DNA from: Rebecca billardiae RCC1528
Taxonomy: Eukaryota; Protista; Haptophyta
DNA: 64,000 nucleotides
Assembly: GCA_965240325.2 (NCBI GenBank)
Contig: OZ251242.1
Span: 1,364,001-1,428,000, forward strand
Direction: 5' to 3'
The notes below the pieces were generated by a model. The model had not been told where the DNA came from. It did not search any database and was given only the letters and a program-made list of their open reading frames with translations. Made by a program: the position numbers and the translations under genes. This document shows, piece after piece, positions 1 through 64,000 of the stretch (position 1 is the stretch's first letter; the number at the start of each line of letters is the position of its first letter).

Positions 1-65
1 AGCCCGCCGGTGCCAAAGCCGGCGCCACGGCCGCGCGCGCCTGCGAGAGCTCCGACGAGGCGATC

Positions 66-3000
66 GTGACGAAGCGCAGGCGGCCGCGCAAGCAGGGCGG
101 GGGCGAGCGGCGCGGCGACCTGTTGCAGCACGGCGCGCTCGCTGGCTCGCAGCCGGGCGTGCGGCCGGCGGCGGCGGCAGCCAGCGTGCCCCCGCGCCCG
201 CTCGCAGCAGCGCCGAGCACGCCGGCCGCGGCGGGCTCGGCCGCGGGTGCGCGTGCCGAGCGCACACCCCGGGAGGGCGCGGCCGTGCGCGCGCCCGACG
301 GCGCGCGCCCGCGCTTGCCCACGCCCAACGCCGTCACCATCGACCTGACTGCGCCCGGCGAGGCGGAGGTGGAGGCGGGGGCGGAGGGCGGGCTTTTCGG
401 CGGGGGGTCGGATGACGACGACGGGGAGACGGAGGCGACGGCAGAGGCGGCAGCGGCGGCGGCGGCGGCAGCGGCGGGGCAGCAGCCGGAAGCGGCGAGG
501 CTGGCGGCCACACACGCGCTCGCCGGCGCGGTGCGCGGCGCGCACGGCGCGCGCAGCAGCAGCCACAGCAGCGCCAGCGGGCACAGCAGCCTCAAGTCGG
601 GCGCGGCTGGGCCGACACTCGACCCGCCGGGCGCTAACCCTAACCCTAACCCCAACCCTAACCCGCATGGCGCGGACGACCGCGCGGACGAGGCGGAGGC
701 CGGCGCCGCGCCGCAGCCGGCTGCGTGCCTGGCGCTAGGCCGCAGCGCCCGCGGCCAGGACGCGGCCGCGCGCGCCGAGCGGCACGCGGGCGCTGCAGAC
801 GGGCCCAGCTCGACGCCGCCCGCCTCGCCCGCGCGCGCGGCCGTCTCGCCGCCGTCGCCGCTGTCGCCAGCGCCGCTGCATGATGAGGGCGACGACGGCG
901 ACGACGGCGGCGAGGGCGGGCCCGGCGGCGCGCGCGCGGCGCCGTCGGCCGCGGCCGCGGCCGCGCCGCCGCGCGCGCCGCTGCCCGCGCCCCGTCCCGC
1001 GCGCGCGCGCCGCTCGGCGCTCCACCGCGCGCGCCGGCTGGCGAGGCTTGTGGAAGCGTCGGTGGGCGCGCGCGCTCGGGTGTTGCTGCGCGCCGCCGGC
1101 ACGGCTCAGCAGCCGGCGCCGCCTGACGCGGACGCGGACGCGGGCGCGGACGCGGACGCTGGCGGCGTCGGCGCGCGAGGCACGATTGTGGGCGCGCGTG
1201 TGCGCGTGTGCGCTGACGCTCTGGTGCGCACGGACGACGGCCGGCTGCTGTGGGCGCGGCTCGGGGGGCGGCAGGGCGCGGCGCGCTGGGGGCGCGCTCG
1301 CGCGGAGGGCGCGCCGCCGCCCTCGCCGCCGCCGCCGCCTCGGCCATGCGGGCTCGCCAACGCCACAGGCGCCGCGTGCTTCGCCAACGCGCTGGTGCAG
1401 GCGTTGGCCGCGTGCCCGCCCGTGCGCGCGTGGGCGGCGGGCGGCGGCGGCGCGGCGGCGGCGGCGGCGGCGGCGGGCGCGGAGGGCGCGCGCGTGGAGG
1501 ATGCTGTGCGCGCGCAGCTCGCAATGCTGTGCGCCGCGCAGGAGGCGGCGGCCGCGCCGCCGCCCGCGCCCGCACACGCCGCCGCGCTCGCGGCCGCGCC
1601 CGCGGCCGCGCCCGGCGGCACGGGCGGCGGCGGCGCGCGCGCCACGCCCCTCCTCACGCCCACGCTCGCGCTCGAGGCGGCGCGCCGCGCCGGGCTCGAC
1701 CCGAGCGTCCAGCAGGATGCCGCCGAGCTGCTGCACCGCTGGCTCGCCTCGGAGCGCTCGCTCGGCGGCGCGTGCGCGTTTGCCCTGCGCCGCGTCGTCG
1801 CCAAGGGCCGGTGCGGTCGGTGCGGCGGCGCGCACCTGAGCAGCAGCAGCCTCGAGCTGCGCACGTGCGGCCCGGACCCGCTGCAGGTGGCGGACGCGCG
1901 GCAGCGCTGCGTGGGCAGCGCGCTGCGCGCGATGCTCGGCTGCGCGTCGCAAGCGCAGCTCAGCCCGACGCCCGCCGCAGCCGCGCCGCCCGCGCCGAGC
2001 GGCGGCGCGGGCGGGCGCGCGCGCGCGCCGGGCGGCGACGGCGGCGGCGCGGGCGACGGCGGCGGCGCGGGCGAGGGCGATGGCGGCCGCGCGGCCGGCG
2101 GCCACGTGGCGGGCGACGCGCTGGACGAGCTGCTGGCGACGATGGCGGCGGACTCCGGGGGCTCGGACGACGAGGCGGCTGAGATCCCTGAGGAGGAGGA
2201 GGGCGGCGGCTCTGAGGCGAGCCGCGCCGCAGAGGGCTCGCGCGGCACGGCGGCGCGCGCGCCGCGCGCGCCGCCCTTGGCCGCAGCGGCGGGCGGCGGC
2301 GGCAGCGCGGGCTCGGAGGCGCGCGGTGGCTGCGGCGCCGCCGCGCCGCCGCCTCCATGCTGGCAGGAGCGCTACCTCGCGGACTGCGACCTCCCCGGCT
2401 GCGGCGCGCGCGCCTCCGTGCCCACCGCGCGCGGCGCATGCCTGCACTCGGCGCCGCGCTGTCTGCCCGTCGTGCTGTCGCGCGCGGGCGCGGCGCAGAG
2501 CGCGGCGGTGAGCTTCCCGCAGACGCTGCGGCTAGAGCTGCTCGGCGCGGGCGCGGGCGGCGGCGGCGCGCGCGCCGGGCCCGCCGCGCGCTTTGAGCTG
2601 CACGCCGTTGTGTACCGCGCGGGCGCGTCCGCACACACCGGCCATTACGTCGCGGCCGTGCGCGCCGCGCCGCCCGCGCAGCCGCCGCAGCCGCAGCCGC
2701 AGCCGCAGCCGGAGCCGCAGCAAGCGCAGGCGCCGCCCGCGCGCGCGCGTGCCGACGCGGACGCCGCGCCCGAGCGCGACGCCGCCGACGCCGCCGAGCA
2801 CGACGAGGCGAGCGCCGCGCCGCCGCCGCGCGCGTGCGCGGCACCCCCGCCCGCGCGCCGCCCGACCGCCTCCGCCGCCTCCTGCTGCTGCTGGTGGCTG
2901 ATCGACGACTCGATCGTGCGGCCGCTGCCGGCCGGCGCGCAGCCGCTGCCGTGCGCGGCCGCCGAGCCGCCGCCGCCCGCGGTCGAGCTCGTGGGGTGCG

Positions 3001-3440
3001 TGGCGCACGCGTGTATGCTCTTCTACTGCAGGCGGGAGGAGCAAGGCGGGCTCGCGGATGCCGGCGGCGGCGGCGCGGACGGCGGCGACGACGACGAGGG
3101 CGCGCGGCTGGTTGCGACGGCCGAGGCCGAGCCGGTGCCGGCGGCAGCGGGCGCTCGGCTCAGGCGCGCGCTCGCGCGCGCGGCCGCGCGCGCCGCCTCC
3201 GACGACTCCGGCTCCGACTCGTCCTCGTCCTCGTCGCGCTCGCTGGGTGATGAAGGTGACGACGGCGCCGAGGATGAGTCGGAGTCGGACTCGGCGTCGC
3301 GCTGCCGGCTGCCATCCGCTACTGCGCCCGCCGCCGCCGCTGGGGCCTCTGCCGATTCGTCCGCCGCGCCCACCTCGCAGCTCACGTCAGGCCGGTTGAG
3401 ACTCATGCGCGACCCGCCCTCGCGCTCACTTGAGAGTTGA
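66..3440 (+). CDS. Ubiquitin-specific protease (peptidase C19/USP family); 5' end uncertain
   Basis: Cys box GLANATGAACFANALVQAL, QQDAAELL, His box FELHAVVY...GHYVAAV, WWLIDDSIV and ACMLFY occur in canonical order. The ORF starts at GTG, so the true start may lie upstream of the window. Confidence 0.85.
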   Translation: MTKRRRPRKQGGGERRGDLLQHGALAGSQPGVRPAAAAASVPPRPLAAAPSTPAAAGSAAGARAERTPREGAAVRAPDGARPRLPTPNAVTIDLTAPGEAEVEAGAEGGLFGGGSDDDDGETEATAEAAAAAAAAAAGQQPEAARLAATHALAGAVRGAHGARSSSHSSASGHSSLKSGAAGPTLDPPGANPNPNPNPNPHGADDRADEAEAGAAPQPAACLALGRSARGQDAAARAERHAGAADGPSSTPPASPARAAVSPPSPLSPAPLHDEGDDGDDGGEGGPGGARAAPSAAAAAAPPRAPLPAPRPARARRSALHRARRLARLVEASVGARARVLLRAAGTAQQPAPPDADADAGADADAGGVGARGTIVGARVRVCADALVRTDDGRLLWARLGGRQGAARWGRARAEGAPPPSPPPPPRPCGLANATGAACFANALVQALAACPPVRAWAAGGGGAAAAAAAAGAEGARVEDAVRAQLAMLCAAQEAAAAPPPAPAHAAALAAAPAAAPGGTGGGGARATPLLTPTLALEAARRAGLDPSVQQDAAELLHRWLASERSLGGACAFALRRVVAKGRCGRCGGAHLSSSSLELRTCGPDPLQVADARQRCVGSALRAMLGCASQAQLSPTPAAAAPPAPSGGAGGRARAPGGDGGGAGDGGGAGEGDGGRAAGGHVAGDALDELLATMAADSGGSDDEAAEIPEEEEGGGSEASRAAEGSRGTAARAPRAPPLAAAAGGGGSAGSEARGGCGAAAPPPPCWQERYLADCDLPGCGARASVPTARGACLHSAPRCLPVVLSRAGAAQSAAVSFPQTLRLELLGAGAGGGGARAGPAARFELHAVVYRAGASAHTGHYVAAVRAAPPAQPPQPQPQPQPEPQQAQAPPARARADADAAPERDAADAAEHDEASAAPPPRACAAPPPARRPTASAASCCCWWLIDDSIVRPLPAGAQPLPCAAAEPPPPAVELVGCVAHACMLFYCRREEQGGLADAGGGGADGGDDDEGARLVATAEAEPVPAAAGARLRRALARAAARAASDDSGSDSSSSSSRSLGDEGDDGAEDESESDSASRCRLPSATAPAAAAGASADSSAAPTSQLTSGRLRLMRDPPSRSLES
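634..664 (+). repeat. Telomere-like (CCCTAA)n tract within the USP CDS, encoding NPNPNPNPNP
   Basis: ctaaccctaaccctaaccccaaccctaaccc. Confidence 0.7.
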
Positions 3441-3645
3441 GTAGCTAGGCATGATACGGGCGCTGTTAACGCCTGCTGCCGGGCAGTCTCGCGCGTTCAC
3501 CAAGCTTGCCATCAGCAAGTTGCCATCAGGGAGCTAGGCAGATCTAGACCCACCACGGGCAGCAGGCGAGAGAGTGCGGCCGATCCGGCATCCGCGAGGC
3601 GGGCTTCATCGTTTGCGACGTGGACGGACCCAACCAACGGCGGCC

Positions 3646-4692
3646 ATGCTGCTGCGGCCGCTGCTCGCCCTCCTCCTCGCGGGCCCCCGCGCCGCCGGCG
3701 CCGCGGCGACGACGGCGCGCGCGCTCGAGGCGAAGCTGCTCGGCCAGCTCCGCCGCTCCAGCCTCGAGCACGGCCTCATCGAGCGCGGCGACCACGTGGC
3801 CGTGTGCGTGTCGGGCGGCAAGGACTCGGCGGCCATGCTCGACCTGCTGCTCAGGCTGCAGCGCAGCCTGCGGCACACGTGCCCCTTCGAGCTGAGCGCG
3901 GTGCACGTCGACCAGGGCCAGCCCGGGTACGACGGCGCGCCGCTCGTCGCCTGGCTCGCCTCGCTCGGCGTGCGCCACACGGTCGTGTCGGAGGACACGT
4001 ACTCGGTCGTGCTCGACAAGACGGCCGCGGGCAAGGCGTACTGCTCGATGTGCTCGAGGCTGCGCCGCGGCATCCTGTACAGCGCGGCGGAGGGGCTCGG
4101 CGCGAACAAGATCGCGCTGGGCCACCACGCCGACGACGCCATCGAGACGCTCCTCCTCAACCTGCTCCACCAGGCGAAGCTGGCCGCCATGCCTGCGCGC
4201 TACCACTCCGAGGCGCGCGGCCTCGGCGTGATCCGGCCTCTGATTGGCTGCTTCGAGGCGGACATCGGCGCGTACGCGCAGGCGATGGGCTTCCCGATCC
4301 TGCCGTGCACGCTGTGCGGCACGCAGCCGGACGCGCAGCGCGCCAAGGTCAAGCTGCTCGTCTCCGCGCTCGAAGGCCTTAACCCGCATGCGCGCGCGTC
4401 CATGCTGGGCGCCCTCGGCGACGTGCGACCGAGCCACCTGCTGGACGCCGAGCTCAGGGCGGCGAGCGGCCTGGACGCGCGCACCGGCCGGGTGGTGCAC
4501 GAGCGCGCGCGCGCGATGCGCGGGTACCGCGACAGCCCGCTCGCCGTCGGCGCTGACGCCGACGGCGGCGCGCCGCCAGCCAGCCACGGCGGTCATGTTG
4601 TCCGTCATGCCGACACCGCAGCAGCCGACAGCGCGCCGCCGACCACGCGCACCGGCAGCAGCGGCAGCAGCGGCAGCAGCATAGCCGTGTGA
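3646..4692 (+). CDS. ttcA: tRNA 2-thiocytidine(32) synthetase TtcA, bacterial type, with N-terminal signal peptide
   Basis: PP-loop SGGKDS, CSMCSRLRRG, ALGHHADDAIET, IRPL, PILPCTLCG; hydrophobic leader MLLRPLLALLLAG. Confidence 0.9.
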   Translation: MLLRPLLALLLAGPRAAGAAATTARALEAKLLGQLRRSSLEHGLIERGDHVAVCVSGGKDSAAMLDLLLRLQRSLRHTCPFELSAVHVDQGQPGYDGAPLVAWLASLGVRHTVVSEDTYSVVLDKTAAGKAYCSMCSRLRRGILYSAAEGLGANKIALGHHADDAIETLLLNLLHQAKLAAMPARYHSEARGLGVIRPLIGCFEADIGAYAQAMGFPILPCTLCGTQPDAQRAKVKLLVSALEGLNPHARASMLGALGDVRPSHLLDAELRAASGLDARTGRVVHERARAMRGYRDSPLAVGADADGGAPPASHGGHVVRHADTAAADSAPPTTRTGSSGSSGSSIAV

Positions 4693-5875
4693 GCCGCAGC
4701 GCGAGCGGTGCGGGCCACGCGCCAGGCGCGACATCGCGCCGATGGCGCGGATGCGTGTTGGCCGTCGTGCGGCCGACGTGTCGCGTGAGCCGTACTAGCG
4801 GCCGCGGGACTGTACGGTTGAGCCGATTCCGGCACCGTAGCTTACAGTCCGAGTCCGGGGCTCATCACTCAAGTCCAGTGACCTGCTGCTACTGCTGCGC
4901 TGATGATTTGCGGCGGGAGCCATCGCGTCGTCAGCACTGTACGTGACGACTGAGCGCCGCATCAGGCGTACTCGGACCGTGGCTCGGCGGATTGACAGTA
5001 CTACTGCGCGCGCGCTATGATCCGTAGCAGAATAACGGACGTCAGCGCTGCACCGCGGTCGCGCGCTGATTGTACGCCTGCTACGACTACGTCGGACTGA
5101 CAGAAGTCGCGACGACTCTCGCGACTTAAACTCGCCGGCGCGCTGCTCGCTGCCCAGGCCCCGGCCGCGAATGATACGGCAGTCTCAGCTGCGGCTCGCA
5201 GCGCGCGGGCCGACTCGGCTGATCATCAGCGCCGTTCTAGATCTCGGCGGATCGATCGTCGCCGCCTCCGGGATCGACGAGCATCGATCTTAGGAGTAAA
5301 ATATATATAAGTTACTATTCTAAGCACATCCGCCGCCGAGTTGATGATATCGACCGCCGCTGCTGCACCGCGTAGCAGTGCGCTGATAATCCGGTCAGCA
5401 TCTATATATCATGATTGCTTGACGATCCGGTCCCCGGGACTCGGATGCCGCCGCGATGATGGCAGCACGCGCGCCATGATCCGCGGCGGCACTGACGGAG
5501 TCGGAGAGTATAGTATAGTAGGCTACACGGACGCCGCGGCGCGGAGGCCGGAGACGCCGACGCCGACGGCGGACACGGCGCCGTCCGCGGGACGAGCCAC
5601 GCCTGCCGATGAGAGTGCCAGCAATAAGACGACTCGACGTACTCGCACGGGTAGTGAGCTAGCTTTACTCCGTGCGGCACGCACTGTATGTACGTCTGTA
5701 CGAGGGTACCGTCGTCGTACGCGGCCTAGCCGAGTACGGCGCACCCGCGCCGTGCAGCTGCGGGCCCGCAGGCTGCGCCTGCCGCCTCCAACTGCGTTCG
5801 CCAGACAGCGTCGTTGGTTCTACTGATGCGGAAAAGCCAAAAGGACCGCGCGGATGCACGCGGTCAGTATTATTC

Positions 5876-8800
5876 TTATTCTGCCGCGCCATCGTCTGGC
5901 GGCAGCGGTGTCGGCGTCGGCCCGGGCGCCGCGTCCGGCGCGCCTCGCGCGAGCTGGCCCGTGGCGCCGAGGCCGCCGAGCAGCGCCGCCCTTCCGCCGG
6001 GCGCGAGCAGCAGCGCGACGGCGAGCGCGCAGAGCGCGCCGAGCAGCAGCCGCAGCCACGCACACTCGAGCAGCGGCGCCGAGGCGCGCACGGTCGAGAG
6101 GACGCAGCGCTTGTCCGCGGAGACGGACACGACGCGCACGGCGCGCGGCGCCGGCGCCGCGCCGCGCGCGCCCGCCGCGCGCGCCGCTGCGGGCGGCGGC
6201 GGCAGCGCGACGAGCGCCGTGACAGGGAGCGAGTGCGCGCGCGCGCGGCCGAGCGGCGCGAGCGTGCGCGCGCACACGAGCGCCACCTCGCCCTCGCCCG
6301 TGCCGATGAGGACGTGGAGGCCGTCCGGGCTGAGCGCGCACGCGGTGTGCGCGTGCGCGCACACGCGCCTCGGTGCCATCGCCACCGCCGCGCCCGCCGC
6401 CTCCGCGGGCGTGCCGCCCGCGGGCAGCGCCCAGCACGTGAGGTGCGTGCCCTGCCCGGGCGCGGAGATGAGCCCGAGCAGTCGCACGGCCGCGGCGGCG
6501 GCGGGCGCGGCGGAGCCGGCGGGCGCGCCGCCGCCCGTGGGGTGCGAGGGCGGCACGAAGCTGCGCGGCGCGCCGCGCGCCGCGCGGGCGCCGCGCGCGC
6601 GTGGGCGCGTGAGTGCGCGCGGCGACGGCGCGTCGGCGCGTCGGCCGGGCGCGCGGCGCGCGCGCACAGAACGGCCTTGAGGCGTGGCGCCACGGGCTTG
6701 CGCCGCGCGCGGCCGCCGCCGCCGGCCGCGCTCGCCGCGACCGCCGGCACCTGCAGCTGCGCCGGCAGATCGGGCGCGCCGCCAGCCCACAGCCACAGCC
6801 GGCCGGCCGAGTCCACCGCCGCCAGCCGCGTGCTAGCCACCCGCGCCGCCGGCAGCAGCGCGGCGCTCACGACGCCGACGCACGGCCGGCCGACGGCGGG
6901 GGGCGGCACGCGGCGCGCCCACAGCGCGCGGGGCTGCGCGGGCGCGCCCGACGCACCGCCCGCCGTGCGCGCCGGCACGTGCAGCAGCAGCACGCGCCCG
7001 TCGGAGGTGCCGGCGCAGAGCAGCGCGCCCGGCGCGCCGCCCTCCGCGGCCGCGCCGTCCGCGCCGCCGTGCGTGGGCGCGCGCACCGCACCCGGCGCAA
7101 AGCAGAGCGCCGCGATCTCCGCGGGCTCGGACGGCTCGGCCGCGGAGGGCGGCGTGCCTTGGTCCCCCGCGGCGCTCTGCGCCGCCTGCGCCTGCGCCTG
7201 CGCCTGCGCCGGCGGCGTGAACGCCGCGCCGTCCAATCGGAACACAGCAAGCTCCTCCAGAGGGCCGCCCGCCAGTGGGCCGCGCAGCTCCGAGGTGCCC
7301 AGCAGGCTGTCGTCGGCGTCGGCGCCGCCGCGTTCGGCCCCCGCCGCGTCGCGCTGCGTCGCCAGCCGCAGCGTGTCCCCCGTGCTCAGCGCCACCAGCG
7401 GCTGCGCGGCACAGCGCGTGCGCGCGCGGCGCGGCGCGGCGCGGCTGAGCAGGCGAGCGCGCGCGCGCGCACGCGCCGCGCCCGCGCCCCCGCCTCTGCC
7501 GGCCAGCGGCCAGCGCTCGGCCCAGCGCCTGGCCCGCGCCCCGGGCCGCGCGCGGAGCGGCGCCGGAGCGGCGCGCTGGCGCGGCGGCGCGGTTGTGCGG
7601 TGGCGGGCGCGGTGGTGTGCGGTGGTGCGGCGGTGTGGCGCGGTGCAGTGGTGGTGCGGTGGCGGTGGCGGTGGCGGTGGTGCGGTGGCGCGGTGGCGCG
7701 GTGGCGGTGCGTGCGTGCGTGCGCGCGTGCAACGCACAGAGGAGTCGTGCGCTGCCAGGCCAAACACCGCGCGCGCGCCCACGTCCTGCGTCCAGCGCAC
7801 GCGGAGCGGGGCCGGGGGCAGCGCGGCGCCCTCGACCTGCACGCCCGCCACGCCGTTCGGGATGCCAGTCTTCGACGAGCCGCCGCCTCCGCCGATCAGC
7901 ACGCAGCACGGCGCAGCGCCCGCGGCGGCGTCGGCGTCGGCGGCGCCGTCGGCGGCGGCGGCGGCCGCGCGCGCGGGCGGCGCGCTCAGCGCGGCGGCGA
8001 AGAGCGGCATGCGGCACTCGACGAGCCAGTCGGCCGGCGCGCCGTCGGGCACCCACGCCATCGACTTGGGCGCGCGCTTCGCCGGCGTGCCCGCCGCGCC
8101 GGCCGCCGCCGCCTCCGCCGCGGGCGCGGCGCCGGGCTCGCGCGCGCGCGCCGCCGGCGCATGCGGCGCGCCGCCACCGCGCCGCGCCTCCTCGTCGCGC
8201 GCGGGCGAAGGGTACTGCACGGCCGCGTCGGTGCGGGGCGCGTGCGCGGGCGCGCCGCCCGCCTCGCTCCGCGCGGACGCCGCGGGCTCCCCGCGCGCGC
8301 CGCCGCAGCGCGCGCCCTCGCCGCCGGGCGGCGGCGCCACGGCGTCCACAGCCGCGGGCTGCGCGCTGCCCATCGCTGCGGGCGGCGGCGCGCCGGCGGC
8401 GCCCTGGTCGGGCTCGGTGGCGCGCGAGCCGTTGGTGCCGGCGGCGCGGCGCGCGGCGTCCAGCGCGGCCTTTGAGCGCTCGTTCAGCTCGTGCACCGCG
8501 CGCGCGAGCTCGGGCAGCTCCTCCTCCTCCGGCGGCGGCGGCGGCGGCGGCGGCGGCTGCGCGCGCTCAGCAGCGCCCGCGCCTGAGCGCGCGCCGCGCG
8601 CCGCGGCCGCGGCCGCGGGCTCTGCGGCCGCGGCCGCGGCGGAGGAGGCCTCGGAGCGTGCCGAGCTGGGCGTTGCGGCGGCACTTGCCGGCGTCGCGCG
8701 GCCCGGCTTGATCAGGTCGACGGGCGGCAGCCCTGCGGCCGGCGACGCGCGGTCGCGGGGTCGCGGTGCGCGCGCGCCGCCTCAGCGCGCCGCGATCGGC

Positions 8801-8916
8801 GGCGGCCGGGGCGAGGGCACGCCCGCAAGAGTGGGCGCGGGTTCGCGCATGCACGCGCCGGATGCAGTGCCGCGCGGCGTACCCTTCTTGCGCCGCGAGT
8901 TGGGCGAGTCCGCCAT
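5876..8916 (-). CDS. SEC12: Sec12/PREB-like WD40 GEF for Sar1; 4 exons (introns 8733-8882, 7402-7737, 6561-6667)
   Basis: K-loop motif GGGGGSSKTGIPNG, WD-like repeats (CAGTSDGRV, LIGTGEGEV, AHSLPVTAL, VSVSADKRC) and a C-terminal TM helix. GT-AG introns restore one frame starting at MADSPNSRRKKG. Confidence 0.8.
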
Positions 8917-9160
8917 GCGGAGGCGAGTGCGCGAGCGCGGCGGTGATGGCCTGGATGCGCGCCGTCAAGTGCCTCGCACGATGCCGCCGCCCGGACACGC
9001 CCAGCCGTGCTTGCGCAGCCGGACCTTGCTGGGTCAGTGTCCCGCTTGGCGGCTGGCGGCTGGCGAGTTGGCCGCCGCTCCTAGGCTTTTGCCCGCCAAC
9101 CGCCCGAGGCTCGGGCGACTCTCCGCCCCCCGCCCGCCAACGGCGCTCGCCCCCCTCGGC

Positions 9161-12100
9161 ATGCCGGCGTACGCGCCCGACCTGCCGGTGGAGGAGCTCG
9201 CGGCGGAGCGGCAGAGCTGCCTCGACGACATCTACTCGCTGCTCTGCACCAAGGCCGCCTACCGCGGCTTCCCGTGCCCGGAGGTGGACGCCGAGTTGGC
9301 GCGGCTGCAGGCACACGTCAGTGTGCTCGAGCAGGTGCGCCGCGCGCGCGGCGCAGCGCGGCGTGCGCCGCGCGCGCGCGCCCGAGAGAGAGAGAGAGCG
9401 CGCGCGCGCGCACGCCGCGCGCGCCCTCCGCGCCCGAGCGCGCGCCCGCGCCCGACGGGCCGCGCGCGCTCGGGCGCGCGCGAGCGCGAGCGCAAGGCTG
9501 ACCGACGCATGCGTGCCGCTGCCTGCGCGCGCGCGCGCGCGCGCCTCGCCGCCGCGCCCGCGCGCGCGCAGATGATCAACGCGAACCTCGCCGGCTGGCC
9601 CGCGCCGCCGCCGCCGCGCGCCGCGCGGCACGTCCAAGACCCGCCGCCGATGCGCCCGCCGGCCGTCGGCGGCGCGCCGCTCGGCGGCCTGGCGATGGCG
9701 CCGCCGCCGTACCGCCCGCCCGCGGCGGCGGGCGCGGCGGCGGCGGCGCTGCCTCGCGCCGCGTGGCCCGCGCCGCCCGCGCCGCGCCGCGCCGCCGCCG
9801 CCGCCCCGCTCGCGGCCGCGCTCCCGCCCGCTGGCGGCGCGGGCGGTCCGTACGCGCACGGCGGCGCGGCGCACGATGGCGCGCCCGCCGCGCGCGCGCG
9901 CTGGCCGGCGGCGTACGGCGACGCGGCGGCGTACGCGGCGTCGGCGCGTGCGCCGCCGTACGGCGCACCGCCCGGCCCCGCCGCCGCGTGGGCCCACGCC
10001 CCGCCCTTCGACGCGGACGACGACGACGAGGCGGGCGCGGACGAGCCGGCTGCGCGCTTTGGCGCAGCAGCGCTGCTCGGCCGCGAGGCCGCGGAGATGC
10101 GCGCGGTGCGCGCGGTGGACGCCGCCGAGGCGGAGGCGGAGGCGGAGGCGGAGATCGACGCAGAGATCGCGGCGGAGATCGAGGCGGAGATGCGCCGCGA
10201 GGAGGCCGCGTACGCGTCGGCGGGCGGCCCGCCGTCGCGCGTGTACATTGCGCGCGGCGGCGGCGCGGCGCGCGCGCCGCAGCCGCAGCCACCGCTGCCC
10301 GGCGCGCCGCCGCCCGTCGCGGCGCGCCCCGCGCTCGGCGGCGGCGCGGCGGCGCCGCGCGCGTCGCGCTCGGTCGGCGCGCAGGCGGGCGCCGGCGCGG
10401 AGGCGCTGCGCGCCGAGCGCGCCGCCGGCCCCGCCGCGCCGCCGCCGCCCGCCGCCGCGCTGGGCGCCGTGAGCGCGGTCGAGCGGCTCGCTGAGATCGC
10501 GGGGTCGCTGCGGCCGGAGACCGCTCCGACCAACGGGCGGCGGCACGTGGCGACGTCGGCGTGGGACGAGGGGTTCGGCGCGCGCGGCGTGGGCGGCGGC
10601 GCGGGCGGCGTCGTGCCGCCCGCGCCCGCGCGCCCGTCCACCGCCGGGCCGCCGCTCCAGCCCTCCGCCGCGCGCGCGGCCGAGCAGCGCGCCGCCGCGG
10701 CCGAGGCGCGCTTGGCCGAGCAGAGGCGGCGCGCCGCGCTCGTCGCCGCGCGCGCGCAGGGCGCCGCCGCGCTCGCCGAGGCGCGGCGGGGCGCGGCGGA
10801 GCAGGCGGAGGCGCGCGCGGCGGCGGCGGAGCAGGAGGCGCTCGCCGCCGCGCAGCGCCAGCGCATCGCCGCCCTCGGCCAGTGGGCGGAGCAGCTGCTG
10901 GGCGCAGCAGCACACGAGCCCGCGCCGCGCGCGGGGCGGCGGGTGCCGCCCGAGGTCGAGCCCCGCGGCCAGCCGCAGCCGGGCGGAGGGCCGGCGGCGC
11001 GGCGCGCGGACAGCGTCGCCGTCGACTCGGAGGCGGAGCGGCTGGCGGCCGCGGCGGCGCGGCAGCAGCAGCACGCGCAGCAGCAGCAGCAGCAGTGGCA
11101 GCGGCAGCAGCAGGCGCAGCAGCAGCGCGCACCGCTCGGCGCGGACGACGACGACGACGACGACGACGACGACAACGACGACGACGACGGCTACGCCTAC
11201 GAGGACGAGGACGAGGCCGAGGCGGACGGCGCCGAAGACAGTGGCGGCGGCGGGCCGTCGCGCGCCGACACGCTGGCGGCGCAGGCGCGCGCGCTCCTCG
11301 CCGCGATGCAGCAGCTGCGCACGCACGGCGACCCCGACGACGCGGCCGACCGCGCGCGCGCGCACGAGCTGAGTGGAGCGATGGAGGCCGTGATGGCTGC
11401 GCTGCGGGCGGAGTCGCGAGAGGCGTCGGCGCGCGCGGCGCAGGCGGACGCGGCGGCGCGGCGCGCGGGCGCCGAGGGCGGCGCGCCGCGCGCGATCCCC
11501 GAGCGCGCCGCCGACGCCGACGCCGGCGGCGCGCGGGGCGGCTCGGAGGAGCGCGAGCTGCTCGCTCACGCGCGCTCGGCGATTGAGTCGGCGCAGCGCG
11601 CGAGCGCGGCGCAGCGCGCGAGCGCCGCCGCCGAGGCCGACGGCGCCGAGGCGCAGCCGGCGCCGCGCGCGCGCCCGTCGTCGTCGGCCGCGCGCCCGCC
11701 GCCGCCGCACCAGCACCAGCACCCGCCGCCGCTTGGCGCGGGCCTGCCCGCCGCCGACGCGCCCGCCGTGCACGCGGAGGCGGCGCTGAACGCGGAGCGC
11801 ATGGGCGCGCTGCTGTCCAAGATGGCGGAGCTGCAGGCCGTGTCCGAGCGCGTGCAGGCGCTGCGCGAGCTGCTCGGCGGGCAGGGGGCGGGCGGCGCGC
11901 ACACCCAAGGCCCGACGCCGCCCGCGCACGCCGCGGCGGTGGAGGAGGACGACGAGGACGAGGAGGAGGACGAGGAGGGTGGTGGTGACGACGAGCCGCC
12001 CGCGCAGGAGACGGCCGCGGAGGCGATGGCGCGCGCAAGGCTCGAGCGCCTCCGCTCGGAGAACGACGCCGCGCAGGCGAGGGTGGACGCTGCACGCGCC

Positions 12101-15100
12101 GCGCTCGCGCGCATGCGCGAGACGGCGCTGGCGACCGGCGGCCCGCGCGCGGAGGCGGTGGCGGCGGCCGCGGCCGCCGCGCTCCGCTCGCCCGAGCGCG
12201 AGCGTGCCGACTCGGAGTCTGACGGCGCGCGCCCGCCCGAGCCCACGCCCGGCCGCATGCGCGGCGCGCCCGCCGGTCTGGGCCGCGCCGAGCAGCCGCA
12301 GCAGCAGTGGCGTCAAGAGGAGGAGGAGGAGGAGGAGGAGGAGGACGCCGAGGAGGAGGGCGGGCCGGTGCGTGCGCCGCGCGCCCGCGCGCCCGCGCGC
12401 CCCCGCGCGCGCGCCGCCCCTCCGCCGCCGGCACCGCCGCAAGACGGGGAGGTGGTGCCGCCTCGCGCCCGCCCGCCTCCGCCCACGCACCCGCCGCCCT
12501 CCGCGCCGCCCTCCGCGCAGGGCCTGGACCTGCCGCAGATGGCCGCCGTGTACTACGGCCTGGGCGCGGACGAGCTGCTCGCGCTCAGCGCCGAGCAGCA
12601 GCGGCTGCTCGTCGGCGCGTTCGTGCGCGAGCGCTTTGGGCCGCTGCTCGGCGGCGGCTCGGAGGAGGGCGAGGGGGCGGAGGAGGAGGAGGAGGGCGGC
12701 GGCGCGTGGGCGGGCGGCGAGCTGGACGGCCGGTGCGCGCCGGGCTCGCAGCCGCGCTACGCGCACGCGCGCGTCGGCCGCGGCTCCGACGTCGACCCCG
12801 TCGCCGCCGCGGCGAACGCCGACCTCGGCGACACCGGCGCCGAGCGCGCGCCGCCGCGCTCGCCTGCCAGCCTCGCCGCCTCGCGCCCGTGGGCGAGTGC
12901 GCAGCTGTACGGCGGCGCGGCAACGGCGGCCTCCGCCGCGGCCTCGCGGCCGGGCGGCGCCGAGCAGGCGGCGCCCGGCGGCGGTGCTGCCGACGCCGAC
13001 GCCGACGCGGACGAGGCGGACGGCGAGGAGGCGGAGGCGGACGCGGGCGAGGTTGAGGCGCTGAGCGCGGAGATTGGCGCGATGCTCGGCCAGCTCTCCG
13101 CACTGCGCGCGGCCATCGCGCAGCAGCGCGACTCGGCGGCGGAGGCGGCGCAGCAGGACGCGCCGCCGCCCGCCGCGCAGCAGCTGCGGCAGCAGCAGCA
13201 GGCGCAGCAGCAGCAGCAGGCGCAGCAGCAGCAGCAGGCGCGGCAGCAGCCGCAGCAGCGCTCGGCCGCGCCCCAAGACCAGCCCATCGACAACGACGAC
13301 GAGGACGAGGACGAGGACGAGGCGGGCGGGGGCATGCCCGCCGAGCTCGTGCGCACGGGCGCGCAGCTCGCCCACCGCGAGCTCGACGAGCTGATCGGCG
13401 CCGACTCCGTGCACCTGGTCGCGCTGCTGCAGCTCTTCCGCGCGCTGCTGCGCGTGCGCACGCCCGCCAAGCGGCTCGCGCTGCTCGAGCACGTGCGCCG
13501 CCTCGCCGCGGAGATCATCGGCGCGGACGACGCCGAGGAGGAGGAGGAGGACGAGGAGGAGGAGGACGACGAGGACGATGACGACAGCGGCGGCGGCGGT
13601 CGCACGCGCAAGACCCAGCTCGACGGCGCGCCCTCGCACTTCGAGTGCGCCGGCAGCTACACTGACGGCCGCGGCCGAGGCGCCGCCGCGGGCGACGGGC
13701 GCGACGGCCGGCCGCTCACCGCCGCGGGCGGCCTCCGCCCACCGCCGCCGAGCGCGGGCGCGCGGCCCAGCAGCGCCGCCGGCGGCGGGCGCGGTGGCGG
13801 CGGCGGCGGCGCCGGCGGCGGCGGCACCCCGACGATCCGGATCAACTCGCAGCTGGCGAACGAGTTCCTGCCCGGACCGGACGAGCCCTCGGCCGGGCGC
13901 GCGGCCGCGTCGCCCGCGTCCACGATCGCCTCGTCCGCGTACGACTACGCGGAGGACGTGGACGAGGAGGAGGAGGAGGAGGAGGAGGAGGACGGCGGCG
14001 TGCTCTCACCCGAGACGCGCCGCTTCCGCGCCAAGATGCAGGCCACCGCGACCGGCCGGCCCAAGACCGCGCGCGGGCCTCCGGGCGTGGACCCTTTCCA
14101 CTACGTGCAGCCCTCCCACGCGCAGCCCTCCCACGCGCAGCCCTCCCACGCGCAGCCCTCCGCGCACTCCGCCTCCGCCTCCGCCTCCGCCGCACACGCT
14201 GGCGCCGACGCCGACGCCAAGCACGACGGCGCGAGGGCGCGGCCGGGCACGGCCGGCGGCGGCGGCGGCGCGGCGGCGCAGGCCGGCGGCGCGCCGTCGG
14301 CCAAGCCGCGCGCCAACGTGTGGGCCGCCGCGGCCGAGGCGGAGGCGGAGGCGGAGGCGGAGGCGGAGGCGGAGGACGCGCTCGGCGGTACCGCCTCCAC
14401 CGACGCGGCTGTCTCCGCCGACGCGGACGGCGCCGCGCGCGAGAGCCGGCTCGTGTCCGACATGCTGGCGGACGAGTCCCTGCTCTCCGAGCTCGACGAC
14501 GCCCTGCGCGCGCTGCCCGCGGACTCGGCGCAGGGCGCGCAGGGGGCGCAGCCGCTCGAGTGGTCCTCGCTGTGCGACATCGCCATGCTGATCACGCGGC
14601 TCGTGCAGGTGCGGTACGACAACGCGGAGGACGAGCACCTGCGGTACGCGGTCTGCGACATCGTCAAGCAGGTGCGTGCGTGTGTGCGCCGTGCGTGTGT
14701 GCGCCGTGCGTGTGCGTGCGTGCGTGTGCGCGCGCAGAAGCAGCGCACGCGCGCTGCGCGCGCGCGCTGCGCGACGCACGCGCGGGGCGAGAGGCGGCGC
14801 CAACGCGCGCGCGCTCGCCCACGCGCGGCCGCGCGCCACCGCGCAGCACGCCGAGCGCCCCGCGTGCGAGCTGCGCAGCGCGCTCGTGGGCGACGTGGCC
14901 GAGCTGCTGCACAACGAGATGGTGTACGCCGAGGCCAGCGCGCGGCTGCGCGCGCAGTACGCGCACTCCGCGGGGCGGTTGCGCGCGATGCACGCGCAGG
15001 TGGGCGAGCAGCTGGGCGCGCTGCAGGCCGTGCGCGCCAAGGTGGGCGCGCAGCTGGGCGCGCTCGACGCGCAGCGCGCCGCGGACATGCGCCGGCTGCA

Positions 15101-17169
15101 GCGCGAGCGGCGCGAGCGCCTCTACCGCGGCGGCAAGCTCGGCGACGACGACGACGACGCCGACGCCGACGCCGAGGAGGCGGAGGCGTCGGAGGAGGGC
15201 GGCGCGTTCGGCGGCGGCGCGCGGCGCGGGCGCGACCTCCGGCCGGTGGGCGAGGAGGAGGACGAGGAGGAGGACGAGGAGGACGAGTCGGACGGCGCGG
15301 GCGCGTACCCGCCCGACTTTGAAGACGAGGACGACGACGACGACGAGGACGAGGACGAGGACGAGGAGGAGGACTCGTGGCATGTTGAGGAAGCGCCCGA
15401 CACGCGCGCACACGCACACGGACACGACGACGACGACGACGACGACGAGGAGGAGGAGGAGGAGGAGGATTCGGAGTCTGACGAGTTCGGCGAGGACGAG
15501 GGCGCGTCGGACGAGGAGGACGAGGACGCGGACGGCTGCTTCGACGAGTTCGACGACGAGGCGGCCTTCGACGCGCTGCTCGGCCGCGAGGCGGCGCAGC
15601 AGGCGGCCAACGCGCGTCAGCAGATGGACGCGCTGTCTGCGCGCATGGCCCACTACCTCGCAGCGGGCCACGGGGCGCACCTCGAGGACTGCAGCGAGGA
15701 CGAGGCGAGCGAGGAGGCGGAGGCGGAGGACGAGGAGGAGGCGGAGATCCGCGCGGCGAGCGAGCGCGCGGGCACCACCCTCGAGGGTCTGCGCGAGGTG
15801 AGAGCGCGGCGCAGGCGCGGCCGCCGGGCACGCGCGCGCACGCGCGGCGCGCGCACGCGCGTAGGCGCGCCGGCCCGCGGGGCCTGCGCGTGGGCGCTCA
15901 CGCCCCGAGCCACGGCGCGGCCCTGCGCCGTGCTCGCGCGCGCAGGCGTTCCGCAAGCTCTCGGAGGCGCACTCCGCCGTGCTCGACGAGCAGCACGACG
16001 CCCAGCCGCCGCCCCCCGCGCACGTGCCGGGCGCGCCCTTCAACCCGTTTGCTCCGGCATCCTCGCTGCTGCCGCGCGGCGCGCCCGCGGCCGCGGGCGC
16101 GCGCGTCGTGGCGGACGAGGCGGTGGACGCGCCCCCGGCGGCGTGCGGCGCCGGCGCGGACGAGGGCGCGGACGCGGTGACCATCGACGACCTGCCCACG
16201 CCCTCGTGCCTCGCGCTCGACAGCGCAAAGGTGGGGCCCGCCGCCCGCCGCGCGCCGCGCGCCGCCCGCCGCGCGCCGCCCGCCGCGCGCCGCGCTGCGC
16301 GCGCGCACGCGCGCGCGCCAGCTCATCATCCGAGATGCCCTCGCCCGCCACGCGCCGCGCGCCGCGCGCAGCGCTCGCGCCTCGCGCAGCAGATGCGCGG
16401 GGAGGAGCTGGCGGCCTCGCCCGCGCAGCCGCCGAGCGCGTCCGAGCTCGCGGGCTCGTCCGAGGCCGCCCTCGACCCTGACGAGTACGGCACAGGCGGC
16501 GCAGGGGGCGGCGCACACGTGCGCGCACCCACGCACCGCGCGCACGAGGGCGCGCGCGCCGCCTCGCCTCGCGCGGCCTCAACCTCGCCCCGCCCGCCCG
16601 CCCCCGCCACGCGTGCGCGCCGCCCGTCCCCCGCAGCCGAGCGGCCTGCCCGAGCACCTCGTGCACGAGTTCAAGGCGTCGCTGCACGAGCTCGGGCGGC
16701 AGTACGGCGCGGGGCGGGGGCAGGGGCAGGGGCAGCAGACGGGCGCGGAGGTGCTGCTGCGCGCGGCGGACGCGTCGGCGCAGCCGCCGCAGGTGCGCAG
16801 CGCGGCGCCGCCGCCCGGCGCGCGCGCGGCCGCTGCGAGCGCACATGCCGACCCTCGGCGCGCGCGCGCGCTGAGGCGGCTGCGCCCTCGCCCGCCGCCC
16901 TGCCCGCCCGCCCGCAGCCGCCAGCCTCCGTGTCCGCACCGGAAGGCGCCGCCGCCCTCGAGCCCGCGCCCGCCGCGGAGGCGGCCGTGCCCGCCGAGCC
17001 CGTGGCGGAGCCCGCGCCCGAGTCGCCCGCGACCGCGGCCGCTGCCAAGGCCGACGCGCGCGCGGCGGCCGCCTCGGCCGACGGCCCGAGCGGCGCGGCT
17101 GCTCCCGCGGCCGAGGGTGTGTGTGAGGGTGGTGAGGAGGGCCAGACCAACATGGAGGCCCTCGACTGA
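9161..17169 (+). CDS. PCM1: PCM1 (pericentriolar material 1)-like coiled-coil protein, ~2300 aa; 8 exons (introns 9335-9571, 12368-12520, 14672-14846, 15798-15945, 16231-16371, 16519-16636, 16793-16917)
   Basis: All introns are phase-compatible GT-AG. Three C-terminal blocks resemble PCM1_C as recalled: RELDELI...LLQLFRAL.RVRT...R, LVGDVAELLHNEMVY, and VTIDDLP...M..EE...ELAGSSEAALDP. The N-terminal part has coiled-coil and acidic tracts. Confidence 0.72.
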
Positions 17170-19111
17170 GCCAGTCGTGAGTGAGCACAGAGCAGCACAC
17201 GCGTGACGAGGCGCCTGTCTGTAGTGGGCGGCGTGACTGCTGACAGTGACGGCGCATCGCATCCTTGGCCTTGGCTGCGTCCGCTGGCACCGCTGCGGCT
17301 GAGGCCCCCACGGCCACGGGGCCACGGGCCCACGGCCCCAGTCAGCCCAGTCTGACTGGGCTGGCAGTCTGCCACCCTGGCAGTGGCGGCAGTGGCCGAC
17401 GCCGGCATCGCCATCGGCACTCGGTGCCGTCTGACACTGATGCAGTGACTGAGACTGACTGGCCGCCACGCGGCCGCCGTCAGTGAGTAGTGACTAGTCG
17501 TGAGTATACTGATGAGTATTATTATTAGTGACTCGTTGCGACTAACTTGCGACTGGTCACTGGCTAGCTTCCGCTTCGACTACAGTTTACTATGATTTAA
17601 CGTGCACACTTGGTTAAGGCGTGATTAACGCCATCCAACACTGCACAAAGACACCGCCACAAAACAGACCGGCGCAGGCAGGTGAGGGGCGCGTTGCCGC
17701 ACCTCAGCATCGAGGCGGCCATTGCAGCAAGCGGCCGCCCCGCGCTCGGAGGCACGCGCTCGAGAGCGCGCTCTGACACCACACGGGGAGGGTGCTGCAC
17801 CTGGATGTTGCATCCCAGCCACCTCGAGAGTGCAGCCACGCCAAACACCTGCCTGCGCTGTGAGCGACGCCGCGTCGACTGATCGAGCCCCAGCCGAAGG
17901 GAAGAACTGGAAGATGAAGGGTGGGCAGGTCCACATGCCCGGCGTAAACTGCGCGCTGCTCGCCCGCGAAGGCAAGCAGCGCACCCCCGCCGCCTTCGCA
18001 AGCAGCGGGGGCGGGGGGAAAGCGGCCCCTCTCGGCTGCCGCCAGCCCCTGTCTGCCCACCTACCCCGGTTGTGGCACAGAGCCTTCGCCTGCCCCGAAC
18101 ACAAACACCTTGTGAACAGGGCCAGGCGCGGCCCCACGCCCCATCGGGACGAGTGGGCCCGCGAAGAGCGCGCCCACGACCGCGTCGGTCGTCGCCGACG
18201 CCGCGCCCTCATGCCCAGACGCCGCAGCCGGGGCGCCATCACCCAGAGGGTGATGGCAGCCCCCGGCCTCTTGGCGGTCCGAAGACATGCGGGACGGCCG
18301 CGACGACGGGTCCGACGATGCCGAAGGCGCAAGCTCGCGGAAGGGGCCAGAGTTGGGAAGCTGCGGCGTCGGGCCCGCACGCGCCTTGTCAGCACGATTG
18401 ACCCGTCGCGTACCCGCAGCCGGCCTCAGCGAGCCGTCCGCGCGGTGCTTCTTCTTCCAACTCTTGGACCTCTTCGCAGCACCAGGCACACCAGAGACTA
18501 GCGCCCAGCTCAGCTCGGGCGTGAAGACTACGACCCGTGAAGTTACTCAGAGTCAGATGCCGATGGCGATGCAACCGCCTGCCGAGTGCCGCCGGCTCAT
18601 GCGCTGTTGAGTATTGCTCAGCAGCTAAACTTAACGACGGCCCTGCCGCCCTCACCCGTCACCGCCAGCTGACGCCTGCTCAAGCCTGGCAGAACGTACT
18701 GCTGATCGCAGTCCGTGACCGGTGTCGTGGGTACACGCTTGCTGAGGACGACGCTCACCACTTCACGCCCAAACAGGTAGCCACAAGCGCTCGAATTGCC
18801 CAATAGCCACGTGCAGGCAGAACGTGAACGCTGCATGCGGTGGCACGAATTCGCGCAGGTGGCACCGTCGGCTGACCCAGCTTGGCACGGTCGTGTGCAG
18901 TCGTATCGATGAGATCAGAGCGACGGGCAGCATGCGCACTACTGGGCGACGCACGTACGCAAGTGGCTCATCAACCGGGGAACACCGTGCTCCTGCAGCC
19001 ATCGAGGCGCGTCGATGGCGACTGATCGACGGAAGGAGCGGCGCGCGGGCGCGGGGCGGCGGGCGCCACGGATTATCGGACCAAAGGAATGGATTCCTTT
19101 GATCGGACGGC

Positions 19112-19498
19112 ATGTCGGCATTGTTTGTCACTGTCAGCATGGGCACGCCCCTGTTGCCACCCGAGGCCCTCTTGCCCAGAGTGAGCGCACTTTCACGCTG
19201 GCAGCTCAGCGCGGACCAGACGACGATATCGACGCATTTCCTCGCGCGGGACTGGAGTGAGGCGATGAAGTTCATCAACGCGCTCTCCGACATCGCCGAA
19301 GACGAGGGACACCACCCAGACATCAGCCTGACCAACTACCGGGAGGTCTCGGTCGACCTCACGACGCATGACGTCGGTGGTCTGACCATGCCTGACCTCG
19401 TGGTTGCCGCCAAGTTGGACGCAATCCCCGTGGAGTACTCCGCTAAGTGGCTGCGCGGGGATGATGCAACCGCATACCGACCTGCCCATGGCAGCTAA
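19112..19498 (+). CDS. Pterin-4-alpha-carbinolamine dehydratase (PCD/PhhB); 5' end uncertain
   Basis: AMKFINALSDIAEDEGHHPDI...LTTHDVGGLT..DLVVAAKLD signature. Confidence 0.9.
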   Translation: MSALFVTVSMGTPLLPPEALLPRVSALSRWQLSADQTTISTHFLARDWSEAMKFINALSDIAEDEGHHPDISLTNYREVSVDLTTHDVGGLTMPDLVVAAKLDAIPVEYSAKWLRGDDATAYRPAHGS

Positions 19499-20108
19499 GC
19501 CTCCGGCGCGCGGGCCCGCCGCGAGTTACATTCTGCGCAAAGCCGGCGCGGCGCTGCGACGCAGACACGAAACATGATATATGAAACGGCTGCAGACGGC
19601 ACCGTGGCCGTGCTCGTAGGCGAGTGGCGGCGACACGCATACTCGTCAATGTCGTCAATTTTGATGGTTGTCGGCCTCGTCGACGGCGACAGTCCATGAC
19701 TCTGCATAGCCAGTTAGCCTCCGCGTCGCGGTGACGCGGCCAGCCGGCCAGCCATCGGAGGCATATTCATATTGTCTATATATATATTGAATACTGGGCG
19801 CAGGGCGCCGGACAGTACGGTACAGCCCGGGTCCGCGTGCCCCGTGTGCACACGGCTTGATATACTGATAACGGGACCCCGGACGCGGAGCCCTAGCATG
19901 AGGCGATGCCAGCCCCCAGGCACAGCACGGGCAGTCTCAGCCAAAGTCGGCGACGACGGGAGTGGCTCACGGCCTTCCTAAGATGAGCCACACGACTGAC
20001 ACCGCGCCGCGGCCCGCCAGCAGCGGGGCCCGCGGCGGCGGCGACGACGAGCGTCGGGTGCCCAACGGCGGCAGCGGCCGGCCGCGCGCCGGCCCCGCCC
20101 GCGCGTGC

Positions 20109-20927
20109 TCAGTAGTACGTGTTCGGCTTCTGCGCCTTGAAGGTGCTCTTGAAGCGCTTCTCGGTGCGCATGATGCGGTGCGCGAGTGGGAACGCAATCT
20201 TCGAGTCGTGGAACTGCTGGATGTTGGCGCGCTTGGTCGAGGCGGGCTTGACCTCGGCGGTGCGGATGATCTGGATGCCGCGCGGCGCCGCGCGGTTCCG
20301 CCCGGCCAGGTCGTTGTACACCGCCTGGATCGCCGCGTTGATGGAGCACTCCCGGTACTCCTTGTACATGTTGTGCGTGCCCGTGCGCGACTCGTACCGG
20401 AGCCACACGCCGTAGTTCTTGACGACGCGCCGGTTCTTCTCGATGAGCTCGTGGCACGAGAGGATCTGGCCGTGCGCCTTCTTCACGCGGCGCAGTTTGC
20501 TGCGCGACGGCCGGTGCCGGGGTCGCGTGCGTGCGCGCGCGCGCGCGCGGAGCGCCGCATGCCGTGAGCCGTGGGCTCGGCAGGCGGCCTGCGGCCAGCG
20601 CGAGCGTGGCGAGCTGCCGAGCGGCACCGAGGCCCCAGCCGGGGCTGTGCTGGGTTGGACGGACAGCCCTGCCCGCCCGGCCCCGGCGTGCGCCGCCTCG
20701 CCACGCGCAGCTCCTCGCCGCGCAGACGCGTGCAGCCGCCCAGCGAGCCGCTCGCCCAGCGCGTGCGGCCGCACACGTCGCGCGCGCACACACCTGATGA
20801 AGTACCAGAACTTTGAGCGCGCGACCACATCATTGGCCGCGAACAGCTTCATCCGGTACACCTTCGGGTTCGGGTCCTTCTCCGAGGGCTTCATCCGCCC
20901 GAGGATCTGGAAGGTTTTGACCACCAT
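20109..20927 (-). CDS. RPL18A: 60S ribosomal protein L18a (eL20); 2 exons (intron 20500-20793)
   Basis: [55 protein letters not shown]. Confidence 0.97.
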
Positions 20928-21109
20928 GGTGCCTCCCCGCGCCGCGCGAGCCAAGCACGTCGACGTGTGAGTCCGGTGGCGGCCGCTGGGTTGGGCTCGC
21001 AGTCCGGCGGGGGAGGCTCGAAAGTCCGGGTTTCACGGCCCCTGCTCTGCCGGACCTGCTGGCAGCGGACGCGGGACCGGCGACGCGCGCTGCAACGTTG
21101 CGCCGCGCG

Positions 21110-23311
21110 ATGCTGCCGCTCGCGCGACGCGCGGCTGCGGCGCGACCGTGCGCGCGCGCGTGGCTCTCGAGCGCGGCGCGCACCGGCCTCGCCGACCCGC
21201 CGACGCTGCGCCGCCTCGGCGACGCCGCGCTCCGCGCCTTCAACGCCGTGGGCGTGCGCGTGCAGCCGGACGGCTCGGGCCTGTCCGCCGTGCAGCGCGC
21301 GTGCTGGCCGCCGATGGCGCGCGGCGAGAGCGCGTTCGTCACGGCGCCGACGGGGACGGGCAAGACCGTGCTCGCCGTCGTGCGCGCCACCATCGTCGCC
21401 GCGCACAAGGCGGGCTCCGACCGCCGCCAGCGCGAGCGCGCGATGACCAAGCGCGCAGGCCTGCTCGCCGAGCCGCGCTCGATCGTGATCGCGCCCACGC
21501 GCGAGCTGGCGCTGCAGCAGCTCGCCGTCGCGCAGCTGATCGCGGAGGCGTGCCCGCCCGACGCCCGGCCCACGCTCGCGCTCCTCGCCGGCGGCGAGAA
21601 GCACACGCACCAGCGCCAGGCGCTCGAGGCCGCACCGCCAGACCTGGTGATCGGCACGCCGGGCCGCGTGCTCATGCACTGCGCGCAGCGCCACCTCGGG
21701 CTGTGGCGCGTGCGCTGCCTGGTGCTCGACGAGGCGGACGCGCTGCTGGACAAGGTGGGCGCGGGGTACTGGGTCGAGGTGCGCCAGCTCGTCGAGCTCC
21801 TCGCCGCCTCGCCCGCCAGCCGACGCGCCGCGCGCGCGCGCGCCAAGCGTGACACGGCGCTCGCCGCCGCGCAGCCGCAGCCGCAGCCGCAGCCGCAGCC
21901 GCAGCCGCAGCCGCTGGGCGGGGAGACGGCGGCGAGCGCGACGGCCGCGCAGGGCGACGGCGCGGCGCAGGCCGACGCTCACGACGACGAGTACGCGAAC
22001 GACGATGACGACGCGCCCGACGAGTACGCCGACGACGCCGACGCCGACGTCGGCGCCTGCCCTGTGGGCGGCGCTCCCGAGCGACGGCTGCGGCGCGGGC
22101 CCCAGCACTTGCTCGTGGGCGCGACTGCGCCGGCCGCGGTGCTGGAGGCGGCGCGCGTGCTCGTGCCGGGGCTCGTCGTGCCCGGCGTGGACGTTGCGCG
22201 CGGCGCGCCGGGCGGCGCGCCGCCCACGCCCACGCCGAGTGGCGCGGAGCACGTGGCGCCGGCGGCGGGCGCGCCCAGCCCAGAGCTGGACGCCGCCGCG
22301 GTCGGCGGCGGCGGCGGTGGCGGCACCGCCGCTGCCGCCGCCGCGGCCGGTGGTGCGGCGGCGTCCCCGCTGCCGCCGACGCTGCGGCACGAGTGGGTGT
22401 TCTTGCTGCGCAAGGGCGACTCGAAGCTCGCCGCGCTGCACAAGCGCGTCTTCCCCGACGCCCCGCCGCTCCTCGTCTTCACCGGCTCGATGCGAAGTTG
22501 CATGGCGGTGTGGCGCTCGCTGTATGAGCGCGGCATCGAGGCGGTGCGGATCCACGGCGGGATGGAGCCGGAGGAGCGGGACGCGGCGCTGGCGGAGGTG
22601 CGGGCGGGGCGCGCGCGGGTGCTGGTGAGCACCGAGGTGGCGATGCGCGGGATCGACCTCCCCAACGTCCGCCGTGTCATCAACTTCGACCTGCCCGCCT
22701 CCGCCGTCTCGTTCGTGCACCGCGCCGGCCGCACCGCGCGCGCCGGCAGGCCGGGCACGGCCGTGCACTTCGTGGCGACGCGCTCCGAGTCGGCGCTCAC
22801 GCGCAGGCTGCGCGACCCGGTGCAGCTCGCGCGGATGCTCGAGCGGGGCGAAGGCCCGCCGGTGCCCGACGACGACTCGGACGATCGCGACGACGACAAG
22901 GCCGAGGCGGACGTCGGGCGGCGCGGCGACGCGCGGCGGCGGCGCGGCGACGGCGCGCGCCAAGCCGCGGCGCCGCGCGCGCGCCGGCTCGCCGGCGGCA
23001 GCAGCGGCGGCGACTACGCGCGCCGGGGTGAGGCGGGGCGCGGCTTGACGCGGCTGCGCGCCGCACCGCCGCGTGCCGCCTCGTCGCAGGACGGGCAGCG
23101 CTACCTGCGCGGGCGCGCGACGCCGCGGCTGCGCCAGCCTCGCGCGCGCGACGGCGGCGCGCGCGGGCGCGCGCGCACGCCCGTCGAGGCGGAGTACGAG
23201 GAGGTCGCTCGCTACGTGGAGATCAGCGGGAAGACGGGCCAGCCGTTCGAGCGCGTCGAGCGCCGCCGCCGCGGCGACGTAGCCTCGTGGAGGGCGGAGC
23301 GGCGCCGGTGA
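21110..23311 (+). CDS. DEAD-box RNA helicase, possibly organelle-targeted
   Basis: [28 protein letters not shown] (motif III variant), [24 protein letters not shown]; Arg/Ala-rich N-terminus. Confidence 0.92.
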
Positions 23312-23917
23312 TCAGGCCGGGCCGGGCCAGGCCCATGGACTAGATGGACGGTACTCATCATTACATGCGCAGCAAGGCTGATATTGCCCAACACGAAAAA
23401 GTACGCACGGCGAGGAGCGCTGATCCTGGTGTTTGTCTCTGCTGCTCGATCTGCTGCTACAGCTTGCTGACTCTGACGCCTGCCCGTTGCATACCACGTC
23501 GTTAATATATACTTTATTACAAATACGACGACGTATATACTTATTCTTAAATCATAGAATTAGTAAGAGCCACTGAGCCACTCTGCACTCACGTCAATGT
23601 ATTCAGTCTCATGATTCAGGCTCCTTCAGAGTTCAGGGCGGCTTGATCAGGCTATATCATCCGCCGCATTAAATTGGTGCGACGAAATCGTCTGACAGGA
23701 CGGTCTGAGATCGCGCGGGTGGTAGCCTGTTGTTGGCGTAAGTTTTCGTCGTATTTCGTCTGAAGTTAATGAACTCATCATCGTCGGACGTCGGCAGTCG
23801 GCTCATCGCTGCCCCTCGGCCTCGAGCGACGGTGCGTGTGCTGCTCGCCGGTTCACGGTTGCTTGCCATACGTGCGCGCACCGAAAGGGTTACTCGCCGT
23901 CGTCGCCGTCGGCAAAG

Positions 23918-25094
23918 ATGATGCCACTCGTCGTGCCCTTCATGCTCGCTCTGTCCTCAGAATTGCCCGAAGTCCCCTGCGTGCTCACTGACCTCCGCGA
24001 GCCGCTCGTGTGCGGCTCCGCTGTCACGGGCGGCGCCACGCGCGAGGAGGGCTTTGCCTACCACAAGATCACGCTCGCGTCACCGACGTTGGTCACCATC
24101 CGCCCGGTCCACGGTGGAGGCTGGAGCACGCCTTACGCCGCTCTCTACGACACGTGTCCGACCCGTACCCTCGCGGCTATCGGCCATATCGCCGCCTATA
24201 TGTGGGAAGACTCCCGTGACGTCGACGGCCCCGGTCCAATCACGTATCAGCTCAGCGAGGGCGACAGCTATGTCGCCGTCACGTCGTACCACAAGTACAT
24301 GTTCGAGATGTCGTGTTCGACCGTGTCTCCACCGCCGCACCAGGTCCCCCCGCCGCCCCCGCCGCCATCGGCAGAGCAGCTCGTATCGCCACCGCCACCG
24401 CCGAAGATTTGTTTGGCCGCGGCAGCTGCCTCCACTGTCCAATGCGGTGAGTCCATCACAGTCCACGTCGAAGAGGGGGAGTGGGAGGATGAGCCCAAAG
24501 AGCACCCGCTTCTCAAGATCGTGCCGAGCGCTGACGCTGCCAAGGTCCAGCTGGACCTTTGCGGCGCAGAGGACCGCGACTTGGCCAAGCTCTACGTACT
24601 CGACCACGGCTCGTGCCCCGACACCGGCCCGCAACTGTCCTGGCCGGATCGCGACGCCGCCGATCGCGAGTGCCTCTACGAGGTGCGTGCAGGCGCGACG
24701 ACAGAATCAGCGCCCGCGAGTACACCACGCGGCTCACGCGCGACCGCCCCCCGACCCCGTGCAGATGTGGGTGAACGGCGCTGCAGAAGTGTACGCGTCG
24801 CTGGTCGGCCCAAGTGCAGTGCCTCTTAATTACCGGCGCTCGTATCCTTTTGAGGACGTGGACACGACCTTTGATGTGCAAGTGACTTGTCTCGAGTCAT
24901 CGCGGCTGTCGGCAGAGGCTTCGCGCGCCGGTGCTCGTGGCGCAGGTGCCCGCGCCCGCCAGGCGTCTGTGGGCACAGTGACTGTTGGCGTCGTGGCTGT
25001 GGCTGCTATGCTTGCTGCAGGCCTTGTCGCCGCCACCCGACGTGCTCGTGCCTACCTCGCCCCGTCGACGACGGCGCGAGCGGACCTGCTCTGA
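23918..25094 (+). CDS. Type-I membrane/surface protein with two Cys-bounded beta domains and a Pro-rich linker; intron 24683-24764
   Basis: Signal peptide MMPLVVPFMLALS, two CG...LY..CP...C repeats, poly-Pro linker, C-terminal TM followed by RRAR. A phase-0 GT-AG intron joins the two ORFs. Confidence 0.7.
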
Positions 25095-26288
25095 CGGAGA
25101 CTCTGAGTCTCATCGTTGGGCTCGATCATCCATGCCAGTGGATGACGGCGGGCTTCACCGTGATTGATCGGATCAAGCCGGGCCCGTCTGACAGACGGCG
25201 TGAGAGACGGGCGCCGAACCGCCTGGCCGCACAGTCACAGTGTGCTGCCGCCGTAGTACCGCCTAGTTATTTATACGCCATAGCTACGGCGTCATGGCGT
25301 CAAGACGGGGCGGGCCGCCGACTGGCTTCGTCCCGGATGCGCGCGGATGCGCGCACCTCATTCCCGGTAAGAAAGTGCCGCCGTGGCGGGCCGCGCGTCC
25401 CGGCGTCCGCGACTCGGGAGTCGGGCGCGTCCGCCGTGGCGCCTGTTATTACAGGCAATATTAATGATCGCGGGCGGCGCAATATAAGAAGTCAGCAGAC
25501 GAGATCTACTCACGGCTAGTCTCGGTTCATCTTAGCCGTTCGGTACTCCCGAGCAGTAGCGCCTACGGAGTCTCAGTTTCTTTATATATATTCTTAGCTA
25601 GGTCCGCCCGCCGCGCTAAGGGCGCGGCCGCGGGGCGGCGCAGCGGAAGGGCAGTGGGCGAGGCCCCCGGCCCCGCTGCCAGTCTTTAAAGAAAATTTTG
25701 GGCCATTTTGGAGCAAATCTGGCTGCCATTATGACTATATTCATGATGTTGCAGCATGGATGCTGCGGTGCACTGGCCAGGAGTCAGTCATCAGGAGACT
25801 CAGTCGGGACTTGGCCTGTACCGTCGTAGTCGGGCCGCGCCGTGGCCGCGCGCCCTCGTCCCACTGGCACTGCGCCTCGGGCCCTCGGCAGACCACTGAC
25901 ACTCATCGGCCGCGGCCGGGCGACGTAGTCCCGGTTTCTTATAGTAGTGTGACTATGCCGTAGCTATTAGCGAACCCGCAGCCTAAATCGCTATACTATA
26001 TTTCTCAGTTTCTAGGCCAGAGGCACGGATACGCACGGATAGCAAGCCCCAGCCAGTAGTTCATCCGTTAACGTGACAGCTCTCCTTATTGCCCGCGATT
26101 GCCTGTTAATGACGCATGTATGATAAAATGTAGTATGAGTATGACGACTCTGATCGTTATACTGATGAATATGATATCAGAGTAATACTAATAATCGAGT
26201 AGGCAGTAGCTAGCAGCCGCTAATGACGCACTACGGTCAATAAGTACGACGCCATGACTCAATTCTGGGAGCACTCAATATATCATCA

Positions 26289-27386
26289 TCAGCGGAAGGC
26301 GGCGGTCACTCGCCCGACGACGGGCAGAGTCGCCCGTGCGGCAGCGAGTGCCTGCGCGAGCGAGCCGCCGTGCTGTGCCCACGGGCACGACCGGCCGCTG
26401 ACACTCTTCGCTGCCGCCGGCGCGGCACGTGGCCGTGCGCGGTCGCCGGCGGCTGCGACGGTGCTGCTGTCGCTCACACGCTGTCCTGCTGGGGCACGGA
26501 GCGAGGTGAACTGGGTGACGCGCATGCGCTCGACAAAGGTGGGTGGTTTTGGCGCCAAGGCGTCGACGCTCTTGGACGTGGCGCCTGCGACACCGGCAGC
26601 CGCGTGGCTACTACGGCTGCGACTGCGCTGCCGAGCGTGGCCACTGCCGCCGCCGCTGCTGCTGCCGTTGCTGCTGCTGCTGCTGCTGCTGCTGCCGGTG
26701 CTGCTGCCGCCGCTGATGTGGCTGCGCGTGTGGTCGGCGGCGTGCACACTGCGCGCGCCGCGCACGCGGCCGAAAAGGCTGCCCACGGGCTGCGTCGCGC
26801 CGGTGGGCTTGGGGCCCGAACTCACGAGCGGCTGTGTGACAGCGCCCGCCGGCAGGACGGTCGCATGCATGCGCGCCATGTGCGCGAGCAGCGCGAGCGC
26901 GGTGTCGCCGCCGAGCTCCTCCCATCTCGTGTCGTGGATGAGGAACGCGAAGGTATCGAACTCGTCCGGATCGACGCTCATGGCCGACATGTCGAGCAGC
27001 GCGCCCCACGTGGCCAGCTCCGCGCGGCGGAGCAGGACCGGGTCGATGAGCGCCGCGTCGGCGACGAGCGCGAGCATGTTGCTGTAGCTGCGGTCGTTGC
27101 AGTACTTGTCGGCGAGGGTGACGCACGTGGCGAAATGGAGCGGGGCATGCACCGCGAAGTGCCGGGCTGGCTCGCTCCCGCATGAGCCCTCGTCCGCGCT
27201 CGCGAGGAGGCGGCCGAGGTACACGCAGGCGACGACGAGCGACTGCGGCTTGACGCCGGCGGTCCAGCGCATGTCGGTCGGCACGCCGTTGGAGCTGATG
27301 GCAGCGACAAGTTGGCGCACACGCTTCTGCACGCTCGGCGCCACGTCCGCGAAGGTGCGCGTCCGCGGGATGTCGTGCAGGTGCAT
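26289..27386 (-). CDS. Cyclin, Pho80/Pcl (cyclin P/U)-like
   Basis: SLVVACVYLGRL...FATCVTLADKYCNDRSYSN...LRRAEL...MSVDPDEF cyclin-box pattern; low-complexity C-terminus. Confidence 0.8.
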   Translation of the reverse strand: MHLHDIPRTRTFADVAPSVQKRVRQLVAAISSNGVPTDMRWTAGVKPQSLVVACVYLGRLLASADEGSCGSEPARHFAVHAPLHFATCVTLADKYCNDRSYSNMLALVADAALIDPVLLRRAELATWGALLDMSAMSVDPDEFDTFAFLIHDTRWEELGGDTALALLAHMARMHATVLPAGAVTQPLVSSGPKPTGATQPVGSLFGRVRGARSVHAADHTRSHISGGSSTGSSSSSSSSNGSSSGGGSGHARQRSRSRSSHAAAGVAGATSKSVDALAPKPPTFVERMRVTQFTSLRAPAGQRVSDSSTVAAAGDRARPRAAPAAAKSVSGRSCPWAQHGGSLAQALAAARATLPVVGRVTAAFR

Positions 27387-27671
27387 CGTGGGAAGGTTCG
27401 CTTGCTGGTTTCACGGTGAGGGTGGTGCACGAAGGACGGAGTTGACGTGACGCGCGCAAGTTAGCCAAGTTTGTACACTCCGCAACTCTTCCCAATATTT
27501 TTTCGCGCGCGAGGCGTTGTCATTGATCATAGGAACCGATGAGCGAGTTGGTTGACGTGTCTATGACTATGGGTGGCATCTTTCGCCGATCGGCCGATGG
27601 AGATGTTGATCTCAGGGCGAACTTGGGTATGGTACAAATATTGCGGTTCGAGGTTCAGGGTGAATCGTATT

Positions 27672-27738
27672 CATCGGTTCAGTGTGCACATCCTCCCGCC
27701 TTTATTTTTCAATTGTGAGCGCACACACTGAACCGATG
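27672..27738. repeat. Intergenic hairpin with a perfect 15-bp stem
   Basis: catcggttcagtgtg (27672-27686) and cacactgaaccgatg (27724-27738). Confidence 0.8.
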
Positions 27739-28041
27739 CCAACAGACCAGGCTGACGCCTACCCATTAATTAGCAAATCGTCAATATCATCATCCAACAT
27801 CTCGTGGTGATCTTCGCAGACAGATGTAAATCTGAAAATCTCCCTTGGGGAGTTGGAGGCGAGCGCCGCACAACCCTCAAGAGATTCCTTCATTAAGTGA
27901 GCCAATCATGCGGGTAGATGTACGAATACAGCATAATAAAAACGCCTCGCGCGCGAACATTCGGATGCGGTTTACCGTCAACACACTCTCAAATTCCCAC
28001 GAGGCCCGAGCGCCGGCCGAGCCACGCACCCACACCGAGTC

Positions 28042-30045
28042 ATGGGCGACGCCCCGCACGCGGGCGACGCCAGCCTGCCCATAGGCGGTGTGCTACGCCA
28101 CATCTGCCACGACCTACGCTCGCCGCTCATCGCTGCGCTCAGCTCGCTCCGATCTTTCGCGGACGTCGACCAGAACGCGCCGCTCTCGTCGGCGCAGGTG
28201 CAGTCGCGCATCGCGACGGCGCTGGCTGCGGCGGAGCTGATGGAGGGGGTCGTGAACAACATGCTCGACTTCGAGGCTCTTCAATCGGGCCGCACCTCCG
28301 TCCACTACGGCTGCCTCCGCCCGTCGCAGGTGATGGGCGGTGTCGGCGAGGCGTTTGCGACGCTCGCGCTGAGCAAAGGCGTCGCCCTGGACGTGGCGCC
28401 GCCGCCGGCGGAGCTGGAGTCGACGGTGCGATCGGCCGACCTCCGCCTGCTGCGCACCTGCCTGCACACCGGCATTGCCAACGCCCTCGCCTTCACGCCC
28501 GAGGGCGGGCGCGTGCGCGTGAGCGTGCGCTCGAGCGCCGACGACCCGGAGACGTTCCTCGTGTGCGTCGAGGACACGGGCGTGGGCGCGGGCGCGGCGC
28601 TGATGGAGCAGCTGCGGCAGGGCGGCGCGTTCAGACACCTCACGCCCGGCCAGCTCGGCGGGCATGGCGGCGCCGGCCTCGGCATCGCCATCGCCCTCCG
28701 CCTCCTGAGCATGCACCGCGGCTCATCGCTCCGGCTGCACTCCGACGGCGAAGGCAAGGGCTTCGCGTTCACCATGGCGGTGCATGCGCCGCTGGTGTGC
28801 AGCAGCGCGCTGGCGGCGCCGCTGGCCGCTTCGGCCTACGAGCGCTTCGCTGCGAAGCGCTCCGTCTCGCTGGGCGCTGAGCCGACCGGCGCAGCCGCGC
28901 TTGGACTGCGCGTGCCCGCGGCCGAGGCCGAGCTGCCCGCCGGGACGGGCGCGCCGGATGAGGAGGCGATCGCAGAGGCGCTGCATGTGCTGCACGTGGA
29001 CGACGACCCGCTGATGCTCCTCACGATGCCCGCCACCGTCTTCGACCCGCTCGGCTGCCTCTGCGAGCAGGCCAGGTGCGGCGCGGACGCGCTCGCGCTC
29101 GTGGCCGAGCGCGCAGTGCCGTACGACGTGATCGTCCTCGACAACCAAATGCCGCAGATGACGGGCGCGGAGGTGGCACGCGCGCTGCGCGCGCGCGGGT
29201 GTGAGAGCCTGCTCGTCGGGCTCACCGCCGACCCGCCCGGCTCCGCCGACCGAGAGGAGTTCGAGGCGTGCCTCGACGTGTGCGCCGACAAGGATACGTT
29301 CGGACTCGAGCGAGTGCGCTCGGTCCTGCGCGCGCGGCGCGCCGCCGGCGCGCGCCAGCCCGCGGCGGTCGCGGAGGCGCCAGCGGCGTCGGAGCCAAGT
29401 GAAGCGCAGCCTGGCCCGACGGCCCGGTCCTTCAGCCTTCGCCTCGTCCCAAACCACGCGGACCTCTTTGTCGAGCTGCCGCCGGTCGGCGCGCCGCCAC
29501 TGGCCACGTCCTGTTCGACATCGGATTCGAGCGCGTCATCGCCGTCGCACACGCCGCAGCAGCGGATGAGCCGGCTCGCCGGGCTGCGCATGCGCTTGGT
29601 CGGCCACGCCGGCGTGCGCGGCGTGAAGCCCACGCTCGGCTCGAAGGGCGATGCGGGCGCGGCAGCCGGCGAGGGCGGGCAGCAGCAGCAGCCGCCGCAC
29701 CGGGGGAGTGAGCTGTGCGAGCCGCCCAGCTGGCGCGTGCCCGGCTCGCAGCCGCCGTCACCGTTTGACCGCCGCAGCGCAGGCGAGGATTTGCTGCCAC
29801 TGGGCAGCCCTGTCTTCTCGAGCCACACGCTCACGTCGGTGCCCACGCTCACGGGCAAGGCCGCGGGCACGTCGCCGCCGCCGCGCAACAAGTGGAAGAC
29901 CGCCAGGTTGGCGCCGCTCGGTCCGCAGGCGCCGTCGGCGGCCGTCGCACAGCGAGTCAGTCTCTCTTTCTTCTGTGACATTAATCCATCGTCATCGATC
30001 CGGTGCCAGGCTGCCAGCCTCGTCAGCACGCGTGCGCCCGAATAA
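28042..30045 (+). CDS. Hybrid sensor histidine kinase (HisKA-HATPase_c-REC)
   Basis: H box ICHDLRSPL, N box IANALAFT, G1 EDTGVG, G2 GAGLGIAI, REC HVDDD...LDNQMPQMTG...GLTAD...K. Confidence 0.9.
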   Translation: MGDAPHAGDASLPIGGVLRHICHDLRSPLIAALSSLRSFADVDQNAPLSSAQVQSRIATALAAAELMEGVVNNMLDFEALQSGRTSVHYGCLRPSQVMGGVGEAFATLALSKGVALDVAPPPAELESTVRSADLRLLRTCLHTGIANALAFTPEGGRVRVSVRSSADDPETFLVCVEDTGVGAGAALMEQLRQGGAFRHLTPGQLGGHGGAGLGIAIALRLLSMHRGSSLRLHSDGEGKGFAFTMAVHAPLVCSSALAAPLAASAYERFAAKRSVSLGAEPTGAAALGLRVPAAEAELPAGTGAPDEEAIAEALHVLHVDDDPLMLLTMPATVFDPLGCLCEQARCGADALALVAERAVPYDVIVLDNQMPQMTGAEVARALRARGCESLLVGLTADPPGSADREEFEACLDVCADKDTFGLERVRSVLRARRAAGARQPAAVAEAPAASEPSEAQPGPTARSFSLRLVPNHADLFVELPPVGAPPLATSCSTSDSSASSPSHTPQQRMSRLAGLRMRLVGHAGVRGVKPTLGSKGDAGAAAGEGGQQQQPPHRGSELCEPPSWRVPGSQPPSPFDRRSAGEDLLPLGSPVFSSHTLTSVPTLTGKAAGTSPPPRNKWKTARLAPLGPQAPSAAVAQRVSLSFFCDINPSSSIRCQAASLVSTRAPE

Positions 30046-31951
30046 ATCCGCGTGATGCTGCTAAGTCAATGAGTCGGAGTAAGAGTGAGCGCTCAGAATA
30101 AGTCTAATAATAAGACGAGCGCGGCCTGACGCTGACTCGGACTCGTCGGACTGACTCTGAGCAATCGGCGCCAGCGCCACGGTGCCCATAGTTGGTGCCC
30201 ACCGGCGGCGCGGCCAATCGCCACTACTCCGACTCGCCGGCCAGTCGTCACAGGTCAGCGTGCCGGCGCCTGGGTCGGTCGAACGCGAGTCGCGACCGGC
30301 GCGCGCGACCGAGGCCCGGAGGCCCGAAGCGGCCGTGCCGCGGCGGTGCCGCCGGCCCGCCACTCCAGACTCACTGACTCCGCTGACCGCGCTGGCCACG
30401 GACGCGGTCGCTGCGGCGGCCCCGCCGCCGGGCGGCCACGTGCAGCGCGGCAGTCATCAGCCGGCGGGCGCACTCGCTTCGCAGCGCGGCCGCGCCGCCC
30501 ACGCGGGCCTGGTCGCGCAGACGCGGGCGTCGATCATGATATCTTCGTCAGTCCGCCGCGTTATCAACGGGGGCGTACGTATAGCCCGTCTAGTGGCGTC
30601 GTATACACAGTCGCCTAGACGAGTGTGTAGTTATAGTTACCGAAGTTTATAGGTGCCGCGTCCGACTCCGACTTCCGAGCAATCCGAGGCCGAGCTGACC
30701 GCGCGTGGCCGACGCGCGGGCGACGCGGGGCCCGGGCGCAGGCGGCCCGCCGGCGTCCGCGGCGGAAGCCCACTCGGGCCTCGGCCCCGACGGCACTCGT
30801 CGTCGGCTGGCACCGTGAGTGGCCCTTGGGCCGTGCGCGGCGGAGTCATCCGAACTCGCCGATGCGCTGCGCCACTCCGCACTCCGGTATAACGACTCGA
30901 TCCGACTAAAACTTGCGCGCGCCATATTCTTATTCGTCAGCACGGCCGCCAACGGTCCCGGACGGTCCGGTTGGCATCACTACTCGAGCAGCAGCGTCTC
31001 AGGCTGCGGCACGTAGGCTTGGCATCGTTCACCGTCGTCGTCCCGGTCGTCATCGTCGCCATCGTCGTCGGAGCAGGAGTCATGGAGGTCGAGCAGGAGC
31101 GAGTGCTGCGCACGCCCGCCCTCAGACCCGCGCGGCGCCGTGCCCTCCGCGCGCCGCGCGCAGCTGCGCCGCGCGGCCGCGATGCACAGGCGGCGGCGGC
31201 TGCGCCGCGCGCGGCGCGCGCGTGCGCGCGGTTGGCAGCCGCAGTTTGCCCAGCGGCGGCTGCGCGTCCGGCTCGTCCGCCGCGCATAGCAGCGGCACCG
31301 CCAGCGGCGTGTGCGTCGCGCGCGCCGCCGCCGCCGCGCGACAGCCAAGCGAGCACGGCGCCGTGCAGTGGCGGCACGCCGCCGCCACGCCGCTCGGGTA
31401 CGGGGCTGAGGGCGAGCGGGGCCGCGCCACCGGGCGCGGCGGCGGCGCACAGCGCGAGCCGGGCGCCGAGCAGCACCGCGGCGCGCACGCCGAGGGCGCA
31501 GCGCGCGCCGGCCGATTGAGTCGTCCATTGCGAGTCCGGACTCCGGAGGAGGTCTGCAGCAGAGCTCGGCCCGCGACCCCTGTGTGATTGATGGATATCG
31601 GAAAGCGTATGTCGTTACTGGCACGTTCACTATTCAGTCATTCGTCGGAATTGTTCAAGTCGCCGAGCGAGCCCGTATGTGGGTACTCGCGGGTAGCCTG
31701 ATGTACCGAAAGCTACTACCATCTGCCTAAACGGCAATTGACGATCGGGCTCTGCGGCCGCTTAATGAGATACCCGGTTTCGGCGCGAGAAAGCCCAGGC
31801 CGCCGCCGACCACAAATAGCCAGGCCAGCCTCGTCATTGCTGCGAGGTGGCCGGCGTGACGACGCGCACGCCCCGCACAAGCAGCGCCCCGCACCGTCGC
31901 CGCACGCCCGCGGAGTGCTAGCAGCGCGCAGAGTGCTGCCCGGCCGGCAGG

Positions 31952-33404
31952 ATGGCGGACCACGTGCCCGACATGCGCAACCTCAACCTCAAGTCTGCCG
32001 ACTCGCCGTCCAAGGCGCGCGCGGCGCTGCCGATGCGCGATGCGCCGCGTGCGCCGCGCTGCCGTGGCGCGCGGCGCGCGCGCGGTGTCCGCCGCGGCAC
32101 GCGCGCACCGACAGAGTGGCCGCTTTCGCACCCGCCCGCCCGCTCCCCGCCCGAGCGCCGAGCGCTGAGCGCACACCGCGCGCGCTCATCTCGCGGCCGC
32201 GTCCCGCGCCACGCCGCCCGCCCGCCTGTGCGCGCGCAGGCCGGCGCGCAGCACGGCTTCGCGCGGCGCGCCCGCAAGTCGACGCCGCTCCCGGACTCGG
32301 GCGCCACGCCGGCGCGCGGCCAGCTCCCCTCACTCCAGGCCGCGGCCGACGGCCCCGCGCGCGAGACGGTCAACCTGACGGCGGATGAGGAGCAGCAGCT
32401 GGCGATGGAGCTCAAGGACTCGTCGTGGAAGTCCGGTGCGCCGGCGCGGGGGTCCGGGAGGGGGGCTCGGGGCGGTGGGGGTGGGAGGGCGTGGGCACGG
32501 CCGGGCGGCGAGGAGGGGCTGTGCCCGCCGTGCGCTCACGCTGCGCGCGCGCCGTGCGGCCGCGCCTGCCACCGCCGCCGCATGGCGCCGCAGTGGGCAA
32601 GGCGACGGAGATGAGATTCGACGACGACGACGGCGACGCCCCGCCGCCGCCGGCGAACGGCGGCGGCACGGAGCGCTTCGACGCGCTGTACGAGGTCGGC
32701 CAGGTGCGGCAGTGCGGCGGCGGGCGCGGCTGGCGCGGGCGCGCGCGCCCCCTCGGCCTCCCGCCCTCCGCGCGGCGCGCCGCTGCCGAGCGCTGGGCTG
32801 AGGCGCGGGGCGCACGGCCGCGCTCGTGTCCTTTCGCGCGCGCGCAGGTGCTCGGCAAGGGCACGTACGGCGCGGTGCGCATGTGCCGGCACAGGCAGAG
32901 CGGGCGCGACTGCGCGGTCAAGATCATCGACAAGCTCTCCACAGACTCGTCACTCGAGGATCTCGCGCGCGAGATTGCGATGCTGGCCGACCTCAAGGTG
33001 CGCAGTGGGGCCGTGGGGCTGTGGGCGGGCTGGCTGGGCTGGCTGGGCTGACTGCGCTGACTGACTGTGCTATGTGTACTGGCTGAGTGTGCTGGCTGAG
33101 TGTGCTGGCTGGCTGCGAGGCTCAGCGTGGGCCAGGCCACAGCGGGGGTGGCCAAGCCGCGCGCCGCGCCCTCTCCTTCTCCCCGCGCCCTCGCGCCCCG
33201 CGCCATCGCGCCCCGCGCAGCACCCCAACATCATCCGGCTGATCGCCGCGTACGAGTCGCACTCGCACGTGTACGTTGTGACCGAGCTGGCGTCTGGCGG
33301 CGAGCTGATGCACCGCATCACGCAGGAGCACTCGGCGTACACGGAGGTTGAGGTGCAGCGGCACATCTACACCATCATCCGCGCGATCGAGTTCATGCAC
33401 TCCA

Positions 33405-33442
<38 letters not shown>

Positions 33443-34372
33443 CTGCTCTCCGACCGCTCGGCAAACGTGCGCGCACCTCCGCACCTCCGCACCTCCGCAC
33501 CTCCGCCCGGCTGCGGCTGCGCGCGGTGGCCGTGCGTGCGGTGGGCGCGGTGCGCGCGGTGGGCGCGGGGCGCGCGCGGGGCGCGCGGGGCGCGGCGCGT
33601 GGCCCCACCCGCGCCGGCGTGCGCCCGACCCCCCTGCCCCGCCCCGCGCCGCCGCCGCCCCGCAGGCGGAGATCAAGGTCGTGGACTTCGGCCTCTCGCA
33701 GTACACGCAGTCGGACAAGCCGTCGCTGCTGCAGACGGTGTGCGGCACGCACAAGTACCTCAGCCCCGAGATGATCCTGTGCGACCGGGGGCGGCTGAAG
33801 GGGTACTCGCGTGCGGTGGACATGTGGGGCGTGGGCATCATACTCTACGTGATGCTCTTCGGCTTCAACCCGTTCGAGGGGCGCACGCGCGCGGAGACGC
33901 ACGAGAACATTCTCAAGTGCAAGTACACGTACCCGTCCGACACCAACGCGTCCGCGCAGGTGAAGGACCTGATCTCGCACCTGCTGGTCCGGGACTACAC
34001 CAAGCGCTTCACCTCGCAGGAGTGCCTCGCCCACCCGTACGCCGCACGCGCGCAGAGCGCGAGCGCACGCGCCGCTGCCCCGCCGCCATCCGCCCGGCAC
34101 CGCGCCGCACACCGCCGCCGTGCGCTCACGCGCGCGCCGCGCCGCCCGACTGCCCGGCTTCCGCGCGCGCGCCGCGCCGCAGCTGGCTCAACTCGATCAC
34201 GTCCCACGCGACCGCCGAGCCGCTCGTCTCGCACAAAAAGTCTGTGCGCGAACGGCTTGCAGAGTTCAACCAGCAGCGCTCGTCCGTGTACGAGAAGGTC
34301 AAGAGCGTGCACCGCAAGCTGAGCGTCGCGCCCGCGGTGCCGCCCAAGCGCACGCCGCGCCAATCCATGTGA
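31952..34372 (+). CDS. CaMK-group Ser/Thr protein kinase; 7 exons (introns 32015-32239, 32436-32593, 32704-32847, 32998-33220, 33467-33665, 34037-34182)
   Basis: LGKGTYGAV, AVKIIDK, HPNII, GGEL, HRDLKPEN, DFGLS, CGTHKYLSPE, DMWGVG, HPW assembled across introns. Confidence 0.93.
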
Positions 34373-35459
34373 GCGGCGTGGCGCGGCGCGGCCGGCGCGC
34401 CGAGCGCACGACGGCGCGCGCGCGGCGCCGCCTTGTCAGCAGCCGGTGGCGCGGGGCCGTGCGCGCACGCGCGCCGCTGCATGGCAGGGCCGCGCGCGCG
34501 GGCTGCCGCGGCCGCTGCCGCACGCCGGGCGGGCGGAGGCGCACGCGGGGCTCTGGCGGGGTGGCGACCCTGCGGCGCCCGCCAGCCCGCAGCGGCAGCA
34601 GAGGGCGCGCGCGGCGGCGCGAGCGCGCTGCGCAGCGGCACTGTCGGTCCCTGAGAAGACGAGGAGGACGAGGAGGCGGAGGAGGCGGAGGAGGAGAGCA
34701 TCACTCAGCAAGCACGCGCTCGGCCGAGCAGAGATCCAGTGCGGGCATGCGTTGGTCGACTCACCGGGGCACGGCCGGACAGCGGCGTCACTGCAGGATT
34801 GACGCCGACCGCACTGTTTCGCGGATGCCACGGCCCGGGCCTCCTCTAGGGGGTCCAGGCCCTCAGCCTAGCGGTTGGGGATATTCGACAGGCCTGCCAT
34901 GTAGGTGTCTGTCGAGGCTGCCGCCTGTTGAAGTGCCCTCTAGTATGCCCCCCAGCCCAGCCCAGCCGTCAGAAGCACTCAAAACCGACTCCGCGTGCCG
35001 TCGCGCCGTCGTGCGGGCGCGCCACCTCAAAGATGTGCGGGTGCCTTTTCCGGCCACGTTCCACGAGATTTTCTTAAAACTGCACTAGCAACCGACGGCC
35101 AATCAACGCCCGGCCTGCACCAGGGGCGGTGGAGGGCATGAATAGGTTTTTGAGCAACCGCCGAGCCTGGTTGAGTCGCTCCGTTCCGGCTGAGCGCCGG
35201 TCGAACGGCCCCTCGCGGTTTGTCGAAGTCATGGACGGAGCGGGGAGCTCCCGCCGGCCACCGCGCCGGAGCTCGTCACCGCCGCCACGCGGGGAGGACG
35301 ATTGCGGAATGTCGGCGTCATCTGGCGCGGCATCAATATCGGAATCGGAGACCATGTCGTCGTGCAGTGGCTGCAGAAGAACGGCAGGCCTTCGGAGCGC
35401 GCCGGGCTCGCGCAGGTGCGCCGCGTCGTCAAGAAGTCGTCGCGGGGTCAGTGACCCTC

Positions 35460-36863
35460 ATGGTAAAGTGGTTCTACTTCGTGGAGGACTTGCCTGGCAA
35501 GACGCGCACCGCAGACTACCACCCTGCGGAGGTCTACGAGCACGTCGGCAACTGGAAGGAGGAGGAGATCGAGGTCGAGACGGTGCATGGCAAGGTGATG
35601 GTGTGGAAGAACCTTGCGGAGTTCATCGCGCGCGGGGGCGCACTGGACTTCTTCGTGAATGCATGGACCGCGTTCAAGCGCCCGAGGTGCGCCGCCCCGC
35701 CCGCGATCCCTCCCTGCGCGCGCATACCCGCGGCGCGCCAACACCGCGTGTCGTCGTCCGCCCCGTCGTCTGTGATGCCAGGCAGGGCGAGTCCGAGCCG
35801 CAGCCGTTCAAGGCCAAGCGCAACGTGCTGCATGTGGCGAACATGAATCTGACCGAGCCACCCGAGGAGGTCATCGCGCAGCTCCCGACCGCCCGCATGC
35901 CATTCGAGTTCGGTGTCGGCCTGAAGGCCTGGAAGCAGCCGGACGGCGGCATCGTGCTGCCGACGACGACAGGGGCTGCGGAGGACGGGCAGCAGCGCGG
36001 CTACCCGCTGCGGCCGTGCTTGCTCGGGGAGGCGGACGAGCACGTGCTCGATCTCGGTACGATCGGATCCCGCTGCGCGCGCGCCGTGCCCGCTCCCCCC
36101 CCGCCGCCCGTGTTGACGCGCGTCCTGCGCGCGTGCCCGCGCGCGCCGCGCAGGGCGCGATGAGATTGGCATCGCCGCGGACGCCGATCTGGTTGCGGCG
36201 TGCGTCGAGTCCGAGCGCCGTGTCGCGGGCTGCCTCGCCAGCAGTAAGGTGTATCGCCACGTCACCATCGTCGCCATCGAGCACGGCGCGAAGCTGTACC
36301 GCCCGCCGGCGGAGGCTGTGCACAACCTCGTCGCGCGGTACCGTGAGTTCCTGTGGCGGGAGCCGATGCACATTCGCGTCCGCCAGCAGCAGCAGGCGGC
36401 GATCTTCGATCGGCTGCTCACGCGCGTCGTCGCGCACTGCCGAGGCTTGCACGCAGCCGAGCGCGCATCGGTCCAGGTCGATGCCACCGCGTACGATGCT
36501 GCCGTCATCGACCTCTTCGCCGAGGACCGCCTGGGCCGCTGGCTGCGCGGCCGGTACGAGCTCGAGCTCGCATCTCACGCGAGCTTGCCGCTCGCCCCCG
36601 GCTGGCCCTTCTTCTCGATCGCTCCGCTGAACGGCAACGCGTCGGACAACTACGCCGAGATCTTCTCTCCCGCCACGACGCTCGCCGAGAGCCCGCACCA
36701 GCTCGTCCTGTTCACCGACTTCCAGTCGGTCATCGGCCTGCGCTTCACCTGGCGTAAGTGGAAGGATGTCACAGCGACCGGCGGGACAATCATCGGCGGC
36801 TCGCCGCCGCCGACCGCGGGCTACCATCCGAATAGTGGGCGGGGATGTACGCACGGCTGGTAG
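35460..36863 (+). CDS. Hypothetical 403-aa protein inside the nested element; 3 exons (introns 35687-35781, 36057-36153)
   Basis: Phase-compatible GT-AG introns join three frames into one open ORF with normal globular composition (MVKWFYFVEDL...LRFTWRKWKD). No family recognised. Confidence 0.75.
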
Positions 36864-37960
36864 GCATGACGTAGTCAGTCACGGCTCAGCACTCCAGTCG
36901 CACTATCCCGCATTGGCGCCATATTCGTTCGTGATACTCGTCAGTCTTATTCGTCGGATGAGGCCCGCGCTCGCGGGCCGCGCGGCGGCGCGGGCCGCGC
37001 GGGCTGCGCGGGCCCGACGCGTGCCACCGCCACCGGCCACTGTGGCAGCGCGCGGCGGCGCGGGCCGGATACGGTCGTGCCAGGCTCCGGTTCGGGCGGG
37101 TGGCCGGCTTAGACCCCCCTGCAAGCCCGGCGACGCCACTGCGGGTCACGCTCAGGGACGGCGGCAGAGCCGGCCCACTGACTGGTCTCGCCGCCCGCGG
37201 GTGCGCAACCGTGACCGTCAGTTCCGCGCGGGCACCAGAACTGCGGAGCACGGCCGCGGCGGCGCGGCCGAGTCGCTGTTACTGGCTGCTCGCGATTGGG
37301 ATGCAGCAGCTCTACCAGCGACCAGCCACTTGAAGCATGTACACACTCACCAAGCCTTGCCGCGCGGCAGTCACGTTTGCCCGCCACGCGTGGCCCGTGG
37401 CCGTGCCCGTGGGGCGACCGGCTCAGGCAGCGCAGCGGGGCGGCTCGCGCTCCCTGACTGTCGTTGCGAGCTAGCACTTCTGTGGTCTCCCTGCTTCCTC
37501 TCGAGACCTTGCCCGCTCCTTCAGACGTGCTCGCGCAGCACCCGTGTCGCGAAAGCTCTCGGGCTCGCGCTTGGATGGCGCATCGCATTCGTGTCGGCTG
37601 CCCGCGTGCAGTACAGCCCACGCGAGGCGCAGCCACGGCCCCTTGTCGAGAGGCTCAGATACCCCTGGGATGGCCCAACGACCCCGCTGCCGCCGCGGCC
37701 ACGGCGGGCGCGCGCCAACGCTCGCCTCCCCGAGTCGCCGCCCCGGCAGCCGGGGCGCGGCGGCCCCGGGCCGCCCGCAACCAGACCGGGCTCAGAACGC
37801 GTATTACCGGTTTGGCGGCCGTAGGTAGAGGGCCCACCCCTTGCCCTCGCGAGTCCAGGATTTGATGCAAGACCGCCAGACCAAGGGCCGTGGCCAGACG
37901 AGAGGATAGGGATTTCGTGCAAGACGGCGCCTAGTCGTGAGGAGCCTTGATTGAAGAAAA

Positions 37961-37986
37961 AGTTTAGTCAGTCGACTGACTAAACT
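37961..37986. repeat. Perfect 26-bp palindrome near the right end of the nested element
   Basis: agtttagtcagtc|gactgactaaact. Confidence 0.9.
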
Positions 37987-39801
37987 CATCTCCCCTACAA
38001 ATGTTCAGGAGATCAAGGCTAGAAGCGTCCAGAAACGGCACCCGCACATCTTTGAGGTGTGCCGGCCACTTAGTGTCACATAGAGATTCAGCGAAGTGGT
38101 ACCCACCCGTTATGGCAGCTAGATGACGGAATGCGGTCGGTAGTACTTATTGACAACCGTTGCCACTCAGTCGAAGGAATTTATGATGCAGCGACTGAAT
38201 ATTTGGCGCACCATGCTGGGCGCGTAGAAATTCAGGAAAAACAGCAGCAAGATCGAGCATGTTACCCATTTAAATACAGGTAGGTACCCGTAAATATGAG
38301 CATATGTGTACCCGTACATACTAACGGTCGATGCGAGTCCATATGTATTCAAATCAATGTCTATATATGCGGGTACATTCGAATACGGGCGCCGGAGATG
38401 AATATGGCTGTATCGGCGGGCTGTCAGCAGCACTCCTCAGCCGGCACCGGCGCCGCGTCGCCAGTCGTCCTACCCCAGCCCATGAGCCCATGCGAGGCCA
38501 CCACCGGTCTACGATTACCTCGGCTGCAGCGCCCAGCCATCGAGGCGGCCTCCGGCTCGGCGAGCTGCTCGGCTGCGATCTTCGCGCTCTCTGACTCTGC
38601 TGCCACGCCCGCCGTGCTCACCGCCTTGACCATTGTGCGGTCCGCGCGCTGCTCCGCTGTGATCGCCGCCAGATCCTCACGCCGCGCCTGGGCCTCGGAT
38701 GTGCCTGCGCGGCTGTTGGCGGCCGTGATGGCGCCAGTGGGCTCGGTGTCGCGCGCCTGCTCCGCGGTGAGCGTGACGTCCGTGCGCGCTCTTCGCTTCC
38801 GCACATCTGCTGCAGCCCCACTATCCAGGTGTGCGCCTCGGCCGTGCACAGAGAACAGGCAGGGCCAATGAACCGGCCACTCGAGGCGGAACGCGAGAGA
38901 TTCAAACCAGTAGTGCACCACCTTCTTCTTCAACAGGCCATCCTTGCCGAGCTGGGTCCATCCTCAGCGCCGTGGCCTTCTCGTGTGCCTTGAGTTGTGA
39001 AGAGCGCGCGGACGTCGCCCAGCGAGAGGTCGATGCGCTCGCGCACCCGGCACCGGTAAGAAACTAGCGGCAGGCATCGTGATGATTACCTTCAGCGTCT
39101 CGGCGTCGGAGAGAGGCGGCACACGCGACGGTGCGCGCTCCCCAACGGCTGCATGAGTGAATGCGGCGGTGGAAAGCATGCGCGCGGGAGTACCGCGGGG
39201 CCATCAGGGGGGCAGGTACGTACGCGGGAACGCTACAGATGGAAGGTACATGTGTTTGGGACCGCGTCTGTGCACCGTCTGCGTGCGCGGAGCCTGCGCA
39301 TCATCTGCAAGGGGAGCACCCTCCTCCATCTCGAGCGCATGAGCCAGCTTGAACGCGCTGGCACGCGTGCAACCTCGCGGTTTCAATGCCCGACGCCGGC
39401 GACCGATATGTCCGGGGACATCATGGTGGTCACGCAGACTCGCTCGATCGGGCGTTCTCGACGCTCGTACGCGCTCTGTCGCGCCGGGGCGACGGTGGTG
39501 ATGACCGTCCAGTCGTGCATCTCCGTCGCCGCCAGCCACTGAACAGCCCGACCCGGCCGCTCGGCGCGCGCGCTCGCGGCGCTCGAATTTATGGCGAAAC
39601 TCGCGCTCACTCCACTTGAAAACCCGTCGAGGCATTTTTTCGATTTTATTTTGGTGTGCTGGACCCCCTACCTCCTCGCGCCATGTTGATGTGGTGCGCT
39701 CATGGCCGGCGCCGGGGCGCGGTCGGTGGCCGCACAGCAGCGGCGGCGGCGCGACGAGCCCCCCTGATGCTGCATGCTGATGCGCGTGCGCTATATGACG
39801 A

Positions 39802-39803
<2 letters not shown>

Positions 39804-39881
<78 letters not shown>

Positions 39882-39910
39882 CATCTATATATATATATAT
39901 ATATATATAT
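39804..39910. repeat. (TA)n microsatellite
   Basis: Long TA run with one short interruption. Confidence 0.98.
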
Positions 39911-40033
39911 TATAAGTACTGAACATGACGGTATTGTTCAGATGATGACGAGTCGTGAACGACGACGATATCAATAATGATATATATATATATTATATAC
40001 GACTATATATCATGCTGACGATCGACGGCAGGC

Positions 40034-42805
40034 GGCCTGTTTTATTTCTACGAGAGCCCAAAGGCGACATTCGCCAAATACAGTGGGCTGGTCCCACTGG
40101 CGGAACCGAAATTCAAAACTATCTGACGATCGGCGCGGTCTGAGCGACTCGGAACAAAAGGGGTGCGACACACTAGCGCCGGCAGGGTACGCGCCGGCGT
40201 CTGAGCTCACCAGCGCGACTTCAGCAAAGCGCGCGGACGAAAATCAGCTCTCCGAGAGGGCCCCGGGCCTGCGCGGGGTCGCGGTCGCCGGCGCCGGGCG
40301 CGGGGATGCTGTCAGCTTCCGAGCCCGTACAGCTCGTCGCGCGCGCTCGGGGTGCGCGAGGCGACGTGGTACGACGGTAGCGTGGACCACCACCTCACGC
40401 CTCGCTGCGTCGTCAGCGTGTACAGCCCACCGCTGCCACCAGCGCCAATGTGAATGGCACTGCTCGGAACAGCTCGATGCGTCGCGCGTCGTCGTTTGCG
40501 TCGACTAGTCGCTCGGCCGGAGGTGCAGCTGACGCGCTCGCCGAAGCAGCACCGCAGACCCCGCTCGATGGTGTGCGCGGCGTGAAGTTCGCACCGAACG
40601 TCTTCTTGTGGCGAGATGCGCACCGCCCGCCGCAGCGCCCGCCGCTGCCGAGCCGGCCGCCGCTGCGCCGGCCGCCGCGCCGGCTGCCGCCGCCGCGACC
40701 GCCGTCGCTGCGCCATCAGCCGGCCCGGTGCTGCGGGCTGCCGCACTCGCCGGGCGACCACTCGAAGATGCGCGCAGCGTGACGTGCGCGGCAAGTAACT
40801 CCTCGTCGCGAGATGCGCTCCACCCGCCGTCGCGCCCGCCGCCGCGGCGTCCGCCGCCGCGGCGTCTGCCACCGCGCCGCCCGCTACAGTGCCGCGCCAG
40901 CCGCAGGCGCAGCGCCCGACCGCTGCGGCGCCCGCCCGGCTGTCACGCCCGCATTCAGCAGGCCCGGTGCTGCCGCGCTCGCCGGGCGACGAATCGATAT
41001 CGCGCGCGGCGTGACGTGCGCGCCGAGTGACTCCTCGTCGCGAGATGCGCTCTGCCAGCCGCCGCGCCCACCACCGCTGCTGCCGACTCGCCGCCGCGCC
41101 CGGATCGGCCGCCGCGCCCGCCCGACCGTCACGCCCGCCGTCAGCAGGCCCGATGCTGCCACGCTGGCCGGGCGCCGCGGTGGTCGCGGCGTTTGATGCC
41201 GTCGCAGACGGCGTGCGAAGCGCGGCGTCGGTACCCGCCCACCCTGCACGATGTTGCCGCGCTGCAACCTCAGCTTGATCGCTGACTCCACGCCAAGAGC
41301 TCGCGAAGAGACAGCCCACCCGCACAGTGGCAGTCTTCGCCCAGGAGCGCCGTATGCATAGCGGTGGGTGCGGAACGTGGCGCTCGACTTCTCCTCGGCG
41401 TCCGAGTCCTGCATCTGCTCCTGCACCAGCCCCTCCCATTCTGCGCGCGGGCGCGGAGTCGGTGCGGCCGTGCCGCACGAGGCGACGCGAGGGGCGCCGC
41501 AGCAGATGTCAGGTATGGTGACCGCGCTTCCGGCGGGCGTTTTCAAGCGGAACTTCTGGAACGCGTTGCTCACTGAAACTCGTGCGGAACCACCGTGCCC
41601 GATTTTGCACCCCGCGGACGCACGGTCGGCGCGCCGCGCGAGCACGCACCGGCGCGGGGCCCGGCTTGTGCCTCTGGTCGTGGTGCCAGTCGCCACGATT
41701 CGGCGGCGTCTTGAGCTTGCGCGCGTCCGCAATCGCCCAGGTTCGCCTCACAACTCGTGGTGCTCACTTCCCCGCCGGCTCACGCGGCGGACTTGCATTC
41801 GCCTCGCGCCACAGCGCCGCGCCTCCTCGCGGGGCACGCTTCGAAGCCGCCGCCGCCGTCCGCCGCGCAACCGCCGAAGCTTCGCCAAAACTCCGGTCCG
41901 TTGTTTTGCAGGTCCCCCAGTGAGACCCGCCCACTGTAAAACGCGGAACAATGGCGGCTTGCCCGCTGGTGCGGGCGCCGGAGCTAGTCCGGAGTAGTGA
42001 TGGCACGTCATTCGCGCATTCTCGTGTTGATGCGCTGCGCTGTAGCGAAGAATGTTGTCAGACATGCTGCCTCGCCTTGCCGTGGTGCTTCGCCTTGACA
42101 CAGGGGTCACTCGCGGTGCACGGCAGTGTGTACGATGCAGCCGGCGAGCGGCGGGCAAACCGCCGCAGCTGCAGGCCCTCTGCAAGCTGCAAGCACTCTG
42201 CCTTGGCTGCATCGCACCCGTGTCAGTTAGCGACCAGTTCACAGCCAGATGGACTGCAATCGCCACCAGCTCTAAACGCTCCGCCGCCACTACCTTGTCG
42301 AGCTTGAGATGCTTCCGTTCGGCGTGCGCTTGCATGCAGCTTGCCGCCTGCATTTGAACGTGAGCGCGGAAGGTTGGTAGGCCGGATGCTCAGGCCTCCT
42401 CGGCGTAAAATATGACAAGGTGCGTGCCACGCGCACCCATGACGCGCGGAAAGGCGTGCACACGTCTCCTGGCGCATCTGGCAGGCTGCAGTCTTGGCCA
42501 AGATGATGAGAACAAGCCTGCAATCGCTCGCCGCGCGGGCGCAGAGCGCGCGGAGAGTTTTGGGATACGACCCATGGTGTTGGATGTACCTCGTGTGCGA
42601 CAACGACGAGGCGGACGAGCGCCGCAACTGGATTCCTGCACTCACCGGTCACCGAGGAGTGCAGGAATCGCGTTCCTCGCGCACGTGGGGGCCGCCATCG
42701 GCCGTGAGAGGTACATCCAACGGGGCGTGACACCGATTCCCACTGGCGGGCAGGGGTTTGTCGCCGTGACATAGGAAATGGAATCTGGTAGAAATAAAAC
42801 AGGCC
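40034..42805. mobile_element. PIF/Harbinger-like TIR element with degenerate interior
   Basis: 18-bp TIR GGCCTGTTTTATTTCTAC (40034-40051) / GTAGAAATAAAACAGGCC (42788-42805), 3-bp flanks GGC/GGC, no intact ORF. Confidence 0.75.
40611..41180. repeat. Imperfect tandem direct repeat, ~200-230-bp unit, about 2.5 copies
   Basis: Recurring gcgagatgcgc, ggcccg(g/a)tgctgc, gccgggcg and gcgtgacgtgcgcg...actcctcgtcgcgagatgcgctc. Confidence 0.75.
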
Positions 42806-42887
42806 GGCATTACGTAGTCTGCTGACGAGTAGTCGATCGATCGTCATCAGCAGCAGCGTAGTCCTCCCGCCGACCCCCGAGACCGAG

Positions 42888-44507
42888 TCAGGCGGCGCAC
42901 ACGGGCGGCGCGAGCACAACTCTGCACGAGCCGTCCAGCCAGCGCGCGGCGCCGAGGGCGACGACGACGAGCCCGCCGCCCAGCAGCGCGGCCTGCGCAG
43001 CTGGGTCGGTGCGGAGGAGCTCGAGCACGTCCCACACGGTGCACCGCCCGCCGGGCTGCGCGCACACCAGCCTGGCGCCCAGCTCGAGCGCGCCGCCGCC
43101 TGCCACCGTGCGCGCCGCCCACGCCTCGAGCGCCCAGCGCAGCCCTGCCAGCCTGACGGCCGCGTGCACGCAGCGGCCCAGCGGCCGCGCGCGCCCGGGC
43201 CGGCCGAGCGCCGAGAGGGCGAGCGTGGCGAGGAGGGCGCTCGCGAGCGCGGCGGGCCACCAGAGGCGCAGCAGCAGGTCCAGCGCGCTCGGCGCCTCCA
43301 CGCGAATGCTCGAGCCGTCGCGCTGAATGGCGATGACGTTGGTCTGCCGCCAGCCGAGCGCGCGCGCGCGCAGCAGGTGGCGCGCGGTGGCGGTGGCTGC
43401 GTGTGTGCCCGCCTCGAGCCAGACGAGGAGGTCGAGGAGGCGGAGGCAGAGGCGCGCGCGCGCGAGCGCGGGGAGGAGGAGGAGCACCAGCTGCAGCTCG
43501 CGCGCCGCGCGCCGCACCACCTCGCTCGCCGGGTGCCGCGCCACCGCGATCGAGGCGGCCGCGCGCGCGCCAAGCGTGAGTTGGCACGCCTGTCGCGGCG
43601 CGGCCCACGGCCCGGCGAGGGGCGAGCGGACGGCCCAGCCGTGGAGCTCGGCGTTCCAGAGGAGGCGGCTGAGGAGCTTGCACGCGCAGAGCTGCACGTC
43701 GCGCTCCGCCGCGTGCACACTCATCGCCGCCAGCGCGACGTGCCCCACGCCCGCGCGCAGCGCCGCCGCGGCGCGCGCGGGCGCGCCGTCCGCCCAGCCG
43801 GCCGGTCCGATCAGCGCTAGAGCCGCCAGGCAGCCGTGTGTCTGCAGCCGCGCCGCGCCGAGGTGCGCGCGCATGGCGTGGGCGAGCGCGGGGAGCGCGC
43901 GGCCGCCCAGCGCGGTCTGCCGCCGCGCGCGCGCGCCCCAGTCCGCCCCCGCGCACAGCGCGCACAGCAGCTGGCACACGCACGCGGCCACGGCCACGCC
44001 GACGCGCTGCGGCCGCAGCGCGCGCACCGCACACCGGGTGAGGCCCGCGGCGTGCGCGCGGCGCTTGCGCGCGAGCGCGCGCGCGCCGAGGCCGCGGCAG
44101 ACGCTCCTGGCCGCGACGCACGCCCACGCCTGCACGCGGCCCGAGCCCACGTGCTCGCGCAGCGCGCGGCCGAGCGCCTCGAGAACGCCCGCGGCCGCCG
44201 CGCGGTCGCGGTGCGCGGGCGCGTCCGCCGTGTCGCTGTCGCACAGGCAGGCGACGAGCTTGCACGCGGCGCTCGCGACGTGCTTCGAGGCGACGTGGTC
44301 GTCGATCGCCTTCACCGCCGCCCCGAGCGCGCCGCACTCGACCGCGTGCCGCCTGTGCGCGCACGAGGCGGCGTCGGCGCCGCGGCAGAGCTGCGTGAGC
44401 TCGCCACACGCCTCGGCGAGCGCGGCGGCGTGCGCCTCGTCCGCGCTCTCGGCGTGCCGGGCCACGGCGAGCACGGCCGCGTGCACCTGCTCGAGCGGGT
44501 CGCCCAT
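42888..44507 (-). CDS. Armadillo-repeat protein with hydrophobic C-terminal helices
   Basis: Repeated G(A/V)L.A...A(L/M).(A/E)H....VQ..AC..L units; TM-like segments at the C-terminus. Confidence 0.7.
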   Translation of the reverse strand: MGDPLEQVHAAVLAVARHAESADEAHAAALAEACGELTQLCRGADAASCAHRRHAVECGALGAAVKAIDDHVASKHVASAACKLVACLCDSDTADAPAHRDRAAAAGVLEALGRALREHVGSGRVQAWACVAARSVCRGLGARALARKRRAHAAGLTRCAVRALRPQRVGVAVAACVCQLLCALCAGADWGARARRQTALGGRALPALAHAMRAHLGAARLQTHGCLAALALIGPAGWADGAPARAAAALRAGVGHVALAAMSVHAAERDVQLCACKLLSRLLWNAELHGWAVRSPLAGPWAAPRQACQLTLGARAAASIAVARHPASEVVRRAARELQLVLLLLPALARARLCLRLLDLLVWLEAGTHAATATARHLLRARALGWRQTNVIAIQRDGSSIRVEAPSALDLLLRLWWPAALASALLATLALSALGRPGRARPLGRCVHAAVRLAGLRWALEAWAARTVAGGGALELGARLVCAQPGGRCTVWDVLELLRTDPAAQAALLGGGLVVVALGAARWLDGSCRVVLAPPVCAA

Positions 44508-45349
44508 GCGCCGCGCCCGAACCTAACGCGCCTGCCGGTGCGCGCGCGCTCGCGTCCACGCGCGAGCGATGGGCCCGGGCGGGGCGGTCGCTCGCGTCCA
44601 GCGGCGGCTCCAACTTCTTGAGCTCGGAAGTCGACCGGCCGAAGTCCGCCGGTCGGCCGGATCTCGCCAATCTCGCCTCTCGGCCGGCGAGCGAGCCCGT
44701 CCAGACAGACGGCCTTGGAGGCGGGGTTCCTCTGCACGACGAGGTGACGGCCGCGCTGCCGCCCGCCATGCTCGAGCTGCGCCGCGCCGGGTGGCAGGCG
44801 GCGTAGCCCGAGCTGGCGGCAGCGCTCGTGCCGCTGCTCGTCACGGGGGCTGCGTTCCGCTGCGCCGCAACTGGCCGCACTCGGCACTGCAGTACTGGCC
44901 GATCGGCCCGCTGCGCGCAGCGCCAGGCACTGGCAGACAGCTGAGCGGCAGCGCCGGGGCGTATACGCCGGTGCGGTTGCCTATGTCTTATGACGACTCC
45001 GAGTCACCCGACGCAGTCATCACTTACATCGTCAGTGATGTGTCGACGTCATCTGCAAAATCAGCTGACGACTCTCGGTACTCTCGGAGTCTTGGACCCG
45101 TTGGCACAGCGGCGGAGACTGTCAGCGGCCCGGGTCGGACTCGGCGGTCCGGTGAGTGCAAATGACCGCCACGGGCTCCCTGGCATCATCAGTCGTACTA
45201 CGTCACTCGTACGCCTACGGTCCGCTATTAGTGATCTGTGATTTATTATCCGATTGTACGACGGCGCCGCGGCCACAGTCTAACGTCTCTAACGACTGGG
45301 CGGGCCGCGGGCGGCGCCCGGCCTCGGGCCGAGCCGGGCGCGGCTCGGC

Positions 45350-46234
45350 TCACACCCATCCCCACCGCTCGAGCATCGGGAGGAGCGAGTCGAAGAGCAG
45401 CGCGATCGCCACCACCGGCGGCGCCAGCCCGGCGGCCGAGCCGAGCACGTACTCGCGCGCGCGCACGGGCGACATGGCGAGTGCGTAGTTGACGGCGGGC
45501 GCCATCCAGAAGATGAGGCGGCACGCGGCGACGGTGGCGAGCGGGCGGCGCTCGAGCCGGGCGAGGAGCGCGCGCAGCCGCGGCGCGCGCGCGAGCTGGC
45601 CGATCGGCTGCCCGCCCACCGCGCGCACGATCGCGAACGAGAACGACACCGAGCTGCACGCGCCCACGTACGCAGCGAGCGCGCCCAGCCAGCGGCCAAA
45701 CGTGAGCGCTGCGAGGAGGATGAAGACGACGCCGGGGACGTGGAGCAGCTCGCCGACGCAGAAGATGGCGACGAACGCGACGAACGAGCGCGCCGGCGCG
45801 CGCGCGCCCAGCTCGCGCAGGTACCGCCGCATCTTGGGCAGCGCGAAGAACTCGGCGGAGCCGCTCACGCTCGCGCCGAGCACGAGCCCGCACAGAAGGG
45901 CGAGCACAGCCGCGATGCGCAGGTAGGGCACGGCGCGGACGAGGGCGCGGCGGAAGCGCGGCTCGTCGGGGGAGGGCGTGGGGCCCCCGCCCGCGCCCTC
46001 CTCGTCCGTCCCAGCGTCGAGCCAGCCCGCCGACGCCGCGGCGGGTCGCAGCAGCACGGCCGAGTCGTCGCGCACTGACTCGAGCTCGACGTCGCGCGCG
46101 TGCGCGTCCGGCGGCGGCGAGGCGGCGGCGGCGGCGCGCGCGGCGGCGCGCATGTCGTCCACTTCGCACGCCTCGGGCGAGGCCTCCTCCGCGTCGCAGG
46201 CGCTCGGCGGCTCGTCCGTTGGCGCAGCACTCAT
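45350..46234 (-). CDS. TVP38/TMEM64 (VTT/DedA, SNARE-associated) membrane protein
   Basis: ELLHVPG...AALTFG.WLG...GA..S..F..VR..GG, CRLI...P..NYALAMSPVR.REYVLGS..GL.P. Confidence 0.85.
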   Translation of the reverse strand: MSAAPTDEPPSACDAEEASPEACEVDDMRAAARAAAAASPPPDAHARDVELESVRDDSAVLLRPAAASAGWLDAGTDEEGAGGGPTPSPDEPRFRRALVRAVPYLRIAAVLALLCGLVLGASVSGSAEFFALPKMRRYLRELGARAPARSFVAFVAIFCVGELLHVPGVVFILLAALTFGRWLGALAAYVGACSSVSFSFAIVRAVGGQPIGQLARAPRLRALLARLERRPLATVAACRLIFWMAPAVNYALAMSPVRAREYVLGSAAGLAPPVVAIALLFDSLLPMLERWGWV

Positions 46235-46395
46235 TGGCTGGGTTGCATCCCCGCGCCGGACGTCGCGGGCGCCATTGACGTGAAAGGGCGCCACCCGGAC
46301 CAGTGCACAGGGTGCGGCTATTCCGATTGGGCGCTGCCACGCTCGCGTCGCGGGTGGACGACAGCGCGCCGACCCGCAGCGGCGCAGCCGCGGCC

Positions 46396-48588
46396 ATGGA
46401 CGAGGCGCTGCTGCCCGGCGCGCGCGCGGCGCCCCCCGAGCGCCCCGGCCTCGTCGCGCGCGCGTCGCGCTGGGGCGAGCGCGTCGTCGCGTCCGCGGTC
46501 ATCTGCTTCATCATCGTCGTGATGACGTACTCGTTTGCGGGCGCGCTCGTGGCGGGCGACGCGGCGCTCGAGTCCGCGTCGGCCGTGTTCGTGAGCGCGT
46601 GCATGCTGTCGCAGGTGACGGGCGCGCTGGTGCACTCGAGCGTCTCCACCGTCCCGTTCATCATCGCCGGCCCGTACGCCTCCGTCGCCAACATCCTCGC
46701 CGCGCTCGTCTCCAAGATGGCCGCCGACCTGCACGAGGAGGCGATTTGGCTGCCGACCGCGCTCGCGTGCTTCGGCATCCTCGCGCTGGTGTCCGGGCTG
46801 ATCCAGGTGGTGCTCGCGCACCCGCGCGTGCGGCTGGGCAAGGCGGCGGCGTTCATGCCGCTCCCCGTCATCCTCGGCCTGCTGCTCGCGATCGCGATCG
46901 TGCTGGTGGTGGGCGGCATGCAGGTGGGCGCGGGCCTCTCGCTCGTGCGCTTCTCGCCGGTGGGCGCGACGCAGCTGGTGCCGCCGCCGGAGGACGGCGC
47001 GCTGGTCCGCCGCGCGCTCGCGCAGGCGCTCTGCGCCCTCGGCCTCGGCGTCACGCTCTGGGCCTCCAACATGGCCGTGGGCGGCAACTCGATCGGCGTG
47101 ACCGCGGCCGTGCTGCTGGGCGGCGTGGGGCTCTTCTACGCCCTCGGCGCGCTGCTCGTGGGGACGGGGGCGGCGGGCGGCGCGGGGCTGGTCGAGACGC
47201 TGCGGCTGTACGGCTGGCTCGGCAAGGCGCACGTCGCGGCGGCGGGCGGCCCGCTCGGCGGCGCGCTCGCCTCGGTGCGCGCCCTGTGCTCCGGCATCCT
47301 CTCGGGGCGCGTGCAGTGGGCGTACCTGCTGGGCTCGGCGCAGTCGCCGCTGCAGGCGCTGCCCGTGTACGTGCTGGTGCACACGCTGGTGGTGCTGAGC
47401 ACGCTGCCGCTGCTCACCTCGCTGCCGCGCGGCGCGGACCGGCTGGGCGTGGACGCGGACACCGAGCTGCGCGCCTCGGGTCTCTCCTCCATGCTGCAGG
47501 GCGCGCTGGGCGCACCCTCGTGCGCGTACCTGCTCACGGCGACGATGCAGCACCGAGACATGGCGGGCGACCGCGCGGGCGGGTACACGGTGGCGGCGCT
47601 GTGCGCGCTGTGCTGGCTGTTCGGCGGGCCGATCGCGTCGCTCGCGCCGCGCTACCTCCTCGGCGGGCTGTACGTCCACTTCGGCATCAGCATGGCCGCC
47701 TCGATGCTGTACCGCCCCGGGCTGGGCGGGCGCGACCTGCTGGTGCTGCTCGGCACCGCGGCCGCGTACGTCTGCCTGGGCGCGATGGCGGGGCTGCTGG
47801 TCGGGCTGGTGGCGACGTGCCTCGACTTTGTGCTCGTGCAGGCGCAGCTCTCCGCCGCCAACCTCGTCGACTCCGTCGAGTGGGAGGAGCACTCCGAGCG
47901 CAAGCGGCGCAACTCCGCCACCGTGCGCACGCGATACACCGTGACGATGCGGCTGCGCGGCACCCTCTTCTTTGGCTCCACCTCGTGGCTCTCGGCGGAG
48001 GTGCTGCGCACGGTGGCCGAGTACCCGCCGCACGCGATCGGCACGTTCGTGCTCGACTTCGACGAGGTGGCCTCGCTCGACGTCTCGGCCATCGAGTGCG
48101 TCGCCGGCCTCGCGTCGGAGCTGGGCGTGCGCGCGTGGCACCTGCGCTGCACAGGGCTGCACTCGGCGCTGCGCGAGAAGTTCTTGCTGAGGGGCCTCGA
48201 CGCGAGCGGCGCGGGGGGCGGGCTCGGCTCGGCCTCCGCCTCGCCGACGCGCCGCGCCGACGACGGCACGCCGCTCCCGACCGACGACGGCATGGCGCTC
48301 CCGCCCGCCGCCGGCGGCGCGCTCAGCCCGCGCCGCACCGTCGTCGCGTGCGCGGCCTCGTGCGCGGCCTCGATCTCCTCATCACCCGCGGGCGGCGGCG
48401 GCGCCATCCTCGCCAACGACTCGATCGGCGCAGACCTGGACGCGATCGTGAGAGACGCGCGCGCCGCCGAGGTGGGCGCGGGCGGCGGCGCCGCCGGCGC
48501 GGGCGGCGCCGAGGGCGCGCAGCCGGCGTACTTCTGCTGCGCGACGACGGACGCGCCGGCGCCGCCGCACTCGCCGCCGCGGCACTGA
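46396..48588 (+). CDS. SulP/SLC26-family anion transporter with STAS domain
   Basis: More than 10 TM helices, IIAGP, RLG..AAFMP.PVI.G, D.D.EL.A.G, STAS segment MRLRGTLFFGS...LDFDEV.SLDVSA. Confidence 0.85.
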   Translation: MDEALLPGARAAPPERPGLVARASRWGERVVASAVICFIIVVMTYSFAGALVAGDAALESASAVFVSACMLSQVTGALVHSSVSTVPFIIAGPYASVANILAALVSKMAADLHEEAIWLPTALACFGILALVSGLIQVVLAHPRVRLGKAAAFMPLPVILGLLLAIAIVLVVGGMQVGAGLSLVRFSPVGATQLVPPPEDGALVRRALAQALCALGLGVTLWASNMAVGGNSIGVTAAVLLGGVGLFYALGALLVGTGAAGGAGLVETLRLYGWLGKAHVAAAGGPLGGALASVRALCSGILSGRVQWAYLLGSAQSPLQALPVYVLVHTLVVLSTLPLLTSLPRGADRLGVDADTELRASGLSSMLQGALGAPSCAYLLTATMQHRDMAGDRAGGYTVAALCALCWLFGGPIASLAPRYLLGGLYVHFGISMAASMLYRPGLGGRDLLVLLGTAAAYVCLGAMAGLLVGLVATCLDFVLVQAQLSAANLVDSVEWEEHSERKRRNSATVRTRYTVTMRLRGTLFFGSTSWLSAEVLRTVAEYPPHAIGTFVLDFDEVASLDVSAIECVAGLASELGVRAWHLRCTGLHSALREKFLLRGLDASGAGGGLGSASASPTRRADDGTPLPTDDGMALPPAAGGALSPRRTVVACAASCAASISSSPAGGGGAILANDSIGADLDAIVRDARAAEVGAGGGAAGAGGAEGAQPAYFCCATTDAPAPPHSPPRH

Positions 48589-49056
48589 GCGACTGAGCCG
48601 ACTGACCGCCCGACCGGCGCAGTTGCTCGCCTTGCAGACGTGGGGCGTCCTTCTAGCGGCAGACTAGCTGAGGGGCTCGGCCGATCTCAGCCTCGGTCGG
48701 GACTCGGGTCAGGCGGCATGGCGCCGCCCTTGGCTGATCCGGGTGCCCGGTGCTGGCAGCGTGGTGGTCGCGCTCGGTCCACCAGGCGGCGGCGCGCGGG
48801 TCGTGATTCGATCCTCTCCGCCAAAACTGTTAAACTGATGGTTGGCCAAGCCGTTAGCCGCCCGGACATTGTCACCAGCAGCAGTTCACAACGTGCGCCC
48901 GGAATGGAAACTCGCCGGTTCTTCCGCGCGCCCAACCGCCTTCGCGCAGCCAATAAAATTGCGTGCGCAAGTTTCGACGCGCGATCGCGTGGCGGGCTGG
49001 GTTTGGTGCATTGGTTGTCGCGCGCTCCCGGGCCGGCGGCCGACGTGTCGCGCTCC

Positions 49057-49602
49057 ATGAGCGCGCCTGCCGAGCGGAATGTCTCGTCGCTGACATGGCA
49101 GTTCGTCGTGGAGACGTCTGCGATCGATACCGTCGTCTACACCATGCGCAAGTACCTCATCAGCGCGAAGGTCCGGGCGAACCCGCGCTTTGTCGTCGCG
49201 CCGCGCGACGAGAACACAGCCGTGGGCATCCTGGCATGCACGAGCCCCAGGCGATTCTCGGTGCTCGACACGGCCGATGGGATGGAGCTGGTCGAGCTAT
49301 CACACGCGCTGGGCGCGAGAACCATCGGCACGCGGAGCAATAAGTCGAGGTGGCGCAAGCTCGCTGCGCGTGAGGACGCGTTGGAGATGCCGTCGCTCCG
49401 ATCGCAGTCGCCCGTCATGAGCAGCGAGTCGCTGTGCCCGAGCAGCGCATCCTGCCAGACGGACTACACCGCAGAGTATGACGAGCCGTTCTTGCCCATC
49501 TGGGCGTATGTGGGCGAGCGCGACGACGACAACTCAGACGACGAGCCGCTCCCCGATGATGTCGATGACGATGACTCGGACGACTCGGACGACTCAGACT
49601 GA
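49057..49602 (+). CDS. Hypothetical protein with acidic C-terminus
   Basis: ATG-initiated 181-aa ORF with non-low-complexity composition, followed by an AT-richer 3' region. Confidence 0.55.
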   Translation: MSAPAERNVSSLTWQFVVETSAIDTVVYTMRKYLISAKVRANPRFVVAPRDENTAVGILACTSPRRFSVLDTADGMELVELSHALGARTIGTRSNKSRWRKLAAREDALEMPSLRSQSPVMSSESLCPSSASCQTDYTAEYDEPFLPIWAYVGERDDDNSDDEPLPDDVDDDDSDDSDDSD

Positions 49603-50035
49603 CAGCGCGTCGTAGTACGTACGGTTATTCCTGGCCGCTATTAAGTATACAGACATAGAGGCAGAGATGGAGAGAGGACAATGCGGAGCACTGTGCGACG
49701 GCACAACGTCGGCAGCCGATAAACGAGCAGTTCGGGATATCACGCCGTAAGTTATACTTATAGTGAGTCACTGCGCGTCTCGGAGAGTCCGTCTCACTCA
49801 GTACTCACTCACTCGGTCAGACGGCCGCGCGGCCGCGCCCGCCGAGGCCGCCGACGCCGTGGCACCGCGGGCCGGTGCCGCGTACGTCGTGACTCCCGGG
49901 GCCGCCACGCGGGCCTTACTCCCTTAGGAGCGCCAGCAGCCTGATGATGATCATGAGTCTGCGCCAGCCAGCGGCGGCCGGTCATAGTCTGTAGTGATAT
50001 CTGCTGAATATCATCATCATCATTATTCATTGCGC

Positions 50036-52482
50036 CCGGCTCTTGGAATCTGCTGAGGGACCTGCGTACACTGTGGGCGCTCAGCCTCAGGGGACCTGCC
50101 AGCGTAACGGCCTAACGGGCGTAACGGCCAACGGGTTGCGCGTAATGCCGTAACTGTGTCGCACGGTCGGTACTTACTGAACCAACGGACCGTACACGGT
50201 ACTCAGAACTTCCGCGGCCGGCCGCGCCCGGGCCCGGGCGGGCGCACCCACGATGCCCCGACGAGACGCGGGCGAGAAGGCGACGTGCGAGGGCTGCCAA
50301 TACGAGTTCTGCGCGAAGAACCTGGCGAAGCACAGGCGGTTGTGCGCAGCCTACGAGGCGCTACTCTCGAGGCAGCAGCAAGCTTTCGCTGCGTTTCACG
50401 GCTTCAAGCGCGGCGCGGTTGAGCTCGCGTCCGACCCCATCGAGGACGCGGACTCTGACGATGACGATGCAGGTGCTGCGGACGCAGCGCGCGCGGACCC
50501 GAGGCGCCGGCGCATCGACGAATCCGGCGACGTCCAGTCCGCCAGCTGGACGCCGCCAGAGCCGCGGGCGAGACAGCCCAGCTGGACGCCGCCAGGGCCG
50601 CGGGCGAGCGCGGCCGACGACTGCGCTGCTGCCGACGCACTAGATTTGACTCAAGCAGACAGTGACGGCAACGGTGATGACGCGTCACACGCACTGCTGC
50701 CGCCCTCGAGCCACGGGTCGCTGCTCATGCAGATGGCGCGCACCAGCGAGCAGATGAGCCGTCGACGCGTCCCTCCCTGAGCAAGAGGTGAACTCACTGC
50801 TGCGGGAGTGCGATGCTGCCCCTCGCGCCTTTATCGAGCTCCTCCGTCAAGGCGTCAACTCGCTGGCGACCTGCGCCGAGGCGACGTGTCGCGCGTGATG
50901 CCCGCGCCGGCCGGCTCGCAGCAGCTTGGCGTGCCCGCTCTCGAGTTCCTGCGCGCCAACATGGCCGACCTCGAGAACTGCACGCCGCAGCTGATTCGCG
51001 AGCACAAGGCGATCTCGCTGACGCTGCCCTCGGAGCTGCGGCTCGGCGCAGCTTTCCGCCGCGAGTTCCCGATGATCGAGTCGAAGCCCAAAGCGGAGGA
51101 GGCGCGGCGCGCGATCAAGTTCGCGCTGAACGGCGTCGCCGAGATGGCGAAGCGCATCGCTGACAACTACGAGCTGCGCAGGTTTCGGCAGCAGGGCAGC
51201 GCCGAGCATCTGCTCGCTGCGATGGCGGGCTGCCTCGACCTGCGCAAGATGGCCAGCTTGAGCGTCGAGGGCGAGCAGTACCGCGCTCATGCTGCTGGAC
51301 ATCTGCGCACCCTCGCCGGCTGGGCGCGCCCGCCTGCCGGAACGCCCTCCGGCTCCGCGCGCGGCGCGCGCACCGTCGCCGACTTTGTCGGCGCGCCCGA
51401 CTCTGCTTCCCGGTGGCACGGCATCACGCTGCCGCGAGACGAGGTGGTCGTCGGCGAGTTCAACGCGCTCTGCCGCTTGCTGATCGACGCGAGTGAGCTG
51501 CACCGCGCGCGGTGGCTCGGGGCGACCAGCTCGGCCGTGCTCGCGCAGGACGTCTTCTCTCTTCCCAAGTTCTACGAGTGCTGCCTCAGCTACCTCTACC
51601 TCTTCCAGCACTGCGCGCTCAAGGGCGCGTCTGAGGCGGTCGTCGAGGGCATGGGAGGCGTGTGGGACCGCTGCGCGACGCCGGGGCGCCACCTCTCGTT
51701 CAAGGCGGGCGTCGAGGAAGCAGTGGTCTGCTGGAACGCGCGCCCAAGCCGCACCTCGCCGAGTGCATCCCCTTCCTCGATCGCGCGCTGTCGATCCACT
51801 TCAAGGGCAGGGCGTGGCACTTCACGCACACCTCCGCGGCCACGCGGAACCGCGCCGAGCAGAGCAAGGTCGTGCAGAAGCACGGGCGCGGAGGGTCCAA
51901 GCTGCCCGCTGACATCTCGAAGGTGCACGGTGGCACGCGCGCGGCGCGCCCGCCGCCCAACACGGCGCCGGCGCGCGTGTGCTGACATCCCCCTGCCCCG
52001 TGCTCACGCCTGCGCAGTGAGCGCCCTGCGCTTGTCGCTTGCGCCAATGTCGGCATCGAGGTCTACATCACGCAGCCCCGCGCCCGCCGCCCCTGCGGGC
52101 CAGCGCGCACGAAAACAGCCATAACTCTTCACCATCAACTCGGATCGAGGTGCGGATTGAAGCATTTGCATCGTAAGGGCCTCGCGCGTCTTTTTGGCGT
52201 GTAGCGCGCGGCTCTGCGCGCCGCGCGCGCCTGCGGCGCGCGCGGCGCGCCGCTCCACCAGCAACGCAACTCAGCTCACCAGACACTGTCACACTGCGTC
52301 GGCGCGCGCTGCGCGCGCGGCGCGCCGCGCGCGCGCGCGCTCAGACCGCGTCGTGCACTCAGACACTGACAGACGACAATCTGTCACACTAGGGACCTTC
52401 CGTATCAGGAACCTGCGCAGGTCCCTCCCTCAGGGGCCTGCGTATGAAATACGGACGTTACGACGCCTTTTCCAAGAGCCGG
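50036..52482 (+). mobile_element. hAT-superfamily DNA transposon, internally deleted
   Basis: 13-bp TIR CCGGCTCTTGGAA / TTCCAAGAGCCGG; perfect 8-bp TSD CATTGCGC (50028-50035, 52483-52490); subterminal GGGACCTGC and CGTAAC repeats. Confidence 0.92.
50253..51985 (+). pseudogene. Transposase remnant: N-terminal Zn finger plus hAT-like C-terminal region, catalytic core missing, frameshift near 51740
   Basis: CEGC...HRRLC Zn finger, then a stop at 50780. LYLFQHCALKGASEAVVEGMG...CWNA continues in another frame as PKPH...ALSIHFKGRAWHF...SKVV...SKLP. Confidence 0.7.
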
Positions 52483-52884
52483 CATTGCGCTGACAGATCA
52501 CGGTGTCACACAGCGGCAGCCTCGGGCTCAGCTTGTCAGTCCCGTCGGCGGAGTCTGCGGAAGCCCCGGCTGACGGCCAGACGACTGTGACGCGCGCAGC
52601 AGCCTGCATCTGGCTGCAGGCGGCTGCTGGTACGCCCGACGGCCGCGGCTGCCAGCACGCGCCTCGCCATCCGGACCCGCACGTGCAGAAGCTGTGCGTA
52701 GTGAGCGTGAGCCGTGAAGCGTCCGGTCGTCAGCGGCATGGGTCGCCTGGAAGCAGCGTCGCGAGGACTCGTTGGATTTGGTGCGCTGCGCTGAAACCGC
52801 GCAGACTCGCAGGCGATGCGGCGATGCGCTTGGTGCTGCACCGAACGCGGCCCGGCCGGTGCTCGTCCCGTCCGCACCGGTCCC

Positions 52885-54564
52885 TCAGCGCCCGGCCACG
52901 AGCGAGCGGATGAGTGCGTGCATGCCCTCGGCGCCCAGGCTGCCCGTCCGCAGCTCGGCACGGCCCGGCCGCTCGGGCCCTGCGCTCCAGACGAGGGTGG
53001 GCACGCCGCGGACGCCGCCGTCCGCCGCGTCCGCAGCCTCGCGCACGACCTCCGCAGCGTCCTCCCCTGTGCGCAGGTACGCGCGCACGTCCGCCTGCAG
53101 CCCGGCGGCGCGCGCGGCCTCCTGCAGCACCGCGGGGTCGCCCAGGTTGGCTCCGCGCTCGTGGAAGGCGGCCAGCAGGGACTCCAGCAGCGCCAGCTGC
53201 GCGCCCGGCCCGCCCTCGCGCGCGGCGAGGCGCAGCAGGCGCAGGCAGTCGACCGAGCTGGAGATCTCGCCCTCGACGGTGAAGTCCACGCGCGCCTCCG
53301 CGGCGTTGAACGCCTCGATGGCCGCGGTGGTGCGCTCGGCCCACGTGCGCACGGGCCAGCCGCGCTTGGACGAGTAGCGCGCGCGCTTGGTGGTGCTGGC
53401 GGGGAAGGGCGGCAGCCGCGGGTCGAGCACGAAAGGGCGGACGCGGACGTCGAGCTGCACCGAGGGCGGCAGCTCGGACAGCACGCGGCGCAGCACGCGC
53501 ACCGTCATCGCCACCCACGGGCAGATTGGGTCCGCGTACAGCTCGAGCTGCACGGCGCGTGCGCTCGGCGCCTTGGCTACGCCCGAGGCCGCGCCCAGAG
53601 CGAGTGCGTCGCCGGTGGCTTTGGTCGCGCCCGGGTGCTCGGGCTGGGCGTGCGAGCGGTCGGCGTTCTCGACGGCGTCGAAGAAGACGGCAGGCACCGA
53701 CTCGTCCTCCTCGGCCTCGGCGCACACCCCGTCCTGGGCGCCACCCGTGCCACCGGCGGCCTTGGCGGCACTGGCGCGCTCCGCCGCCGCCGCGGCGTGC
53801 GCCGCCGCCGCCGCCGCCGCGCGCATCTGCGCATGCGGCGCGTCGCTCAGCTCGAGGATGTGGCCGTCCGGGGCGGAGGTGAACCACTGCGAGCCCGAGC
53901 CGCCCACCTCGGCGCCCGCCTCGTCCAGCGCGCGCAGCCGCGCCACCATCTCCGCGCGCTCGGCGTAGTGCACGCACACGTGCGTATCGAAGAGGCCGCG
54001 GCCGACCGGGCGCGGCCGGCCGTCCGCACGCGCAGCGCCGACAACCTCGAGCACCGTGCGCGCGCCGGGGATGGCGCCCGCGAGGACGAAGGCGTGGGCG
54101 CCGTGCTGCGCGTCGGGGGCGCGCGGGAGGCCGAGGACCTCGCCCAGGAACGTCGCGGCCGCGGGCACGTCGGCGGAGCGCAGCACGACCCGAGTCAGCT
54201 CGATCTCGTGCGAGCTCGCGGCCGCGCCCTCGGACGCGTCGCGCGCGCGCAGGCGGAGCAGCGTGCCGACGGGGTCGACGGCGACGACGGGGTCTTCGGA
54301 GAGGAGGTGGTTGCCCGCCTTCAGCCGGCGCACGGCCTCCTCCAGCCTCGGCTGCGCCATGGTCACCTCGAGGCTGTGCCGGCCTGCGCCCTCGCCGCCC
54401 GAGATGCAGTGCAGCTGCGCGCCGCCGAGCTGGAGCCAGCCGACGGAGTTGACGCGCTGCTGCACGGCGGGGAGTGAGAGCACCGTTTGGTAGAATGCCT
54501 TGGTCGCCGCGGGGATCGCGATGTGGTGGAGCGCGAGCGCGGGCGGCGTGCGCGTCGAGGGCAT
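52885..54564 (-). CDS. Fusion protein: tandem VOC/glyoxalase domains plus a DsbA/FrnE (kappa-GST-like) domain
   Basis: LHHIAI...AFYQTVL.L...WLQLGGAQLH; LRSADV.AA..FL.EVLGL...THVC...APDGHILEL; LELYADPICPW...RPFVLDP...GVRGVPT. Confidence 0.8.
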   Translation of the reverse strand: MPSTRTPPALALHHIAIPAATKAFYQTVLSLPAVQQRVNSVGWLQLGGAQLHCISGGEGAGRHSLEVTMAQPRLEEAVRRLKAGNHLLSEDPVVAVDPVGTLLRLRARDASEGAAASSHEIELTRVVLRSADVPAAATFLGEVLGLPRAPDAQHGAHAFVLAGAIPGARTVLEVVGAARADGRPRPVGRGLFDTHVCVHYAERAEMVARLRALDEAGAEVGGSGSQWFTSAPDGHILELSDAPHAQMRAAAAAAAHAAAAAERASAAKAAGGTGGAQDGVCAEAEEDESVPAVFFDAVENADRSHAQPEHPGATKATGDALALGAASGVAKAPSARAVQLELYADPICPWVAMTVRVLRRVLSELPPSVQLDVRVRPFVLDPRLPPFPASTTKRARYSSKRGWPVRTWAERTTAAIEAFNAAEARVDFTVEGEISSSVDCLRLLRLAAREGGPGAQLALLESLLAAFHERGANLGDPAVLQEAARAAGLQADVRAYLRTGEDAAEVVREAADAADGGVRGVPTLVWSAGPERPGRAELRTGSLGAEGMHALIRSLVAGR

Positions 54565-54994
54565 CGTCGGGGCGTGGGGCGGCGCACTTCGCAGTGGGGT
54601 GTGGACGGGTGTTTGGCCGTGTGGTCGAAAAAGCGCCCGACCGAGGCCGAACGCCGAAACCAAGCGGAGGCTTCGGGGCAACGCGCGCGCGCAACCGGGC
54701 GGCTGAGGAAAATCACACCCGTCGTCGAACTCGCGCCCTTTTGGGGGCGACTCGAGCCGAAACAAACGCCAAACGGCAGGTGGCCACTCCTCGTCCGTCG
54801 CAAGTCTGTCTTAAAGTCGTAGTCTTAGTCTTAGAGTCCGACTCCGCGGTCAGACACAGACAGACACAGATCGGCACGGCTCTCCACGTGGAGCTGTGAG
54901 AGCTGCGCCGCTGGCCGCGGCACAATCGGCACAGGCACTCACAGTCACATGCGTCGGAGTGACGGAGTCGTCAGCCCCAGACCGGAGCTCCGGG

Positions 54995-56350
54995 TCAGCC
55001 GGCAGCGCGCGCGGTGGCGTCCGCCAGGGCGCTGATCGCGCGTGCCGGGTGCACGCCCATGTCACGCGGCACGCACAGCCGGCCCTCCAGGTGCGCGGCG
55101 AGCGCGGCGACGCTCGACGCCGCGGCCGCGTCGGCCGCGCCCAGCCGTGCGCACGCCTGCTCGAGCCGAGCCGCGCCGCCCTCGTCGTCCGACGCGCCCG
55201 CGCCGGCGGGTGGCGCGAGCTCGAGCAGCAGCTGCACGGCGAGGCGCAGCGCCTCGTCCAGCGCGGGCTGCGCCAGCGCGCCCTTCTCCACCGCGTCCGC
55301 GCCGACGGCCTCGCGGTTGCGCAGCAGCCGCGCCGCCGCCTCGGCCGCCGGGTGCGCCGCCACGTGTGCTCGCGCGCCGGCGTACTCAGCCCAGGCGAGC
55401 GCCGCGCCGGCGCTGAGTGGCGCAGCGGGCGGCGGGGTCGGCGCGGGCGAGGTCTGGCCCTCCGGCAGCAGCTCGGGCGCCTCGCCCGCGTTGCCGAACC
55501 CCGCCATCGCCAGCACCTTGCGCCAGCTGCGCGCGTTGCCCTGCACGCGCGCGCCGTACGCGCCGCGCAGCTGTGCGCCTTCCTCCATGGCGGCGTACCA
55601 GAGGGCGAGGTGCGGCCAGCGGGCGGGGTCGCGCGGGCGGAGGCCGGCGTGCAGGCAGGGCAGCTGGTACGCGTACCGCTCGAGGAACGGCGCCCACGCC
55701 ACGTCCGCCGCGCTCGGCTGCGCGCCGAGGAAGAACGGCCCGCCGCCCGCCGTCCGGCCCAGCAGCGCGTCCACGCCGTCCAGCGCCGCCACAAAGTCCG
55801 GGAGCGGAACCGGACCGGAGCCGCGGAAGAGGAAGGCGGCGCGGGAGGAGGGGCGCGTGGCGCGCGGGAAGGTGTCGCGGAAGACGGCGATCAGCCGGTC
55901 CACCTCGCCCGCCGGCGCGCCCGCCGGCCACAGCGCCGGCCCCTCGGGGAAGCGCGCGTCGATCTCGCGCAGCAGATCGAGCGACTCGCCCTGCTCGGAG
56001 CCGTCCGCCCAGCGCACGCGCGGCGTGGTGCCGCCAAACCAGGCGGGCTTGCGCCCGGTGTTGTCGATGAGGACGGTGGTGTACGGCACGTTCTTCATCT
56101 CGAGCGCGAGCCACACGCGCTCCGAGTACGGGCACCAGCCGTTACGCTCCCGGAAGAGGATGAGCTCCGCGCCGCCGCCCGGCTTGGGCGGCCCGGCGCC
56201 GGGCGTGCGCGCGGGGTCGATGACGCGCGGCTCGGGCGCGGAGGCGGAGGGGAGGCGCGCGGCGAGCGACTGCCACGATGCCGCCGCGCCCGCCGCGACC
56301 GGCGCGTGCGCGCCCAGCAGCAGCAGCAGCAGCGGCGAGGATGCTGCCAT
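54995..56350 (-). CDS. Glutathione S-transferase (Cys-GST, cyanobacterial/algal type), probably plastid-targeted
   Basis: LILFRERNGWCPYSERVWLALEMKNVPY, GESLDLL, GPFFLG..PSAADV..APFLER; signal peptide followed by AAASW. Confidence 0.85.
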   Translation of the reverse strand: MAASSPLLLLLLGAHAPVAAGAAASWQSLAARLPSASAPEPRVIDPARTPGAGPPKPGGGAELILFRERNGWCPYSERVWLALEMKNVPYTTVLIDNTGRKPAWFGGTTPRVRWADGSEQGESLDLLREIDARFPEGPALWPAGAPAGEVDRLIAVFRDTFPRATRPSSRAAFLFRGSGPVPLPDFVAALDGVDALLGRTAGGGPFFLGAQPSAADVAWAPFLERYAYQLPCLHAGLRPRDPARWPHLALWYAAMEEGAQLRGAYGARVQGNARSWRKVLAMAGFGNAGEAPELLPEGQTSPAPTPPPAAPLSAGAALAWAEYAGARAHVAAHPAAEAAARLLRNREAVGADAVEKGALAQPALDEALRLAVQLLLELAPPAGAGASDDEGGAARLEQACARLGAADAAAASSVAALAAHLEGRLCVPRDMGVHPARAISALADATARAAG

Positions 56351-56458
56351 CGTTCGTCGGAGGAAGGCCGGCCGGTGCGGCGCCGTGACGGCCGCAGCGG
56401 GAGAGCGACGCCAGCTGGCGCACGCCGGACTCGCGCCGCCCGGACCGAGCTCGTCGTC

Positions 56459-57847
56459 ATGGCCGAGAAGACCCCCGCGCCGTGCGGCGCGTGGCCGTCG
56501 CCCGTGACGTCCGAGCTGCTCACCACTGCGGCGCTCTCGATCCAGAGCCCCGTCTTTTTCGACGACCGTGGGCGCGCCGTCTGGCTCGAGGGCCGCCCGG
56601 CCGAGGGCGGCCGCGTCGTCGCGTGCGTCGCGCGCGCGGACGGCAGCGCTCCGGTCGACATCACGCCGCCGGGCTTCAACGTGCGCACGCGCGTGCACGA
56701 GTACGGCGGCGGCGCGCTGCTCGTCGACGGCGCGCACGTCTACTTTACCAACTTCGCCGACCAGCGGCTCTACGCGCAGACGCTGCTGCCCGACGGCGAC
56801 GCGCGCGGCGTGGCGAGCGCGCCGCTCGCGCTCACGCCCGCAGACGGCGGCTGGCGCTTCGCCGACTTCTCGGTGGACCGCGCGGCGCGCTGCCTGGTCT
56901 GCGTGGCCGAGCGCCACCCGCCGGGCGCCACCTCTGCCGAGCACGTCGAGAACATGCTCGCCGCCGTGCGCCTGCCGCCCGCCGCCGCCGCCGACGGCGC
57001 CGCGGCCGCGCCGGCGGCGGCGGCGGCGGCGGCCGAGGGCGCGGCGGCGCGTCCGCCCGAGGTGCTCGTGTCCGGGCACGACTTCTTCGCCTCGCCGCGC
57101 GTGGCGCAGCTGGATGACGGGCGCACCGCGCTCTGCTACGTCTTCTGGGACCACCCGCACATGCCGTGGGACGCGTCGGCGCTCGCCATCGTCGTCGCGC
57201 CCGCGGGCGGCGGCGGGCTGGCAGACCCGAGCGGCGAGGGGCGCAGCCTCGCGCAGCGCGGGCTGGAGGCGCAGGCGGTGCTCGGCGGCGGCGAGGGGGA
57301 CGCGTCGACGCACCTCGAGCCGCGCTGGTGCGGCGGCAGCGGCCGCGTCATCTTCGCCACCGACCGCCCGCCCAGCGCGTGCCAGACCCCCGCCGACGGC
57401 TGGTGGCAGCTGCGCACAGCCGCGCTCGGCGACGGCGCCGCCGCGCGCGGCCTGTACAGTGCTGCAGCGCACGCCCAGGGCGAGGACGAGGCGGAGTACG
57501 TGCGCCCGCCGTGGATGCTGGGGTACCAGCACTACGTGGCGCTGCGCGGCGCGGCGGGCTCGGCCGAGCCGCCGCCCGTCCTCGCGCTGCGCTTCGGCTG
57601 CGCCGGCGAGGGCGCCGAGCTCTGGGCGCTGGCGCACGGCGGCGGCGGGCGGCGCGTGCACACACCATTCGGCGTGCTCAGCGCGGTCTCGGTGCTCGAG
57701 CCGCCGGCCGACGCGCCGGCCGACGCGCCGTGCGTCGTGGCGGTGGTCGGCGGGCGGGCGGACCTGCCGACGCGCGTCGCGCTCGTCGCGCTGCCGCCGC
57801 TGCCCGGCGGCCGGCTCGACTGCGCCGCGCTGAGCGGGCTGCCACTC

Positions 57848-57879
<32 letters not shown>

Positions 57880-58762
57880 GGGCGGCGGCGGCGGCGGCGG
57901 CGGCGCGACCGCGGACGCCGCCGCCGGTCCGCGCTGGGTGAGCGTGCGCGTGACGTCGTCGCTCAAGCTGCCCCGCGCGACGCTCTCCGTGCCGCGGCGC
58001 GTGAGCTTCCCCGTCGGCGAGGGCGCCTCCGCGCGCACCGCGCACATGTTGCTCTACCCTCCCACCTCGGCCACGCACGCGCCGCTGCCGGCCGAGGCGC
58101 CGCCGCTGCTCGTCAAGTCGCACGGCGGGCCCACCTCCGCGGCGTCGGGCGCGTTCAGCCCGCTCATCCAGTACTGGACGAGCCGCGGGTTCGCCGTGGG
58201 TGACGTCGACTACTCGGGCTCGACGGGCTACGGCCGCGCGTACCGCGAGCGTCTCAAGGGGCGGTGGGGCGAGGCGGACGTGCAGGACTGCGCCGCCGCC
58301 GCGCGGCACGCGGCCGCGCACGGCTGGGCGGACGCGCGCCGCCTCTGCATCTCCGGCGGCTCGGCTGGCGGGTACACGACGCTCGCCTGCCTCGTGTTCT
58401 GCCCCGGCGTGTTCGCCGCGGGCGCGTCGCACTACGGCGTCGCCGACCTCGAGGTGCTCGCCGCCGACACGCACAAGTTCGAGTCGCGCTACCTCGACTC
58501 ACTCGTCGGGCCGCTGCCCGCCGCCGCAGCCGTGTACGCTGCGCGCTCGCCGCTGCGCCACTGCGAGCGGCTGCGCACGCCGGTGGCCTTCTTCCAGGGC
58601 GACGAGGACAAGGTGGTGCCGCCCAACCAGGCGACGCTGATGCACGAGAAGGTGCGCGCGCTCGGCGTGCCCACCGCGCTCGTCATGTTCGCCGGCGAGC
58701 AGCACGGCTTCCGGCAGACGGTGAACATCCGCCGCGCCATCGACGGCGAGCACCACTTCTAG
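56459..58762 (+). CDS. S9-family (prolyl oligopeptidase/acylaminoacyl-like) peptidase, C-terminus truncated by a transposon
   Basis: G.WPSP, NVRTRVHEYGGG, WDHPHMPWD, SHGGPT, GSTGYGR.YR, GGSAGG (Ser), QGDEDKVV (Asp), GEQHGF (His); premature stop at the element junction. Confidence 0.92.
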
Positions 58763-58764
58763 TC

Positions 58765-60729
58765 TAGGTGGGTCCCTCCCAACTGGGGCGATATTCTGGC
58801 GCACTCAGAATGACGTCCTAGATTTTGTCTCTCACCCAGAATCGACGCTATAAATGCGTCCCATCGGGGCGGAGCAAAAGTTTCGACCTCAAAACCTACT
58901 CCGCGTGCCGTCGCGCGGCCGAGCGCGCGCGCGCCGCGCCAGTAGTGTCACATAGAGATTTTGCGAAGCGTTACTTCATGGTTATGGTGGCTAGATGGCG
59001 ACATGCGATCGGAATTACTTATTGACAACCGTTGACACCCGACCGAACCATTTTATGAAGCAAAGAGTGGGGCTCTATGCTGTGCGCTGATACCTCCAAC
59101 AAACTACAGCAAGATCGAGCATATTACCCACTTCATATATAGCCACTTACCCGTATATATTATGGGTGTTACCCACTTTATATTGACCGTGGATGCGGTT
59201 CACTATGTATTCGAATTCGTTCCGATATGTGGGTACGTTTGTTGGGTCATCGAATAGGCGCCGAGCGACGCGGACACAGGCAACCCGGGCCGCAACCGGA
59301 CTGCCTGCGAGTGGCAGTGTTTGTGGCGGGCTGCGTGCCGAGGCACACACCATCGCCCGCCACCGAGCATGCCACCGTCGTCACACGGGAGCCCTCCGCC
59401 GTCGAGGCTGGACTATCAGCCAACGCCACCGCCGGAGCTTGCTGCCGCGTTCGGCGGCTTCCGTGCTCGTACTCCGCGTGTCACCGGTCGTCGTATGCCC
59501 ACCCGCGTGAGGCCGCCACCAGTCCATGACTACCGCAGCTGCAGCCCATGCCGCCGACGATGCCTCCTACCATCTTCTCGCCAGGCAGCAATACGATAGG
59601 TTCACCGACGCTGCTGCTAGGCTGAGAGCACTCAGCCAGTTGGCCGGCGAGACGTCAGATGGTTGAGCTGCTGGCCTAGCCATCACGTTGCGGCTTCCGC
59701 TCGCTCAAGTACACCCAACGTGACGACGAGAACGTGCCGGGCTATCATCAGACATGCGTCTGAGGGGTCTACTACGCCTAGCCGTAGAGTTGCTGAGTAC
59801 GAGTCTTCGCAGACCACAAGCGGAACGAGTGGGACCACCCAATGGCAGGAGCAACAGCGTGGGGTGGCACCCGCGCCTGTCAACGCGACCGCGTTCTGTC
59901 AAGAATGGACCCATATCCTGCGACCACCCTCGAGCACCGCATACTATGCCCACACTCGGCATAGGGAAGGATCGCTGAGCGCCTGCTGCCGCTGTCAAAG
60001 GCCCTGCTGATCTTCCTGGCGCTGGATCGTGCACACGGATGGCAAGTCGGCGTGCTCGCCGCACATCGCGGCGGCTTCTCAGCATCCCAAGTCCTCAGTG
60101 CACCCATCCTAGGCCTGCTGGTCGATGATTGGTACCAGCCCCCACCAAACACGCCCTCTCGGAAGTCGCCAATCGCTTACATGGCTCCCCGAGAGCCCGG
60201 GGCTGGCTGTCGTGCGTTCTCACGAGCAGCTTGCGCACAGCCCAAATGTCACCTTCACGGTGCGTTGAGCTGCTCAAGATGGCGGGAGCGTCAAGATCAT
60301 GCCCGTGCACGACACTGACCCATGCCTCCCGTCGCCTGACCCGCATGTGGCAAAAACTGACCCTGCTCGAAGGCACGGGTCGAACACCCGCCGATCGATT
60401 CAAGTTGTCTGTACGCGTCTAGCCGGGCGAGAGTCAAACATGCGGGCACGTGCCAGGCGGGGGATGTGTGACCACGGATCCCATCCGTGAGCACGCGCAA
60501 AGCGCTGGAGCGCGCGATAGGTGTTGGCTGTGGTCTACCCGACACACGGCGGCTCGGTCGCGCTGGAGAGGCGCTCCGACATCGTCGGGAGCGTTCAGAT
60601 CGGACCTCGGCCGGCGGCCGGGCGCGGCCCGGCGATTTTCCCGAGCCGCGCCCCGCGCGAAAAGAAATCAGGCCAGAAAACCCGGTAAATGTTTAAAAGA
60701 CCGCTGGAAAATCGCCAGGGACCCACCTA
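58765..60729. mobile_element. Non-autonomous hAT-like transposon inserted in the S9 peptidase gene
   Basis: 13-bp TIR TAGGTGGGTCCCT / AGGGACCCACCTA extending imperfectly (ggcgat.ttc..gcg). Flanks are cttcta[gt]c and cttctac. Shares sequence blocks with 34847-39670. Confidence 0.88.
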
Positions 60730-60808
60730 CTTCTACGCGCGCGTGTTCGGGCTGCACGGCGCGCAGATGCCGCCAGACCTCGAGCCGATCCACATCGACA
60801 ACCTCTGA
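60730..60808 (+). pseudogene. Detached 3' end of the S9 peptidase (FYARVFGLHGAQMPPDLEPIHIDNL*)
   Basis: Typical C-terminus for this S9 subfamily; in frame with ...IDGEHH once the element and one TSD copy are removed. Confidence 0.85.
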
Positions 60809-61724
60809 GGGCCGGGCGGTCGAGCCGTGCCGGCCCGCCGGCGGGCCGCCGGCGCGGCGCCTCGTGATGGACGTGACGATGCGCACGTCCGTGATCGATG
60901 ATGATGATGATGACTCATCGACATCTACTGGCTGATCGATGATGCTGCGGATGTCGTGCGCTGCTCATAGTTACATGCCTCATGAGTCATGACTCATGGC
61001 GGCGCGCGAGCGGGCAGCAGCGCGCGGCGCACTACCGTAGCATGCCAGCCAGCAGCAGAGCGCAGTCATCGCCACTGCCGCTGCTACTGCTATACGACGA
61101 TGACATCAGCTGTCAGTGTCAGTGCTGCCTGCCGATGGCGGCCGCGAATGAATCGCGGAATTGCAGTAGTAGAGGCAGAGACGACGACGTGTTCCGAGCC
61201 CGCGGGTGCCGTGTTATGTTCGTGGTCGTCGCCATTCTCAAACCAACGCCATCGGCACTGGACGAATACGGATGGAATAAATAGCCCTACGCCGCTGCCC
61301 CGAAGCCCGCTGCGTCCGCTCGCCGGCCGGAGGTGGATGCAGGTCGGCATGTGACAGGATGGCGGACGGCCGGCGGCTGCGCGGTGTGCCGCGTGCGTGC
61401 GTGCACAGCGGCGGCACGGAGCATACAGGCGCGCCGGGGCGAGGTCACTCAGTCGGAGCAGCGGCGCGTGTATGCGTGTGCGTGCGTGCGTGTGTGTGCG
61501 TGCGTGTGCGTGTGTTGAAGGGCAGCGCCGAGAGGGAGGGCGGCTGAGGAGGCCGGCATGCGCTGCGCGCTGCGACGGATGGCACCGTGATCGATGGCTG
61601 ATGATGATGCGGAGCGGCGCCGCTGGCCGCTGCCGCCCTCACAGGCGCGCGCGCAGGGGCGGCAGCGGCGGCAGCGGCGGCAGCGCGGGCGGTGCGCGGC
61701 GCGCGCCCTCGGCCGTCGCGCGGC

Positions 61725-64000
61725 TCAGCGAGCCTTGACGGCGCGCGTGCGCTTGGGCGGCGCCGCGCGCGGCGCCGCCGCGGCGGGGCGGCGCTTGGTG
61801 GCAGCGGCCGATGGCTTGGCCGCAGGCGCGCCGCCGCCCTTGGGTGCGGCCGGGGGCGGTGCATTCTCCACGTCGACGGCGGTGCGGCCCGCGGGCGGCT
61901 CGTCGCGTGCGCTGCTGCTGCCGCCGTCCTCGCTGGCCTGCGCGTCGTCGGCGTCGGCGTCGTCGGCGTCGTCGTCGTCATCATCATCATCATCAGCAGC
62001 AGCAGCGCGCGGCTGTGCCTGTGCCGCGCGCGGGCGCGGCGCGGAGAGGGCGGAGGCGCGGCGTGCCGGTGCGTGAGCGCGCGTGCCGCGCGCAGGCCGC
62101 GGGCGCGCGCACGTCGCGTGCTCGCGCGCGCGCGCACCGGCGGCTTCGGCTTCGGCTTCGGGGCGGGAGCGGCTCGCGTCGAGCGCGAGGGGTGCGCGCG
62201 CTTGGCTCGCTTCTTGGCGTCGCGCCGGCTGACGAGGCCTCGGCCTCCGTCGTCCGAGCTGCTGCCCGAGTCGTCCGCCTCGGCGGCGGCCGCGGCCGGC
62301 TTGGGCGGCGCGCGGCGCGGCGAGCGCTCGCGCTTGCCGCCCGGCGTGCCACCGGCGTCGGCGGCGGCATCCGCGCCGTCCACGCCGTCCACGCCGTCCG
62401 AGGCGAGAGGCGAGGGGTACGGCCGGCGGCGGCCGCTCGCAGAGCCGCCGGCCGTCGACGCGCGGCGCGCGGTGCCGCCCGTCCGAGCCGCCGAGCCGCG
62501 CGGCGTGTGCGCGCCGCCGGCCGCGCGCGCAGAGGCGGGCGTGGGCGTGCCAGCGGGCCCGCCGCCGCCGCCGCCGCTGGCTGGGGGTGGGCCGCGGAGC
62601 GCGCCCGCGGCGTGCTTGGTCGCGCCGCTCGGCGAGAGCAGGTGTGCTCCGCCGGCCGAGCGCGCGCCGCCCGCGCCGCGCGCCACGTTGGACACGAGGC
62701 CGAACGCCGGCGGCAGCACGGAGCGCGTGAGCTGCGGCGGAGGGTCGTCGGCGGTGGGCGCGCGGAACAGCAGCGCAGGCACGTGCTGCTGCGTCGCGCC
62801 GCCGTCCGCGCCGTCCGCGCCGCCGCCGCCCGCGCCCCACACGGTGTGTTGCGCCTTGGCCGTGAGCACCGCGTGCGCCACGTCGGCCGCGACGTGGATG
62901 GGCGCGGGCGCGCCCGGCGCGGGCGGCACGCCGTGGCGGTCGACCGCGCCCTGCGCGGCGGCGCGGCGCGGCGCGCGCGGAGGGCGCGCGGGCGGCGCGT
63001 GAGCGGCCGCGGCGTTCGGGCGGGGCGGCGGCGGCTGGCGGCGCCGGCGGTCGCGAGGCGCCGCGCGCGCGCGTGCGGCCCACCTTGATGCCTGTGAGCA
63101 TGCGCAGCATCAGCGTCACGTCGCCGCACGAGCCGCCGCCGCCGGCGAGGCCGTCGTCGGCGGGCGCGGGCGCGAGCGCGCTGCCCGCCGCGTCCGCGCC
63201 GCCCGCCGCGCCCTGCGCCGCGCCGCCGCCGCCGAGCGCGGCATAGAAGGCGGCGAAGGTGAGCTGCGCGCCGTCGAATGAGCGCGCGGCCGCGTCCTCG
63301 TCCATCAGCGTCTCGTCGCGCGCCACCAGCCACACCAGCCACTGCGCAGAGGCGAGGCGCGCGGCGGCGGTGGTGCGCGGTGGTGCGGTGTGCGCTCAGC
63401 GGTGCGGCGCGCGACCCGCGCGGCGCGCGCGCGCGCGCGTCGCGTGCGCGTGCGCGTGCGCGCACCGGCAGCGCGGTCTCGGGCAGGTAGAGCGCCGCCA
63501 CGCGCGCCGAGACCGGCGCGGGCGCGGGCGGCGCCGGGCCGCCCGCGAGCACGAGCGCGCGCGACGCCGCGCCCTCGGAGTCCTGACGCGCGCGCGCCGC
63601 GACCGCCGCGCGCGCGAGCGTGGCGCGCGCGCGCCGAGCGTATGCGTGCAACAGCTCCTTGGCCGCGCGCTTGAGGGCGCGCGGCTGCGCGGCGGTGCCG
63701 AGGGCGAGGGCGGCGCAGAAGTACGCGGGCAGGTGCCGGCTGCGCGCGAGCACGCGGCCGAGCGGCCCCGCCGCCGCGCCCGGGTACGGCGCGCGCGTGA
63801 GCCGCTTGTAGCTCTGCGCGAGCGCCGCGCCCGCGACCGCCGCGTCGTCGTCTGCGCACAGCCACGCCGCGCGGTGCAGCCCGTGAGCGGGCAGGTGGCG
63901 CGCGCGCACAGAGTCGAGCGTGAGCGCGCGCAGCAGCGCGGAGTGCGCCGCGCGCACGAGCGTCGTGCGCGCCGCCGAAGGCGCCGCCTCCGAGCCCACG
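61725..64000 (-). CDS. PDS5: Sister chromatid cohesion protein PDS5-like, 3' part (introns 63342-63465, 62951-63083, ~62013-62137); gene continues beyond the window
   Basis: LYLPETALP|WLVWLVARDE...LRMLTGIK|GAVD...IHVAADVAHAVL.AK...LP..F matches the PDS5 C-terminal HEAT region as recalled; basic/acidic low-complexity tail. Confidence 0.7.

Follow-up and report, generated by a model that had tools for sequence, protein, structure and literature searches.

What moves an element that has perfect ends and a spliced gene but no transposase that a reader of its sequence would recognise? This question is raised by a 3-kb unit in the window, which is the 64,000-nucleotide stretch of Rebecca billardiae RCC1528 DNA analysed here. 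The unit, a copy of a family here referred to as fam1, is complete and occupies 35023-38059 (+), with a length of 3037 bp against 3036 bp in most other copies. Its perfect 23-bp terminal inverted repeat (TIR), CACCTCAAAGATGTGCGGGTGCC, is found at 35023-35045 and 38037-38059, and the ends read CACC...GGTG. In fact, the pairing reaches 31 nt at 94%, where 0 matches are expected by chance, and we accordingly delimit a left TIR at 35023-35053 (+), which opens with the motif CACCNCNANGATNNNNGGGTG common to the whole group, and a right TIR at 38029-38059 (-).

The TIR was searched in the 72-Mb genome of the host alga, which is very GC-rich. It is multi-copy and not single-copy: the 37 matches represent 18 complete copies of fam1 and one older copy. 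Among the 14 copies that were aligned, identity exceeds 99.8%, and the flanks of the copies are unrelated to each other. An earlier note, made from the sequence of the window, had described the unit as mobile, bounded by TIRs, belonging to a family not known before and gained at a site inside another repeat, and this description is upheld by the many near-identical copies and by exact empty sites.

The window copy interrupts a host repeat. The left part of this repeat covers 34847-35022 (+) and the right part 38060-39671 (+); entire, it is 1788 bp long, with the TIR TAGGGGGTCCAG and 7-bp target site duplications (TSDs). An uninterrupted 80-mer, composed of 40 bp of the left flank and 40 bp of the right flank, occurs in five further host-repeat copies, which are thus exact empty sites, and comparison with them shows that no base was duplicated and none was lost. 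The existence of an empty site, as claimed in the earlier note, is therefore not only confirmed but strengthened. The sister copy at 58888-59216, which had been taken for that site, is indeed a relative of the host repeat, but it is only 73% identical and the exact sites lie elsewhere. Moreover, we collected 23 insertions of fam1 and its related families, all with complete ends, and no TSD was found in any of them (23/23), the k-mer identity of the flanks being not above chance. The same method finds clear 7-bp TSDs for the host repeat in the same DNA. Since five empty sites carry the exact 80-mer and 23 insertions lack a duplication, the TSD of the element is 0 bp. The targets of the 23 insertions are varied and have no strong consensus, and no base string is common to their flanks and the element ends. 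Empty sites were also sought with the flanks of two other copies; for one, the flank repeat stops short of the insertion point, and for the other the flank is unique.

The 3-bp flanks of the window copy, cgc and tgc, had been read as one change away from a TSD. Together with the CAC at the start of the TIR, they would suit an ordinary element of the CACTA/Mirage/Chapaev (CMC) type, whose duplication of 2-4 bp had been blurred by mutation. This reading of the flanks is contradicted by the empty sites, which show 0 bp, and by the 23 insertions, whose flanks share no more than chance would give. Decay of a TSD is ruled out because these insertions are otherwise 99.8-100% identical and so too young. 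No Transposase_21-type protein is present either, and we consider a blurred duplication to be refuted for practical purposes.

Termini that start with CAC are usual in the CMC and Transib groups, whose target duplications measure 2-5 bp and whose transposases are large and of the DDE or RAG1-like kind. The likeness of fam1 to these groups consists of the CAC at the TIR start and of non-autonomous relatives whose resemblance is limited to the terminal bases and sub-terminal motifs. However, CMC TIRs start with CAC(TA/NRTG), so that only the first three bases agree with the CACC...GGTG ends described here. CMC elements also have a TSD of 2-4 bp and a large DDE transposase (TnpD or Transposase_21 type), whereas fam1 has neither, and its coding room amounts to about 480 aa at most. 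En/Spm, which encodes the DNA-binding TnpA beside its transposase, offers a formal parallel. Transib elements differ by a 5-bp TSD and a RAG1-like core transposase, against 0 bp in fam1 and no RAG1-like match in structure searches with the two models. The suggested kinship with CACTA, Chapaev or Transib consequently fails on both TSD length and transposase.

The CAC termini could still be explained if an enzyme of the genome, similar to RAG, Transib or CMC transposases, excised the element bluntly and host end joining then captured it in chance chromosome breaks; the missing duplication would then need no new chemistry, and targets without a strong consensus would be expected as well as found. 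End joining, however, usually leaves some trimming or filler, whereas the ends are complete in each of the 23 insertions and no base is missing at the single target that could be tested. It is also doubtful that some 40 or more young copies could arise from rare capture at breaks, and we regard this explanation as improbable, though well ahead of a blurred TSD.

Spy elements have a PIF-like DDE transposase and insert precisely between AAA and TTT. They are the case cited for insertion without a TSD, in the PIF/Harbinger-ISL2EU-Spy or "PHIS" superfamily (for example in PMC4482050), and they resemble fam1 in being eukaryotic TIR DNA transposons with a TSD of 0 bp. In contrast to them, fam1 has no detectable DDE domain, its targets are GC-rich without an AAA|TTT pattern, and its termini are CACC...GGTG. 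Helitron and Helitron2 elements are characterized by Rep/helicase proteins, insertion at A^T or T^T, a 3' hairpin and the lack of classical full TIRs, whereas fam1 has a perfect 23-bp TIR, varied targets and no Rep/helicase domain. Crypton, DIRS and IS607-like elements use a tyrosine or serine recombinase and a short core sequence common to target and ends; Pfam and fold searches gave no recombinase match for fam1, and no such core is seen.

The gene of fam1 was delimited by coding signal. In a scan of the element, strong third-position GC periodicity is confined to three stretches, which correspond to the exons at 35460-35686, 35782-36056 and 36154-36863, all on the (+) strand, with a total of 1212 nt or 403 aa plus stop. 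Exon 1 begins with the ATG at 35460 and is based on its reading frame and GC3 periodicity; exon 3 ends with the stop codon at 36861-36863. Both introns are GT-AG. Intron 1 (35687-35781 (+), 95 bp) is predicted from the sequence and the shift of coding phase across it. Intron 2 (36057-36153 (+)) measures 97 bp, against 96 bp in the other copies, with an extra C at 36095, and it is confirmed by the environmental homologs P0003 and P0012, which are continuous across the junction. Exon 2 aligns to N-terminal extensions of these same two proteins with 37-44% identity. Exon 1 gave a weak ubiquitin-like match with a single-domain E of about 0.2, which we treat as noise. The remaining 3' part of the element, 36864-38028 (.), is 1.2 kb of non-coding DNA; it has no codon periodicity, its four ORFs have no Pfam match, and an Rfam search of the whole element gave no match.

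Upstream of exon 1, at about 35297-35451 (+), there is a further coding-like stretch, whose frame is one base off that of exon 1; it has no ATG and meets a TGA at 35452-35454. The stretch is identical, with the same frame offset, in all aligned copies; it may represent 5' sequence that the gene has lost or that the model does not capture, frameshifted in every copy. The one-base offset, at 35445-35452, may be genuine or stem from a homopolymer error in the assembly. Thus the gene reported as intact, with three exons and 403 aa, is indeed the single coding region and its model fits the codon periodicity, but the word "intact" has to be qualified since the 5' end is uncertain. In addition, four fam1 copies, here called variant B, carry a frameshifting 8-bp duplication and have spread nonetheless.

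We then searched for functional domains, using single exons or database homologs as queries and structure models of exon 3 (AF2) and of the homolog P0003. Pfam finds no transposase domain in the four coding pieces, and neither Rep/helicase, recombinase, DDE_Tnp_4, Plant_tran nor Transposase_21-type domains were detected there, in agreement with the statement that no DDE, HUH or tyrosine-recombinase motif is visible. Across Pfam and the fold searches, with exons, homologs and the two models, no catalytic fold or motif of a known transposase or recombinase class was obtained, and the structure searches of both models returned no RAG1-like match. ESM Atlas gave no usable match for exon 3. For P0003 it gave leads of PD-(D/E)xK type (0.85-0.87, sub-threshold), which were not backed by the fold search and were set aside.

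Two structural parts of the protein can be distinguished. First, a BAH-like fold, that is, a fold of the nucleosome- or histone-reader type, is predicted at 35912-36311 (+); it starts in the second half of exon 2, is split by intron 2 and takes in roughly 52 residues at the beginning of exon 3. This region corresponds to residues 43-138 of the P0003 model, for which the top 19 matches in VIA-align are all BAH domains with Z of 5.2-8.3, the next match having Z of 3.9; 79-95 residues are aligned at an rmsd of 3.2-4.4 A. Foldseek also ranks BAH domains first, with a probability of 0.96-0.98 but an E of only 0.04, and the confidence of the model is moderate in this region (pLDDT 51-78). In Pfam, including BAH PF01426 and with E up to 1, neither the window exons nor eight homologs gave a match. 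Second, 36318-36830 (+) encodes the C-terminal part, an alpha/beta domain of some 170 aa that bears the conserved motifs LFTDF and G(L/I)R..RRKW.D. Its fold is predicted with confidence in the AF2 model of exon 3 (pLDDT 83, pTM 0.81), and it is without structural match: Foldseek found none in PDB or BFVD, and the best VIA-wide Z values were 3.4-3.9. Faint echoes of TBP-like and helix-grip folds were noticed. Conserved residues include E168, D188, R200 and D204 (exon-3 numbering). The domain has few invariant residues and no obvious catalytic set, and the Tyr and Ser residues that might serve as nucleophiles lack conservation.

The protein family is tiny, with 11 matches among 1.84 billion representatives. 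The homologs form ten environmental clusters of 30-40% identity that keep the invariant residues. Word-index protein searches with exon 3, the family alignment and P0003 returned only self, near-self or known members, and the loci of the homologs were not found in two metagenome-contig scans and one viral-contig scan.

Within the genome, the three exon peptides matched fam1 copies and fragments inside fam2 only, those of exons 1 and 2 being confined to fam1 copies. fam2 is one of three related non-coding families (fam2, fam3/4) which carry the shared 21-bp terminal motif. It is 2.4 kb long and retains 430 bp of the gene in decayed form, at 74% nucleotide identity, and such a fragment is the usual mark of a non-autonomous derivative. 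The fam3/4 elements are about 1.45 kb and have no coding signal. A degenerate form of the terminal motif occurs at 63 sites of the genome against 0 in the reversed control, and all sites but one belong to fam1-4. For this orphan, on contig 27, no second end lies within 10 kb, and we take it for a chance match.

Since fam2 carries the decayed fragment, the gene was present in the common ancestor of fam1 and fam2. The earlier note had left three roles for the gene, namely transposase, accessory protein or cargo moved in Pack style. The last would make fam1 comparable to Pack-MULE and Pack-CACTA, which are also TIR elements with a single spliced gene of host-like character and without a transposase that can be recognised. 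However, fam1 has no parental host gene in the genome, no autonomous partner with the same TIR was found, and its gene predates the split of fam1 and fam2. A recent capture of a host gene is unlikely because no copy lies outside the element and a decayed fragment sits in the diverged fam2; judged from these sequences, the gene is probably native to the element lineage. The likelier roles are those of transposase and accessory protein.

The preferred reading, to which we give an even chance, is that the unit is a young copy of fam1, the sole protein-coding family in a group of TIR DNA elements not described before, and that its own protein acts in mobility. The group would be defined by CACC...GGTG ends, the terminal motif of about 21 bp, the lack of a TSD and the lack of a strong target sequence. 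The fam1 protein would act in trans on the terminal motif that fam1 shares with the non-coding fam2 and fam3/4: it would be the transposase, or else an indispensable subunit that binds the ends or tethers them to chromatin. Both ends would be joined at the same phosphodiester position, in a blunt reaction with 0-bp stagger. Of this, the analysis shows that the element moves and was gained exactly, that its TSD is 0 bp, how the families are related, that the gene is confined to the element and which folds are assigned, whereas the need for the protein in transposition and the insertion chemistry are inferred. We count in favour of this reading the near-identical copies, the empty sites, the missing TSD, the restriction of the motif to fam1-4 and of the gene to the element, the conserved protein family and the confident fold of exon 3. 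Against it we count that the protein has no known catalytic fold or motif and that its BAH-like reader would point to chromatin binding rather than catalysis, in which direction the faint TBP-like and helix-grip echoes may also lead. Variant B is compatible with help in trans, but its spread means that a copy can do without its own gene in cis; every copy may moreover have a frameshift in the 5' part of the gene.

The same facts allow another reading, less probable than the preferred one but to be taken seriously: fam1-4 would all be non-autonomous and would depend on a transposase, unlinked or missing from the assembly, that escaped detection, and the BAH-like gene would be an accessory or passenger, for example a chromatin reader serving in targeting or anti-silencing, with no part in breakage and joining. 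The sole recognised fold being of reader type, with no catalytic signature, accords with such a helper, as does the successful spread of the gene-less fam2-4 and of the frameshifted variant B. But the assembly contains no larger element with the shared terminal motif, a genome search found no partner with a matching TIR for fam2 or fam3, and the gene is old within the lineage and found only in the element, which all speak against it.

A stronger form of the preferred reading takes the protein, with its BAH-like part and its structurally unmatched domain, for a new eukaryotic transposase unrelated to the DDE, HUH, tyrosine, serine and Cas1-type enzymes, which would recognise the CACC...GGGTG motif and make the blunt, duplication-free joint. 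We hold this to be rather unlikely, somewhat more so than a hidden helper; if true, the element would found a new superfamily of eukaryotic DNA transposons. Nearly all cut-and-paste DNA transposons leave a TSD since their enzymes cut the target with a stagger. The present group is young, multi-family and clearly active, yet it leaves none, and its sole associated gene is without a known catalytic domain. The group therefore either leads to a new transposition enzyme or is a clear example of elements relying on a hidden helper. The near-identical copies, exact empty sites and small dimensions (3 kb for the donor, about 1.2 kb for the gene and 21 bp for the end motif) make the question directly testable.

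Fusions of chromatin readers with transposable elements are known, with Chromo and PHD domains highlighted and not BAH (bioRxiv 10.1101/2021.11.30.470311). The chromodomain Ty3/gypsy "chromoviruses" and the Chromo- or PHD-transposon fusions likewise have a reader fold in an element protein, which could tether the element to chromatin. In those fusions the reader is joined to a recognisable integrase or transposase, whereas in fam1 the partner domain matches no solved structure. A BAH-type reader in a DNA transposon would be a further, new case of a chromatin reader taken over by a mobile element. As an impression by eye only, and without Pfam support, the upstream frame and exon 1 together look like a canonical BAH motif.

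The element at window positions 35023-38059 (3037 bp), together with its near-identical genome copies referred to as fam1, carries at its two ends a perfect 23-bp inverted repeat, CACCTCAAAGATGTGCGGGTGCC, just as the earlier note had described. The two ends keep 94% complementarity when extended to 31 nt, while shuffled sequence gave 0 matches. The window belongs to contig 25 (1364001-1428000) of a 72-Mb assembly of 41 contigs. The G+C content is 58-83% over 2-kb windows, with values of 77-83% at window 1-16000 and 62001-64000. A genome-wide search for the terminal inverted repeat (TIR), as the earlier note had proposed, showed it to be multi-copy: its 37 occurrences gave 18 complete fam1 elements of 2.9-3.04 kb and one older copy. 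The copies are more than 99.8% identical, with a handful of differing positions among 14 reconstructed copies, and the window copy is marked by an additional C at 36095, in intron 2, and a T>C change at 36852. Four copies, on contigs 29, 30, 34 and 36, form a variant B, in which an 8-bp duplication causes a frameshift 16 residues into exon 3. This duplication maps to window 36193 and is absent from the window copy; the 3' part of variant B also carries a 3-bp insertion and an 18-bp deletion. The right flank is identical in two of these four copies, which suggests segmental duplication. fam1 is a very young, recently amplified family.

The window copy interrupts a host repeat, a non-coding TIR element of 1788 bp (window 34847-35022 and 38060-39671) with the ends TAGGGGGTCCAG...CTGGACCCCCTA. 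The host repeat is present in at least 17 copies of 94-100% identity and 20 or more older ones of about 80%. Just past it, at window 40561-41173, self-similar stretches of about 69-75% identity at an offset of about 197 bp look like a degenerate tandem repeat. The left (34845-35022) and right (38060-38300) flanks of fam1 directly adjoin each other in at least 17 other host-repeat copies, and the 80-mer that joins the 40 bp on either side of the insertion point stands uninterrupted in five of these copies. Hence the window copy was gained at its site, with no base gained by duplication and none lost. fam1 is mobile and recently active. The earlier note had read such a gain, or else a precise loss by the other copy, from a sister element at 58888-58960 in the same window. 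The gain itself holds, on the basis of exact empty sites elsewhere, but the stretch 58888-59216 is a relative of the host repeat with 73% identity. The note had also regarded the flanking cgc/tgc as one change from a target site duplication (TSD). The 80-mer empty sites contradict this, since they show neither duplication nor loss, and the resemblance is accidental.

Moreover, in 23 insertions of fam1 or related families the agreement of flanking k-mers was not above chance, so no TSD is present; no clear target consensus was seen among them, apart from C being slightly overrepresented in front of the element and G behind it. The host repeat served as an internal control for the detection of duplications, and plain 7-bp target duplications were found in most of its copies examined. 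The integration of fam1 is thus exact and duplication-free, and this rules out an ordinary CACTA-type element whose duplication has decayed. Blunt CAC-type excision followed by host end joining, which would capture the element at chromosome breaks, is improbable, because the element ends are perfect and the target junction is exact.

Within the element, third-position G+C periodicity picks out exactly three stretches as coding, and with GT-AG introns these define exon 1 (35460-35686), exon 2 (35782-36056) and exon 3 (36154-36863). The spliced model has 1212 nt, or 403 codons and a stop, in agreement with the three-exon, 403-aa gene first recognized from the sequence. Two environmental homologs of the protein, P0003 and P0012, read straight through the junction of exons 2 and 3, thus giving independent support to intron 2. 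The 5' end is provisional. The stretch 35297-35451 has a coding-like pattern, shifted by one base relative to the frame of exon 1, and lacks an ATG; its frame (35297-35454) meets a GGGG run and then a TGA just ahead of the proposed start, identically in all fam1 copies. A longer ancestral gene may have undergone a frameshift that all copies share, the GGGG run may carry a systematic homopolymer error, or the stretch may be an untranslated leader. By eye, this frame and exon 1 resemble a second BAH-type motif, which has no Pfam support. The 1.2 kb at the 3' end of the element showed no coding signal and no match in Pfam or Rfam.

Each protein search or fold used one single exon or a database homolog as input. 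Neither the fam1 exons nor eight homologs matched any Pfam entry. When 1.84 billion cluster representatives were searched exhaustively with phmmer, only 11 proteins were returned, 10 of which are unnamed, 30-40% identical and encoded on environmental contigs of 1-2.5 kb. Invariant or near-invariant positions run through the family, for example in the block LFTDF...G(L/I)R..RRKW.D. The fam1 protein and its homologs form a protein family that is real, constrained and very rare. AlphaFold2, given the small family alignment, folded exon 3 confidently (pLDDT 83, pTM 0.81); Foldseek found no counterpart of this model in PDB or BFVD, and the highest VIA-align Z that it reached among 48,161 representative chains was 3.4. 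The model of P0003 (pLDDT 71) also spans the equivalent of exon 2. For its residues 43-138, corresponding to the end of exon 2 and the first ~52 residues of exon 3, the top 19 VIA-align matches in succession are all BAH domains (Z 5.2-8.3; the next is 3.9), including those of MTA1, DNMT1, ORC1, TNRC18, Sir3, PBRM1, EBS and MET1. Foldseek also ranked BAH domains first, with high probability and weak E-values. On this run of matches and this rank, the region is predicted to be BAH-like in fold, that is, of a chromatin-reader type, rather than a member of the BAH family at the sequence level. The C-terminal domain of about 170 residues had no structural match; its faint echoes (Z below 4) are TBP-like or helix-grip folds and two small archaeal-virus proteins. 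Neither candidate nucleophile, Tyr166 or Ser163, is conserved in the family, whose best-kept polar residues are R76, E168, D188 and R200.

Non-coding families with the same terminal motif were also found. fam2 is 2428 bp long with the TIR CACCACGACGATTCCC, no TSD and about 13 mostly identical copies, one at locus L035 (3945-6372; assembly G000, contig 1, 192945-195369) and the others at about 12 further loci. Extra insertions lengthen variants of it to 3.05 and 3.16 kb (L066, L068), and L034 is an older copy with 94% identity. fam2 holds a 430-bp stretch with 74% DNA identity to part of exon 3, which is a decayed gene fragment as judged from its indels and stops, and fam2 is a non-autonomous relative of fam1. 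fam3/4 are MITE-like, about 1.45 kb, with derivatives of 3.3 (3.26) and 4.1 kb, ends CACCACAACGATT..., imperfect related TIRs of about 45 bp, no TSD and no coding signal. They lie at L067 (contig 18), L064 (contig 16), L065 (contig 36) and sites on contigs 1, 3, 32 and 37. The 3.26-kb version at L065 overlaps one of the listed copies of the 1788-bp host repeat, which it appears to enclose.

The three exon peptides match the genome within fam1 copies and fam2 fragments exclusively. The gene is thus lineage-native and element-restricted rather than recently captured from a resident gene of the host, and it predates the divergence of fam1 and fam2. Pack-type capture was rejected, as neither a parental gene nor an autonomous partner was found.

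All four families share CACC...GGTG ends, the lack of duplications and the motif CACCNCNANGATNNNNGGGTG. In degenerate form this motif has 63 genome sites versus 0 for the reversed control, all within the four families except one orphan without a partner end within 10 kb. A larger element that has these ends and bears a transposase is therefore absent from the assembly, and fam1 is the sole coding member of its group. We consider it about an even chance that the fam1 protein acts in trans on the common motif, whether it is the enzyme or an indispensable factor that binds the ends or tethers the element to chromatin, and that the two element ends would be joined at the same target position. The main rival, which is less probable, is an undetected, unlinked transposase moving all four families, with the BAH-like protein as an accessory, for example in targeting or anti-silencing; the reader-type fold, the lack of any catalytic signature and the fact that copies without the gene or with a frameshift have spread agree with it, whereas the absence of a partner with these ends from the assembly does not. 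What the earlier note had observed is real, apart from the TSD, which is zero, and its interpretation has partial support.

fam1 is a new variant of TIR transposon, and there is a fair chance that it conceals a transposase of a new kind. Spy elements are described in the literature as eukaryotic TIR transposons that make no duplication. The Spy target is AAA|TTT. Spy elements possess a PIF-like DDE transposase, and neither this enzyme nor that target was seen in fam1. CMC and Transib elements have the CAC start alone in common with fam1, and differ from it in TSD and transposase. Helitrons, Cryptons, DIRS and IS607-like elements also make no duplication, but fam1 differs from them in its TIRs and in the lack of an enzyme of any such kind. 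Reader domains reported in mobile elements are mainly Chromo and PHD, and a BAH-type fold appears to be unusual for the protein of a DNA transposon.
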